DNA of 64,000 nucleotides from NCBI GenBank assembly GCA_000004985.1, contig GG738904.1; one strand, written 5' to 3'. Positions 1 to 64,000 of this stretch are shown here, piece after piece (position 1 is the first letter of the stretch; each line of letters starts with the position of its first letter). The notes under the pieces were generated by a model. It was not told where the DNA came from, made no database searches, and was given only the letters and a program-made list of their open reading frames with translations. Position numbers and translations under genes: made by a program. This DNA comes from Naegleria gruberi. Taxonomy: Eukaryota.

Positions 1-301
1 CCCAAACCCAAACCCAAACCCAAACCCAACCCAAACCCAAACCCAAACCCAAACCCAAACCCAAACCCAAACCCAAACCCAAACCCAAACCCAAACCCAA
101 CCCAAACCCAAACCCAAACCCAAACCCAAACCCAAACCCAAACCCAAACCCAAACCCAAACCCAAACCCAAACCCAAACCCAAACCCAAACCCAAACCCA
201 AACCCAAACCCAAACCCAAACCCAAACCCAAACCCAAACCCAAACCCAAACCCAAACCCAAACCCAAACCCAAACCCAAACCCAAACCCAAACCCAAACC
301 C
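1..301 (-). repeat. Terminal telomere array: (CCCAAA)n on the + strand, so the (TTTGGG)n G-strand runs toward the left end; about 50 units
   Basis: Direct reading shows perfect 6-nt periodicity from base 1. Two 5-nt CCCAA variant units lie near 25-29 and 96-100. The array ends abruptly at ...cccaaaccc|acgactaagg. The C-rich strand reading 5'->3' inward is the expected orientation for a left chromosome end. Confidence 0.9.
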
Positions 302-984
302 ACGACTAAGGTCAGACCCAACATTTTTACTTTTATTCATCTTAATTAATTATCTCAATAAATACTCATTATAAATCAATATATTATATATCAATATACT
401 CCAAATTGAATATATAATCATATAATAACATAATATTACATCATTATAATGACTTATATAAGTTAATTTCATATAATAGATTAGACAATTAGAATATCAA
501 TGAAAACATTTCAAATTCAATTCAAATAAATATATCACCTTGTGTATCATGTTAATAACAATATATATCAATTTCAAATACTTTGGTATCATTTCAGGAA
601 ATTAACTATTCAACTTGTCAACTGACCTATTCTAACATTGAAGATAGAATTCTGTTCCACTTCAATTCACTTCCAATACATATATACATGATAATAAAAT
701 ATATTAATATCATTTTGACATTCATCCATATTATACATGGTACATGGCTGATCCACTTGATACATACAGGATTGTGACATTGACATCTACTATACAGATC
801 ATTATGAAATTGATACAGTGCCTTACTAATGGTGAATAAACACTACTGTATCAGTTTCATGACAATTTGAAATCATTCAACATGTCAGGAGTGTAATCAT
901 GAGAATTATAAATGTCAAGATAATCAAATCATATTAAATTTAAAATCTTTCAATTACAATATCATATTTAGATCAATTAATCAT

Positions 985-3900
985 NNNNNNNNNNNNNNNN
1001 NNNNNNNNNNNNNNNNNNNNNNNNNNNNNNNNNNNNNNNNNNNNNNNNNNNNNNNNNNNNNNNNNNNNNNNNNNNNNNNNNNNNNNNNNNNNNNNNNNNN
1101 NNNNNNNNNNNNNNNNNNNNNNNNNNNNNNNNNNNNNNNNNNNNNNNNNNNNNNNNNNNNNNNNNNNNNNNNNNNNNNNNNNNNNNNNNNNNNNNNNNNN
1201 NNNNNNNNNNNNNNNNNNNNNNNNNNNNNNNNNNNNNNNNNNNNNNNNNNNNNNNNNNNNNNNNNNNNNNNNNNNNNNNNNNNNNNNNNNNNNNNNNNNN
1301 NNNNNNNNNNNNNNNNNNNNNNNNNNNNNNNNNNNNNNNNNNNNNNNNNNNNNNNNNNNNNNNNNNNNNNNNNNNNNNNNNNNNNNNNNNNNNNNNNNNN
1401 NNNNNNNNNNNNNNNNNNNNNNNNNNNNNNNNNNNNNNNNNNNNNNNNNNNNNNNNNNNNNNNNNNNNNNNNNNNNNNNNNNNNNNNNNNNNNNNNNNNN
1501 NNNNNNNNNNNNNNNNNNNNNNNNNNNNNNNNNNNNNNNNNNNNNNNNNNNNNNNNNNNNNNNNNNNNNNNNNNNNNNNNNNNNNNNNNNNNNNNNNNNN
1601 NNNNNNNNNNNNNNNNNNNNNNNNNNNNNNNNNNNNNNNNNNNNNNNNNNNNNNNNNNNNNNNNNNNNNNNNNNNNNNNNNNNNNNNNNNNNNNNNNNNN
1701 NNNNNNNNNNNNNNNNNNNNNNNNNNNNNNNNNNNNNNNNNNNNNNNNNNNNNNNNNNNNNNNNNNNNNNNNNNNNNNNNNNNNNNNNNNNNNNNNNNNN
1801 NNNNNNNNNNNNNNNNNNNNNNNNNNNNNNNNNNNNNNNNNNNNNNNNNNNNNNNNNNNNNNNNNNNNNNNNNNNNNNNNNNNNNNNNNNNNNNNNNNNN
1901 NNNNNNNNNNNNNNNNNNNNNNNNNNNNNNNNNNNNNNNNNNNNNNNNNNNNNNNNNNNNNNNNNNNNNNNNNNNNNNNNNNNNNNNNNNNNNNNNNNNN
2001 NNNNNNNNNNNNNNNNNNNNNNNNNNNNNNNNNNNNNNNNNNNNNNNNNNNNNNNNNNNNNNNNNNNNNNNNNNNNNNNNNNNNNNNNNNNNNNNNNNNN
2101 NNNNNNNNNNNNNNNNNNNNNNNNNNNNNNNNNNNNNNNNNNNNNNNNNNNNNNNNNNNNNNNNNNNNNNNNNNNNNNNNNNNNNNNNNNNNNNNNNNNN
2201 NNNNNNNNNNNNNNNNNNNNNNNNNNNNNNNNNNNNNNNNNNNNNNNNNNNNNNNNNNNNNNNNNNNNNNNNNNNNNNNNNNNNNNNNNNNNNNNNNNNN
2301 NNNNNNNNNNNNNNNNNNNNNNNNNNNNNNNNNNNNNNNNNNNNNNNNNNNNNNNNNNNNNNNNNNNNNNNNNNNNNNNNNNNNNNNNNNNNNNNNNNNN
2401 NNNNNNNNNNNNNNNNNNNNNNNNNNNNNNNNNNNNNNNNNNNNNNNNNNNNNNNNNNNNNNNNNNNNNNNNNNNNNNNNNNNNNNNNNNNNNNNNNNNN
2501 NNNNNNNNNNNNNNNNNNNNNNNNNNNNNNNNNNNNNNNNNNNNNNNNNNNNNNNNNNNNNNNNNNNNNNNNNNNNNNNNNNNNNNNNNNNNNNNNNNNN
2601 NNNNNNNNNNNNNNNNNNNNNNNNNNNNNNNNNNNNNNNNNNNNNNNNNNNNNNNNNNNNNNNNNNNNNNNNNNNNNNNNNNNNNNNNNNNNNNNNNNNN
2701 NNNNNNNNNNNNNNNNNNNNNNNNNNNNNNNNNNNNNNNNNNNNNNNNNNNNNNNNNNNNNNNNNNNNNNNNNNNNNNNNNNNNNNNNNNNNNNNNNNNN
2801 NNNNNNNNNNNNNNNNNNNNNNNNNNNNNNNNNNNNNNNNNNNNNNNNNNNNNNNNNNNNNNNNNNNNNNNNNNNNNNNNNNNNNNNNNNNNNNNNNNNN
2901 NNNNNNNNNNNNNNNNNNNNNNNNNNNNNNNNNNNNNNNNNNNNNNNNNNNNNNNNNNNNNNNNNNNNNNNNNNNNNNNNNNNNNNNNNNNNNNNNNNNN
3001 NNNNNNNNNNNNNNNNNNNNNNNNNNNNNNNNNNNNNNNNNNNNNNNNNNNNNNNNNNNNNNNNNNNNNNNNNNNNNNNNNNNNNNNNNNNNNNNNNNNN
3101 NNNNNNNNNNNNNNNNNNNNNNNNNNNNNNNNNNNNNNNNNNNNNNNNNNNNNNNNNNNNNNNNNNNNNNNNNNNNNNNNNNNNNNNNNNNNNNNNNNNN
3201 NNNNNNNNNNNNNNNNNNNNNNNNNNNNNNNNNNNNNNNNNNNNNNNNNNNNNNNNNNNNNNNNNNNNNNNNNNNNNNNNNNNNNNNNNNNNNNNNNNNN
3301 NNNNNNNNNNNNNNNNNNNNNNNNNNNNNNNNNNNNNNNNNNNNNNNNNNNNNNNNNNNNNNNNNNNNNNNNNNNNNNNNNNNNNNNNNNNNNNNNNNNN
3401 NNNNNNNNNNNNNNNNNNNNNNNNNNNNNNNNNNNNNNNNNNNNNNNNNNNNNNNNNNNNNNNNNNNNNNNNNNNNNNNNNNNNNNNNNNNNNNNNNNNN
3501 NNNNNNNNNNNNNNNNNNNNNNNNNNNNNNNNNNNNNNNNNNNNNNNNNNNNNNNNNNNNNNNNNNNNNNNNNNNNNNNNNNNNNNNNNNNNNNNNNNNN
3601 NNNNNNNNNNNNNNNNNNNNNNNNNNNNNNNNNNNNNNNNNNNNNNNNNNNNNNNNNNNNNNNNNNNNNNNNNNNNNNNNNNNNNNNNNNNNNNNNNNNN
3701 NNNNNNNNNNNNNNNNNNNNNNNNNNNNNNNNNNNNNNNNNNNNNNNNNNNNNNNNNNNNNNNNNNNNNNNNNNNNNNNNNNNNNNNNNNNNNNNNNNNN
3801 NNNNNNNNNNNNNNNNNNNNNNNNNNNNNNNNNNNNNNNNNNNNNNNNNNNNNNNNNNNNNNNNNNNNNNNNNNNNNNNNNNNNNNNNNNNNNNNNNNNN

Positions 3901-6105
3901 NNNNNNNNNNNNNNNNNNNNNNNNNNNNNNNNNNNNNNNNNNNNNNNNNNNNNNNNNNNNNNNNNNNNNNNNNNNNNNNNNNNNNNNNNNNNNNNNNNNN
4001 NNNNNNNNNNNNNNNNNNNNNNNNNNNNNNNNNNNNNNNNNNNNNNNNNNNNNNNNNNNNNNNNNNNNNNNNNNNNNNNNNNNNNNNNNNNNNNNNNNNN
4101 NNNNNNNNNNNNNNNNNNNNNNNNNNNNNNNNNNNNNNNNNNNNNNNNNNNNNNNNNNNNNNNNNNNNNNNNNNNNNNNNNNNNNNNNNNNNNNNNNNNN
4201 NNNNNNNNNNNNNNNNNNNNNNNNNNNNNNNNNNNNNNNNNNNNNNNNNNNNNNNNNNNNNNNNNNNNNNNNNNNNNNNNNNNNNNNNNNNNNNNNNNNN
4301 NNNNNNNNNNNNNNNNNNNNNNNNNNNNNNNNNNNNNNNNNNNNNNNNNNNNNNNNNNNNNNNNNNNNNNNNNNNNNNNNNNNNNNNNNNNNNNNNNNNN
4401 NNNNNNNNNNNNNNNNNNNNNNNNNNNNNNNNNNNNNNNNNNNNNNNNNNNNNNNNNNNNNNNNNNNNNNNNNNNNNNNNNNNNNNNNNNNNNNNNNNNN
4501 NNNNNNNNNNNNNNNNNNNNNNNNNNNNNNNNNNNNNNNNNNNNNNNNNNNNNNNNNNNNNNNNNNNNNNNNNNNNNNNNNNNNNNNNNNNNNNNNNNNN
4601 NNNNNNNNNNNNNNNNNNNNNNNNNNNNNNNNNNNNNNNNNNNNNNNNNNNNNNNNNNNNNNNNNNNNNNNNNNNNNNNNNNNNNNNNNNNNNNNNNNNN
4701 NNNNNNNNNNNNNNNNNNNNNNNNNNNNNNNNNNNNNNNNNNNNNNNNNNNNNNNNNNNNNNNNNNNNNNNNNNNNNNNNNNNNNNNNNNNNNNNNNNNN
4801 NNNNNNNNNNNNNNNNNNNNNNNNNNNNNNNNNNNNNNNNNNNNNNNNNNNNNNNNNNNNNNNNNNNNNNNNNNNNNNNNNNNNNNNNNNNNNNNNNNNN
4901 NNNNNNNNNNNNNNNNNNNNNNNNNNNNNNNNNNNNNNNNNNNNNNNNNNNNNNNNNNNNNNNNNNNNNNNNNNNNNNNNNNNNNNNNNNNNNNNNNNNN
5001 NNNNNNNNNNNNNNNNNNNNNNNNNNNNNNNNNNNNNNNNNNNNNNNNNNNNNNNNNNNNNNNNNNNNNNNNNNNNNNNNNNNNNNNNNNNNNNNNNNNN
5101 NNNNNNNNNNNNNNNNNNNNNNNNNNNNNNNNNNNNNNNNNNNNNNNNNNNNNNNNNNNNNNNNNNNNNNNNNNNNNNNNNNNNNNNNNNNNNNNNNNNN
5201 NNNNNNNNNNNNNNNNNNNNNNNNNNNNNNNNNNNNNNNNNNNNNNNNNNNNNNNNNNNNNNNNNNNNNNNNNNNNNNNNNNNNNNNNNNNNNNNNNNNN
5301 NNNNNNNNNNNNNNNNNNNNNNNNNNNNNNNNNNNNNNNNNNNNNNNNNNNNNNNNNNNNNNNNNNNNNNNNNNNNNNNNNNNNNNNNNNNNNNNNNNNN
5401 NNNNNNNNNNNNNNNNNNNNNNNNNNNNNNNNNNNNNNNNNNNNNNNNNNNNNNNNNNNNNNNNNNNNNNNNNNNNNNNNNNNNNNNNNNNNNNNNNNNN
5501 NNNNNNNNNNNNNNNNNNNNNNNNNNNNNNNNNNNNNNNNNNNNNNNNNNNNNNNNNNNNNNNNNNNNNNNNNNNNNNNNNNNNNNNNNNNNNNNNNNNN
5601 NNNNNNNNNNNNNNNNNNNNNNNNNNNNNNNNNNNNNNNNNNNNNNNNNNNNNNNNNNNNNNNNNNNNNNNNNNNNNNNNNNNNNNNNNNNNNNNNNNNN
5701 NNNNNNNNNNNNNNNNNNNNNNNNNNNNNNNNNNNNNNNNNNNNNNNNNNNNNNNNNNNNNNNNNNNNNNNNNNNNNNNNNNNNNNNNNNNNNNNNNNNN
5801 NNNNNNNNNNNNNNNNNNNNNNNNNNNNNNNNNNNNNNNNNNNNNNNNNNNNNNNNNNNNNNNNNNNNNNNNNNNNNNNNNNNNNNNNNNNNNNNNNNNN
5901 NNNNNNNNNNNNNNNNNNNNNNNNNNNNNNNNNNNNNNNNNNNNNNNNNNNNNNNNNNNNNNNNNNNNNNNNNNNNNNNNNNNNNNNNNNNNNNNNNNNN
6001 NNNNNNNNNNNNNNNNNNNNNNNNNNNNNNNNNNNNNNNNNNNNNNNNNNNNNNNNNNNNNNNNNNNNNNNNNNNNNNNNNNNNNNNNNNNNNNNNNNNN
6101 NNNNN
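985..6105. other. Assembly gap (5121 N)
   Basis: Run of n characters. Confidence 1.
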
Positions 6106-6107
6106 AC

Positions 6108-6539
6108 TCAATTTTACTAGGTAACGACAGTATTTGTGACAAATGTAATGTCAAGGAAGATTGGACCCACGTATTCCAAACTTGTCCCAAATGCAATCCT
6201 GAAAAGGATGAACTGTATGCCACATGGGACGCTATCTCCCAGAAATTTAGCCTTAACAAGATTCGTTTCCCTCCTGATATCTCAGAATCCTCTCAACTTA
6301 GGATAGAATTTGATGGTCGTTGCTCCCGTAATGACTGGCTTAACTGGTCTAAGCGCAAAAGAATACCTAAGAATGTGGCCCTAGAAGTCTACAAAGCACT
6401 AGCTATTTATTTGGAAAATTGCTACAAGAACTCAGTGTGGTACAACCGTCCCAATGCAGGCTTCACTATTAACAGGAAATACCTCTCTGCCTACCACAGG
6501 CAGGCTCAGTCTAACCAACCACTTAGCGTCAACCCATAA
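6108..6539 (+). mobile_element. 3' end of a non-LTR (LINE-like) retrotransposon ORF2: C-terminal zinc-binding (zf-RVT type) region; the rest of the element is lost in the gap
   Basis: An open frame runs out of the gap to TAA at 6537-6539. It translates as SILLGNDSICDKCNVKEDWTHVFQTCPKCNPEKDELYATWDAI... The C-x2-C-x3-ED-x2-H-x-F-x2-CP pattern is typical of the Cys/His motif that ends non-LTR RT ORFs. GC content is visibly higher than the flanks. Confidence 0.6.
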
Positions 6540-6610
6540 CACTTAAACGCTGAACCGAAACTTACTGGTTGTAGACCTCGTCTCTCAGGTCTTTACGATA
6601 CAAGAGACGT
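6540..6610 (+). mobile_element. Retroelement 3' UTR with a conserved hairpin core (agacc-N9-ggtct)
   Basis: The sequence cttaaacgctgaaccgaaacttactggttgtagacctcgtctctcaggtct recurs in inverted orientation at 19304-19365. Confidence 0.5.
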
Positions 6611-7305
6611 TAATAAAATCACAATTTACTTTTGCAGGTTCTACCACTTCTTGATTACTAGCAAGCTTCAACTCCATTTCACTTAGTCTTGAAAGAAGTA
6701 CATCCATGTTCGCAATATTCCTTCTTGATTTGACTCTAGCTGTACCATTATTCCTGCAAGACTCAACATCTTCCGACTCAGATGAAGAAGGAGAGGATGA
6801 CGAGGAGTCGGTTCTTCTAGAGTGATTCAGAGGAATACTCTGGCTTGTGCTTCCCGAGTCTGAATGATGATGTCTACCAAATTGTCAACTGACCTATCAG
6901 AAGGTAGTTGAATGCCCATTGATTCAATGAGTTCCTCTAATTGATCAATAGAGCACTCTGATAATTCATTTCTTGATTTAAAATACATCTTTCGGAATTA
7001 ATTTGAGACTTCAAGGTATAAATGGGAAGTAGAATCAACAAGTGTTAAAACCATCTTTTATTACACAAAACAAAAGAAATATCCAATTGTCACAATTGAA
7101 CAATACAATAGATTGAAACTTTTCCAAATTACCATTTGAATCGGGAAGTGATGATGATTTTAGTGAACAATATTAAATTTCACTAAAATATTAATATTAT
7201 CAGATTTCCACAAATATTACTATTATAATGATGATAAATAACAATGATGATGGTTGGTAGTTGTTCCGATGTGATGGAACACGGTAGTATCTGGAATTGA
7301 AAAAA

Positions 7306-7513
7306 ATGACTCAAGTCTCTAAAGGTTTGTGTAATGATCAAAGTTTGCTAATAATTGTAATAGAAATATTTTCTGATGATGTAATTTATGAAATTATTTC
7401 CTATTTATGTGATGATTGGAAATTCGTATTATTAAATTGCGTAATGGTAACAAAACAATGGTTGAACGTCATCCGAGATCGATCCGAGCTTTCAATGATG
7501 GCGAATAATCATT
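7306..7513 (+). CDS. F-box-like protein, N-terminal fragment truncated by the gap
   Basis: ATG at 7306. The peptide ...QSLLIIVIEIFSDDVIYEIISYLCDDWKFVLLNCVMVTKQWLNVI fits the F-box pattern (L..E.L..I..YL......L..V.K.W). The frame runs into N at 7514. Confidence 0.45.
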
Positions 7514-10500
7514 NNNNNNNNNNNNNNNNNNNNNNNNNNNNNNNNNNNNNNNNNNNNNNNNNNNNNNNNNNNNNNNNNNNNNNNNNNNNNNNNNNNNNNN
7601 NNNNNNNNNNNNNNNNNNNNNNNNNNNNNNNNNNNNNNNNNNNNNNNNNNNNNNNNNNNNNNNNNNNNNNNNNNNNNNNNNNNNNNNNNNNNNNNNNNNN
7701 NNNNNNNNNNNNNNNNNNNNNNNNNNNNNNNNNNNNNNNNNNNNNNNNNNNNNNNNNNNNNNNNNNNNNNNNNNNNNNNNNNNNNNNNNNNNNNNNNNNN
7801 NNNNNNNNNNNNNNNNNNNNNNNNNNNNNNNNNNNNNNNNNNNNNNNNNNNNNNNNNNNNNNNNNNNNNNNNNNNNNNNNNNNNNNNNNNNNNNNNNNNN
7901 NNNNNNNNNNNNNNNNNNNNNNNNNNNNNNNNNNNNNNNNNNNNNNNNNNNNNNNNNNNNNNNNNNNNNNNNNNNNNNNNNNNNNNNNNNNNNNNNNNNN
8001 NNNNNNNNNNNNNNNNNNNNNNNNNNNNNNNNNNNNNNNNNNNNNNNNNNNNNNNNNNNNNNNNNNNNNNNNNNNNNNNNNNNNNNNNNNNNNNNNNNNN
8101 NNNNNNNNNNNNNNNNNNNNNNNNNNNNNNNNNNNNNNNNNNNNNNNNNNNNNNNNNNNNNNNNNNNNNNNNNNNNNNNNNNNNNNNNNNNNNNNNNNNN
8201 NNNNNNNNNNNNNNNNNNNNNNNNNNNNNNNNNNNNNNNNNNNNNNNNNNNNNNNNNNNNNNNNNNNNNNNNNNNNNNNNNNNNNNNNNNNNNNNNNNNN
8301 NNNNNNNNNNNNNNNNNNNNNNNNNNNNNNNNNNNNNNNNNNNNNNNNNNNNNNNNNNNNNNNNNNNNNNNNNNNNNNNNNNNNNNNNNNNNNNNNNNNN
8401 NNNNNNNNNNNNNNNNNNNNNNNNNNNNNNNNNNNNNNNNNNNNNNNNNNNNNNNNNNNNNNNNNNNNNNNNNNNNNNNNNNNNNNNNNNNNNNNNNNNN
8501 NNNNNNNNNNNNNNNNNNNNNNNNNNNNNNNNNNNNNNNNNNNNNNNNNNNNNNNNNNNNNNNNNNNNNNNNNNNNNNNNNNNNNNNNNNNNNNNNNNNN
8601 NNNNNNNNNNNNNNNNNNNNNNNNNNNNNNNNNNNNNNNNNNNNNNNNNNNNNNNNNNNNNNNNNNNNNNNNNNNNNNNNNNNNNNNNNNNNNNNNNNNN
8701 NNNNNNNNNNNNNNNNNNNNNNNNNNNNNNNNNNNNNNNNNNNNNNNNNNNNNNNNNNNNNNNNNNNNNNNNNNNNNNNNNNNNNNNNNNNNNNNNNNNN
8801 NNNNNNNNNNNNNNNNNNNNNNNNNNNNNNNNNNNNNNNNNNNNNNNNNNNNNNNNNNNNNNNNNNNNNNNNNNNNNNNNNNNNNNNNNNNNNNNNNNNN
8901 NNNNNNNNNNNNNNNNNNNNNNNNNNNNNNNNNNNNNNNNNNNNNNNNNNNNNNNNNNNNNNNNNNNNNNNNNNNNNNNNNNNNNNNNNNNNNNNNNNNN
9001 NNNNNNNNNNNNNNNNNNNNNNNNNNNNNNNNNNNNNNNNNNNNNNNNNNNNNNNNNNNNNNNNNNNNNNNNNNNNNNNNNNNNNNNNNNNNNNNNNNNN
9101 NNNNNNNNNNNNNNNNNNNNNNNNNNNNNNNNNNNNNNNNNNNNNNNNNNNNNNNNNNNNNNNNNNNNNNNNNNNNNNNNNNNNNNNNNNNNNNNNNNNN
9201 NNNNNNNNNNNNNNNNNNNNNNNNNNNNNNNNNNNNNNNNNNNNNNNNNNNNNNNNNNNNNNNNNNNNNNNNNNNNNNNNNNNNNNNNNNNNNNNNNNNN
9301 NNNNNNNNNNNNNNNNNNNNNNNNNNNNNNNNNNNNNNNNNNNNNNNNNNNNNNNNNNNNNNNNNNNNNNNNNNNNNNNNNNNNNNNNNNNNNNNNNNNN
9401 NNNNNNNNNNNNNNNNNNNNNNNNNNNNNNNNNNNNNNNNNNNNNNNNNNNNNNNNNNNNNNNNNNNNNNNNNNNNNNNNNNNNNNNNNNNNNNNNNNNN
9501 NNNNNNNNNNNNNNNNNNNNNNNNNNNNNNNNNNNNNNNNNNNNNNNNNNNNNNNNNNNNNNNNNNNNNNNNNNNNNNNNNNNNNNNNNNNNNNNNNNNN
9601 NNNNNNNNNNNNNNNNNNNNNNNNNNNNNNNNNNNNNNNNNNNNNNNNNNNNNNNNNNNNNNNNNNNNNNNNNNNNNNNNNNNNNNNNNNNNNNNNNNNN
9701 NNNNNNNNNNNNNNNNNNNNNNNNNNNNNNNNNNNNNNNNNNNNNNNNNNNNNNNNNNNNNNNNNNNNNNNNNNNNNNNNNNNNNNNNNNNNNNNNNNNN
9801 NNNNNNNNNNNNNNNNNNNNNNNNNNNNNNNNNNNNNNNNNNNNNNNNNNNNNNNNNNNNNNNNNNNNNNNNNNNNNNNNNNNNNNNNNNNNNNNNNNNN
9901 NNNNNNNNNNNNNNNNNNNNNNNNNNNNNNNNNNNNNNNNNNNNNNNNNNNNNNNNNNNNNNNNNNNNNNNNNNNNNNNNNNNNNNNNNNNNNNNNNNNN
10001 NNNNNNNNNNNNNNNNNNNNNNNNNNNNNNNNNNNNNNNNNNNNNNNNNNNNNNNNNNNNNNNNNNNNNNNNNNNNNNNNNNNNNNNNNNNNNNNNNNNN
10101 NNNNNNNNNNNNNNNNNNNNNNNNNNNNNNNNNNNNNNNNNNNNNNNNNNNNNNNNNNNNNNNNNNNNNNNNNNNNNNNNNNNNNNNNNNNNNNNNNNNN
10201 NNNNNNNNNNNNNNNNNNNNNNNNNNNNNNNNNNNNNNNNNNNNNNNNNNNNNNNNNNNNNNNNNNNNNNNNNNNNNNNNNNNNNNNNNNNNNNNNNNNN
10301 NNNNNNNNNNNNNNNNNNNNNNNNNNNNNNNNNNNNNNNNNNNNNNNNNNNNNNNNNNNNNNNNNNNNNNNNNNNNNNNNNNNNNNNNNNNNNNNNNNNN
10401 NNNNNNNNNNNNNNNNNNNNNNNNNNNNNNNNNNNNNNNNNNNNNNNNNNNNNNNNNNNNNNNNNNNNNNNNNNNNNNNNNNNNNNNNNNNNNNNNNNNN

Positions 10501-13500
10501 NNNNNNNNNNNNNNNNNNNNNNNNNNNNNNNNNNNNNNNNNNNNNNNNNNNNNNNNNNNNNNNNNNNNNNNNNNNNNNNNNNNNNNNNNNNNNNNNNNNN
10601 NNNNNNNNNNNNNNNNNNNNNNNNNNNNNNNNNNNNNNNNNNNNNNNNNNNNNNNNNNNNNNNNNNNNNNNNNNNNNNNNNNNNNNNNNNNNNNNNNNNN
10701 NNNNNNNNNNNNNNNNNNNNNNNNNNNNNNNNNNNNNNNNNNNNNNNNNNNNNNNNNNNNNNNNNNNNNNNNNNNNNNNNNNNNNNNNNNNNNNNNNNNN
10801 NNNNNNNNNNNNNNNNNNNNNNNNNNNNNNNNNNNNNNNNNNNNNNNNNNNNNNNNNNNNNNNNNNNNNNNNNNNNNNNNNNNNNNNNNNNNNNNNNNNN
10901 NNNNNNNNNNNNNNNNNNNNNNNNNNNNNNNNNNNNNNNNNNNNNNNNNNNNNNNNNNNNNNNNNNNNNNNNNNNNNNNNNNNNNNNNNNNNNNNNNNNN
11001 NNNNNNNNNNNNNNNNNNNNNNNNNNNNNNNNNNNNNNNNNNNNNNNNNNNNNNNNNNNNNNNNNNNNNNNNNNNNNNNNNNNNNNNNNNNNNNNNNNNN
11101 NNNNNNNNNNNNNNNNNNNNNNNNNNNNNNNNNNNNNNNNNNNNNNNNNNNNNNNNNNNNNNNNNNNNNNNNNNNNNNNNNNNNNNNNNNNNNNNNNNNN
11201 NNNNNNNNNNNNNNNNNNNNNNNNNNNNNNNNNNNNNNNNNNNNNNNNNNNNNNNNNNNNNNNNNNNNNNNNNNNNNNNNNNNNNNNNNNNNNNNNNNNN
11301 NNNNNNNNNNNNNNNNNNNNNNNNNNNNNNNNNNNNNNNNNNNNNNNNNNNNNNNNNNNNNNNNNNNNNNNNNNNNNNNNNNNNNNNNNNNNNNNNNNNN
11401 NNNNNNNNNNNNNNNNNNNNNNNNNNNNNNNNNNNNNNNNNNNNNNNNNNNNNNNNNNNNNNNNNNNNNNNNNNNNNNNNNNNNNNNNNNNNNNNNNNNN
11501 NNNNNNNNNNNNNNNNNNNNNNNNNNNNNNNNNNNNNNNNNNNNNNNNNNNNNNNNNNNNNNNNNNNNNNNNNNNNNNNNNNNNNNNNNNNNNNNNNNNN
11601 NNNNNNNNNNNNNNNNNNNNNNNNNNNNNNNNNNNNNNNNNNNNNNNNNNNNNNNNNNNNNNNNNNNNNNNNNNNNNNNNNNNNNNNNNNNNNNNNNNNN
11701 NNNNNNNNNNNNNNNNNNNNNNNNNNNNNNNNNNNNNNNNNNNNNNNNNNNNNNNNNNNNNNNNNNNNNNNNNNNNNNNNNNNNNNNNNNNNNNNNNNNN
11801 NNNNNNNNNNNNNNNNNNNNNNNNNNNNNNNNNNNNNNNNNNNNNNNNNNNNNNNNNNNNNNNNNNNNNNNNNNNNNNNNNNNNNNNNNNNNNNNNNNNN
11901 NNNNNNNNNNNNNNNNNNNNNNNNNNNNNNNNNNNNNNNNNNNNNNNNNNNNNNNNNNNNNNNNNNNNNNNNNNNNNNNNNNNNNNNNNNNNNNNNNNNN
12001 NNNNNNNNNNNNNNNNNNNNNNNNNNNNNNNNNNNNNNNNNNNNNNNNNNNNNNNNNNNNNNNNNNNNNNNNNNNNNNNNNNNNNNNNNNNNNNNNNNNN
12101 NNNNNNNNNNNNNNNNNNNNNNNNNNNNNNNNNNNNNNNNNNNNNNNNNNNNNNNNNNNNNNNNNNNNNNNNNNNNNNNNNNNNNNNNNNNNNNNNNNNN
12201 NNNNNNNNNNNNNNNNNNNNNNNNNNNNNNNNNNNNNNNNNNNNNNNNNNNNNNNNNNNNNNNNNNNNNNNNNNNNNNNNNNNNNNNNNNNNNNNNNNNN
12301 NNNNNNNNNNNNNNNNNNNNNNNNNNNNNNNNNNNNNNNNNNNNNNNNNNNNNNNNNNNNNNNNNNNNNNNNNNNNNNNNNNNNNNNNNNNNNNNNNNNN
12401 NNNNNNNNNNNNNNNNNNNNNNNNNNNNNNNNNNNNNNNNNNNNNNNNNNNNNNNNNNNNNNNNNNNNNNNNNNNNNNNNNNNNNNNNNNNNNNNNNNNN
12501 NNNNNNNNNNNNNNNNNNNNNNNNNNNNNNNNNNNNNNNNNNNNNNNNNNNNNNNNNNNNNNNNNNNNNNNNNNNNNNNNNNNNNNNNNNNNNNNNNNNN
12601 NNNNNNNNNNNNNNNNNNNNNNNNNNNNNNNNNNNNNNNNNNNNNNNNNNNNNNNNNNNNNNNNNNNNNNNNNNNNNNNNNNNNNNNNNNNNNNNNNNNN
12701 NNNNNNNNNNNNNNNNNNNNNNNNNNNNNNNNNNNNNNNNNNNNNNNNNNNNNNNNNNNNNNNNNNNNNNNNNNNNNNNNNNNNNNNNNNNNNNNNNNNN
12801 NNNNNNNNNNNNNNNNNNNNNNNNNNNNNNNNNNNNNNNNNNNNNNNNNNNNNNNNNNNNNNNNNNNNNNNNNNNNNNNNNNNNNNNNNNNNNNNNNNNN
12901 NNNNNNNNNNNNNNNNNNNNNNNNNNNNNNNNNNNNNNNNNNNNNNNNNNNNNNNNNNNNNNNNNNNNNNNNNNNNNNNNNNNNNNNNNNNNNNNNNNNN
13001 NNNNNNNNNNNNNNNNNNNNNNNNNNNNNNNNNNNNNNNNNNNNNNNNNNNNNNNNNNNNNNNNNNNNNNNNNNNNNNNNNNNNNNNNNNNNNNNNNNNN
13101 NNNNNNNNNNNNNNNNNNNNNNNNNNNNNNNNNNNNNNNNNNNNNNNNNNNNNNNNNNNNNNNNNNNNNNNNNNNNNNNNNNNNNNNNNNNNNNNNNNNN
13201 NNNNNNNNNNNNNNNNNNNNNNNNNNNNNNNNNNNNNNNNNNNNNNNNNNNNNNNNNNNNNNNNNNNNNNNNNNNNNNNNNNNNNNNNNNNNNNNNNNNN
13301 NNNNNNNNNNNNNNNNNNNNNNNNNNNNNNNNNNNNNNNNNNNNNNNNNNNNNNNNNNNNNNNNNNNNNNNNNNNNNNNNNNNNNNNNNNNNNNNNNNNN
13401 NNNNNNNNNNNNNNNNNNNNNNNNNNNNNNNNNNNNNNNNNNNNNNNNNNNNNNNNNNNNNNNNNNNNNNNNNNNNNNNNNNNNNNNNNNNNNNNNNNNN

Positions 13501-13723
13501 NNNNNNNNNNNNNNNNNNNNNNNNNNNNNNNNNNNNNNNNNNNNNNNNNNNNNNNNNNNNNNNNNNNNNNNNNNNNNNNNNNNNNNNNNNNNNNNNNNNN
13601 NNNNNNNNNNNNNNNNNNNNNNNNNNNNNNNNNNNNNNNNNNNNNNNNNNNNNNNNNNNNNNNNNNNNNNNNNNNNNNNNNNNNNNNNNNNNNNNNNNNN
13701 NNNNNNNNNNNNNNNNNNNNNNN
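7514..13723. other. Assembly gap (6210 N)
   Basis: Run of n characters. Confidence 1.
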
Positions 13724-14154
13724 CCCTAACCCAAACCCAAACCCAAAGCCAAACCCAAACCCAAACCCAAACCCAAACCCAAGCCCAAACCCAAACCCAA
13801 ACCCAAACCCAAACCCAAACCCAAACCCAAACCCAAACCCAAACCCAAACCCAAACCCAAACCCAAACCCAAACCCAAACCCAAACCCAAACCCAAACCC
13901 AAACCCAAACCCAACCCAAACCCAAACCCAAACCCAAACCCAAACCCAAACCCAAACCCAAACCCAAACCCAAACCCAAACCCAAACCCAAACCCAAACC
14001 CAAACCCAAACCCAAACCCAAACCCAAACCCAAACCCAAACCCAAACCCAAACCCAAACCCAAACCCAAACCCAAACCCAAACCCAAACCCAAACCCAAA
14101 CCCAAACCCAAACCCAAACCCAAACCCAAACCCAAACCCAAACCCAAACCCAAA
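13724..14154 (-). repeat. Second, internal telomere-type array, (CCCAAA)n of about 72 units, in the same orientation as the terminal array
   Basis: It starts immediately after the gap. Variant units (ccctaa, caaagc, caagcc, one cccaa) sit in the left part. It is perfect up to the junction ...cccaaac|taaaaatag. Degenerate telomere-like remnants (aaacccaacgttcaaaccctagccc) follow to about 14200. Confidence 0.9.
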
Positions 14155-15022
14155 CTAAAAATAGAATTCTTCTAAACCCAACGTTCAAACCCTAGCCCAA
14201 AATTATAAACTTATTCAAATATCATTAAATTTTATATCATTCGATTGGAAATTATGAGTAGAACAACGTGGTATATTTAGTTTTTCAATTTATAAAATAT
14301 TAAATTTGTTAATAATGTCAGATTAAAATTTCATAAATGAAACTATAGGAAGAATGATAATTTCAAAATCGTTTAATGAGATTATATAGTCAATATCATC
14401 ATTAACAACATTCATAATCACTTTCATATGAAATTTCAAAGGTTCATGTCTGTAGATATAAAAGTATCAAGTGAAAAGGGAAGATGTGAGGTAAAAGAGG
14501 TCAACAATAACTTTTGAGTTTCTCATCAAAACATATTGAATCCTAATATGAAAATGTTCCATTTGATGATTAAACATCGAATATCAAATTTATTTTGACT
14601 TTCATATTTACAGATTTCTTCCCTCAATCACACATGGTCAACTTGTATGAAAAGGAGGAAATCTTGAAAAAGGACCACCTATTGAAACTTTACCATCATG
14701 ATGTAGATGATATATAATGATGTAGAATTCAATTTCATATCATAAGAATTAGAAATGGTACCATGGGAATGTAAATGTTGATTTTCCAAAGTTGACTGAN
14801 AGGAAAGACAAGTCAGACCAAGTCTATCAAATATATCACTTCAATCAACAAATTATACATGAAAATGCTCCATTCGATGNNNNNNNNNNNNNNNNNNNNN
14901 NNNNNNNNNNNNNNNNNNNNNNNNNNNNNCATGAGTGCAGAACTGAGTTATTCAAAATTTGTGAATGTTCGGTCCAGTCAAATCAAAGATGGGTTCTTAA
15001 CTACCCATAGGTTTGCATTCTT

Positions 15023-16101
15023 CTAGATATTATTGAGCACATTCTCCATCTCTATTCTTTCAATTTCCTCCGTTGTAAAGTTTCCTTTCATTGGAATAAA
15101 CACATGATCGTAAAAGGCCTTGAACCAATAACTCACTGGACAACATCTATTAAAATTCTCTTCAGAGCCTGTATGTACTCCTATTACTGATCGATCAAGA
15201 ATTACATTCTCCTTAAAGTCTCTCCAATTGCTATAATTTTCACAACAAGGAAGAACAGCACCGCCTGAAGAGCCTGGAAATGAGCTGGCGTTATAGTGTT
15301 TACAACATGTTTTTTCGTTAGTATCAACAAATTTTCCAAAGCTAATATTTTTACACTCCAACTCAAACATACTCTTTAAGGCAATAAGATTTGTGTGATA
15401 ATCTAAATGTTGTTCTAAAGTTGTTACATCTTTCTCAGTTGGCATGCCTTGAAAGGAAAGAATAGACATGTTATAATCATGTTCTGATTGAGGGTTGAGC
15501 TTTGAAGGACTTGGAATAAGGTATGATTCTGGAAAATGTTGTTCATCTAATACTATATCGATTGGTACTTCCATTTTCATCAAAACCCAATCTTTGTTTG
15601 GATGTTCCTTTACATTTTCATCCTCTTTCAGATCTGATTTTGCAAGAATGGTGCAATTCATGGATCTGGCACTTAACGGCTCAAACCTATGATTCTTCCC
15701 TAAAATTCCTTTAATCATTCTTAAAGAAAGTTGCACTACTTCATTATTGTATTCATATTCAAAAGGAAGAGTGTTATGCAAGCATGTCACAAAGTAATAT
15801 TCCCAAATAGTGTCGAGTTTGTTTGGAGGAGCAACAAGGAAGCCAGAACCCCGAATTGGAACTCTAACATCAATTTGTTTAGAATTAACACCTTGATAAA
15901 AACAAACTACATCAACAACAGCATTAAAAACATCCAGATTATCCTTTGCAGATTTTAAATCATAACAACTACAAATTCTGGGATAGGTTGTTAATCGGAA
16001 GGGATTGAGGCAACCTGTTAAATCCTCAAAACAATTCCTTGATTTTTCATCAACAATTAACATCTCCTCCGACACAGTGGTAGAGTACTTATTCATCGAT
16101 G
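15023..16101 (-). CDS. Trypsin-fold (S1/PA clan) serine peptidase-like protein, paralog A; its 5' end abuts a 50-N gap
   Basis: Candidate catalytic triad: YYFVTCLHN (His), KDWVLMKM (Asp, compare DIALLKL) and FPGSSGGAV (GxSGG Ser). It is about 95% identical to paralog B. No signal peptide is evident. Confidence 0.65.
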
Positions 16102-16810
16102 NNNNNNNNNNNNNNNNNNNNNNNNNNNNNNNNNNNNNNNNNNNNNNNNNNTTCTGTATACATTATTATAATCGTAATACCTTGCAATACCAATAAAACT
16201 CAATAGAAGAATTAATTCTTCTCATTTTCAAATAGATTATTCAATATAGAACAGATCTAGATAGTTTCCAGATCATAAAAGTCAAGCTACTATATATGGT
16301 CTTTGATTAAATTTAAAAATAGACTGCCGTTGATTACTGGAATCTTGATTCAAAGCTTGTTGATCAACCTATTGATTGAAATCAAACCGATTATTGAATA
16401 TTGAATTGGTGAATAATCACTCTTGATACTGCTACATATTTCAGATTGCATGCAAATCAACCTGATTCAATCTTCAAAGGTTGGTAGTTGCACCACTACG
16501 TGGCGAAACTACCCATCCACGATCAATCAACATTAGATTCACTTCCATTCAACTCAATTTGACCGTTATAATCAATAAATCAATGAAATGTTCCTTTATT
16601 AGCAATACATATTCAATCTAACGAGTAGATTCACGTCCCAAACATTTGACTTCTCAAAGTCCATAATTCAAAAGTTAGTTCTGACCTGACCTTTAAATAT
16701 CTATCAATACAAGAAATGAAACCATCAAATTTACATCATTAATAGATGATAAGAAATATAATCAATGATATGAATCTTCACTAAGTAATCTCTTAAATAA
16801 CCCAAATAAA

Positions 16811-17851
16811 TCAACTCTGAATCCTAACCAAACCCTCTATTCTTTCAATTTCCTCCGTTGTAAAGTTTCCTTTCATTGAAACAAACACATGATCGTAAAA
16901 GGCCTTGAACCAATAACTCACTGGACAACATCTATTAAAATTCTCTTCAGAGCCTATATGTATTCCTATTACTGATCTATCAAGAATAACATTCTCCTTA
17001 AAGTCTCTCCAATTGCTATAATTTTCACAACAAGGCACCACAGCACCGCCTGAAGAGCCTGGAAATGAGCTGGCGTTATAGTTACATGTTTTTTCGTTAG
17101 TATCAACAAATTTTCCAAAGCTAATATTTTTACACTCCAACTCAAACATACTCTTTAAGGCAATAAGATTTGTGTGATGTTCTGATTGAGGGTTGAGCTT
17201 TGAAGGACTTGGAATAAGGTATGATTCTGGAAAATATTGTTCATCCAATACTACATCAATTGGCACTTCCATTTTCATCAAAACCCAATCATTGTTTGGA
17301 TGTTTCTTTACATTTTCATCTTCTTTCAGACCTGATTTTGCAAGAATGGTGCAATTCATAGATCTGGTACTTAATGGCTCAAACCTATGATTCTTCCCTA
17401 AAATTCCTTTCATCATTCTTAAAGAAAGTTGCACTACTTCATTATTGTATTCATATTCAAAAGGAAGAGTGTTATGCAAGCATGTCACAAAGTAATATTC
17501 CCAAATAGTGTCGAGTTTGTTTGGAGGAGCAACAAGGAAGCCAGAACCACGAATTGGAACTCTAACATCAATTTGTTTAGAATTAATACCTTGATAAAAA
17601 CAAACTACATCAACAACAGCATTAAAAACATCCAGATTATCCTTTGCAGATTTTAAATCATAATAACTACAAATTCTGGGATAGGTTGTTAATCGGAAGG
17701 GATTGAGGCAACCTGTTAAATCCTCAAAACAATTCCTTGATTTTTCATCAACAATTAACATCTCCTCCGACACAGTGGTAGAGTACTTATTCATCGATGG
17801 TTTCATAATTTCAATGTCATTGATTGGAATAGATTCTGCTGGTGAGAACAT
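16811..17851 (-). CDS. Trypsin-fold serine peptidase-like protein, paralog B (tandem duplicate of A)
   Basis: ATG at 17851, 346 aa, with the same H/D/S motifs as A. Relative to A it has an in-frame 81-nt deletion (27 aa, DYNMSILSFQGMPTEKDVTTLEQHLDY), a 6-nt indel, and a different last 7-8 codons. Confidence 0.7.
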   Translation of the reverse strand: MFSPAESIPINDIEIMKPSMNKYSTTVSEEMLIVDEKSRNCFEDLTGCLNPFRLTTYPRICSYYDLKSAKDNLDVFNAVVDVVCFYQGINSKQIDVRVPIRGSGFLVAPPNKLDTIWEYYFVTCLHNTLPFEYEYNNEVVQLSLRMMKGILGKNHRFEPLSTRSMNCTILAKSGLKEDENVKKHPNNDWVLMKMEVPIDVVLDEQYFPESYLIPSPSKLNPQSEHHTNLIALKSMFELECKNISFGKFVDTNEKTCNYNASSFPGSSGGAVVPCCENYSNWRDFKENVILDRSVIGIHIGSEENFNRCCPVSYWFKAFYDHVFVSMKGNFTTEEIERIEGLVRIQS

Positions 17852-17998
17852 TCTGCTAATTTTTTTTAAGCTCTCTTGTTGGTATTAAGGTATTAAGAAT
17901 AAGCACTTCTGCATCAACGTTCATCACAACAGCCATTAAATCACAATATTTATCACTGCAATATTTCAGGTGGAACAAAAAAATACCGTTGCGCAGTC

Positions 17999-19303
17999 AT
18001 GAGATTTGTTCGACAAATGTTAGAGGTTATAGTGCCTCAATCCGAAACTGATGATTCGGTCGATGTGTATTCAAAGGATAACTTTAGTGAAGTTTGTTTT
18101 AATGTGTTTAGAGTAGCTGATAATGGTGATTTAATTCCTCCATCCACCAAATTTTCTCTTAGAAAATTATATTTGCTATCAACCATTAAGGATTATTTGA
18201 TGAAGGCTAAATGTGGGATGGCTCGAATAGGTCAGCCAAGTTCAACAGGTTTAGGTGGAAACGGTACTTGCTTTTATTTGCTTCCCAATGTTGTTATCAC
18301 AAACTCTCACGTGGCAAATACAGATGAAATCCCATTGATCTACACAGGCACATATTCCGAAGCAGTTGAAGGCTATTTTCAAAAACTCAATCCTGTTGAA
18401 AGCAAGTTGCTTTTCTCTGGATCATCTATGCAGCATCAAATGCGGAAATATAATCATTCCTTAACAAGAACACATTTCCCTCAAGTTGACGAAACATATT
18501 TAGATCCTATTATTTCTTTACGTGGTGATTTTGGTTATATGGATATTTCCTTGCACAAAATTGCATTTCCAAATAATATGCAAAGTTCTAAAGTATTAAT
18601 GATCCCCTGTCCAGAAATCTTACAAGTTTCAGATCCCATATTTACAATGCATTATCCTGGAGTTGAAGGAACACAATTTTCAAGTCTCCACAGCAACCAA
18701 TTTTCAAATTATTTACATTGGGCACCAAATGACAATGTTGTTTCCGATTTATTTCATGGTTATGGAAAACTATGCATCAGTACTGGTAAAGTTCTGGCTC
18801 CATATGTTGAAGAGAAGCAAGAAAATGGGAACATTGATTGGGTTCCAAATACTTCACATCAATATAACTCTCAAAACTCTAATTTTCTTATAACTAATGA
18901 GAGCGTAACGATAGGTTCATCTGGAGGATGTGTTCAATCTCCAACATGTAGGGTTATTGAAATTAATGGAATTACCTTAGTAGAGTTTCATGCCATCCAT
19001 TTTGGAGGACAATTTGTCAAGTGTAAGAATTGCTTAAAGCACATCAAACAACAAATGAATGAAAATGATGAAGATGAATATCCATCCTTATTCCAAGGTT
19101 TACCTCAAGAATGGAACTTTTGCGAAGCATGTCAAAATGGAAAAGAATCCTCCAAAATGGTGTACAATTACTCTGTTTCAGTTCATCATCCATTGTTGAA
19201 ACAAGTTTACAAGAAATTAATTGCACCAGATTTGTTAACAGTATTGAATGTGAATTTGTCTGATGAGAGATTAGAAAGGCTGAAACAATATTTAGACATG
19301 TAA
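17999..19303 (+). CDS. Trypsin-fold serine peptidase-like protein, divergent paralog C, with a C-terminal CxxC...CxxC zinc-ribbon-like tail
   Basis: Motifs: GNGTCFYLLPNVVITNSHVANTD (His), GDFGYMDISLHKI (Asp) and TIGSSGGCV (Ser). The C-terminus reads KCKNCLKH...NFCEACQNG. It is transcribed divergently from paralog B across a 147-bp spacer. Confidence 0.65.
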   Translation: MRFVRQMLEVIVPQSETDDSVDVYSKDNFSEVCFNVFRVADNGDLIPPSTKFSLRKLYLLSTIKDYLMKAKCGMARIGQPSSTGLGGNGTCFYLLPNVVITNSHVANTDEIPLIYTGTYSEAVEGYFQKLNPVESKLLFSGSSMQHQMRKYNHSLTRTHFPQVDETYLDPIISLRGDFGYMDISLHKIAFPNNMQSSKVLMIPCPEILQVSDPIFTMHYPGVEGTQFSSLHSNQFSNYLHWAPNDNVVSDLFHGYGKLCISTGKVLAPYVEEKQENGNIDWVPNTSHQYNSQNSNFLITNESVTIGSSGGCVQSPTCRVIEINGITLVEFHAIHFGGQFVKCKNCLKHIKQQMNENDEDEYPSLFQGLPQEWNFCEACQNGKESSKMVYNYSVSVHHPLLKQVYKKLIAPDLLTVLNVNLSDERLERLKQYLDM

Positions 19304-19365
19304 CGGAGACCTTTTAATTAAGACGAGGTCTACAACCATTAGGTTTTCGTTTAAGCGTTCTTCAA
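19304..19365 (-). mobile_element. 5'-truncated copy of the retroelement 3' UTR, inverted relative to 6540-6610
   Basis: The reverse complement reads acgcttaaacgaaaacctaatggttgtagacctcgtcttaattaaaaggtctccgtta. It shares the 17-mer ggttgtagacctcgtct and the agacc/ggtct hairpin with 6543-6600. It starts directly after the stop codon of protease C. Confidence 0.55.
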
Positions 19366-19443
19366 TACAACAACACATGAACAGCATAACTACATCCATT
19401 ATTACTCACTAAAAATATTGTTTACTATTAACAATTCATTAAC

Positions 19444-19990
19444 TAATTACAAATATCTATGAAAATGAACACAAGAAGTTTGCTGTGGTGTTGAATATCC
19501 AAGAAATGGTCTTACTGGTGCTCGACAACATCCACAACATTGAGGTACAACTGGAACAGCCAAAGGATAACTGGTTTGGTGATATGGAACAGCCAACAGA
19601 CTTGTTTGGTGATAACAAAGTTGACGATAAGGAAAACAAGTTTGGGGATAACCAAAATTTTCAGAGAACAATTGCAAAGTAACACTTCCATAGTTGGAAC
19701 AAAGAACAATACTTCCGTATGGTTAAACAATAAACTTCTTAAACAAATTGTTTCTGTGGCAAGCATTTGGGTTTCGAGATAATCTTTGAATATTTTAATT
19801 TCAACCATTTCATTTAAACATGGGTTGAAATCCAAAGCGGTGCTGTATGGTGGGAAGAATTGTGCAGAAAAAGTTCCAATATTAACTTTAATATATGGAG
19901 ATACTTGAAAACGTAGAATGAATACTTAAATTTTGACTACCTACCTTTAACCGAACTATTGCACGACACGTTAAGATAGAGTTTTGCCAT
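19444..19990 (-). CDS. Hypothetical small spliced gene; the 3' structure is unresolved
   Basis: ATG at 19990, a 46-nt exon, then a 41-nt GT..AG intron that joins in frame to ...VSPYIKVNIGTFSAQFFPPYSTALDFNPCLNEMVEIKIFKDYLETQ... The downstream frame changes and I recognised no family. Confidence 0.25.
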
Positions 19991-20197
19991 TTGTTGTTTA
20001 TTTTTTGTTTGAAAGAAATTATCGTTACATATTCTCAGGTTTTATAACTTCTCCAGTGTGTCTATTTTCGAAGTTGTGAATTCTCAACCTTCACAAAAGG
20101 TGAGTTACCAAATTTTACAAAGCACTAATATGAACAGACGTTTGCAATACATCGACTTTGGCAATTCCTTGAGAAAGGTTTTTCGGCGACCATTTAT

Positions 20198-22164
20198 TTA
20201 CATGAAATTTATTTCGTCTGCATCAAAATATAAATTTGAAATAGTTCTTCTTTCTGGACTGGCTGCTCTGCTCATTCTTCTATCGTAGAGCTTGATAGTG
20301 TCTGCAATTCTGTTGGTATTTGTTGGAACCACAAAGCTTTCAGTTGTCATATTGATGAGGTTGACTACCCTCTTCTTGGCAGCTTCTCTTGACATTTCAA
20401 TTGCTTTTTTCAATCCCAAAAAGCTTTGATTTCCTCTCATGGATGTGAGCTTGTTCCACAATGAGAGAGGAACAATTCCTCCCAAATCAATAAATGCCAT
20501 TGCTGTATATCTTGTGTGAATATCACTCAATTTCTCAATTAAAATACCTCCAATATATCTTCCTCGAACACAACCTTTAGTGATTGGCACTTTGCTGTTT
20601 TCAATACCTCTCCTCAATATCAAAAAATCACTCTCCGTTGAGTCAATGCCAATTTCTCTCCTGACAGAGGAGCCGAGAATGAATTCTCTGTTACTCAATG
20701 GCCAAGGCATTTTCACAACACTTCTCGAATAGGATACTCCCAATCCATCCTCTTCCTCGTCATCTTCAATAAATTCCAAAAAATCAGTGGAAATTATTTG
20801 ATTCTCCACCATTGAATAATATCGTGAATCGATGAGAGCTGTCAATACCTCTTCAGGTGTTGCATTCAAAATACCAGTTTCCTTAAATAATTGAATTGTT
20901 CTTTTCTTTTTGTCAAGTTTCAGCTTTCCCAAATCTGACTTGTAAGAAGCAAAACAAGTAGAGTCCTTATCCTTTGAAGAGGTGATGCATTTCCACAAAT
21001 TTTCATCATTAGATTGAATGATTACTTTCAACATTTCAAAATCTTCCTCCTTTACAATCTTTCGTGTTGTATCTGCAAACAGCAGTGCACGAGCAAATCT
21101 CTCGACAATAGCTGAGCCTGATGAAGAACTCTTCACATCACTAGATGTTGCTGAGGCAGAATCTGAATTCTGACTTGATGTATCACTTGTGGTGGCAAGT
21201 GGAGGTGAACTTGGTTGATTTTCCTCATCAACAATGAAATTCCTAGCTGACGAATCTTGCATTCTTGCATTCTTCTTTTCTCCAATCATTGACAAGTAAA
21301 TATCCAAATAATGATAAAAACCTTCCAAATCCTTAGCTGATTCCAAACATTCAGTAACTACACTAATAATATGATCTGTAAACTGTTTACTCTGTGTAAA
21401 TCTCAAAAAGTTGTCAGATTTCAATTGAATTGAAACATCTACTTTAGCATTATCGAATAGATTTGGATCTACAAATTCCTCCGATGCATAATTGTAAAAC
21501 TTGGCAATGACAATCTCTCTAATATTATTATTCAAATTAATCTGTGAGTCACTTTCTTCTCTAAAGAAGGCATCAATAATCATTTGTGATTGTTGAAACC
21601 TTGTCAGTGGATCTTTCATCTTGTTAAATTCGGCAATTCTTATTAGAAACTCCAAAGATGACAAATTCAATTCTCTCTTTAAAAACTCTTTGAACAAATC
21701 CAACAGAATAAATTCACCATTTCTATATATTAATTCTTCTCTCAATTTGGAATCTTTTACCAGTTGACCAGAGCACTATTTCCGTTGGCCATCATTAAAT
21801 TACTTGTACTACTACCATTAGATGTTGTTGTTGTATTGTTGGTACTACAACTCTTCAAATCATATCCTCCCAATAACATTATCTTCTCCAAGTCAATTGA
21901 AAATGTTTTCAATCTATCCAGTACGATATTGACCAACATTTCATATGGTCCTCCACACATAACTGGTTTATAAGTAACAACAATTGAATTGATGGAATTA
22001 TTGGGTGAAGATGACATTAAAGGTGCGGAAGAGGAAACTGATTTGTTCTCTTGATGATCTTCATGTGATGATGATGATGATGATGATGGTTGAATAATTC
22101 GCATGGATGATGATTGTGTTGTTTTCAAACTCGTTTTCGAGTGGTTGGATGACGAGGCCGACAT
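20198..22164 (-). CDS. RGS domain + START (lipid-binding) domain protein
   Basis: Two exons, 22164..21804 and 21738..20198, joined by a 65-nt GTAATT..AG intron that is in frame. RGS signature: LFKEFLKRELNLSSLEFLIRIAEFNK...INLNNNIREIV...LFDNAKVDV...FLRFTQS. START signature: VVKMPWPLSNREFILGSSVRRE...VRGRYIGGILIEKL...FIDLGGIVPLSLWN. The N-terminus is Ser-rich. Confidence 0.7.
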
Positions 22165-22876
22165 TGTTTCAATTTTTCTTGAGTGTGTGTTTCGTGTTTT
22201 GTTACCTTTTGCCCAATTATAACTATCCAAATACAATAATCATCAACAATAGGAAATTAGATGATGAATCAAGAAAATATTAAATATTCACAATTATCAT
22301 ATTATTATTATTCCTACTAGTATGCAAAACAAGAAAATAAGAAAATTCGGGGGAAAGCAAAAGGAAGAGAGGTATTAGAGACTTTGTTTTTTGAATATAT
22401 ATTAATAAATTCCAAGTGAATTGCATCAACAATTTTCTCTTCTTTGGTTTGACATGACCCGAGAAGCAGAATACAAATTCATCTCCACCACACATCATGA
22501 ATCGTTAATGAATGGAGAGAATATCGTAATTGGTAACAACAATGCTAATTATCGGTATCGTATTGTCATGTAGCTATGAAGTTTGTTGACCATGCATGTT
22601 CAAGTGCGATTTAGCAACTAGGCTTTGGATTTGGTAGTTTCAAATCGAGCTGTCGAAATTTTAAGAGGAACAATTTAATGATTCGCGATTAAAAACCAAA
22701 TCACGTAATTTTTTTGGCGCCAATGTTGAATTAAGCATCTTGTGTTTGATATTGTTGTTGGAAAGATTTCGAATAGTATTGGGAAAGATGCTCAACAAAA
22801 ATTGAAAGAATCTTTCAGATTTGGAATATTACTAGAAAAATGGAAAGGAAAGTTTCGTTTTTTTCAAAAGATAAAA

Positions 22877-25119
22877 ATGTTTCCATCATCTGAAGAGGTT
22901 TCGAATGAGGAAAAAAACAATCCAGCATTGAGTACTTCTCAACAACCTGCAAGTATAACTCCAAAAGTTTCAGATAATTTACAAAAAGCACCTTCATTGA
23001 CTTTTGTTGAAGAGGTAATTGAGGAAGAAACTCAAACGAATCAAACTAATCAACCTGTGCATCATCTCCACACACTTCCTTCGGACGATACTTTACTGTT
23101 ACACTCTCACAACCTTTCTAGATTGTTGGGATTTAACAAATCTAAAAAACTAAGACTAATTGGCAACCAACCCGCTATTCGATTCGACAGTTACTTTGAT
23201 TTGAATAAGAAAGCAGAGGAAAAAATGTTAAAACCAAAGAAGGCATCCAAAATGAGAATATTTCTCGCCACTGCTTGCTTTAGTGGTTTGCAATTTGGTT
23301 GGGCACTTCGTAAGTTTCCACAAGTTTCGTCTCATTTCCAATACTAACAAAAACATGCAAAATTCATAGAAATTGCTCTCTTAACACCATACATTCTCGA
23401 ACTGGGTCTCTCCAAAAATCTAATCACTCTCATTTGGCTCTGTGGCCCAGTCTCTGGTCTCATCATTCAACCTTTAGTTGGTGTTCTAAGTGATCGTTGT
23501 AAAAGTCCACTAGGAAAACGACGTCCCTTTCTAATAGTTGGTACAATCATGATTGTCATGTCCCTTCTCCTCATTCCATTCAGTCTCGATCTGGGTCATG
23601 CCATGGGAGATCCAACTAATGATCATCCAGCGGCAATTGCTTTGGCAATTATTGGATTTTGGATTCTTGATGTGAGTAATAATACATTACAAGGGCCGAC
23701 GAGAGCATTGGTTGCTGATATGGCATCTCATAAGAATCAGGCATTTGGAAATGCTGCATTGACGTTTTGGAGTGGATTGGGAAATATTTTGGGATATTTG
23801 GCTGGTTTTATAAGGGTAAGTAGTTATTCGAAATTGGATTATTCGAAAGTTGGAATGATTTTGTAAAGTGGTCTGAATATATTCCATTTTTCAAAACTGA
23901 AGTGTGTTCAGAAGGTTGCCAGAATTTGAAGATTTGCTTCCTACAGAGTATCATGTTTCTTCTCTTTACTTTCGTTGTGACCTTGTTAGCAGCTCGTGAG
24001 GAGCCAACTCATAAGAAACATACCCAAAGAAGGGATGAAGAGAATCGACTAATTGGTGAAGAAACCAAAACTGAAAATCCAGAAAATCAATCAGAAAGTG
24101 GAATGGAAACTAATCTTTTCAAATCAAAAAGTGAACCAATGCTCCACACAACCTCTTCCCAAATTGATGAAGAAGAAGAAAGTGAAGCCCAACCTCAGTT
24201 GACTTCTCCAAACTTTAACAATTCAAATCAGAATGCTGCACTTCTGGAACCTTTCATTGATGAAGAAGAATCAGAAATTACTCAATCAGATCGTCCTCAA
24301 CAAGTGGAAGTTTCTGGAGAGCTGGTACTCGAACACAATATTGAAAAGGAAAAGGAAGAACACACAATCTTTCCTCCAGATACTCGTGCTGTCTCTCTCC
24401 ACATTGTCCGAGTCAATCAATTATGGAACTATGTCAGGAGTTGCTTCTCCCTACCTCAAGCCATGTGGAGAGTTTGCATTGTAAACTTTTTCTCATATCT
24501 GGGATGGTTTACATTCCTTGTGTATATTACTACTTGGGTTGGTGAGAATGTTTTCCATGGAAAGAGTGATGAGAAGGAACCTTCGTATAATCTCTATGTG
24601 AAAGGAGTTCAATTCGGCTCGTTTGGATTGGCTGGATTTGCTGGATCATCCATCATCTTTTCCTTTATGATTCCTTCCCTGTGCCACAAAATTGGCTTTA
24701 AGGCAACATTTTTCTTTAGTCAATTGGTCCTTGCCGGTTGTCTTGGAGCTACCTTATTTGTCAAGAACAAAATCCTGGCCTTACTATTAATCTCAACCTT
24801 TGGATTTCCATGGGCAGTGAGCAATACCATTCCATTTGCTCTAGTTGCAACCATTGCTAATAAGGATCAAAAGGGAACTTTTATGGGATTGCTGAATATT
24901 TTCATTGTTGTTCCACAGTTGGTGATGAGCTCATTTGGACCTGTGATTTCGATACTTTCGAATGGAAATGTTGCTTGGACTTTGATGTGTGGAGCTATTA
25001 GTGTGTTGATTAGTGCAGTGATGGTGTGGTTTCTGATAATTCCTCCATCAATTCTGATAACAAAGAAACGAAAGAAGAAGAAACACAACAGGCTCTATCT
25101 TTCTCACTCTATTCATTAG
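22877..25119 (+). CDS. Sucrose/H+ symporter-like transporter (GPH/SUT-SLC45 family MFS)
   Basis: Three exons: 22877..23309, 23370..23815, 23869..25119. The 60-nt and 53-nt introns keep frame, and the first contains TACTAAC. The spliced sequence reads QFGWALQIALLTPYILELGL...IWLCGPVSGLIIQPLVGVLSDRCKSPLGKRRPFL, the canonical SUT signature. Multiple TM segments follow. Confidence 0.8.
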
Positions 25120-26365
25120 GAAATAATTATTCTTTCATGTGATACTAACACGAATCATGGCCAACCGAAAAATAGCACTTGAATGCATGTAGATAAACTA
25201 TTCTAAACCTTTCATAACCTTTCGCACACTTTGAATGTTTTCAATAAAACTTCACAATTCTTTGCAGTGATGATTGAACACCTTCTTAAACCAACCTCAT
25301 CCTATTTCGTGCATGTTTCTATTCGAAAGATTTAAAACGAGGCTAAATATGTGAACTTTACAACACAATTTTCCAAACATTGAAAGTGCCTTCCTTGTTA
25401 TCCTCAAACAAAGTCCTGAGGAGAATAGGTGTGCTATTGAGAAGTATCTAATAATCCCCAAATAGATTGGTCCATTCGATGGGCTCTCCTTCTAATATTG
25501 TAATCGAATGCTAAATTATTCGAATGTGCACACATGTGTGAGGCTTTTTCAATCCAATAAACGTGTCAAAAAAACAAGTTCATTCAGACCTTGCTAATCT
25601 CGCTCTCATAGTGGCCCAAAAGAATCTAGGAATTACTGCAGAGGACACTTTTACTACTATTCGCTTCTTGCCGAAACTCCACACAATTGTTTTTCTTGCA
25701 TTTTCAGAATTGAGTGTTGCAAGCTTGTTTCGACTTTTCTAGAGAACACACCAAGAACTTCACAAAAGCTCATCTTGGTTCTCCTAAATTCTTCAGTTCG
25801 AACAATTTCTGAACCGGTTACAATTCTACAATTTCCAATACCAACTTTTGATTGAATTTTCAAAGGAAATTGGATGGACAATCGTGCAAAAAAAGTATCC
25901 ACCACACAATACAGTAACTTTATACGAAACTCAACACACTCACGTTGAAGGTTTCGTTATCGTTCAATTTAATATTGAATATATTTTTTGATTAGCACTT
26001 ACCATTGCCGAATTGGACAAAACTATACTAGTATCAGCAACAACCAAATTTGCACTGTCATCAGCTTATTCACAGTCAAAAAAAACATCTATAGACCCTT
26101 CTCTCTAAATTATTCGAAAGTAGAGTGGATTATTCTTCACATCATCAACAGGCGGCACAACAACAATTGTTGTTGATCAACATCCATTGACAATATTTAA
26201 ACACAAAATCGGAGAATACGAAAAAATCTCTGTGAGCAGTAAAACTAATAACCGAACAAAAAATTTGCCGCCAAAAAAGAAAATTGCTGAATTCAAACCT
26301 GAACTTGCGTAAACATTTAAAAACTTGTTAAATTCACACACACAAATTATCAATTGGATTTCAAC

Positions 26366-29300
26366 ATGCAAGTTTCAGAACAACAAGTATCTGTAGTACT
26401 AACTCATCAACCACAATCATCATCAATATCTGAAGCGGATAATAATAATAATAATAATACCATTAACAATATAGATAATAATAATAATAGCAATAATAAT
26501 AATAATAATATAGAGGAAGATAATGATAATAATAATAATATTTACATGCTTTCATTCAATAATAGTGGATTAACACCTGCATTACCTGATCCGAGTCCTT
26601 CACCTCCACTTAAATCAACTGTTGCAGTAGTTGGTACATCATCACAACAACAAAACATGTCGAAATTATATTCCTCTCCTCCGAATAACATTAACAATCA
26701 ATTAGATTATTCACCAGTGAGGATTAGAACCATCAATTCGGCGACATTACCAACCAATAATAATATTAACAATAATAATGAAGACCGATCACTGATGATG
26801 ACAACAACAACATCTTCATCAACTGCACCTCCTCCACCTAGTTCTTATCAATATCCAATTCCAACAAGACCTACTACTACTAAATCTTCATCCGTGAATG
26901 AGAGTAATAATATGATGGAGGACAATTTCCCCAACACCATAGAAAGTAATGTGCGAACACAAGAACATTCCCAACAACAAACACACTACAAATCCTATCA
27001 TCACAATAATGAAAGAGAAGGAGAACGAGCTTCTTACTATCATCACTCCTATCCATCACAAAATTCCATAATGATGACAAATAATCATAATATCGAAAAT
27101 TGGAAAGGCTTGAAGGAAAACAGCAACAATCTATCATCCGCAGAAATTCAAAAAGAACAAGCGAACTTGGTTTACGGCACTCAATACCGCCAAAAGAATA
27201 GAAGTACACAACCACCTAGCAGCGCTTCTTACTTAGGATCAGTTGTTGAACGAGAAGAAAGAGGAGACGAAGAAGAAGAAGATTATCGTGTCTATCATCA
27301 TCAGCAACAACCACAGCAACAACAATATTTGAGAGAGAACTATTATCCTTCTCATCAGGGTAGTAGTACTACGTTGCCAAGCACTACTTCAATCTTGTTG
27401 CCAAGCCACGAAGCAAGGAATATCCAAAATTATAACAACCCTTCGCTACAAATAATTAATCAAAAGAATACCTCCACAAGTTCAACTTCACCTTCTTTAA
27501 ATTTTGCTACAGGTTCGTCTTCACAACAACCATTGCACGGAAGAAGAAATAGCAATTATCATCTGTACGATAATAATAACTATCACCAACAACACCAATA
27601 CGTGGAGAGAAATAATAACAATTTTCCAACAACTTCTCTCCATCAACGAACAACACCAACAACAATAGCAGAATATCAAGTTGGAGCTCCTAGTTATTCT
27701 AAACAAAGTTCAATGCAACAACAACCCTTTGTCATTCAGCCAAGTATGCAGCCCTCATCTGGAATACCGTCCTTTCACCAAGTTCACTCATCCTCCTCTG
27801 CCACCAATTCCTTCCATGTACCTTCCAATTATCAACAACATCATCATCATCAACCTCCACCACCACAACACTATCAACCACTTCCTCCGTCATCATCATC
27901 CTCATCAAATTATTTGAATCCTCCACACCAACAACAACAACAATCATCCTACTCTTCACCAAACAGTAACCAAACTAACTCATCCGAACCAAAATTACGT
28001 GTCTATAATTCAACATTAAAAGTTCCAGAAGGAATTTTTTCATACGATAACACAACACTAACTTGTGAACCTCATGGATTTAAGCCAAATGATAGAAGAG
28101 GAGCTCCACAAACAACTCACAGTGTCTACGTGAGTGATGTATTAGTAGTTACTTGTGATTTGGTTAACATGTCGAATCAACCAGGTGTTTTTCAAAATTG
28201 TACTGCGAGATTGGTTCATTTGATGGGAAAGAATGCTAAAAAGAAGAGAAAGGAAGGAGTCAGTGATCAAGATGATGGTTTAGACTCGGAGGATGATGAT
28301 TTGGATGATGGAAAGAAGAAGAAAAAGAAGAATAAGAAGAAGGATCAAGAAGATTCACTTGATGGTGATTTTGTTACTGATTTTTCACAGGCAGGAATGT
28401 TAGAGTCTTTTGAATTATTATCGGAACAACCTTGTCAAGAAAATGTTCAGAAAGGAAAGATTGTTTCCTCCCTCAAGGTTCCTCGTGTTAGGGGAAGAGA
28501 TTGTAAAACAAAGACTGGACAAATTCAAGTTATTAGATTTAAAGGAACAGAGAGAGAACATATTATTGCTGTGAGTGACTTGTTCTGGATAAGATCTAGA
28601 ACAAGAACAGAGATGGAAGTGAGAAAGTTCAAGAAACAACAGCAACAAACTCCACAACAATCATTGCCATCTCATCAACCACCTCAACAACAACCAATTT
28701 CTGTTCAATCACATGAAACTTCCAATCTTTCTTTGCATCATCATGCACAACAACTTTCTCATCCACCAACAATTCCATCTTCAAGTTTAAATCCTCCTCG
28801 TGAAAATTATCATAATCCACAATGGCCAAATATGCCAAATATTGTACAACCAAATTCACCAAGTACAAATGAGCATGCTGGTCTTCCTCCTAAAAAGAGA
28901 AGGAATAATAGTCCAGGAGGTGGTAATACACCAAACACTTATAGAGTTCCTTCAAATCCAGCTGCTTCAATTGTTCACTCATCAACAGGATATTTCCCCT
29001 CAAACAATATTCAACATCAAGAGAATGGTAAAGTACCAAATCTACACGATTCTCCTTCTCTTAGTCATCATCATCATCACGTGCCTTATCAACCATCGAG
29101 GAATGAACCAACTTATCATGAATTACTACAACGAGTTCACACATTAGAAGAAAAGTTGAATAGACTTGAAAGTAAATTGACTAGAGCTGGACATTTGTCA
29201 CCTGAGTTCCCAATGCCACCTGATAGTCAAACATTTTCTCCATTCCTCCCTAGTTCTGCAATTCAGCCACGTCCTGTTGAACCACCTAAAACTTTTGCAC

Positions 29301-29539
29301 CTTTCCCAATTGATGTTTTCATTAAAGACGATAAGAGAGGAGAAAACCCAACATTGCCTTCAGTGGTTTCGTCAGATTCCCAACCAGCAATTTTTAATCC
29401 AAAATCACCACTTCCAAGTTTCCCTTTTGATCCATCTGATTCATTCTTGAAGAATAGTTTCTCATCACCACCAGCTTTTACAAATCCAACATCGAGCAGT
29501 TCATCCGAGAGTGGAGGTGGCATGAAGAGAGAACGTTAA
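26366..29539 (+). CDS. Large low-complexity (N/Q/S/P/H-rich) protein of unknown function
   Basis: Single ORF of about 1057 aa from ATG 26366. It has poly-N, poly-Q and poly-H runs, a central non-repetitive segment (KLRVYNSTLKVPEGIFSYDNTTLTCEPHGF...QIQVIRFKGTEREHIIAVSDLFWI), an acidic/KKKKKKNKKK NLS-like insert and a short heptad segment (YHELLQRVHTLEEKLNRLESKL). Confidence 0.6.
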   Translation: MQVSEQQVSVVLTHQPQSSSISEADNNNNNNTINNIDNNNNSNNNNNNIEEDNDNNNNIYMLSFNNSGLTPALPDPSPSPPLKSTVAVVGTSSQQQNMSKLYSSPPNNINNQLDYSPVRIRTINSATLPTNNNINNNNEDRSLMMTTTTSSSTAPPPPSSYQYPIPTRPTTTKSSSVNESNNMMEDNFPNTIESNVRTQEHSQQQTHYKSYHHNNEREGERASYYHHSYPSQNSIMMTNNHNIENWKGLKENSNNLSSAEIQKEQANLVYGTQYRQKNRSTQPPSSASYLGSVVEREERGDEEEEDYRVYHHQQQPQQQQYLRENYYPSHQGSSTTLPSTTSILLPSHEARNIQNYNNPSLQIINQKNTSTSSTSPSLNFATGSSSQQPLHGRRNSNYHLYDNNNYHQQHQYVERNNNNFPTTSLHQRTTPTTIAEYQVGAPSYSKQSSMQQQPFVIQPSMQPSSGIPSFHQVHSSSSATNSFHVPSNYQQHHHHQPPPPQHYQPLPPSSSSSSNYLNPPHQQQQQSSYSSPNSNQTNSSEPKLRVYNSTLKVPEGIFSYDNTTLTCEPHGFKPNDRRGAPQTTHSVYVSDVLVVTCDLVNMSNQPGVFQNCTARLVHLMGKNAKKKRKEGVSDQDDGLDSEDDDLDDGKKKKKKNKKKDQEDSLDGDFVTDFSQAGMLESFELLSEQPCQENVQKGKIVSSLKVPRVRGRDCKTKTGQIQVIRFKGTEREHIIAVSDLFWIRSRTRTEMEVRKFKKQQQQTPQQSLPSHQPPQQQPISVQSHETSNLSLHHHAQQLSHPPTIPSSSLNPPRENYHNPQWPNMPNIVQPNSPSTNEHAGLPPKKRRNNSPGGGNTPNTYRVPSNPAASIVHSSTGYFPSNNIQHQENGKVPNLHDSPSLSHHHHHVPYQPSRNEPTYHELLQRVHTLEEKLNRLESKLTRAGHLSPEFPMPPDSQTFSPFLPSSAIQPRPVEPPKTFAPFPIDVFIKDDKRGENPTLPSVVSSDSQPAIFNPKSPLPSFPFDPSDSFLKNSFSSPPAFTNPTSSSSSESGGGMKRER

Positions 29540-30851
29540 ATGAAGTGAAATAAAAAATTAATTGTAAATTCAAATATGAAAATTGAAGTTTAGTTTGTAA
29601 TATGTTTGAGAATCCAACAAGTTCAAAGATATTAATGGTCCTTCCACCTTGTGTGTCATGTACTCTAGTGTAAAAAAATCAAAAAGGCTGTGTGAAAAGT
29701 GAGCTTAACTTTACAACATGTGATCGTTCAATGCGTGCGTACGATCTCCGATCTATTGAGAAGAAACCAGTTGTTGAAAATTGCAAACTTGAAGATTTAA
29801 CGTTTCGAAAAAAAATTCATGAGTAGTAACAAGTAGGCCGCTAATTTGCTTGCTAGAAAAGACTCTGATCACACACTATGTAAGTCATCATTCTTAAATA
29901 TCTTGGCAAGATATTAATTTCTACATTTCACCAATTTGCTTGTAAAAATTTACAAATTGCAATTTTAATGATCCAATGATAATAATAATGATCATCATCC
30001 GATACCTAATTAACTTGATCATATTAATACTACCATGATCATCAATGATGATATTGTACACTTTGTATGCAAATTGTCGTGATGAAAAATCTTGTCAAAC
30101 ACTTTTGGATTAATTTCCAAATATGGACTCTTTAATATTGGTCCTTTTTCTTGCATTACTCTCTGTGTTGATCGTCACCAAAACACTCAATTGGTTCTTT
30201 CTCTATCAACATTCCATTCAATATTGCATTTCCTCTCCTTTCTTAACCCAATTGACCAAAATCTTGAAAAAATCGATGAAATTTCTTATTGGGCTCTTGT
30301 TGTTCTTTGTTTGTTATTCGTGGTATTCTTCTTTCAAAATACTTGCCATTGCTCCGAATGAAAACTTTGAAAAATCCTTGCAATATCGGAATGCTTCCTC
30401 TTTCCAATTTCATATCAAATCTTCCATCCTTGCTGCTTGTCTAAATTCCCACCACTCTAACAATGCAAATACTTGCAAATCTTCCTCCACTCATAACCAT
30501 CGTGCTGATGTTAATGATGCTGAACCAATTTTTGAACTTTCCTGTCGTTGCACAACTTTAAATCCGATGAATAATGATCCTTCTCTCACCACCAAAAACA
30601 ACCTCGACCAAATATTGCAACAATACCAAAATTCATTGACTTTGGACTCCCCGAATCAATCGACCACCCCCAACTACTACGGCTCTTGTTCTGTTACTGA
30701 CAATCGTGATGATGATGCTTCTGGTGCTTCTTCCTCTGCTTCTTCCTCTGCAACTGCTACCTTGATTAATACCAACCAAAATAGTACTAAAAACTCTCTC
30801 AAAGAAGTAGAAGAAAAAACAACAACTCCCTCCAAACAACTCTTAGAAATA

Positions 30852-32723
30852 ATGAATAAGAACGACTTGTATGCACTTGCTCCAAATCACTTCCTCTACA
30901 ATCCAATGTTGAATAAGGATACCGCATTCACAGTGGAGGATCGTGAAAAATTGGGTCTTCGTGGATTGTTGCCACCACACGTTGAGACCATTACTCATCA
31001 ATTGGTGAGATGCTTGAGACAATTCCGTAACTTTAAAAATCCATTGGACAAGTATGTTTACTTGATGAGTTTGCAAGGTAGAAATCAAACCTTGTTCTTT
31101 AAATTGTTGATTGATAACATGGTTGAAATGTTGCCAATTGGTAAGTTGATGATAATAATTTTGCATTCCAAAGTTTTTAACACATTCTCTCTCATCTGTG
31201 TGAAATTTACTTGTTATTTTGCTTAATACAAATAATAATGCTTCGGAACCACCACAACAAAACACAACATTCATTTACCACTCTTTTTAACATTATAAAC
31301 AGTCTACACACCAACTGTTGGTGATGCTTGTCTTCAATTCGACCAAATTTGGAGAGTTGCTCAAGGCATGTACATCTCATTGGAAGATAAGGGATCAATT
31401 TCTGCAATTTTGAAGAATTGGGAACCAAAGCAACCAGATATTATTGTCGTTTCCGATGGTTCACGTATTTTGGGTCTTGGTGATTTGGGTGCTAATGGTA
31501 TGGGTATTCCAATTGGTAAATTGAATCTCTATGTTGCTGCTGCTGGTTTCCATCCAGATAAGACTTTGCCAATTTGCATTGATGTTGGTACTAACAATCC
31601 AGGATTGTTGGAAGATGATTTATATTTGGGATTGAAGAGAAAGCGTGTTCGTGGACAAGAATTCTTTGATTTCATGAAGGAATTTATGATTGCTGTCAAG
31701 ACTACATGGCCAAATTGTTTAGTCCAATTCGAAGATTTCTCAAATGATGTCTGTTTCGATTTATTGGATCAATATCGTAATGAACAATTGTGTTTCAATG
31801 ATGATATCCAAGGTACTGGTGCTGTCATTGTTGCTGGTTTCATCAATGCTGCCAAGATTACTGGTAAGAGAACTTATCAACACAAATTATTATTTATGGG
31901 AGCTGGTTCTGCTGCCACTGGTGTCGCTGATCAATGTGTTGGTGTCATGAAATTGCAAGCTGAAGAAGATGGATTGAGCAAGGAAGAAATTGATGCCATG
32001 TCTGAACATTGGGTTTATTTGGTCGATTCTAAGGGATTAGTTACACAAACTCGTTCTGATTACGAAGAAATGCCACATCACAAGAAGAAGTATGCCAAGA
32101 AGGGTGATGAAACTTTGGGTAACTTCCAATCCAAATCTCTTTTGGAAATTGTTCAAAAGACTCAACCAACTGCTCTCATTGGTCTCTGTGGTCAATCTGG
32201 TGTTTTCACTCAAGATATCATTGAAGAAATGGCCAAGATTAACCAAAAGCCAATCGTTTTTGCCTTGTCCAACCCAACTAAGAATTCTGAATGTACTGCC
32301 AAGGAAGCTATTGAATATTCAAGTGGAAGAGCTATCTTTGCTTCTGGTTCTCCATTCGAAGATGTTACTTACAATGGAAAGACTTATCAATTGAGTCAAG
32401 GTAACAATTTGTACATTTTCCCAGCTTTGGGTCTTGGTGCTGTCGTTACCAGATCAAAGCACGTTTCTGATGTTATGATTTTGAGAGCTGCTCAAACTTT
32501 GGCCGATCTCACAAGCCAAGATAGATTGGACAATGGATTGTTGTATCCAAGTTTGACAAATATCAGAGAAATTGCTCAAAAGATTGCTGTCCAAGTTGGT
32601 AAACAAAGTGTTAAGGAAGGTCTTTCTCAATTGACTGAAGAACAATTACCAAAATCTGAAGAAGAATGGGTTAAAATTGTTAAGGATTATGTATATACTC
32701 CAGATTATGAGTCCAAATTGTAA
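30852..32723 (+). CDS. Malic enzyme (NAD(P)-dependent malate dehydrogenase, decarboxylating)
   Basis: Exons 30852..31140 and 31303..32723, with a 162-nt GT-AG intron. The splice recreates LPI|VYTPTVGDACLQF. Other motifs: GLLPP, GIPIGKLNLYVAAAGF, FNDDIQGTGAV, FMGAGSAATG. The same frame stays open upstream to ATG 30123, a possible 243-aa extension. Confidence 0.9.
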
Positions 32724-33081
32724 ATATTTCAACAATTAATTTAAACCAACTATTATAAACATTTAATATTTCACTGATATTATTTCACACACTTTCAATA
32801 TATTCTCCATTCCAATCGCAACAGCGTCCAACCATACTCAATTCTGTCCAATTCTATCTAAATGCAACCTGAGGATCTCCTTCACAACCAAGCGCATCAA
32901 CCAAACACTAGTCCGACCAGCACTACGATCCTAGTGCACTTCAATTAATATCATGTCATGAAATCTCTCCACCGTATTACTTTTAAACAAAAAGAAAAAA
33001 AATCTCCAATTGTTAACTGTACAAATCTTTCATCTTTTTCCGAAAGTTAGAGAATAATTTGAAAGAGAAGGTGAACACAAA

Positions 33082-34089
33082 ATGACTAGTCAAGAGAGTA
33101 ATGATGGATCAATTTCCTATGGATGGTGGATTGCCACTCTTTTAATAGGAATTGTCCTGATGAGAATATTGCAATTAATTATGAAATTGAAAAGACAAAT
33201 AAGCAAGGCTGGTGGAACTCCTGGTTATTGGCAATTATTGGCTGAAGGCTTGTTTATCATGCCAATTCTTTCGCCCTATATTGCTCATGGTAATTTCCCA
33301 GTGATTCAAGGATTGATTGCTAAGGAGGAAGAGAGAGCTAAGGGAAGTGATGAAAAGCAATTGATTATTCGTGTCAGTACTCCCTATAGAAATAATTATG
33401 TAATTTGGGATAAGGATTCAGTGAAGGAAGTTTTAGTTACAAAATCATCATCCTTTCCAAAACCTTTGGATTTTTATGAACCTTTCAATATTTTCGATAA
33501 GGATGCTACTTCAATTTTGACAGCTGCCGATGGTCCAGTTTGGAAGAATCATAGACATGTGGTGGCTCCTTCATTCTCAACTGGTAATTTGGTTTTTATG
33601 AGTCAAGTGACTGTAAAGACAGTTGATGCATTGTTTAGAACAAAGTGGAATAAGTTATTGGACCAGGATAGTAAGGGATTCATTATGGATATGGAAGATA
33701 CTACAGCTGTCACTCTTCAAATTATTGGTGAAAGTGGATTTGGTATGGATTTTGGTGTTTTCGATGAAACTAGCTCTGATTCTAAAAAGTTTAGAGAAGC
33801 ATTGAATATTGTCGTGAGAGTTGACTATTATGCCAGATTCTTCCTTGCTAAAATCCCATTCCTTTACAATGCAGTTTCTGATTATACTGGAAATACAGAA
33901 GCTCTCAAGGTGATGAGTGAAAAGCTTGAACAATGCATTTCTCAAAGAGTAGCCGAATTCAAACAAGATCCAGAAAAACCAATGAATGATTTATTGTCGC
34001 TCCTTGTTAAGGCAAACATGATGGATGAAAAACTCACACTCAATGAATTGAAGAGTAACAGTTACATCTTCGTAGTTGCAGGTCATGAG
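33082..34089 (+). CDS. Cytochrome P450 (copy 1), 5' portion, ending inside the I-helix motif ...FVVAGHE; interrupted by a 5.09-kb insertion
   Basis: N-terminal TM anchor (WWIATLLIGIVLMRIL) and an alignable paralog at 55239. The frame reads gca ggt cat gag then tat tga. The missing continuation TTATTMQW... is found at 39234. Confidence 0.8.
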
Positions 34090-34618
34090 TATTGAAAATC
34101 AGAAGGTGTTCTTAAAGATGGTCACTGGTGCCATCAATGGTTTGATTCGTGGATTTTGGTTAAAGATATTATTCCACTTGAAGAACATTCTTCAATTATT
34201 AGGAGATGTTACAGCATGCTATGTGGAAAGTACCGTTAATATTTCCAAAGATATTTTGGAAATGTACAGTTTCATAATGAAGGAATCATTTTTGGAAAGA
34301 TTAAATTCAAGAATTGAGGAGAGAAATCTTTTATGTATTGATTTTGAAATTGTTAACAATGGATTGGTAGATAGGAATGCAGAGTGTTTTAACTCATGGT
34401 ATGAAAATGTATCTAAACATCTTATTGATTGGTCAAGTAAGGCTGTAAGTAATCGATTTGCAGAGTTTACAGAGTTAGTGGATGAAATTTTTGGTCAAGT
34501 TAAGAATGATTATGCAATGATTGCTGATAAAACTATTGAAAAGAGAACAATGGAGTATAATTTTATTACTGAAAAGAAGAGAAGATTGACAGAATTGATC
34601 AAAGAGTTAAAAAAGTAG
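34085..34618 (+). CDS. Hypothetical helical protein (177 aa), first ORF of the insertion
   Basis: Its ATG is the ATG inside the left CATGAG junction repeat. The peptide is MSIENQKVFLKMVTGAINGL...KKRRLTELIKELKK. No family recognised. Confidence 0.35.
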   Translation: MSIENQKVFLKMVTGAINGLIRGFWLKILFHLKNILQLLGDVTACYVESTVNISKDILEMYSFIMKESFLERLNSRIEERNLLCIDFEIVNNGLVDRNAECFNSWYENVSKHLIDWSSKAVSNRFAEFTELVDEIFGQVKNDYAMIADKTIEKRTMEYNFITEKKRRLTELIKELKK

Positions 34619-34675
34619 ATTGGTAATGAGTAAATTGAATTGTGTCTGTGCAATTCTGATTGTATTCTTGTAAAG

Positions 34676-35070
34676 TGGTGATGGTACCTGTCAGGTACCG
34701 TCACAGGTACTTGGCAGGTACGATTTTTACCATCACAGGTACCGTCACAGGTACTTGGCAGGTATCACAGGTACCATCAGGTACCATCAGGTACCATCAC
34801 AGGTACCGTCACAGGTGCAAATGGTACCTGACAAGTACAATCACAGGTACCGTCACAGGTATCTGAATTTCCTCACAGGTACCATCACAGGTACTTGGCA
34901 GGTATCACAGGTACCATCACAGGTACCATCACAGGTACCGTCACAAGTACTTGGACCATCACAAGTACCCTTACAAGGACTTGTAAGGTGCTCAACACGT
35001 ACCTACAGTGTCTGACAAGTATGGTACCTCACAATAACCATCACAGCTACAACAAACACCATAACAAATA
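34676..35070. repeat. Degenerate minisatellite, about 12-bp unit CACAGGTACC(R)T with a palindromic GGTACC core, about 28-30 units
   Basis: Direct reading: ...ggtaccgtcacaggtacttggcaggta...ggtaccatcacaggtaccatcacaggtaccgtcaca... It lies between the convergent 3' ends of ORF 34085-34618 and gene 35100-36299. Confidence 0.85.
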
Positions 35071-35099
35071 CTTTTTATATCTCCTCCAATCAACTATAT

Positions 35100-36299
35100 T
35101 TATTTGAAATATTTGGATTTCTTAATAGGTCTATGGACATTATGATCATTTTCTGAATCAGAACTAATACCACCTCTATCTGAAGAATCTTCTTCAACAT
35201 CTTCTTCTTCATCATCCTCTTCAACTTCACAATGATCAGCATTTCCAAAGCAAATATTGTACCAAATTGGAGGACCTTCATCAGACTTGTTACAATCATC
35301 TTTATCCATTTGCTTTTCAAAGAATAACTCCATTTCAAAGGCATCAAGTTCTTCATTCAATTGAATAACATCCTTAACAGGTGGTTCTATGATGGCTTCC
35401 TCTTCAATATAACCATTCTCATTGTAACGATTGATGAGAAGAACTGTTTCCTTTGAGGTGTCAAATATCTCTTCTTCCTCCTTCTCATTAAAATCAATAC
35501 TTTCATCATCTGCTATAGTTGCAGATTCCTTCTTTTCATACTCCACAATTAAATTCAAACCACTAACATCTGGTTTGATTACAAGACTGGAAAGCGTGTC
35601 TTCATTTAGAGATGGCAAATCATCATATGGGAAAACAATACTTTGAGTTTCACTAACGGATGAGTATCCATCTTGATCTGCTCTAGCCATTTCGACAGAA
35701 TCATCATCAGTGAGTGCATCATCTTCTGTTAGAATCAATGGTTCATTAAATACATCAACTTGTTCTTCCATCTGAGTTTCTGCACTTGATATAATCAATA
35801 AAGGTTGAACCAATTCATATCTCTCATTGGTGTAAGAGTAAAGGTCAATGTCATCATTGTTTAATAACAAGTTTAACAATGTTGAATTACTAGTCTGTGA
35901 AAGCACTTTTCCCTTCTTACTAAACTCTCCAACAAATGCTTGGAAATTGAATTCACTATTACATTGTTCCAACTCTTTGAAATAAATCAAAGAAGGGTTC
36001 ATTTCAAGTAAATCTGCCAAATCTTCTAATTTACTATCCATGGATAAAAAGTCATCATGCTTCTTCTCCTTAAAAATCAAAAGTAAGAGACAAAGTGCAA
36101 AATAATCACAAGAGTAATCTGCTGATAATCCATTAATATCATCTTGATTGATAGGATCGTTACCAAGCCAAAAAGATGTCAATTCCTTCCTTAGCTTGAT
36201 ATCCAAATAACAGAAATCACTGACAACTTCACTATAAAATTTCTTCTTTACTAATTCTTCTACTAAACACCACTTGTTGAAATATGTATTGTACAACAT
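35100..36299 (-). CDS. Acidic hypothetical protein (399 aa) inside the insertion
   Basis: Uninterrupted ORF from ATG 36299 with a D/E-rich C-terminal half (EVEEDDEEEDVEEDSSD). It is divergent from the Myb-endonuclease gene across a 345-bp spacer containing a (TA)n tract. Confidence 0.5.
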   Translation of the reverse strand: MLYNTYFNKWCLVEELVKKKFYSEVVSDFCYLDIKLRKELTSFWLGNDPINQDDINGLSADYSCDYFALCLLLLIFKEKKHDDFLSMDSKLEDLADLLEMNPSLIYFKELEQCNSEFNFQAFVGEFSKKGKVLSQTSNSTLLNLLLNNDDIDLYSYTNERYELVQPLLIISSAETQMEEQVDVFNEPLILTEDDALTDDDSVEMARADQDGYSSVSETQSIVFPYDDLPSLNEDTLSSLVIKPDVSGLNLIVEYEKKESATIADDESIDFNEKEEEEIFDTSKETVLLINRYNENGYIEEEAIIEPPVKDVIQLNEELDAFEMELFFEKQMDKDDCNKSDEGPPIWYNICFGNADHCEVEEDDEEEDVEEDSSDRGGISSDSENDHNVHRPIKKSKYFK

Positions 36300-36644
36300 G
36301 ATGGATTATTCCTTTTTTTTCAAAAACAAAAGCTTTCACACAACCTCGAGTCGTGTGAAATGTCTCACACTCTAATATTTTAATATTTTTATAAGGCTTG
36401 AATATATATATATATATATTGAAAAGGGATTGACCGAAACTGGAAGACACATTAATTGGATATCTAAAGAGACCAAACAAATTTTCCTCAGAATTGAAGA
36501 GTCACGTCGCTACGTCCCTCAAGACATCCACACAACTTTGCAAATTAATACAATTGAGAAAAAAAAACTACTTTTATTTTCGACTCAACTTTGTTACAAG
36601 TAACAACACACATCAAATTCCAACACAGAACTCAATATAGCAGA

Positions 36645-38966
36645 ATGATAAGAAAAAACTGGTTAAAAGAAGAAGAAGATCTTTTGGTCAAATTGGTAAA
36701 GGAAAAAGGCCACAATTGGACTGAAATTGCTCCCAACTTCGATGTTACTCCAAATGCCTGCCACAAAAAGTATAAGGATTTGTTAAAGAATCTTGGCAGG
36801 AAAAGATCGTTCTGGACTGATGAAATGAAAGCTAATCTCCTTAAATTAGCAAAAGAATATGCCGATAAAGGAATAGAGAAATGGAAGATTATTGAGGAAA
36901 AATTAGGAAAAGAAGCTAAAGCTTGCCAACAGCATTTTTATTATTTAGTCAAACAGCACGGGTTGGATTCTAATGATTTCAACAGCGTCAGACCATTTTG
37001 GACCATGGAAGAGAAGCGCGAATTGACTGAGTTAGTCAATTTGCATGGAAGGAAGTGGAAGAAAATTGAGAAACTAATTAGCTGCAACAGAGATGCTCAT
37101 TCTTGTCAGAGCCAGTTTATGCTATTAGAAAGTAGACAGAATGATCCAATTGAAAAGAAGTTGAACGATATCTTTCAAGCAACGACTTCAGAGACAGATT
37201 TGAATGAAATCTCTCTTTACGAATTCTTCAATATCCCAACAAGTAGATACAATGGGGTTCCAGCATCGACTTTGTTGGTGGATCAAGCAGATGAAGTTGA
37301 TGAAGAAACATTTCATCGTTCTTACATGGCTGGAGATACTGAATTTAGTGTACGTGAGGTTGCAACTGGTAGATTGGTCAGAAAAACCATTGAGGAGATT
37401 TATCTTTCCAGTGGAACATATGAAACATATAGTATTGAATCTGGATTTAATGTGGAAGAAATTGGTAAGTTTCGTTTCAATTACTATTTTCAAAGAATAA
37501 TAATAATGAAAGAATGTAAATTGTTTCCAGCAAATGAAGTATTAGAGTTGAGTGCTACTTGTTTCAAAGCAAAATTATATTTCAATGAATGTGCTCGAAT
37601 TGTTGAAGAGAAACGTTTCATATTTTCCGAACAAGTTCAAGTCCGTCCAGATGAGTGCAGTAGTGTGAGATTACCTGTATCAGATCTTCAAGACAATATG
37701 TTCATCATTAATAACTATCAATTGAAATCCAAGGAAAAGCTTGTAAGAACATCATTACCATGTGGTCAACTTACTGACACCACCCAAACAAAAGAATGTA
37801 AGTATTTTATGAATTATTCTCATAATATTTTAAAGATTTTGACATTTTGTTCAGAACTTTCCCAACTCTAGTTGACTCCAAAGACAAACAGGGAGTCATG
37901 GTTCAACTATTGGGAGCCTATTTAGCAGATGGTGATGGAGGATACTTTAAATTGTATTTTAATGCCAAAAATGAGCAAGAACTTACCTATTATTTTACAG
38001 ATTTCTTAAAAGAAATTTGTGAATTGAATTCAGAGACAATAAGAGAGGATCTTAAATTCAAGAAAGAGGAAGAGTATGTCACCATTAAGCTCAATGATAA
38101 GAATGCTGACAAGGATATTGAACGAGTCTTACAAAATGGTTATCAAATATCCGGGTCCATACTTGTTGCACCTGCATGGTATGTTTTTCACTTTCAATAC
38201 ATTTTTACTAGTAACAAATAGTACTGGCTTACACAGATTTTTAAAAGAAATAGAATTGTTATGTAATAAGTATAATGGCAGTTACCAAACTAGAAAGAAT
38301 TTCTCTTCCATCTTCAACATTACAAATTTTGGTATGTTTAGCTTGTACAAATTTTTCGAAGGTTCTGTACAAGGAGATGGCACATTAGAGAGTAATCGTG
38401 TAACGTTTGGTCAGAATTGTTCAATTTCAGATACTCACCAACAGTACTTTAATCAGGTCCACCATTGTGCAACCATGCTTGGGTTAAAGACTGGCGTGGG
38501 TAAAGTGTGTGAAGAAACTACAGGTTTGAAAATGACTGGTAAGAACATGACCATTTTTGAAAGTGAAGGACTTGAGAAAAAGAAAGTAAATGCAGATGTT
38601 GTGTTTAGACCATTTAATCTTACAGTTCAAAGATTAATAGGTGAATCAATGAAGAAGATGTACTGTTTCAAGAAGAGTAATCACTCCTTCCCAATGTTTA
38701 ATGGAATGATAGTGCAAAATGTTGATACTGATCTAGTTTCTGCTAAAATATGTTATGGGAATAGATGGGAAATTCGTGAAATGGACAACTATGAATCTGC
38801 TGCCACTTTCTGCTTGAAGAAATATATTGCTTCCTTAGGGTTTCCAAGTGACCGTATGACAAGAAATGCTGTAAGAAGATTAATACTAAAAATAGAAGGA
38901 ATAGTATCTGTTAAAAGAAAGCAAAAATCAAACAAGGAATCAAACAAGAAAGTTAAAACACAATAA
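36645..38966 (+). CDS. 3x Myb/SANT repeats fused to an intein-derived Hint domain with an embedded double-LAGLIDADG homing-endonuclease domain (HO-like architecture), 746 aa
   Basis: Exons 36645..37797, 37836..38178, 38222..38966; the 38-nt and 43-nt introns keep frame. Myb repeats: KNWLKEEEDLLVKLVKEKGHNWTEIA, SFWTDEMKANLL...KWKIIEEKL, PFWTMEEKRELTELVNLHGRKWKKIE. Intein block A YMAGDTEFSVREVATGRLVRKTIEEI; LAGLIDADG-1 QLLGAYLADGDGGY; LAGLIDADG-2 LYKFFEGSVQGDGT; blocks F/G KSNHSFPMFNGMIVQNV. Confidence 0.75.
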
Positions 38967-39060
38967 CATTTCAATTAAAGAATATATTTACTGAACTTTA
39001 TTAAATGACTTTTTATTTCTGAATAAACAAAAGTATATTGAGCACTTTTGCATCCATTTG

Positions 39061-39178
39061 AAAATTGACAATCATTTCTGCTGAAATGGTCATGTAAGAA
39101 GTATGAATTATGTCATTCTGGAAACTCTTCGTATTCATCCACCTGTAACATGTGTTTAGAGTTGCTAAGAAGACAACC
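39061..39178 (+). pseudogene. Orphan, frame-broken cytochrome P450 fragment (K-helix ExxR region) at the right edge of the insertion
   Basis: It reads ...MNYVILETLRIHPPVTCV*, then after a frame shift RVAKKTTT. At nucleotide level it is closer to P450 copy 2 (atgaactatgtc...attatggaaact) than to copy 1. It is out of order relative to the host gene. Confidence 0.55.
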
Positions 39179-39233
39179 ACATGAGGTTCGTGTTTTATAA
39201 TTAATTTTACAAGTGTTTAACAAAATATTTAAG

Positions 39234-39842
39234 ACGACTGCCACAACCATGCAATGGTTAATGTACGAATTGTCCAAGCGTCCAGAAGCTCAACAAAAGG
39301 CCAGAGAAGAAGCAATCAGAATTGGAGGAGGTGACAATGTTTTGAGAGCTCCAGATTTTGATGATTACAACAATATGGACTATATTCATGGTTGTGTAAT
39401 GGAATGCTTACGTCTCCATCCACCAGTCGTTTCCATGGTAAAAACCTGTGCCAAATCTACCAAAATTGGAAAAACAAGCATTCCAAAGGGATCTTGCATC
39501 TATGTAAATGCCAAGGCCTGTCACTTGTACGGTGAAGATTTTAACACCACTGAATTTACTGGTGCTCAATTCGCTCCAGAAAGATTTTTGGATAAGGATT
39601 TCAAACAAAAGGTTCAAACAAGTGGAGCATGGTTCCCATTCAATATGAGTAATAGAAAATGCATTGGTTACATGTTTGCCCAAATTGAATTGTGTATCAT
39701 GTTGTGTAGAATGTTGCAATTTTATGAATTCAAATTGTTGAATGATGAAAGTAAACCAGCTGAGAAGGTTGAAGATCTTCCTGGTATTACCTTTAGACCA
39801 TCTTCTAATTTGAAGGTTTTGGTAACAAGAAGAACAAAATAA
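39234..39842 (+). CDS. Cytochrome P450 (copy 1), 3' portion
   Basis: It begins TTATTMQWLMYEL, the continuation of AGHE|TT. It carries ECLRLHPP (ExxR), FAPERF and the heme loop FPFNMSNRKCIGYMFA. It is preceded by catgag (39180-39185) and a 48-nt GT-AG intron (39186-39233). Confidence 0.8.
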   Translation, partial: TTATTMQWLMYELSKRPEAQQKAREEAIRIGGGDNVLRAPDFDDYNNMDYIHGCVMECLRLHPPVVSMVKTCAKSTKIGKTSIPKGSCIYVNAKACHLYGEDFNTTEFTGAQFAPERFLDKDFKQKVQTSGAWFPFNMSNRKCIGYMFAQIELCIMLCRMLQFYEFKLLNDESKPAEKVEDLPGITFRPSSNLKVLVTRRTK

Positions 39843-39964
39843 ATATGAATGTGTAAATATTTATTATACTTAATATATTTAAATTATTGAAATATTGAAA
39901 TATTGAAATTGTAAAGTTTTTAAATAGTTTAAAAATAGAGTTTACAATTTTAAAAAAATAAAAA

Positions 39965-41035
39965 ATGTCTGATGACCAAAAACAAGAAGAAATTGCTTCG
40001 GAAGAAACCATGGAACATATCGCCCAACTGATCAACAAGGCAAGAAGAGTCGTTGTATTTTCTGGTGCTGGTATGAGTGCAGAGTCTGGAATTGATACTT
40101 TCAGAGGAGGAGGTGGTTTATGGACCGGATTGATGGGAAAATTGTTTTTGGCTTATGGAGGTGAGTGGATTTGTCTTTAAATTCGTGTTTATATATATTG
40201 GATATATTGGATTGTATTTAAAATTATTAAAATTATTTAAATATTATTTGATGGTAATTGATTGGAATAATTTATAAATTAATTATTCGTGTGATGATTA
40301 TATGAATGAATGAATTGATGGAATATGATAATATTAGGAACACCATTTGGATGGAATATAACACCACAGATTTGTTGGGGACAATATATTAAACGATTTT
40401 ATGGACCGATTGCTAAAGCTGATCCAAATAATGGACATTTTGCATTGGCCAAGTTGGAACAAGAAGTGTTTGGAGATTATATGGAAGTTATTACACAAAA
40501 TGTTGATGGATTGCATCAAAGAGCTGGATCAACTCATGTCTATGAAGTGCATGGTACAGTAATGAGACATTGCTGTATTGCTGAACGTCACATTTTCGAT
40601 TTTGATGAATATTGGGGAGAAGAGAATGATGAAAAGAAAATGGACTTGCCAGACAAGTCACCAAAATGCAAACATCCAGGGTGTAATAGTACACTTCGTC
40701 CTGATTGTGTCCTATTTACAGAAGCCCTGCCAATGGACCAATGGGAACCTTCTTTCCATGCAGTTGACAGAATGAGAAAGGGAGATGTCATGATTTGTGT
40801 TGGAACAAGTGCCAAGGTCTATCCAGCTGCTTCACTTCCTGGAAGAGCTGCCAGAAGAGGAGCTCATTTAATTGAATTCAATTTGGAAGAAACAGATTAC
40901 AATCAATTACCGAATTATATATTCGTTAAGGGTCCAAGTGGTCAAACACTTCCAACCATTGTAGATAGAGTAATTGAATTGAGAAATGCAAATCAATCAA
41001 TACCATCGGAAAATATTTCTCAAATTGTAGAATAA
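39965..41035 (+). CDS. Sir2-family NAD-dependent protein deacylase (CobB/SIRT5-like)
   Basis: Exons 39965..40160 and 40338..41035, with a 177-nt intron. Motifs: GAGMSAESGIDTFRGGGGLW, ITQNVDGLHQRAG, EVHG, CKHPGC...RPDCVLFTE, CVGTSAKVYPAASL. Confidence 0.85.
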
Positions 41036-41208
41036 TATATTGTAAATATTTTAACACAAAATGTAAAAACCAAATTATTAATAGTATTTAATATTGCTAT
41101 AAATTCAAAGTAGATTTCCTAATATTTCCAATTTTGAACATTCAACTGAACCGCCAAAACAAAATTTGAATCAAAAAAAACAAACAAATTACCACGTGTC
41201 AGACAAAG

Positions 41209-43332
41209 ATGACAGCAGCAACAGCAACGAGTAGTGGAAAGGATTTGCTTGTGCAATGCCTGGGACTTGTTGTCTTTTGTGTGGTGGGTGGTCTTTTCGT
41301 CTACTTTATTCCATCGGAACAATATGGAAAAGAGATGATGAACAAGATGACGAATCACGCAAAGATAAAAGATTTGATGAGTAGATTTACTTCTTTGGAA
41401 AGTAAAATAGTAAAGAAAGATAGAGAAACTATTCGAAATCTTTCACCTTCGTGTAAATTAGCACTTGTCGAGAATAGTTTAAAGACCAAACACGTTTCAC
41501 AATTCTTTTCAAGTATTCTACCAAGTGAAAAGTATGAGAAAATTGCCAACCAACTCTCGGAACAAGTTACAGATCAAACTTTTAACAAGTGTGAAAAACA
41601 AATTGATTTTACCAATTTAAAAATCAATTTGAATTTAGAAAAGTTGAAATCAAATCAAGAAATAGTTATTGATTTGAATTTTATGAAAAAGATGGAAGAA
41701 TTAAGTTTCCTTCAATCTTCATTACAACAAGAGCAACACAGTGGATCATGTTCTCAACGAGTGATTGAATCAATTTTAATTCAGAAAGAGTTGCACGATA
41801 TTTCAACACTTCATAATATTACAACACTCGATAAGGCAGTTAATTTTTATGGTCAATTGTGGCTTAGACAAGATTGTTCTGAATCTATTAGTACTATCAG
41901 CAAGTCGTCAGATTTGTTAAAGGAATATTCTCATTTGGTCAACCAACAGGATGTGGATAAGCTTTACCAATTATTGGATGTTGAACCATCTGATCATTTG
42001 AAACCTTTAGAACCAAGAGTGTTAAAATCAATTTTCCAAGAGCAAGAAAAGAAAATTGTAAATGCACAAATTGACAAGTTGGAAAAGCAAATTACTGAGC
42101 TGAAGAATACCATTGGTGAATTTGAAAATCAATCCAAAATCTTGTCTAGAACCATTTCAGAAAAGGAGAAGGAATACAAGATGTCCCTTGAAAAATCTCA
42201 AGCAGAAAATGACAAACTGCAAGTTTTAATAAGAGAAAAGCAAGTTTCCATCTCATCACTTGAATCCAAGCAAAAATCATTGACAGAAGAAGTGGTGAAT
42301 TATCAACGATCTGTATCTAATCTCAAAAGTGATTTGGAAAAGGAATTTGAGAAATATAAGGCTATCAATTTGAAGAATATTCAATTAGAAGATTCCAATA
42401 ACAAGCTCACTCAAAAATCAAAGGATTTTGAGAATGAAATCAAGAAGAAAATTCCTTCCCTTGAAGAAAATATTCAACTCTTGAATAAGGAAAAGACAAC
42501 AATGGAAAAACAAATTCAAGAACTCAAGAATTCAACCTACACCGATTTGATTTCTGGACGTGAAAAGCTTTTCAAGCAAGCTGAAGTATTACAACAAACT
42601 GGAAAGAATATTGACACTATTGGTGGCTTATTGAATCAATTCAATGAAACTCTTAAAGGAGACGAATCCCTTCGTGAAAGAATTGGACAACTCTTGGATA
42701 AATTAGAAAAACAACAAAAATCTCAAAAGGAATTGGAAGAAATAATGTCAAAATCCAAACATTTGGAAGTGGAAGGAAAGGAATGTTTCAGTGCTCTCAG
42801 CGTTTGTCGTGAAGAAAAGTCCAAACTCCTCAATGATAAGCAAGTTGAAAAGCTAGTTCTCAAAGTTTCTTCATTGGAAAAGAAAATTGAAGCCCTCAAT
42901 CAAGAAAAACAAGAATTAGTTTCCAAAGTTGGAGATTATTCGAATACCATCTCAGAAATTGAGCAGAAAAAGAATGAATCTATCGAAAGATCAGAAAACT
43001 TGTCGACCATTCTTGTGGATTTGAAATTAGAACATGTTGAAGAACAAAAACGAAACAAACTCACCATTGAAACTTTAGAACAAGAATTGAACGAAACAAG
43101 GCAATTACTCAATCAAACATCGACCCAACATTCAACAGAACATACTCAAAATGAACAATTACAAAACGAATTGACCAAAATTAAGGACCAATTTACCACT
43201 TGCCAAACCAGCAGTGAAACCATTCTCGAGGAAAATAGAAAACTTTTATTGGAATTGGAAGAAATTAAGAAGGACTTGGTTATTGCTCAATCTGCAAAGA
43301 TTGTTTCTGATTTGAAAGAGGAAGATAATTAA
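41209..43332 (+). CDS. Long coiled-coil protein with an N-terminal TM anchor
   Basis: 707-aa ORF. N-terminus LLVQCLGLVVFCVVGGLFVYFI, followed by more than 450 aa of heptad-like K/E/Q/L-rich sequence. Confidence 0.6.
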   Translation: MTAATATSSGKDLLVQCLGLVVFCVVGGLFVYFIPSEQYGKEMMNKMTNHAKIKDLMSRFTSLESKIVKKDRETIRNLSPSCKLALVENSLKTKHVSQFFSSILPSEKYEKIANQLSEQVTDQTFNKCEKQIDFTNLKINLNLEKLKSNQEIVIDLNFMKKMEELSFLQSSLQQEQHSGSCSQRVIESILIQKELHDISTLHNITTLDKAVNFYGQLWLRQDCSESISTISKSSDLLKEYSHLVNQQDVDKLYQLLDVEPSDHLKPLEPRVLKSIFQEQEKKIVNAQIDKLEKQITELKNTIGEFENQSKILSRTISEKEKEYKMSLEKSQAENDKLQVLIREKQVSISSLESKQKSLTEEVVNYQRSVSNLKSDLEKEFEKYKAINLKNIQLEDSNNKLTQKSKDFENEIKKKIPSLEENIQLLNKEKTTMEKQIQELKNSTYTDLISGREKLFKQAEVLQQTGKNIDTIGGLLNQFNETLKGDESLRERIGQLLDKLEKQQKSQKELEEIMSKSKHLEVEGKECFSALSVCREEKSKLLNDKQVEKLVLKVSSLEKKIEALNQEKQELVSKVGDYSNTISEIEQKKNESIERSENLSTILVDLKLEHVEEQKRNKLTIETLEQELNETRQLLNQTSTQHSTEHTQNEQLQNELTKIKDQFTTCQTSSETILEENRKLLLELEEIKKDLVIAQSAKIVSDLKEEDN

Positions 43333-43404
43333 ACCTTTCAAATCAGCATCCTTAATACAATTTACATATTTACAAATTGAATATTTATTATCAAGAAATT
43401 ATTA

Positions 43405-43896
43405 TTAGTAGTAGAATGGTTGATTGTATCCATAACAAGATTGAGATGGTTGTTGATATATTGGATTGAACATTTGATTTTGTGGATACCACATTGGATT
43501 TGGTAATTGACCTTGTTGAGAATACATTGGTTGTTGCTGTTGTAGTGGTGGTGGTGGTGGATATATGACAAGTTGTTGAGCATTACTACTTGGTTGACAA
43601 TAACCATATCCATTCACAGGTTGTGGAAATGGACACATTGGAGGTGGTGGAGGAATGAAACATTGATATGAATATTCATTTATCAACTTGACTTTCAAAG
43701 TACCCATCTGCCAACCCTCACATTTCAAATCAAGATACTTTGATTCACCATCCAATAAATCTCGTAAACGAACTGAGGCTTCATAAAACTTGCCATTGTT
43801 AAAAACTTTAAAGTAGATTCGATCCGTTCCAATGGAAGGAGGATCGAATAGAGTGCTGGTTTCCCAAGGATAAACAGTTGCCTTTAGTTTGACCAT
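43405..43896 (-). CDS. Small protein with a beta-rich N-terminal domain and a P/Q/Y-rich tail
   Basis: ATG at 43896 (the track start at 43929 is TTG). The peptide is MVKLKATVYPWETS...GTLKVKLINEY, then PPPPPMCPFPQP...YPPPPPLQQQQP. Confidence 0.45.
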   Translation of the reverse strand: MVKLKATVYPWETSTLFDPPSIGTDRIYFKVFNNGKFYEASVRLRDLLDGESKYLDLKCEGWQMGTLKVKLINEYSYQCFIPPPPPMCPFPQPVNGYGYCQPSSNAQQLVIYPPPPPLQQQQPMYSQQGQLPNPMWYPQNQMFNPIYQQPSQSCYGYNQPFYY

Positions 43897-44252
43897 TAGT
43901 TTTTTGTTGAGTGTTTCGAATAGTTTCAATTTCTTTGTGTTCTACCAATGGCAGAATTTCAAATTAAAAAAGAAAATTACTATAACAGTAAAGTGAATAT
44001 TACCAATCCAAAACTGAAAGTTTTCCTTAGTTGGAATTCATCTACGCTATGATTATTTTCTTCAGATACATTTCATAACATTTTTATGGTCAATTCTGCC
44101 TTTGAGTACAACTTATATATATTAAGGGAATTTTCTCAGAAAATTAAATCCAATCAAAAATCCTTGTCAGAAGAAAAGTGAAGTCTTATCAACACAGTTT
44201 CAAATCAATATATCAAACGTGATAGCAATCTAAGCAAACAAAAGTATTTTTC

Positions 44253-44266
44253 CGAAACGTGATTTC
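44253..44266 (+). promoter_or_regulatory. CGAAACGTGATTTC promoter motif, 21 nt upstream of the RING-H2 gene ATG
   Basis: The same motif recurs three more times at 45001-45043, and a shorter AAACGTGA lies at 44215-44222. Confidence 0.4.
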
Positions 44267-44286
44267 ATAAATTCTTCATAAAAAAA

Positions 44287-44877
44287 ATGTCGAACACTCT
44301 CACCATTACTGAACCTGTTGTCTATAATTCGAAACAATTGAATGTTTTGAGAGAAATAGTATTAAAATTGAAGAAGGAAGATCCCTCTCAAACAAATATT
44401 GATTTTGGAGACAAGGAACAAGTTTCGAAAATGTTGAAAAACTATTCGAAAGAATGCCACTGTCCTATCTGTTTAGAAGGAGTATTAGAGGAAGGAGGAA
44501 ATCGAATCCTTGCCTGTAAACACTTCATACACGACAATTGCCTTGATCAACTAACAGAAATTCATGGAAAAAACACAAAATGTCCAATTTGTGTTCAACC
44601 TGTATTTCCAAAAAAGGAGAATAACAAGAAACAAGAACAGAAACTAGGTACTGTCTTTTTTACATCATCTTTTTTCTTAATTACTGGCACATGTATTGCG
44701 TATATTGTAAACACACTCAACCAACCAAATTTGGTTACTGAAATTGTCAATTCGTCCACTAGTTCACAAATTGTTGAATCTTGTGCAAACCTATCTTTGG
44801 ATATTGACTATAAATCGTTTACCGATTGTATTAAGCTTGATGGTTTTTCTGGTAATTGCTATTCAACTTTTTTGTAA
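44287..44877 (+). CDS. RING-H2 finger protein with a C-terminal TM segment
   Basis: RING-H2 spacing in CPICLEGVLEEGGNRILACKHFIHDNCLDQLTEIHGKNTKCPICVQPV, plus the TM segment VFFTSSFFLITGTCIAYIV. Confidence 0.8.
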   Translation: MSNTLTITEPVVYNSKQLNVLREIVLKLKKEDPSQTNIDFGDKEQVSKMLKNYSKECHCPICLEGVLEEGGNRILACKHFIHDNCLDQLTEIHGKNTKCPICVQPVFPKKENNKKQEQKLGTVFFTSSFFLITGTCIAYIVNTLNQPNLVTEIVNSSTSSQIVESCANLSLDIDYKSFTDCIKLDGFSGNCYSTFL

Positions 44878-45000
44878 AGTTACAAATAAAGAAAACGAAA
44901 GAAATTAAAAAAAACAAAAAATAAACTTTTTAAAAAATTGTTAACAAAATTGCGAATTTTATACAAATTTATTTTAATACAAACAACTACAGACAAGTTA

Positions 45001-45043
45001 GTCACGTTTCGCACTAAGATCACGTTTGCGAAACGTGATTTCC
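45001..45043. promoter_or_regulatory. Cluster of ACGTGA-core motifs including the near-palindrome TCACGTTTGCGAAACGTGA
   Basis: The sequence is gtcacgtttcgcactaagatcacgtttgcgaaacgtgatttcc, 56-98 nt upstream of ATG 45099. Confidence 0.4.
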
Positions 45044-45098
45044 AGTCACCAGTCAATAAATTAACTTGATTGCCTATTTATTTGGCAAGCAAAAAAAA

Positions 45099-46181
45099 AT
45101 GGCAAAAGTAAGGTACTACTACAATGACCAATTCGAATCAGATGATTTACTTTCTACAACCTTCTCTTGTCAAGAATCTCCATTCCTTAATCAAGTCAAC
45201 CCTCAATTCAGAGATAACATTAATGTTCAATTGGTATTTAACAAGAAAATAATGCCACCACTTGAAAACCAATCTCTTGCTCAAATTGAATTGGAAAAAA
45301 CTTTTGATGGCTGTCAAGATGTCACAATTATTTATACTGATCTATCAAGTGATGGAAAATTTTGTGGTTACATGAAAACGTATTTGGTTTCTGGTGATGA
45401 TGAAATATTTACAAGGAATTCATTGGTTAGAAACTTGTTGGATTTGGTCAACCAGTTCGATATTCCATACGAAACAGTCTTTGAGAATTTCAGAAACCTT
45501 ATTTCTCAACGTGTTTTACATGTCAATTCCAAAAGTTCTGGTTTTTCAAAGTATTTCAATGGTAATGAAAGAAGATATATTAATGGTTTAGGTATTTTTG
45601 GTGCTTTGAAGAAACTATTCGAAACGGACAATAAGCTTTCGAATAGTTTGAGTCATTATTATGAAAAGAAGAAATTAGTTGACCGACTTTACAAACACGG
45701 AATTTATCATTATTCTTCTTTTTGTAGACTCAGTCTTATTCCACTAATTGGATTTGAAGGAAAAGAAGGTGAGAGAATTAATGTTTCGTCTCTGATACAA
45801 GCAAGAGATATCTATTCGAAACATGAACAATTGTATTTATGTGCTGATGTCGATTCAGAACTAACTATGGGTTTTCATGACATGTTGATTTCAGAATTAG
45901 CTACACAAGTTTGTGATCAGGGAGGCGAAATTCCTGAAACTGGATGCAGAATTCCAGGTTTTTTGGAAGCTTTTGGAAGATTAGGCAAGTTTCTAATAGA
46001 AAGTTGGAAGATTGGAGTAGGACTTGTTTGTTGTTTGGTAATTCCAGAGTTAATTCCTTTGGCAGCAATAGTTGTTGGAGTTTTTTGTTATTATTCTGTT
46101 TCATCATTAAAAAGAAAAGAAGTGAGAATTCTTCTAGCAAAGAAAGTCAAATCAGACGAAACTGGATCAATTTGTTTTTAA
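45099..46181 (+). CDS. Hypothetical protein with a C-terminal TM segment
   Basis: ATG at 45099 (the track start at 45066 is TTG), 360 aa. TM segment VGLVCCLVIPELIPLAAIVVGVFCYYSV. No family recognised. Confidence 0.5.
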   Translation: MAKVRYYYNDQFESDDLLSTTFSCQESPFLNQVNPQFRDNINVQLVFNKKIMPPLENQSLAQIELEKTFDGCQDVTIIYTDLSSDGKFCGYMKTYLVSGDDEIFTRNSLVRNLLDLVNQFDIPYETVFENFRNLISQRVLHVNSKSSGFSKYFNGNERRYINGLGIFGALKKLFETDNKLSNSLSHYYEKKKLVDRLYKHGIYHYSSFCRLSLIPLIGFEGKEGERINVSSLIQARDIYSKHEQLYLCADVDSELTMGFHDMLISELATQVCDQGGEIPETGCRIPGFLEAFGRLGKFLIESWKIGVGLVCCLVIPELIPLAAIVVGVFCYYSVSSLKRKEVRILLAKKVKSDETGSICF

Positions 46182-46822
46182 ACATCATGATTTAGAATAA
46201 ATGTTTCCTGCCAAGACTTTTACCAGAATTTCTATCTGGGCTACATTTCACCATCTAGTAATTAAATAGGTAGATGGTTCTGTTCAAGTAGTTTTTCAAT
46301 CATCATAAGATTTTCAAAATTCCAAACATTATCATCAGAAATATGGATAGGAGAGAACACTCTATGAGAAACTCTAGTTGAAGAATTGATTTGGAAATAG
46401 TCCACTATTTTTCAAACATTCGAATATATCTAATCCTGATTGGAGAGAATGAAACTCCAAATTGATGAAATTTATAAGAGAGGAAGATTTGGAATATTTT
46501 AGAAAGGAATCACTTGAATTATTGGAAGAAAATCAAGACGAAAGTGAAGAACCTGAGTAAGGAATATCAATTGAGGAGAATGTTAAGGGGATGATTCTTT
46601 CGAGTGTATCTACAATTATTTAAATGATGAGTAACCCATCTCATTGTATCAATCATTTTCATAATTAATAAATTAATAATTTAACTTAAACTCCGTAAGA
46701 TACTTTGTAATGTTTTTGAACACACAACTCCGTTCCGTTCCACTCGGCGATGGGGCTTTCCTTTTTCGTCTTCCGAAAAATCTAAACTCAATTATCTATA
46801 AATATCATCCTCATTCATCACT

Positions 46823-48010
46823 ATGACAAGATATTATCAAAAAAAAATGCAACAATCTATTCGTTTCGTATTGTGTTTCCTCTTAATTGCCACAACTTTC
46901 GTCTGTGGTCAATTCTCAGCTTTGGACAAGCCAGTTCATGAATTATCCTTGATTCAAAAGATTAATTCTGATTCCTCTATCAGATGGAAAGCAACCACTT
47001 ACAAGAAGTTTGAAGGAATGACCCTTCGTGAAGCTAGAAAGTATTTGGGAACTGTCATTATTTCACCAATCAATAATTTGCCAAAGAAAAAGATGCCAAA
47101 GAATTTGAAAGCTGCTTCTCATTTCGATGCTAGAGAAAAGTGGGAGGATTGTATTCATGAAATTCGTAATCAAGAAGTATGTTTTTTACAAATTTTACAA
47201 ATCAAATTTTACAAATAATTCAAAAAAAAGGAATGTGGTTCATGTTGGGCTTGTAAGTAATTTTTGTGTGAAATTTTGTGTGTGATATATATATCATGAT
47301 AGTCTCTGCATCTGAAGCCTTCTCTGATAGATTGTGTATTGCCACCAATGGAAGTGTCAATATTGTCTTGTCTCCTCAATATATGGTCTCTTGTGATGCA
47401 ACTGATTATGGTTGTGATGGTGGTTACTTGAATAATGCTTGGAATTTCTTGGCAAATACTGGTATTCCATCTGATGAATGTGTTCCATATCAATCTGGTA
47501 GTGGTCATGTCCCATCATGCTCCAAGCTTAATAAGAAGTGTCAAGATGGATCTGACATTAAATTGTACAAGGTCAGCAAAAAGTCAATTGCCAATTTGGA
47601 CAGTATTGAAGATATCCAAAAGGATATTCAAGAGAATGGATCAATACAATCAGGCTTCTCCGTATACAAGGACTTCTTCTCCTATAAGTCAGGTGTCTAT
47701 CATCATGTCACCGGTTCTTTGGCAGGTGGACATGCCATTAAGGTAATTGGTAAGTAATTTTTGAAAAAAATTAGCACTTTTTAACACTTTTCAGGATGGG
47801 GAACTACAAGTGATGGTCATGATACTCCATATTGGATTGTTGCTAACTCATGGGGAAATTCTTGGGGATTGGTAAGTTTTCAAAAAAAAAAATTTTTTTT
47901 TTTTTTTAACACATTTCCTATTATAGAAAGGATACTTCTGGATCTTGAAGGGTTCTGATGAATGTGGTATTGAATCCAATGCTTGGTCTGGTTTGCCTGA
48001 TTTGCAATAA
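46823..48010 (+). CDS. Cathepsin B-like cysteine peptidase (papain family C1A)
   Basis: Five exons: 46823..47176, 47231..47252, 47303..47749, 47795..47871, 47927..48010, all junctions in frame. It has a signal peptide (FVLCFLLIATTFVCG). The spliced active-site Cys reads ECGSCWAFSASEAFSDRLC; also GGHAIKVIGWG, YWIVANSWGNSWG and ECGIES. Confidence 0.9.
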
Positions 48011-48041
48011 TCAAATGGCCAAGACCTAAAAAATTTGTAAA

Positions 48042-49589
48042 TTACAAATCCAATGACTTTCTGAGAGCAATAAATTCTTCTCTAAAGCATTCAGCATACA
48101 TGTGAATATCTTGAATGATTCCCTTATCGCAAACTATTGATAAACCAACTCGATCGTTAAATGTCATGAGTGTGCAATTGACAGCTACTGCAGATACTAA
48201 TGGAATGAAACCAGCTCCCTGTACAATGTTTCTTCCCAACATGGTATATTTCAACTTGTCGTCTGCTTCAAAACCTTGAACGTTGGAACAGGTGAAGGTT
48301 GTTGAGGCAGCTCCCCAATTCATCAATGAAACTGCCATCTTCTTTGGAAGAAGTGCAGTTCCCAACCACAACAAGTATCTGTTAAAATAGGGCTGTGGAA
48401 GGAACTTGGCAAAATTCATGTTATTCCTCACAGTTTCAAATCTCTTCTGTGGCTCTTCAATGAGTTGAATATTGAGTGGAATGCTACCGAAAATAACGCC
48501 AACAATATTGCCACTCTGTGACTTGCTCTCAGTAGATCTGATATTCACTCCCATTCCCATTCGAGCATTTGTTGTGCTCAATAGTTTTTCCCTCTCTTGC
48601 ATGTTGGATGATTCTTTGGCACTGAGTTTCAATCTGTAACGATCGGAAGCTCCACTCAGCAAGCTCAAGAATAGGTCATTCAATTTTCCATCTAACTTTT
48701 TGGCCACCTTTTTAAATTCTGGCACTGTAAAGTACTTGTCTGTTTCATTTCTCAAATCATTCTCATCATCTCTCAATTGCTCTGTATCATTGAACCAAAT
48801 GAATGAACAAGTGACTTGACCACATTTTGGATGTTTCTTGGAAGCTCTAAACATGGTATCTGGCTCTCCCTTAACGCCAATTCCCAAAATCAAAAAGAAT
48901 GTTGCAACAAAGGCCAAAATCTTCAAAAAGAATCCAATGCAATAGCTCACCAAAGAACCCAACAATGGAATCCTGTTCAATTTTCCTGTCAAATTATTAA
49001 TAATGGTCAATGCTGAATTCCAATTGCTGTGACTACCTTTCATAATCTTGTCAAATTTACTCTGAACATATTCACTTGCCTCCTTCTCATTATCCAACAG
49101 GTCAGTTCCAACAATTTTCTGCAACAAGGTTCCATCTCCAATCCAATGATGAATTCTAAAGAATAGAATCAATCCTCTCGAATAATTTTCAATAACAATA
49201 CATTCCCATAATGGAATAACTCCCTTCACTTGTGAATTTTCCACAGGTTTGAAGGGAGAAAACAATCTTGAACCAATCAATTCACTCAAAATCTCATCCT
49301 CACTCTTTTCCTTGCTCAAATTCAACATTTCATACTTGACATGATTCTCCAAACATACTTCATCAACTCCAATATCAATATACTCTGATTCACTCACTAG
49401 AATACTTCTGAATCGAACATATCTTTGTAAAAGTCTTTCCTTTAATCGTTCTTCAAATGCTTTCCTATCAATCCGATGAATTTTCTCCTCAATATTGTTG
49501 TTGTTGTCATCTTTGGCTGATAATAAAACCAATCCTCCTACAACACATGGTGTTGTCTCGGATTCTTGCATGACCATCAATTGGGACAT
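48042..49589 (-). CDS. WS/DGAT-type O-acyltransferase (wax ester synthase/diacylglycerol acyltransferase family)
   Basis: 515-aa ORF with the HHxxxDG catalytic motif in FFRIHHWIGDGTLL, an N-terminal PCVVGGLVLL and a long C-terminal DUF1298-like region. Confidence 0.7.
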   Translation of the reverse strand: MSQLMVMQESETTPCVVGGLVLLSAKDDNNNNIEEKIHRIDRKAFEERLKERLLQRYVRFRSILVSESEYIDIGVDEVCLENHVKYEMLNLSKEKSEDEILSELIGSRLFSPFKPVENSQVKGVIPLWECIVIENYSRGLILFFRIHHWIGDGTLLQKIVGTDLLDNEKEASEYVQSKFDKIMKGSHSNWNSALTIINNLTGKLNRIPLLGSLVSYCIGFFLKILAFVATFFLILGIGVKGEPDTMFRASKKHPKCGQVTCSFIWFNDTEQLRDDENDLRNETDKYFTVPEFKKVAKKLDGKLNDLFLSLLSGASDRYRLKLSAKESSNMQEREKLLSTTNARMGMGVNIRSTESKSQSGNIVGVIFGSIPLNIQLIEEPQKRFETVRNNMNFAKFLPQPYFNRYLLWLGTALLPKKMAVSLMNWGAASTTFTCSNVQGFEADDKLKYTMLGRNIVQGAGFIPLVSAVAVNCTLMTFNDRVGLSIVCDKGIIQDIHMYAECFREEFIALRKSLDL

Positions 49590-49772
49590 TCTTTATCATT
49601 CCGAAAAATATCATATTTGTAAAAACATTTAATAATTAATAATCATCATCATCTTCTTGATACAAACCTCGTAAGTTTTCTTCTTGGTAAAACTTGGAAC
49701 GAGGTAGGGACATGAAATTTTGACATTTTTTTATTCTTTCCTTTTGTAAATGTTTGTGTTGAAATTTACTTG

Positions 49773-51695
49773 TTACATGGTTAAACATTTGGATGTTAGA
49801 CTTGATTTTTCCGGTAAACGAAAGAGAAATCTTGTTATTCCTGTATAGTGTGTTCTATCTGGTTGGATGTAATTTCTAAATTTTTTGAAAGAGTTAAAGG
49901 CCACAACATTATACGGAGCTTTGTTTTCTATCAGTAAGGTTGCATAATTTCCTGGATCCATAACTAGAACGCAATAGATATAGTCTCCATTACATATAAA
50001 GTATCTTAATTCCATGCAATCTCTCTTAAAGGTAGAAAGGATTATCTCAGATAGTTCATCACGAGTTGGTTGCAAGAAATGTAAAGGAGTTAGAGCAAGG
50101 ACAATTTGAGGTGGAAGTATAATGAGGGCCTGTTTGAGTATTTCAAGGTTTGCAAAACAATTTACAGGAGAACCTGTTAATTTGATTGTCATAGGATAGC
50201 TAACATTGAATACTTTCAAATTGATCATCCTTTCAATTGTAAAAGTATTAATCATTTCCGCATCAGCCATATAAATATTTAGATATTCCAATGAAGACAT
50301 ATTCTCCAAGTATTGTAACTCTTCTGCTTTGTACACAAAGCTATCAAGATGAAGAGCGGTCAAATTCAAATCTTGTAATGTTGACAAGTAAAATTGTTGT
50401 ACTAAATGCCTTGTGTTTTTAAGAATAAGCTCTGTCAAACGAGTTCTCTTTGGGCACTTAATTGAAGGTCCGCTGAACTCGCAACTAATAAAGTGTACCA
50501 TTTCCAATGTCTCCGACATTTCAATTATTGCCTCTGCTGACGGTACTGTGCATTCTTTAAGGATTACAACTTCTAGATTCTTCAAGCATTGATTGGTAAC
50601 TATTTTAGCATTCGAAAGTTCAAGTCTTCTCAAATGGGCAAACCTCGAAGGATACATTGTAAAGACATTGTTACGAAATTTTGTTGAAGGATTGAAAATG
50701 ATACTTTTAGAATCTACTGGGAAAATGTTTTCGTTTGCTGTTAGGGCTGCATGATCAACCCTAAAAGAAAGCACCTTATGTAGAGACAATACTTCATCGC
50801 CAGAATTGTGCATTTCAACTATTGATATGTGCATTTCCCTACAAAATTTTGAAACATCATTGAACTTGTTTAAGAATGAAATAGAAGGTACATTGAAGAA
50901 GTGGAAAGAAATCCTTCCCTTTCCTTGCAGAAAGCATGATGTGAAGAGTTCCAATAAGGCACTATTATCTGTAAATACCTCACAATTGAGAGCTATTGAA
51001 ATATTTCTCAAAGGTCGAATAAATTTACAATACTTTTCCACGTGTTCCTTGCTATACAAATACAGTGTTGTTTCAAATGTTTCCATCGATTGCATTGTTA
51101 CACACGAGTCGAGTACAACATTTGCATCCACAGATTTACCAATAAAAAGCCGTAACACTTTCAACTTTTTGAAACGATGCAAACCAGAGCACAAATACTT
51201 GGCAAATTCAGAATCCAACAAGACACTAATAGAAAGCTCACTCAGCCACTCTCCACAAGCAGAAGCAATACTATCAAACAAAGAAGGTTGAGCCTTGTTG
51301 AAGACAATTTCAACTCCCTTGAGTGTTTCCTGATGTTCTCCAATGAATGTAACCAATTCTAATAGTCTAGACTCATCAATAGGTTCGTTTGTGAGCCTGT
51401 CCGAATCACTTGCTTCAATATACTTGACAGCACTATAATACGACTTGATTCTATCCAACCTTTCATAGTTGGTAAAGGAAAACTTCCATAACAATCTACT
51501 ATAATGATAGGGTTTGTGTGCAAGTTGATGGAATTGTTGTGAACACGTAGAGAGTGTATCTAGGACAAAGAATCGATCTAGAAATTCGAAAATATTCAGA
51601 ATGACATCTTCATTGAGTTGTTGTATGAATGTTGTTGGTTTTTCCGCTTCTTGAAGAGTTTCATCGTCTAGCTGAGGATCTGTTTCTATTATCAT
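49773..51695 (-). CDS. F-box / leucine-rich-repeat protein
   Basis: F-box LNEDVILNIFEFLDRFFVLDTLSTCSQQFHQLA, followed by irregular LRR-like L..L..L units. Confidence 0.65.
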   Translation of the reverse strand: MIIETDPQLDDETLQEAEKPTTFIQQLNEDVILNIFEFLDRFFVLDTLSTCSQQFHQLAHKPYHYSRLLWKFSFTNYERLDRIKSYYSAVKYIEASDSDRLTNEPIDESRLLELVTFIGEHQETLKGVEIVFNKAQPSLFDSIASACGEWLSELSISVLLDSEFAKYLCSGLHRFKKLKVLRLFIGKSVDANVVLDSCVTMQSMETFETTLYLYSKEHVEKYCKFIRPLRNISIALNCEVFTDNSALLELFTSCFLQGKGRISFHFFNVPSISFLNKFNDVSKFCREMHISIVEMHNSGDEVLSLHKVLSFRVDHAALTANENIFPVDSKSIIFNPSTKFRNNVFTMYPSRFAHLRRLELSNAKIVTNQCLKNLEVVILKECTVPSAEAIIEMSETLEMVHFISCEFSGPSIKCPKRTRLTELILKNTRHLVQQFYLSTLQDLNLTALHLDSFVYKAEELQYLENMSSLEYLNIYMADAEMINTFTIERMINLKVFNVSYPMTIKLTGSPVNCFANLEILKQALIILPPQIVLALTPLHFLQPTRDELSEIILSTFKRDCMELRYFICNGDYIYCVLVMDPGNYATLLIENKAPYNVVAFNSFKKFRNYIQPDRTHYTGITRFLFRLPEKSSLTSKCLTM

Positions 51696-52190
51696 GATGA
51701 CGCTAATTTTTTGTTATTGTCCTTTTGTTGGAAGGATGAACAAGATAGAACAAGATTATTGGGTGTTGTTGATGTTTTTAATCCAACACTTCAGGACGTT
51801 CAACAGAATGTGATGATGAAATCACTCATAGTAATGACGTGGTTTTTTTAAAAAAAAAAATAAAAAGAATAAAAATATTTTTGATGCACAAAACTTGTAT
51901 TTTCTAAAGAACAACACATCACACTAGTATTTCCATCACAATAATTATCAGGATATAACACGATGAATATCAAGGCTATTTTTCAACACTAGTTACACTA
52001 ACCAAGGAAAATTGGACTACTTTGATTATTATTAATATCATGAAATTATTGATGATGACGATTAATTCTAATTCCTTACAGCACACATTTGATCATCACA
52101 TCATCATACATTTCCATCCTACATTGTGAGTACTCTTATATAGTAAAATAATATAACAATAATAACAACAAGTTCTCTGGCCTCCATTTC

Positions 52191-54920
52191 ATGTTTTCAT
52201 CACTGAAAGAGTTCGAAAGTTCTCCTTTCTTCTCCTTTCCCTGCAACAGCCGTTTGAATTTCATCAAAATGATCTACTCTCTGCAAACTCATGTCAAAGT
52301 GTCAGAACCCAACAGAAAAAAATACATCAACATCATGACATTTTCATCATCTCCACAACAGCAGCTGATAAGAACACTTACAACAACAATATTCATACTA
52401 TTATTCATCACATCTTTCATCCATGCCAATGTCTATGACTTTTTACATAATGCCACTATCAAGACACAATCAACAATAACAAATTATAATTCCCTGAATG
52501 CGACTATTGTAAATATACCGATTGCTTATCAAGTTTATGTAAACAAATTGGCAAAACTTCAAACAGGATCATCAACATTTGAAGATGTCTCTGATTTTAT
52601 TGGTAGTTCATTGGATTTTCTGACATCTTCAACGAATCCTAGATGTGTCATTTCACAAGATTATGACACCTTTCCAAGTATTAACAAGTATAAGGAAACG
52701 TATAATACTATTGTGAAAAGCATGTCAAATGCCTCGGATGTTTGTAATAATCCTACTGTGATTAATACGGGATCGATACCTATTGAAACGGCTCACTATT
52801 CGTATATTATTAATCAAGTTTCTCCTAGTGTGGTTATTTCTACATTAGATTCGTATGAAAAATGGTTGAATATTTTGAGAAATTCTATGGTTTCGAAGAA
52901 TACGAGACTTTCACTTTGGAATGCAACATTTAGTGATGCATTCAAGACACAACCAGTGCATAATGCACCATTTTCTTTTGATTTTGTTCCTTATTCAAAT
53001 TGGAGTAAACTCTACACAGATAGTACAATGAGAAAGGAGCTGATATCATATCTTCAGGAGGATATAGTGACGGATATGGCCTTGTTTAAGTTATTCTATT
53101 CTACACATTTGAAAAATAATGGAACTGGACTTGCTTATTCACCAATTAGTAGTAAGAGTGTAAATTGTGGCTCAATATTTACCAATTCTACACTCAGATA
53201 TCAATATCATGCAGCCATTATGAGGATTAATGCTCGATTGGCCTATTTTCTTACCAAAGCACCAACTGGATCGAGTAGAAATGTTTCTACAGTATTTAAC
53301 TTGGCACTATTCAATGCCAAAACATATTTTGATGATTCAGTTGTTTCCATTGATTATAGTTTCAATTTTGAAGCAACTAGAAGAATGTTATTCAATGGAA
53401 TATTTGATGACTTTCTTTCTCTATTCATCAAAAATCCTTCCAGCAAATATTTGACATTTACCTCATCTGATTTGCAAGATGTCTATGCTTACTTTGTTCA
53501 TCCAGCATGTTTCACTTACTATTATACCTACAGCCAATTGTATCTCAGCACAACAGACTCTACTTCACCAATAATAGCCAATGATGCCATTTACATTACA
53601 ATTGCGAGTGTTGGATTTTTAATTTTCATGACTAATTTATTTGCCTACTTTTTAGGATTTAAAATCATGACCAAGAAGAGACTCTTCTTACCATTGTCTG
53701 CTCCTCCATTCCTATTTACATTGTGCATTTTCTTTGTGTATGGAGTCAAGTCGAATATTCCAACTGAATCTTATTGGGTTCAAATGGCTTTGGCATTCTT
53801 CCCTGCTCCATTATTTATTGCCTCATATTTAGTTTCAGTTTCCAGATTTACCTATTTGAAGAATATTGAAAAGTGCACCAAGTATTGTTGCAAATCTTTG
53901 AGATTTCACAGATGCATGACCTCTAGAGGAATTTCCATATTTGCTGCATTATTTTTGACTATATTCCTCTTCATTGTTTGTGGCATTCCAATCCTGATTG
54001 TTTTAGTTGCTCTTGTCTTTTCATTTGTCAATTTCCCAACTGAAATTGTTATTTTAATGATTGCTATCCAGACAATTTTATTGCTTTTCATAGCAACTTT
54101 ATTCTTTATATTTGATTTGGCCTCCTCTGGTATCAATACAATCAAAAAGAAGGGTCTCTCCTATTATTTGGCTTTTGACGATCCATTCATGTATAGAACA
54201 GATCTCTTCTTGATGTTTATCATGTTTCTCTCGGCCATTCCTTTCATAACAGGTGCCATTCAGGATTCTTTCGATTTCTTTGTTTTGAGAAAGATTGCCT
54301 CCATCATTTATTTCCTTTGTTTCTATCTAGTTTTGGGAGGAAGTGTTTCTTTGAAATTCTGGTTTGATACCCTTTCAAAACTTGTAAGAAAGAAAACAGA
54401 TATTACTCATGACTTGCAAAAGTACATGAATGTGGAATCATTCAGAGAAATGTTCAAATCATATTGTGAAAATGAATTTTCAAGTGAAAATTATCTTTTA
54501 TATGAGGAATTGGAAAAATTACAACAGAAAGGAAAAGTCTATGAGGATGATCTTGTCAGAATTAATACATTGTACTTGGCCAATCGTGCTCAATATGAAG
54601 TCAATTTGCCATCTGTCACCAAGAGAAAGTTTAGAGAGTTATTGGAAGATTTTGACATTACTGCTTTTGAAGGAGGAAGTATTGAATCAGATTCTTCCAT
54701 TCCACTCTCAGATACATCAGGTTCCTCCTCTCAAGCACTAGTTTCCAGTCAACCAAAAAAGAAGAAATGCATCACTGTTCAACAATTGAAAGATGTTTTA
54801 GCATTTGAAGTTGTCAAAAACATGGTCGACACTTACAGTAGATTGGAATTGACTTCTGAATTTAACAAATGGAAAGAATTGAATGATTTTAAAGCAGAAC
54901 AAATGGGAGTCGATGTTTAA
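52191..54920 (+). CDS. Seven-transmembrane protein with a C-terminal RGS domain (7TM-RGS) and a large N-terminal ectodomain
   Basis: About 7 hydrophobic helices between aa 470 and 740. C-terminal RGS: FREMFKSYCENEFSSENYLLYEELEKL...YEVNLPSVTKRKFRELL. An alternative ATG at 52335 gives a signal-peptide-like start (TTIFILLFITSFIHA). Confidence 0.7.
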   Translation: MFSSLKEFESSPFFSFPCNSRLNFIKMIYSLQTHVKVSEPNRKKYINIMTFSSSPQQQLIRTLTTTIFILLFITSFIHANVYDFLHNATIKTQSTITNYNSLNATIVNIPIAYQVYVNKLAKLQTGSSTFEDVSDFIGSSLDFLTSSTNPRCVISQDYDTFPSINKYKETYNTIVKSMSNASDVCNNPTVINTGSIPIETAHYSYIINQVSPSVVISTLDSYEKWLNILRNSMVSKNTRLSLWNATFSDAFKTQPVHNAPFSFDFVPYSNWSKLYTDSTMRKELISYLQEDIVTDMALFKLFYSTHLKNNGTGLAYSPISSKSVNCGSIFTNSTLRYQYHAAIMRINARLAYFLTKAPTGSSRNVSTVFNLALFNAKTYFDDSVVSIDYSFNFEATRRMLFNGIFDDFLSLFIKNPSSKYLTFTSSDLQDVYAYFVHPACFTYYYTYSQLYLSTTDSTSPIIANDAIYITIASVGFLIFMTNLFAYFLGFKIMTKKRLFLPLSAPPFLFTLCIFFVYGVKSNIPTESYWVQMALAFFPAPLFIASYLVSVSRFTYLKNIEKCTKYCCKSLRFHRCMTSRGISIFAALFLTIFLFIVCGIPILIVLVALVFSFVNFPTEIVILMIAIQTILLLFIATLFFIFDLASSGINTIKKKGLSYYLAFDDPFMYRTDLFLMFIMFLSAIPFITGAIQDSFDFFVLRKIASIIYFLCFYLVLGGSVSLKFWFDTLSKLVRKKTDITHDLQKYMNVESFREMFKSYCENEFSSENYLLYEELEKLQQKGKVYEDDLVRINTLYLANRAQYEVNLPSVTKRKFRELLEDFDITAFEGGSIESDSSIPLSDTSGSSSQALVSSQPKKKKCITVQQLKDVLAFEVVKNMVDTYSRLELTSEFNKWKELNDFKAEQMGVDV

Positions 54921-55238
54921 TCCTCAATCTTTCAATAAAAAGTTTGACAAATTTCAAAATATTTAAATATTTGAATAAGTTCATAGATTCGAATTTCGGC
55001 AACATCATCTCGTACACAAAATCTCTCACTATTGCAAAGCACGATCGCTCAAAAAACCAAATAACCACAGCGCCAAAGCATCCTTATTTGGAAAAACTAA
55101 TATCCGTCATCGCACGCTCACCATTTCGGGGAATATATTACAGAGAAAGAATCGACCAACAAATAATTGAAATAAATTCCTCACCTTCTCCAAGGAGAAA
55201 TTCCCAACAATTTGAAAAAAAACAAAGAAAACATCGTC

Positions 55239-64000: not shown

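What the first reader, a model, noticed from the sequence alone, without database searches (positions are those of the whole stretch)
36645..38966. HO-like gene: an intein-derived Hint + double-LAGLIDADG endonuclease fused to three Myb repeats
The spliced 746-aa product has all the intein landmark blocks in order. Block A is YMAGDTEFSVREVATGRLVRKTIEEI (compare the canonical CLAGDTLV...G....I.EL). LAGLIDADG-1 is QLLGAYLADGDGGY. LAGLIDADG-2, about 125 aa later, is LYKFFEGSVQGDGT. Blocks F/G are KSNHSFPMFNGMIVQNV (canonical ..HNF...NG.hVHN followed by C/S/T). Every protein-splicing residue is replaced: Cys1 to Tyr, block B TxxH to TCFK, the terminal HN to QN, and the +1 residue is Val. The acidic residues of both LAGLIDADG motifs are kept. 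This is the pattern of a free-standing endonuclease rather than a splicing intein. The known precedent is yeast HO, a domesticated VMA1-intein relative with an added zinc-finger DNA-binding domain. Here the added DNA-binding module would be N-terminal Myb repeats. I do not know of this fusion and cannot check databases from here.
Basis: partly seen in the sequence, partly recalled or inferred. Interest (0 to 1): 0.9.

Follow-up and report, generated by a model that had tools for sequence, protein, structure and literature searches.

The report
Myb-fused LAGLIDADG nuclease on mobile insert
A Naegleria gruberi gene joins three Myb DNA-binding repeats to what is probably a non-splicing, yeast-HO/VDE-like LAGLIDADG nuclease, and it lies inside a 5.1-kb insertion that splits a cytochrome P450 gene in this strain but is absent from an environmental relative, so it looks more like a selfish mobile element than a domesticated host gene.

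Summary
The window is Naegleria gruberi nuclear DNA. The gene at 36645-38966 is real (JGI model NAEGRDRAFT_73307). It has 724 aa and three introns, not 746 aa and two.

Three Myb repeats are solid (Pfam E 4e-20). The LAGLIDADG/intein reading has moderate support only:
- Pfam Hom_end is sub-threshold (14.1 bits, E 0.05).
- A profile comparison with VDE/HO-like proteins is collinear across both LAGLIDADG motifs and the C-terminal end (P 0.004, z about 5.8 against shuffles).
- The individual blocks do not beat background, and the N-terminal Hint half has no statistical support.
- The structure models are low-confidence.
- The residues needed for splicing are absent.

The context changes the interpretation:
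- The gene lies in a 5,090-bp insertion flanked by a 6-bp CATGAG repeat.
- The insertion splits a P450 at the I-helix AGHE|TT codons.
- A 98%-identical environmental contig has the P450 uninterrupted there.
- That contig differs at 10 mostly synonymous sites within 27 nt of the junction and lacks the adjacent 48-nt intron.
- A second copy of the nuclease gene plus its neighbour ORF lies on another scaffold, and decayed relics exist.
- The family appears only in N. gruberi.

Best reading: a selfish, WHO/HO-like endonuclease cassette, not a domesticated HO analogue. Whether the protein cleaves DNA, and where, is untested.

The parts
36645..38966 (+). CDS of the Myb-LAGLIDADG gene (NAEGRDRAFT_73307). 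Exons 36645-37464, 37531-37797, 37836-38178 and 38222-38966; 724 aa.
   Evidence: The translation of these exons equals P0001 exactly. Introns are GTAAGT..CAG (66 nt), GTAAGT..AAG (38 nt) and GTATGT..TAG (43 nt).
36654..37139 (+). Three Myb/SANT repeats (aa 4-165).
   Evidence: Pfam PF13921 E 3.9e-20 and PF00249 E 6e-20, three stretches. Best PDB sequence relatives are Reb1, c-Myb and SNAPC4.
37323..37400 (+). Intein block-A-like motif YMAGDTEFSVREVATGRLVRKTIEEI (aa 227-252), with Tyr where inteins have Cys/Ser.
   Evidence: Present in the sequence. MAFFT puts Tyr opposite Cys1 of the VDE-like inteins. Not statistically supported.
37904..37945 (+). LAGLIDADG motif 1, QLLGAYLADGDGGY (aa 386-399), acidic residue kept.
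   Evidence: hhalign and MAFFT align it to LLGLWxGDG of VDE/HO-like proteins. Segment hhalign scores 27.2 against 12.2 +/- 2.1 in shuffles, reached by 0 of 60. Kept in the 32%-identical paralog P0003 (MVGLYMADGNS).
38343..38384 (+). LAGLIDADG motif 2, LYKFFEGSVQGDGT (aa 518-531), acidic residue kept.
   Evidence: The Pfam Hom_end sub-threshold hit starts here (E 0.053-0.14). Aligned to FLAGLIDSDG.
38466..38498 (+). CATMLGLKTGV, counterpart of the conserved LARSLGLxxSV helix-strand of the Hom_end family.
   Evidence: Aligned. G344 of the 432-aa query segment (the G of MLGL) is one of two invariant columns in A2.
38673..38723 (+). Intein block F/G-like end, KSNHSFPMFNGMIVQN followed by Val (aa 628-644).
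   Evidence: The pairwise and profile alignments end exactly at ..VVHN of VDE. Weak on its own.
38721..38963 (+). 81-aa C-terminal tail after the intein-like end, finishing in a basic KRKQKSNKESNKKVKTQ stretch (possible nuclear localisation signal; inferred).
   Evidence: Sequence only. No family hit.
34090..39179 (.). Inserted element proper (5,090 bp), absent from the environmental allele L001. It holds ORF180, the minisatellite, ORF399, the nuclease gene and a P450 relic.
   Evidence: L001 and L002 align to the window up to 34088 and resume at 39234. Boundaries were refined from the CATGAG repeat and the intron homology.
34084..34089 (+). Left copy of the 6-bp direct repeat CATGAG (codons His-Glu of the P450 I-helix).
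39180..39185 (+). Right copy of the 6-bp direct repeat CATGAG.
   Evidence: The 12-mer CATGAGGTTCGT occurs only here and at the same codon boundary of the second P450 (56334).
39186..39233 (+). 48-nt intron (GTTCGT..TTTAAG) between P450 codons E336 and T337. Homologous in position and 5' sequence to an intron of the paralogous P450, and absent from L001.
33082..34089 (+). P450 N-terminal half, ending ..FVVAGHE (annotated separately as NAEGRDRAFT_73304).
   Evidence: Joined to the C-half it gives one full-length Pfam p450 match, E 3.9e-63. Exact protein look-up.
39234..39842 (+). P450 C-terminal half, starting TTATTMQW.. (annotated separately as NAEGRDRAFT_73308).
34066..34089 (+). Recoded tract: 9 substitutions in 24 nt relative to L001, plus one more at 39236. 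Six are synonymous; the rest are V/I, M/F and I/V.
   Evidence: Background is 0.57% substitutions over 7.9 kb. Poisson P for the 9 sites scored was 8e-14.
34085..34618 (+). ORF180 (177 aa from an ATG formed by the CATGAG repeat). No known domain.
   Evidence: My ORF versions are not in the protein collection, so the true gene model is unknown.
34680..35050 (.). GGTACC-containing 12-mer minisatellite (about 20-23 units).
   Evidence: Also present next to the ORF399 relic in L003.
35100..36299 (-). ORF399, an acidic protein with no known domain (NAEGRDRAFT_73306). Co-duplicated with the nuclease gene.
   Evidence: In the same 90%-identity cluster and almost identical in sequence to P0022 (NAEGRDRAFT_65339, UniProt D2V8Z9). 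P0022 is on the same 573-kb scaffold as the nuclease paralog P0002 (D2V8Z8), and their accessions are consecutive.
39100..39147 (+). Relic of a P450 K-helix from a different P450 (SMNYVILETLRIHPPV), inside the element near its 3' end.
   Evidence: tblastn against the host C-half: E 1.4e-4 within the 267-nt spacer, E 0.8 within the whole window.

Best explanation
The gene encodes a free-standing nuclear protein. Three N-terminal Myb repeats are fused to a degenerate, non-splicing, intein-type (VDE/HO-like) double-LAGLIDADG endonuclease. It is the presumed nuclease gene of a roughly 5.1-kb selfish cassette (ORF180, GGTACC minisatellite, ORF399, nuclease gene, P450 relic).

The cassette has inserted at the His-Glu | Thr-Thr codon boundary of a cytochrome P450 I-helix, which is also an exon-intron junction in this gene family.

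Proposed mechanism (inferred, not shown): the Myb repeats and the LAGLIDADG core together recognise a long site at this P450 position and cut it. Repair from an occupied copy, or from a paralogous template, either copies the cassette in or rewrites the site.

Shown:
- the domain composition, at the confidence levels given elsewhere in this report;
- the insertion, with a precise empty allele;
- the 6-bp flanking repeat;
- the local recoding and the intron difference;
- the second copy and the relics;
- the restriction of the family to N. gruberi.

Inferred: that the protein is an active nuclease, that its target is this P450 site, and that it moved the cassette.
For: Domains:
- Myb x3, E 4e-20.
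- The only family-level hit for the remaining 500 aa is Pfam Hom_end, at LAGLIDADG-2 to the MLGL block (14.1 bits, E 0.053).
- hhalign against 17 VDE/HO-like sequences is collinear over 371 columns (query 4-423, template 6-454), P 0.0044, score 30.3 against 15.8 +/- 2.5 in shuffles.
- hmmsearch is reached by 2 of 1000 shuffles. The exon-4 piece ranks 1 of 1,999 in the window.
- MAFFT independently aligns both LAGLIDADG motifs, the RSLGL block and the terminal block.
- The LAGLIDADG-1 segment alone has z about 7.
- Both catalytic-position Asp residues are kept, and one is kept in the 32%-identical paralog.

Mobility:
- L001 (7,990 bp, ENA ERZ929261) and L002 (a Logan assembly of the same run) are syntenic and 98% identical, and they lack 34090-39233 precisely, leaving an intact P450 ORF.
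- A CATGAG repeat flanks the element.
- There are 10 substitutions in 27 nt at the junction, against 0.57% background. The pattern is mostly synonymous or conservative, so that stretch evolved as coding sequence elsewhere.
- The adjacent intron is present here and in a paralog but absent from L001.
- ORF399 and the nuclease gene are duplicated together on another scaffold.
- Relics exist: P0003 and L003, a truncated ORF399 plus minisatellite at 89% identity.
- A K-helix relic of another P450 lies inside the element.
- The family has only three members, all N. gruberi, among 1.84 billion cluster representatives.
Against: - No cleavage data and no expression data.
- Homology to LAGLIDADG/intein families is below curated thresholds, and single blocks are not above background.
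- The N-terminal Hint half is unsupported.
- The unbiased AlphaFold model was useless (pLDDT 36).
- The insertion destroys the host P450 reading frame, with no evident way of being spliced out (5' end TATTGA, no GT; no group I/II intron by Rfam). Introns, inteins and WHO elements all spare their host, so this differs from them.
- A 6-bp flanking repeat is not what a LAGLIDADG cut (4-nt 3' overhang, from general knowledge) plus homologous repair predicts. It fits transposition or microhomology-mediated capture better.
- The direction of the local conversion (this strain or the environmental one) cannot be decided.
- The flanks of the second copy could not be retrieved, so recurrence at P450 sites is unproven.
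- The paralog model P0002 lacks LAGLIDADG-1. This may be a mis-modelled gene or a decaying one.
Confidence: 0.5

Rival explanations
1. Passenger or inactive remnant. The 5.1-kb segment was inserted by another process, such as an unrecognised transposon using ORF180 or ORF399, or capture of a segmental duplication at a chance break. The Myb-LAGLIDADG gene is cargo or a decayed relic and plays no part in the movement.
For: - The 6-bp direct repeat CATGAG looks like a target-site duplication.
- The host gene is simply broken.
- Two further ORFs of unknown function travel with the nuclease gene.
- The paralog model lacks LAGLIDADG-1.
- The block-level motifs are weak.
Against: - No terminal inverted repeats.
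- No transposase, integrase or reverse-transcriptase domain in any ORF.
- A chance insertion does not explain why a dense, coding-compatible conversion tract and an intron difference sit exactly at the junction.
- It also does not explain why a relic of another P450 lies inside the element.
Confidence: 0.22
2. One reading: a domesticated, HO-like host endonuclease that makes a programmed break for a cellular purpose and no longer propagates itself.
For: - The architecture parallels HO: an intein-like core without splicing residues, plus an added DNA-binding domain (PMC7282813).
- The ORF is intact with three plausible introns.
Against: - The gene lies in a strain-polymorphic insertion that disrupts another gene.
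- It is present as two near-identical copies plus relics.
- No ortholog was found in any other organism among 1.84 billion representatives.
- No homolog of the nuclease part was found from the environmental run ERR1078381, or from any other source, in the 5.8-billion-cluster search, although other contigs of that Naegleria strain are in the collection.
Confidence: 0.1
3. Not a nuclease. The protein is a Myb transcription factor or terminator-type protein (Reb1-like) with a lineage-specific C-terminal domain, and its resemblance to inteins and LAGLIDADG proteins is coincidental.
For: - Only Myb passes curated thresholds.
- The best PDB relative is Reb1.
- No PDB, NCBIfam or PHROG hit for the C-terminal part.
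- Block HMMs do not separate the motifs from background.
- The AlphaFold models are low-confidence.
Against: - Four landmarks occur in the correct order and spacing.
- The full-length profile match exceeds shuffles.
- The one sub-threshold Pfam hit is the family predicted in advance, in the right register.
- The motif Asp is conserved in a 32%-identical paralog.
- The secondary-structure order of even the unbiased model fits helix-hairpin-helix-hairpin-helix twice.
Confidence: 0.15

Closest known systems
WHO elements of Torulaspora/Lachancea (Coughlan et al. 2020, PMC7282813; Osborne et al. 2026, bioRxiv 10.64898/2026.08.13.744650)
   Same: - A free-standing, non-splicing, intein-like double-LAGLIDADG gene fused to an extra DNA-binding domain.
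- Associated with one nuclear protein-coding host gene, whose 3' part starts at the junction.
- Host-gene relic fragments lie beside the nuclease gene.
- Multi-copy, with pseudogenes.
- Occupied and unoccupied alleles exist.
- There is a burst of sequence change at the site in the host gene.
   Different: - A different supergroup (Heterolobosea, not budding yeast).
- An N-terminal Myb domain instead of a C-terminal GATA-like zinc finger.
- The host is a P450, not FBA1.
- The element does not bring a replacement 3' half, so the host gene is split rather than kept functional.
- It carries two extra ORFs and a minisatellite.
- It is flanked by a 6-bp repeat.
- Cleavage has not been tested.
HO endonuclease of Saccharomyces
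   Same: - An intein-derived (VDE-like) LAGLIDADG nuclease with no exteins and no splicing.
- An added DNA-binding module is presumed to extend target recognition.
   Different: - HO is a single-copy domesticated gene with a cellular role (mating-type switching), and it does not lie in a polymorphic insertion.
- HO has a zinc finger at its C-terminus and lacks intein motif G. This protein keeps a motif-G-like ..VQN and has Myb repeats at its N-terminus.
PI-SceI / VDE (VMA1 intein) and related Hom_end inteins
   Same: - The best collinear sequence match covers both LAGLIDADG motifs, the RSLGL block and the F/G-like end.
   Different: - Not embedded in-frame in a conserved host protein.
- Position 1 is Tyr, the block-B His is absent, the penultimate His is Gln and the +1 residue is Val, so canonical splicing is impossible.
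- Similarity is below Pfam thresholds.
Intron- or intergenic free-standing homing endonuclease genes (e.g. phage and organellar HEGs)
   Same: - A nuclease gene is associated with a specific insertion site in a conserved coding motif.
- There are co-conversion-like changes in the flanks.
   Different: - Those occur in organelles, phages and rDNA, and are either spliced out or intergenic.
- This one is in a nuclear protein-coding exon at a spliceosomal intron junction and is not removed.

Membership tests
Myb/SANT DNA-binding domain (Pfam PF00249 / PF13921) | Score above the Pfam gathering threshold; tandem repeats of about 50 aa. | tested here: met
   72.2 and 71.5 bits against cutoffs of 22.9 and 24.4; three stretches, aa 4-165.
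LAGLIDADG endonuclease, single-chain double-motif type (Pfam Hom_end PF05204, LAGLIDADG_3 PF14528) | Two LAGLIDADG motifs about 100-130 aa apart, each ending in an acidic residue followed by Gly. | tested here: met
   LLGAYLADG (aa 387-395) and FFEGSVQGDG (aa 521-530), 132 aa apart. Both align to the family motifs.
LAGLIDADG endonuclease, single-chain double-motif type (Pfam Hom_end PF05204, LAGLIDADG_3 PF14528) | Score above the curated Pfam threshold. | tested here: not met
   Hom_end scores 12.7-14.1 bits against a cutoff of 21.1 (E 0.14-0.053). There is no LAGLIDADG_3 hit at E<=10.
LAGLIDADG endonuclease, single-chain double-motif type (Pfam Hom_end PF05204, LAGLIDADG_3 PF14528) | An alpha-beta-beta-alpha-beta-beta-alpha fold, twice, forming a pseudo-dimer. 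| tested here: inconclusive
LAGLIDADG endonuclease, single-chain double-motif type (Pfam Hom_end PF05204, LAGLIDADG_3 PF14528) | Metal-dependent site-specific DNA cleavage. | not testable with these tools
   Needs a biochemical or in vivo assay.
Intein (protein-splicing Hint domain) | Cys/Ser/Thr at position 1, and Cys/Ser/Thr at +1 of the C-extein. | tested here: not met
   Tyr227 (Phe in P0003) at position 1 and Val644 at +1.
Intein (protein-splicing Hint domain) | Block-B His, and a terminal His-Asn. | tested here: not met
   No His at either candidate block-B alignment (NEVL or TCFK). The end is Gln-Asn, so Asn is kept and His is lost.
Intein (protein-splicing Hint domain) | Hint-fold halves flanking the endonuclease, detectable by Hint, Intein_splicing or Hom_end_hint models. 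| tested here: not met
   No such Pfam or NCBIfam hit at E<=10. The N-terminal 100-150 aa are indistinguishable from shuffles in hhalign. Only the C-terminal end aligns, and weakly.
Intein (protein-splicing Hint domain) | In-frame insertion in a conserved host protein. | tested here: inconclusive
   The core is flanked by a Myb region and an 81-aa tail.
HO/WHO family | C-terminal GATA-like zinc finger with CxxC motifs (PMC7282813). | tested here: not met
   Pfam finds no zinc-finger domain in the protein. The extra DNA-binding module is an N-terminal Myb domain.
HO/WHO family | Sequence membership in the HO/WHO clade. | tested here: inconclusive
   Identity to the VDE/HO-like sequences is 14-18%. 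No phylogeny is possible at this divergence.
Homing genetic element (general definition used in bioRxiv 10.64898/2026.08.13.744650) | [quoted passage not shown] | tested here: met
   The window is occupied. L001 and L002 are unoccupied, with a precise junction, in syntenic DNA 98% identical.
Homing genetic element (general definition used in bioRxiv 10.64898/2026.08.13.744650) | Insertion does not disrupt host gene function. | tested here: not met
   The P450 ORF ends at a stop two codons into the insert. The halves are annotated as separate genes. There is no usable 5' splice site and no self-splicing RNA.
Homing genetic element (general definition used in bioRxiv 10.64898/2026.08.13.744650) | The element's endonuclease cleaves the unoccupied allele, and repair copies the element in. 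| not testable with these tools
   Only indirect evidence: the junction-localised conversion tract.
Cut-and-paste or other classical transposon | Target-site duplication. | tested here: met
   A 6-bp CATGAG repeat at both ends.
Cut-and-paste or other classical transposon | Terminal inverted repeats or LTRs, and a recognisable transposase, integrase or reverse transcriptase. | tested here: not met
   No terminal repeats. No such domain in any ORF of the insert.

The most novel reading that the evidence does not exclude
N. gruberi harbours a previously unrecognised kind of nuclear homing-type element. It would be a multi-gene cassette whose Myb-guided, intein-derived LAGLIDADG nuclease targets the conserved I-helix exon-intron junction of cytochrome P450 genes. 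It would move between alleles and paralogs and drive local recoding and intron loss at the target. That would be an evolution of the HO/WHO architecture independent of fungi, and the first such element in Discoba.
Probability: 0.3. Interest if true: 0.9.

Novelty: new variant of a known kind. Interest (0 to 1): 0.74.

Why it matters
Nuclear homing-type elements in eukaryotic protein-coding genes are extremely rare. The known cases are a few fungal and algal inteins and the yeast WHO elements. HO and WHO are described as the only fusions of an intein-like nuclease with a DNA-binding domain.

A Myb-fused counterpart in a heterolobosean amoeba would show that this architecture arose more than once. 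It would offer a natural long-site nuclease with a modular DNA-binding add-on. It would also give a concrete polymorphic locus, with occupied and empty alleles in hand, where nuclease-driven gene conversion, intron loss and target-site recoding can be tested in a protist whose sexual cycle and recombination are poorly known.

If the nuclease proves inactive, the locus is still a clean example of a recent 5-kb insertion that killed a P450 gene.

Tried and rejected
- Sequence searches of the C-terminal 500 aa found no intein or LAGLIDADG hit: Pfam, NCBIfam, PHROGs, and PDB by phmmer and by a 3-sequence profile. The one exception was sub-threshold Hom_end.
- Block-wise HMM scans of the window's six-frame translation did not rank any single motif above noise, so single-motif arguments were dropped.
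- hhalign of the N-terminal part alone was not significant, either against all VDE-like sequences or against only their first 95 residues.
- My first gene model used a GTATTT donor at 37802 and gave 719 aa. I rejected it for the JGI model because paralog P0003 conserves ..IFLRNFP...
- I first read the last 48 nt of the insert as a continuation of the P450 relic and the CATGAG repeat as chance. I rejected that after finding the same CATGAG|GTTCGT exon-intron junction in the second P450.
- A longer flank duplication upstream of CATGAG is not supported (reached by 156 of 2000 shuffles).
- A group I/II intron or tRNA-linked element is excluded by the Rfam and ARAGORN scans.
- A chimeric query (ORF180 + ORF399 + P450 junction region) to find paralogs failed. 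I think low-complexity acidic words filled the candidate list, though the tool gave no reason.
- The N. gruberi genome itself is not in the contig index, so the second copy's flanks could not be read.
- JGI metagenome scans with the family alignment and with a degenerate DNA pattern found nothing.
- Literature searches found no prior description.


Full report
**Identity of the sequence.** The window is AT-rich eukaryotic DNA with short GT..AG introns and assembly gaps. A protein search identified it as Naegleria gruberi. The gene in question is JGI model NAEGRDRAFT_73307 (P0001, EFC38794, 'predicted protein', 724 aa).

**Gene model.** It has four exons: 36645-37464, 37531-37797, 37836-38178 and 38222-38966. 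The three introns are 66, 38 and 43 nt long. The translation equals P0001 exactly. My first alternative model (719 aa) was dropped because the distant paralog P0003 conserves the peptide that only the JGI model contains.

**What the protein is: secure part.** Residues 4-165 are three Myb repeats (Pfam PF13921 E 3.9e-20, PF00249 E 6e-20). The nearest solved relatives are Reb1, c-Myb and SNAPC4.

**What the protein is: the remaining 560 aa.**
- Curated libraries give almost nothing. There is no Hint, Intein_splicing, Hom_end_hint or LAGLIDADG_3 hit at E<=10, and nothing in NCBIfam, PHROGs or PDB sequences.
- The one exception is Pfam Hom_end, the PI-SceI/HO endonuclease family. It covers LAGLIDADG-2 through the MLGL block at 12.7-14.1 bits (E 0.14-0.053), below its 21.1-bit cutoff.

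**Comparison with VDE/HO-like proteins.** I collected 17 VDE/HO-like sequences and compared their profile with the three-member Naegleria family.
- hhalign gave one collinear alignment over 371 columns (query 4-423, template 6-454), with P 0.0044 and score 30.3. One hundred column shuffles gave 15.8 +/- 2.5, maximum 24.
- An HMM of the same family scored the protein at a level reached by 2 of 1000 shuffles.
- That HMM ranked the exon-4 ORF piece first among 1,999 six-frame pieces of the window.
- MAFFT, run twice, independently aligned four features: LLGAYLADG to LLGLWxGDG, FFEGSVQGDG to FLAGLIDSDG, CATMLGLKTGV to LARSLGLxxSV, and MYCFKKSNHSFPMFNGMIVQN to YYGITLxxDSDHxFLLxNxxVHN. The last alignment ends exactly at the intein terminus.

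**Limits of that evidence.**
- The LAGLIDADG-1 segment is clearly above shuffles (reached by 0 of 60). The LAGLIDADG-2-to-end segment is marginal (2 of 60). The N-terminal 'Hint' part is not above shuffles at all (11 of 60 and 33 of 80).
- Block-wise HMMs do not lift any single motif above genomic background.

**My estimate for the domains.** A double-LAGLIDADG nuclease fold is about 80% likely. Intein ancestry is about 65% likely. A working intein is excluded, because position 1 is Tyr (Phe in P0003), the block-B His is absent, the end is Gln-Asn, and the +1 residue is Val.

**Distribution.** An exhaustive HMMER scan of 1.84 billion cluster representatives found only two relatives, both from N. 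gruberi.
- P0002 is about 95% identical in aligned parts and lies on a 573-kb scaffold.
- P0003 is 32% identical, is a partial model on a 2.7-kb contig, and still carries MVGLYMADGNS.

**Context: a split P450.** Upstream of the gene, an ORF (33082-34089) ends ..SYIFVVAGHE and then a stop. Downstream, another ORF begins TTATTMQWLMYEL (from 39234). Joined, they give a single full-length Pfam p450 match (E 3.9e-63). A P450 is therefore split exactly inside its I-helix AGxETT motif. JGI annotated the two halves as separate genes.

**Context: what lies between the halves.**
- ORF180, whose ATG is formed by the junction.
- A GGTACC 12-mer minisatellite.
- An acidic ORF399 on the minus strand.
- The Myb-nuclease gene.
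- A short relic of the K-helix of a different P450 (SMNYVILETLRIHPPV).

**The empty allele.** Exact-sequence look-ups found a 478-aa uninterrupted version of this P450 (P0025). It is encoded on an ENA metagenome contig (L001, 7,990 bp, sample ERZ929261) and on an independent Logan assembly of the same run (L002). L001 is syntenic with the window over 7.5 kb, including the malic enzyme gene. It is 98% identical up to 34088 and resumes at 39234. This is a precise empty site.

**The junction in detail.**
- Relative to L001, the occupied allele has substitutions at 34066, 34069, 34071, 34074, 34075, 34080, 34083, 34086, 34089 and 39236.
  - That is ten changes in 27 nt, against 0.57% elsewhere. 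The Poisson P for the nine sites scored was 8e-14.
  - The nearest other differences are 115 and 96 nt away.
  - Six changes are synonymous third-position changes. The rest are V/I, M/F and I/V.
  - The tract therefore evolved as functional coding sequence in another copy and was moved in by gene conversion. This is inference.
- The second P450 of the window (55245-56919) has its I-helix interrupted by two introns around a 7-nt micro-exon ACATGAG.
- The 12-mer CATGAGGTTCGT occurs only twice in 64 kb: there, and at 39180.
- So 39186-39233 is a 48-nt intron homologous in position to the paralog's intron, and L001 lacks it as well.
- The element proper is therefore 34090-39179 (5,090 bp), flanked by a 6-bp direct repeat CATGAG.
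- At the ten variable sites, the occupied-type flank matches the paralog at four and the empty type at none (my count from the sequences printed).
- Whether this strain or the environmental one was converted cannot be decided.

**Copy number.**
- ORF399 has a near-identical paralog (P0022, UniProt D2V8Z9) on the same 573-kb scaffold as the nuclease paralog (D2V8Z8). Their accessions are consecutive, as they are for neighbouring genes at this locus. The two genes were therefore duplicated as a unit.
- The environmental sample also holds a truncated relic: the last 300 nt of ORF399 plus the minisatellite, at 89% identity (L003).

**Interpretation.** Several features fit a selfish, recently mobile cassette:
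- presence/absence polymorphism with a precise empty site;
- co-duplicated copies, and decayed relics;
- restriction to one species;
- a relic of another P450 inside the element.

A localised conversion tract and an intron difference lie exactly at the insertion point. That suggests recurrent double-strand breakage at this P450 site, and the only candidate nuclease in the element is the Myb-LAGLIDADG protein. This is the logic of the yeast WHO elements and of HO's origin (PMC7282813; bioRxiv 10.64898/2026.08.13.744650), and I take those as the closest known systems.

**Differences from WHO/HO, and caveats.**
- There is no zinc finger. The added domain is Myb and is N-terminal.
- The host gene is broken rather than repaired with a replacement half.
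- The element carries extra ORFs.
- The 6-bp flanking repeat fits transposition or microhomology capture better than classical homing.
- No transposase-like domain or terminal repeat was found, and no self-splicing RNA.

**Verdict.** The domain interpretation is plausible but only moderately supported. The 'domesticated HO analogue' reading is less likely than a WHO-like selfish element. Nuclease activity, target and mechanism remain inferred.

Noticed in passing
window 56287-56395 (second P450, 55245-56919 +): The I-helix AG|HE|TT of the second P450 is encoded across a 7-nt micro-exon ACATGAG (56333-56339). It lies between a 46-nt intron (GTATGT..CATAG) and a 56-nt intron (GTTCGT..TTTTAG). 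The rare donor GAG|GTTCGT is shared with the intron at 39186.
   Followed up: partly
window 34680-35050; L003 840-1097: A GGTACC-containing 12-mer minisatellite (about 20-23 units, many KpnI sites) lies between ORF180 and ORF399. It is conserved next to the ORF399 relic in the environmental contig, so it is a stable part of the element. Its function is unknown.
   Followed up: partly
window 34055-34065: GTAACAGTTAC is a palindromic pair of YAACNG (c-Myb-type) sites. It lies immediately 5' of the recoded tract and is identical in the occupied and empty alleles. It could be a Myb docking site or a coincidence.
   Followed up: no
window 14000-14155: A perfect tandem array (CCAAAC)x26 abuts an assembly gap (N run ends at 13723; further short N runs at 14880 and 16102). 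It looks telomere-like or satellite-like.
   Followed up: no
window 34085-34087: The ATG of ORF180 is created by the host-derived CATGAG at the left junction (c-ATG-ag|TATTGAA..), so the first ORF of the element starts in the flanking repeat.
   Followed up: no
L003 1-485 (ENA ERZ929261 k127_254167): Homology to the element stops abruptly at L003 position 486 (window 35403). The rest of the contig is unrelated AT-rich DNA, so this is a truncated relic copy at another, unidentified locus of the environmental Naegleria.
   Followed up: partly
protein P0002 (paralog, other scaffold): The JGI model of the paralog lacks Myb repeat 2, the LAGLIDADG-1 region and the stretch before LAGLIDADG-2. Either exons were missed or the copy is decaying. 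Its DNA could not be retrieved.
   Followed up: no
window 26354-29539: A very long (1,061 aa) low-complexity Asn/Gln/Ser/Pro-rich ORF lies upstream. It is conserved at 98% in L001.
   Followed up: no
protein P0004: A Logan-derived 'protein' that is the S. cerevisiae VMA1 intein carrying a chitin-binding-domain insert and ending VVVQN. I take it to be a cloning-vector sequence (recognised from memory, not checked) in a public run. It is unrelated to the window.
   Followed up: no

What the first reader, a model, noticed from the sequence alone, without database searches (positions are those of the whole stretch)
39061..39178. Out-of-place P450 K-helix fragment at the right edge of the insertion
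Directly before the right CATGAG lies a frame-broken piece encoding ..IDNH..MNYVILETLRIHPPVTCV*/RVAKKTT. This is the ExxR/K-helix region, which belongs about 60 codons downstream of the insertion point. At nucleotide level it resembles copy 2 (atgaactatgtc / attatggaaact) more than copy 1. Such a fragment suggests the cassette previously sat in or next to another P450 family member and carried flanking DNA with it. Alternatively, the break in copy 1 was repaired using ectopic P450 templates. Either scenario links the cassette's history to this gene family.
Basis: partly seen in the sequence, partly recalled or inferred. Interest (0 to 1): 0.6.

Follow-up and report, generated by a model that had tools for sequence, protein, structure and literature searches.

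The report
P450 relic marks a paralog-hopping cassette
The stray P450 piece is a real, decayed leftover of a different P450 gene, carried inside a 5.1-kb gene cassette that was copied into this Naegleria gruberi P450 gene by DNA-break repair from a related P450. This resembles the rare yeast 'WHO' homing elements, although the cassette's own nuclease is unproven.

Summary
Window 39102..39179 is a frame-broken P450 K-helix relic: 12.3 bits against a family HMM, versus 3.6 bits for the best background peptide in the window. It does not derive from the interrupted gene (copy 1, z=1.7). It is closest to the N. fowleri P0007-type paralogue (z=12.9; 26/28 nt in the core) and to copy 2 where copy 2 retains sequence (22/24 nt).

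The window is Naegleria gruberi. An environmental near-identical strain (L008/L009) carries copy 1 uninterrupted. Relative to that empty allele the insertion is 34090..39233. It comprises the cassette, the relic, a second CATGAG and a 48-nt intron.

Nine consecutive codons straddling the insertion all differ between the alleles (10 of 27 nt, against 9 of 1409 elsewhere; p~1e-12). The insertion was therefore copied by gene conversion from a cassette-bearing P450 paralogue. It is not a transposition with a 6-bp target duplication.

The cassette exists twice in the genome. It encodes a 734-aa orphan protein with three Myb repeats and two canonical LAGLIDADG cores. Profile searches and structure predictions do not confirm a nuclease.

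The closest analogue is the yeast WHO elements, but here the host gene is broken.

The parts
33082..34065 (+). P450 copy 1, native part of the 5' exon (annotated as the separate gene NAEGRDRAFT_73304, P0005)
   Evidence: 99.5% identical to the empty allele L008 (5 differences in 984 nt). Pfam p450 1.5e-17.
34066..34089 (+). Converted patch: I-helix codons 329-336 (ATCTTCGTAGTTGCAGGTCATGAG, IFVVAGHE), including the left CATGAG
   Evidence: 9 of 24 nt differ from the empty allele (GTCATGGTTATTGCCGGCCACGAA, VMVIAGHE). The amino-acid sequence equals that of N. fowleri P0007 and L003.
34085..34618 (+). ORF A, 177 aa. Its ATG is the ATG of the left CATGAG. Orphan and unannotated.
   Evidence: A 177-codon open frame in 33% GC DNA is very unlikely by chance (inference).
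34683..35050 (.). GGTACC-rich 12-nt minisatellite inside the cassette
   Evidence: It is linked to the ORF B 3' end also in the environmental fragment L010.
35100..36299 (-). ORF B, 399-aa acidic orphan protein (NAEGRDRAFT_73306)
   Evidence: Second copy NAEGRDRAFT_65339 on a 573,072-bp scaffold, 394/399 identical. No Pfam, NCBIfam or PHROGs hit.
36645..38966 (+). Myb gene (NAEGRDRAFT_73307), 734 aa, with introns at 37798..37871 and 38179..38221. It has three Myb repeats and two LAGLIDADG-like cores (LLGAYLADG at residue 397, FEGSVQGDG at 532).
   Evidence: In-frame splice model. Myb hits at about 1e-20. Hom_end 12.5 bits, E=0.16. Motif pair p~6e-5. Second copy P0002 is 95% identical.
39056..39084 (+). 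Weak.
   Evidence: 22/29 ungapped match to copy 2's position-0 intron, tile null p=0.023. Equal scores occur between unrelated introns.
39082..39101 (+). Possible I-helix-end piece of the relic (QW.MYE). Suggestive.
   Evidence: Best local hit for 5 of 8 templates at the homologous position, each with p 0.04-0.12.
39102..39179 (+). K-helix relic (the finding): MNYV---ILETLRIHPPVTCV* then, after a frameshift, RVAKKTT
39180..39185 (+). Second CATGAG (His-Glu codons of a P450 I-helix). Part of the inserted DNA.
   Evidence: Absent from the empty allele. ACATGAGGTTCGT is identical to copy 2.
39186..39233 (+). 48-nt GTTCGT...AG intron at 'position 0'. Part of the inserted DNA.
   Evidence: Absent from the empty allele, which reads CACGAA|ACTACTGCC without interruption.
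39234..39842 (+). P450 copy 1 3' exon (annotated as NAEGRDRAFT_73308, P0008). The first codon, ACG, is probably donor-derived.
   Evidence: 98.8% identical to the empty allele. The 39236 G/T difference is the only one in the first 98 nt. ACG is used for none of the other 31 Thr codons.
55239..56928 (+). P450 copy 2: a divergent paralogue, unannotated, with a 7-nt micro-exon ACATGAG (56333..56339) and an in-frame loss of about 43 codons after the K-helix ET

Best explanation
The K-helix piece is a decayed relic of the 3' half of another P450 family member, of the N. fowleri P0007 / L003 type. It is now part of a 5,144-bp insertion (34090..39233) in N. gruberi P450 copy 1.

Shown:
- The insertion is absent from a near-identical strain.
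- Its two flanks carry a short patch of paralogue-type sequence.
- The insertion ends with a second copy of the I-helix His-Glu codons plus an intron that the empty allele lacks.
- The cassette genes exist in two 95-99% identical copies in the genome.

Inferred mechanism:
1. A double-strand break occurred at or next to the I-helix codons of an empty copy 1.
2. The break was repaired by copying from a paralogous P450 that already carried the cassette at the same exon/intron junction.
3. About 24 nt on the left were co-converted. On the right, the relic, CATGAG, the intron and one codon came across.
4. The relic itself dates from an earlier hop. In that hop the right-hand junction was non-homologous, so part of the old host's 3' half stayed attached to the cassette and then decayed.

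Further inferred, and unproven: the break is made by the cassette's own 734-aa protein (three Myb repeats plus two LAGLIDADG cores). That would make this a homing-type element that targets the conserved P450 I-helix site and hops between paralogues. Unlike WHO elements, inteins or introns, it leaves the host gene split.
For: Relic:
- It is real and is the only P450-like piece in the cassette.
- Nucleotide affinity is P0007-type z=12.9, N. fowleri orthologue 10.0, N. lovaniensis 8.2, copy 2 4.9, copy 1 1.7.
- It has at least three lesions in about 80 nt, while ORF A, ORF B, the Myb gene and both halves of copy 1 are intact.

Empty allele:
- L008 and L009 come from two independent assemblies of ERR1078381.
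- L008 has the same synteny and contains intergenic DNA.

Conversion patch:
- Codons 329-337 all differ, against 9 of the other 469 codons. Fisher p=8.5e-13.
- The patch encodes IFVVAGHE, as in P0007 and L003.

Transposition excluded:
- No terminal repeats and no transposase.
- No P450 relic at the left end, as expected if the left junction was homologous.

Cassette:
- Two copies in the genome, plus an older truncated fragment, L010.
- Two canonical LAGLIDADG cores 135 aa apart, p~6e-5, with weak Hom_end and LAGLIDADG_3 hits.

Precedent: WHO elements show damaged host 3' fragments downstream of the nuclease gene, repair of cleaved targets by conversion from diverged homologues, and an intron at the cleavage site (PMC7282813; preprint 10.64898/2026.08.13.744650).
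Against: - The donor locus was not seen. DNA of the 573-kb scaffold was unreachable, and no annotated P450 from that scaffold appeared in the family search.
- The direction of the patch is not proven. The environmental allele could be the converted one.
- The nuclease assignment lacks profile or structural support. Hom_end is below its cut-off. The PDB, NCBIfam, PHROGs and an exhaustive HMMER search gave nothing. AlphaFold pLDDT was 31 and 39.
- The host gene is disrupted, which is atypical for a successful homing element.
- There are only two copies and one polymorphic site.
- The intron-like and I-helix-end parts of the relic are individually weak.
Confidence: 0.6

Rival explanations
1. Reverse polarity. 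IFVVAGHE and the position-0 intron are ancestral to copy 1. The cassette plus relic entered that allele from a P0007-type host by one-sided homologous invasion at the I-helix, with the relic end (..ACAACCA) then end-joined to copy 1's own CATGAG, giving the CATGAG duplication. The environmental allele is a later derivative in which a break at the same site was repaired from an intron-less paralogue or cDNA. That repair removed the intron and recoded nine codons, possibly making the allele cleavage-resistant.
For: YIF is the family consensus and YVM is unique to the environmental allele. Its GGC and CAC codons are rare in copy 1. A position-0 intron also exists in copy 2 and L003. In WHO experiments, cleaved alleles became resistant through conversion from a diverged homologue (PMC7282813). 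This scenario needs the same number of events as the favoured one.
Against: No family member with YVMVIAGHE is known to serve as template. GAG and ACG at the window allele's junction are themselves rare codons in copy 1. The residue before AGHE is Ile in both the environmental allele and the true orthologues, but Val in the window allele and in P0007-type genes, which matches the relic's type.
Confidence: 0.25
2. No element-encoded nuclease. A chance break or replication collapse in copy 1 was repaired by template switching (SDSA or MMBIR) among P450 paralogues and an unrelated two-gene segment. The Myb gene and ORF B are ordinary host genes that were passively duplicated.
For: No profile, structure or homologue supports nuclease activity. 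The host gene is destroyed. Only two copies exist. A conversion event near a pre-existing insertion would copy it whatever caused the break.
Against: The insertion sits at the same conserved exon/intron junction from which the relic appears to start. Recombination between paralogues this diverged is rare without a targeted break. There are two canonical LAGLIDADG cores at typical spacing next to a DNA-binding module. Six different intron positions lie within +/-17 nt of the site across the family, and there is a second conversion-like feature at the same site.
Confidence: 0.3
3. A conventional transposon or Helitron inserted with a 6-bp target-site duplication (CATGAG), having captured a P450 fragment.
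For: CATGAG is present on both sides. The cassette is multi-copy.
Against: The empty allele has neither CATGAG nor the intron, and it differs in nine consecutive codons, so the repeat is not a duplication of the target. There are no terminal inverted or direct repeats and no transposase, Rep/Hel, RT or integrase domains.
Confidence: 0.03
4. The fragment is a chance resemblance, or the arrangement is an assembly artefact.
For: The fragment is short. Its Pfam E-value alone is 0.11.
Against: The family HMM separates it from all 2000 background peptides. Nucleotide z-scores reach 12.9. There are no gaps (N runs) between 16152 and 59749. The annotation independently splits the gene. Two junction-spanning features are consistent with each other.
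Confidence: 0.03

Closest known systems
WHO elements and HO of budding yeasts (Coughlan et al. 2020, PMC7282813; Osborne et al. 2026 preprint 10.64898/2026.08.13.744650)
   Same: - A nuclear, free-standing gene with LAGLIDADG motifs fused to a DNA-binding module.
- Insertion at one precise site in a protein-coding host gene.
- Presence/absence polymorphism between strains.
- Spread by gene conversion with co-converted host sequence.
- A damaged 3' fragment of the host gene downstream of the nuclease-like gene.
- Introns at the target site in relatives.
   Different: - The host gene is split rather than rebuilt with a replacement 3' half.
- The DNA-binding module is an N-terminal triple Myb, not a C-terminal zinc finger.
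- No detectable intein/Hint homology.
- The cassette carries two further ORFs and a minisatellite.
- The relic comes from a paralogue, not from an allele.
- The organism is a heterolobosean amoeboflagellate.
- Nuclease activity is untested.
Classical homing endonuclease genes in group I/II introns and inteins
   Same: Site-specific insertion at a highly conserved coding motif, and co-conversion of flanking markers relative to an empty allele.
   Different: No self-splicing RNA was detected. There is no in-frame intein, and the cassette cannot be removed by canonical splicing so as to restore AGHE|TT.
Ectopic (interlocus) gene conversion and templated insertion during double-strand-break repair (SDSA or MMBIR)
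   Same: A short patch of paralogue sequence on both sides of a large copied segment, plus one older non-homologous junction (relic end joined to CATGAG).
   Different: Such events are normally sporadic and do not explain a cassette that repeatedly sits at the same motif of one gene family.
PIF/Harbinger transposons (Myb-like protein plus DDE nuclease)
   Same: Encodes a Myb-like DNA-binding protein alongside a second ORF.
   Different: No DDE domain, no terminal inverted repeats, no 3-bp target duplication, and the empty site is incompatible with cut-and-paste insertion.

Membership tests
Cytochrome P450 (the relic) | K-helix ExxR followed by the HPP stretch, matching the p450 profile at the right positions | tested here: met
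   ETLR then IHPPV. Pfam p450 is the only hit, at profile 325-348. Clade HMM positions 382-407, 12.3 bits versus 3.6 background.
Cytochrome P450 (the relic) | Intact reading frame (functional gene part) | tested here: not met
   3-codon deletion, TAG stop and 1-nt frameshift. It is a pseudogene fragment.
WHO-type homing element | Endonuclease of the intein-derived LAGLIDADG type with an attached DNA-binding domain | tested here: inconclusive
   Two LAGLIDADG cores 135 aa apart and a triple Myb. Hom_end scores only 12.5 bits and there is no Hint hit. The PDB, NCBIfam and PHROGs gave nothing. The structure models are unusable.
WHO-type homing element | The element restores the host gene by supplying a replacement 3' half next to the host 5' half | tested here: not met
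   The copy 1 5' exon runs into HEY* and ORF A. The 3' exon lies 5.1 kb away. The annotation has two separate genes.
WHO-type homing element | Displaced, decaying 3' fragment of the host gene downstream of the endonuclease gene | tested here: met
   The relic at 39082..39179 begins about 116 nt after the Myb gene's stop codon (38964..38966), with the weak intron-like part from 39056, in the same orientation.
WHO-type homing element | Presence/absence polymorphism, with gene conversion of host sequence at the site | tested here: met
   Empty allele L008/L009 and the 27-nt patch.
WHO-type homing element | The encoded protein cleaves the empty target allele | not testable with these tools
   Needs expression of the 734-aa protein and a cleavage assay.
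Group I/II intron or intein homing element | Self-splicing RNA or protein that removes the element | tested here: not met
   No Rfam intron family at E<=1 in 32500..40500. The ORFs are not in frame with the P450.
DNA transposon with target-site duplication | Terminal repeats, a transposase, and a duplication of a sequence present once in the empty site | tested here: not met
   No terminal repeats and no transposase domain. The empty site reads CACGAA|ACT and lacks CATGAG.
Processed (retro-copied) pseudogene fragment | Intron-less cDNA copy with a poly(A) tail | tested here: inconclusive
   There is no poly(A) tract next to the relic. The relic may include intron-derived sequence (weak). N. 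gruberi-type genes lack the K-helix intron anyway.

The most novel reading that the evidence does not exclude
A WHO-like homing genetic element outside fungi. In this reading, a nuclear cassette in Naegleria has a Myb-LAGLIDADG protein that cuts the DNA encoding the universally conserved P450 I-helix motif (AGHE|TT), and it spreads between alleles and paralogues by gene conversion. Relics of former hosts stay attached to it. Repeated breakage at the site would have driven the striking scatter of intron positions and micro-exons around these codons, with introns arising or being retained because they split the recognition site.
Probability: 0.3. Interest if true: 0.85.

Novelty: new variant of a known kind. 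Interest (0 to 1): 0.68.

Why it matters
Homing elements in nuclear protein-coding genes that are neither introns nor inteins are so far known only from a few budding-yeast genera (WHO/HO).

Here a polymorphic, gene-conversion-borne cassette sits at a conserved enzyme motif in a distant eukaryote and carries a relic of a former host gene. This suggests that such elements may be more widespread, and that they can move between paralogues and not only between alleles.

The locus also offers a concrete, testable case for two long-standing ideas. One is that new spliceosomal introns arise at sites of double-strand breakage: the inserted DNA delivers a ready-made intron to an intron-less allele. The other is that introns can protect a target site from a nuclease.

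Even on the conservative reading, it is a clear natural example of a 5-kb insertion transferred between diverged paralogues with only about 24 nt of co-converted flank.

Tried and rejected
- **Transposon with a 6-bp target duplication:** rejected. There are no terminal repeats and the empty allele lacks CATGAG.
- **Copy 2 as donor:** unlikely. It is only 37-42% identical to all other members. The patch matches copy 2 at roughly 18 of 24 nt. The relic's putative QW.MYE piece does not fit copy 2's QWVCYEL.
- **Gene conversion between copy 1 and copy 2 next to the junction:** rejected. Third-position identity is 0.40-0.45, as elsewhere.
- **Mini-introns of copy 2, L003 and L006 as decayed cassette footprints:** rejected, p=0.7-0.9.
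- **Homology of the two GTTCGT position-0 introns:** not significant, p=0.3.
- **'IDNH' as an FDDY relic:** not supported by the HMM.
- **Splicing out the whole cassette:** no canonical pair of splice sites restores AGHE|TT. One in-frame option would insert ELLRRQP (reasoned).
- **Reaching the second cassette locus:** P0001, P0002 and P0052 are not on record.
- **Metagenome scans** for the donor-type K-helix and for family members: nothing.
- **Literature search** for the locus tags: nothing.
- **Nuclease fold:** two AlphaFold runs gave pLDDT 31 and 39, so no fold search was attempted. PDB phmmer, NCBIfam and PHROGs were negative. The exhaustive HMMER search of exon 3 found only the paralogue and two spurious repeat proteins.
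- **Cassette sequence elsewhere in the window:** none.
- **Structured RNAs or tRNAs in the cassette:** none.

Full report
**Setting.** The window is eukaryotic: about 33% GC, short GT..AG introns, and scaffold gaps (N runs) outside the region of interest. Protein searches identify it as Naegleria gruberi, on a scaffold of 297,120 bp.

P450 'copy 1' is split. Its 5' exon (33082..34089) ends in ...VVAGHE. The reading frame resumes at 39234 after a 48-nt GTTCGT...AG intron. The public annotation treats the halves as two genes, P0005 and P0008. The orthologues in N. lovaniensis and N. fowleri are uninterrupted.

**The observation.** At 39102..39179 the + strand reads MNYVILETLRIHPPVTCV, then TAG, then after a 1-nt shift RVAKKTT. 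It ends one base before CATGAG at 39180.
- I built an HMM from the Naegleria-clade P450s. Across all six frames of the 5.1-kb insert it finds exactly one P450-like piece, here, at HMM positions 382-407. This is the K-helix, 47-72 codons downstream of the interruption at 335/336.
- Against all 2000 six-frame peptides of the window, this piece scores 12.3 bits (E=0.0046). The best non-P450 peptide scores 3.6 bits.
- Pfam p450 is the only hit for the bare 25-residue peptide.
- The piece has lost three codons relative to every family member (MNYV---ILET), besides the stop and the frameshift.

**Which P450 it comes from.** At nucleotide level the piece hardly resembles the gene it sits in.

| Template | z-score against shuffles |
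|---|---|
| N. fowleri paralogue P0007 (locus L004) | 12.9 |
| N. fowleri orthologue | 10.0 |
| N. lovaniensis orthologue | 8.2 |
| L003 (environmental) | 7.7 |
| Copy 2 | 4.9 |
| Copy 1 | 1.7 |

- The P0007 match has 26 of 28 nt identical across TGGAAACTCTTCGTxTxCATCCACCTGT.
- Copy 2 (55239..56928) matches at 22 of 24 nt in the part it still has. Copy 2 has itself lost about 43 codons starting exactly after ...ATGGAAACT.
- Copy 2 is a divergent member, 37-42% identical to all others.
- With long gaps allowed, two further colinear blocks appear upstream.
  - AAATGG-TCATGTAAGAAG (39082..39101) aligns with the I-helix end QW(I/L)MYE. It is the best hit for 5 of 8 templates, but each has p of only 0.04-0.12.
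  - 39056..39084 matches copy 2's position-0 intron at 22/29 (tile null p=0.023). That score also occurs between unrelated introns.
- I treat both blocks as suggestive only.
- No annotated N. gruberi protein of this clade other than the two halves of copy 1 exists in the searched collection. The donor is therefore an unannotated gene or pseudogene.

**The cassette.** Between the P450 halves lie:
- ORF A (34085..34618). Its ATG is the ATG of the left CATGAG.
- A GGTACC-rich minisatellite.
- ORF B on the minus strand (35100..36299).
- A gene at 36645..38966 whose three ORF pieces join in frame once two short introns are removed.

The product of that gene is 734 aa.
- It has three Myb repeats (Pfam about 1e-20).
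- It has two stretches that fit the canonical LAGLIDADG core, LLGAYLADG and FEGSVQGDG, 135 residues apart.
- The core pattern occurs once in about 69,000 background residues, so a chance pair at that spacing has a probability of roughly 6e-5, with the caveat that the pattern was chosen after seeing the motifs.
- Profile support is weak: Hom_end 12.5 bits, LAGLIDADG_3 E=0.1.
- Nothing was found in the PDB, NCBIfam or PHROGs.
- An exhaustive HMMER search of exon 3 found only the paralogue.
- Two AlphaFold runs gave pLDDT of 31 and 39.

Nuclease activity is therefore a hypothesis, not a result.

ORF B and the Myb gene each have a second copy on a 573,072-bp scaffold. ORF B is 394/399 identical. 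The Myb gene is 95% identical, in a gene model that skips Myb repeat 2 and the first LAGLIDADG core. An older, truncated fragment (ORF B 3' end plus minisatellite, 89% identical) lies in a different context in an environmental assembly. There are no terminal repeats, transposase-like domains, self-splicing introns or tRNAs.

**The decisive evidence: an empty allele.** The 90%-identity cluster of the N-terminal half of copy 1 contains a 478-aa protein from run ERR1078381. Its contigs, from two independent assemblies (L008 from ENA, L009 from Logan), come from a near-identical N. gruberi-like genome.
- The same malic-enzyme gene lies upstream.
- The contigs are 98.2% identical to window 30087..34088 and 98.8% identical to 39234..39661.
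- There the P450 runs straight through...TAC GTC ATG GTT ATT GCC GGC CAC GAA|ACT ACT GCC....

Relative to this allele the insertion is 34090..39233. It contains the cassette, the relic, the second CATGAG and the 48-nt intron.

All nine codons 329-337, eight to the left of the insertion and one to the right, differ between the alleles. Six changes are synonymous and three are conservative. Only 9 of the other 469 codons differ, 6 of them synonymous. The clustering gives Fisher p=8.5e-13.

The CATGAG pair is therefore not a target-site duplication, and this was not a transposition. A stretch of paralogue-type P450 sequence came in together with the cassette, or, in the reverse reading, replaced it. 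That is the signature of break repair by gene conversion from a P450 family member.

**Mechanism.**

*Shown:* presence/absence polymorphism; a paralogue-type patch straddling the insertion; a relic of a different subfamily inside the insertion; cassette genes intact while the relic is decayed.

*Inferred:*
1. A break at the I-helix codons of an empty copy 1 was repaired from a paralogue that already carried the cassette at the same exon/intron junction.
2. The left junction is seamless. No P450 relic lies at the left end.
3. The patch encodes IFVVAGHE, as in P0007 and L003. This is the same type as the relic.
4. The relic's many lesions, set against intact neighbours, say it was already old flanking DNA. 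It probably dates from an earlier hop whose right junction was non-homologous (..ACAACCA joined to CATGAG).

*The reverse polarity* cannot be excluded without the donor. In that reading the window allele's patch and intron are ancestral, and the environmental allele is a later, recoded, intron-less and possibly resistant derivative. Codon usage is ambiguous: GAG and ACG are rare in the window allele, and GGC and CAC are rare in the other. YVM is unique in the family.

Whether the break was made by the cassette's own protein is the main open question.

**Comparison with known systems.** The closest analogue is the WHO/HO family of budding yeasts. WHO elements have the following features:
- A free-standing LAGLIDADG gene with a DNA-binding domain.
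- Insertion at one site of a host gene.
- Spread by gene conversion.
- Damaged 3' host fragments downstream of the nuclease gene that act as recombination homology.
- Cleaved targets that become resistant by conversion from diverged homologues.
- In one clade, an intron exactly at the cleavage site.

The Naegleria cassette shares the anatomy of polymorphism, conversion patch and downstream relic. It fails the defining feature that the host gene is rebuilt, and its nuclease is unverified. I therefore do not file it as a WHO element. It may work like one.

**Seen in passing.** Within +/-17 nt of the insertion point, the eight family genes available show six different intron positions, plus two genes with no intron there.

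| Gene | Intron position(s) relative to the Glu codon |
|---|---|
| L003 | -17 and 0 |
| L006/L007 | -8 |
| Copy 2 | -7 and 0 |
| Window copy 1 | 0 |
| N. lovaniensis and N. fowleri orthologues | +8 |
| N. fowleri P0007 | +17 |
| L005 and the empty allele | none |

Two of these arrangements create micro-exons of 7 and 17 nt. The K-helix intron, by contrast, is at one conserved position in the three genes that have it, and these genes have only 1-5 introns in all. This fits repeated breakage and repair at the site, but it has no proper statistical control yet.

**Verdict.** The fragment is the visible trace of a cassette that moves between P450 family members by homology-directed repair. Interest is moderately high. 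It depends on whether the Myb-LAGLIDADG protein is an active site-specific nuclease.

Noticed in passing
window 34066..34089 and 39186..39236; L001 ~7060-7215; L002 ~7054-7240; L003 ~1740-1890; L004 ~4480-4760; L005 ~2780-2870; L006 ~3020-3175; window 56287..56395: There are six different intron positions within +/-17 nt of the I-helix Glu codon across eight related P450 genes, and two of them create 7-nt and 17-nt micro-exons. The K-helix intron, by contrast, is positionally conserved. This may reflect repeated break repair, or selection for introns that split a nuclease target.
   Followed up: partly
window 56333..56339 and 56540..56600: P450 copy 2 is readable in frame only through a 7-nt micro-exon, ACATGAG. 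It lacks about 43 codons (the ExxR arginine through the beta-strands before PERF) starting right after ATGGAAACT. It is absent from the annotation and is probably a pseudogene.
   Followed up: partly
window 39186..39233 versus L008 ~4007/4008: The 48-nt GTTCGT intron of copy 1 is absent from the otherwise 98-99% identical empty allele. The inserted DNA therefore delivers an intron to an intron-less gene. Deletion between the two CATGAG copies would leave a clean intron gain.
   Followed up: partly
L010 1..1097 (ENA ERZ929261, the same sample as the empty allele): This is a truncated, 89%-identical copy of the ORF B 3' end plus the minisatellite. At the point corresponding to window ~35403 it is joined to unrelated sequence. 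It is an older cassette fragment in another context.
   Followed up: partly
window 34683..35050: A GGTACC-rich 12-nt minisatellite (about 20 units, with higher-order periods of 32, 44 and 108 nt) lies inside the cassette, between ORF A and ORF B.
   Followed up: no
P0002 versus P0001 (alignment A2): The second copy of the Myb gene is modelled without Myb repeat 2, the first LAGLIDADG core and a third segment. It shows about 5% amino-acid divergence, against 1.3% for ORF B. It may be a decaying copy, or its protein may be evolving faster.
   Followed up: no
L004 4001..5519 (N. fowleri P0007): The N. fowleri paralogue closest to the relic is annotated as only 356 aa. It lacks HMM positions ~65-166 and may itself be truncated or mis-modelled.
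   Followed up: no
window 985..6105, 7514..13723, 59750..60919: Large runs of N (scaffold gaps) occupy about 12.5 kb of the window. None lies near the cassette or either P450 copy.
   Followed up: no
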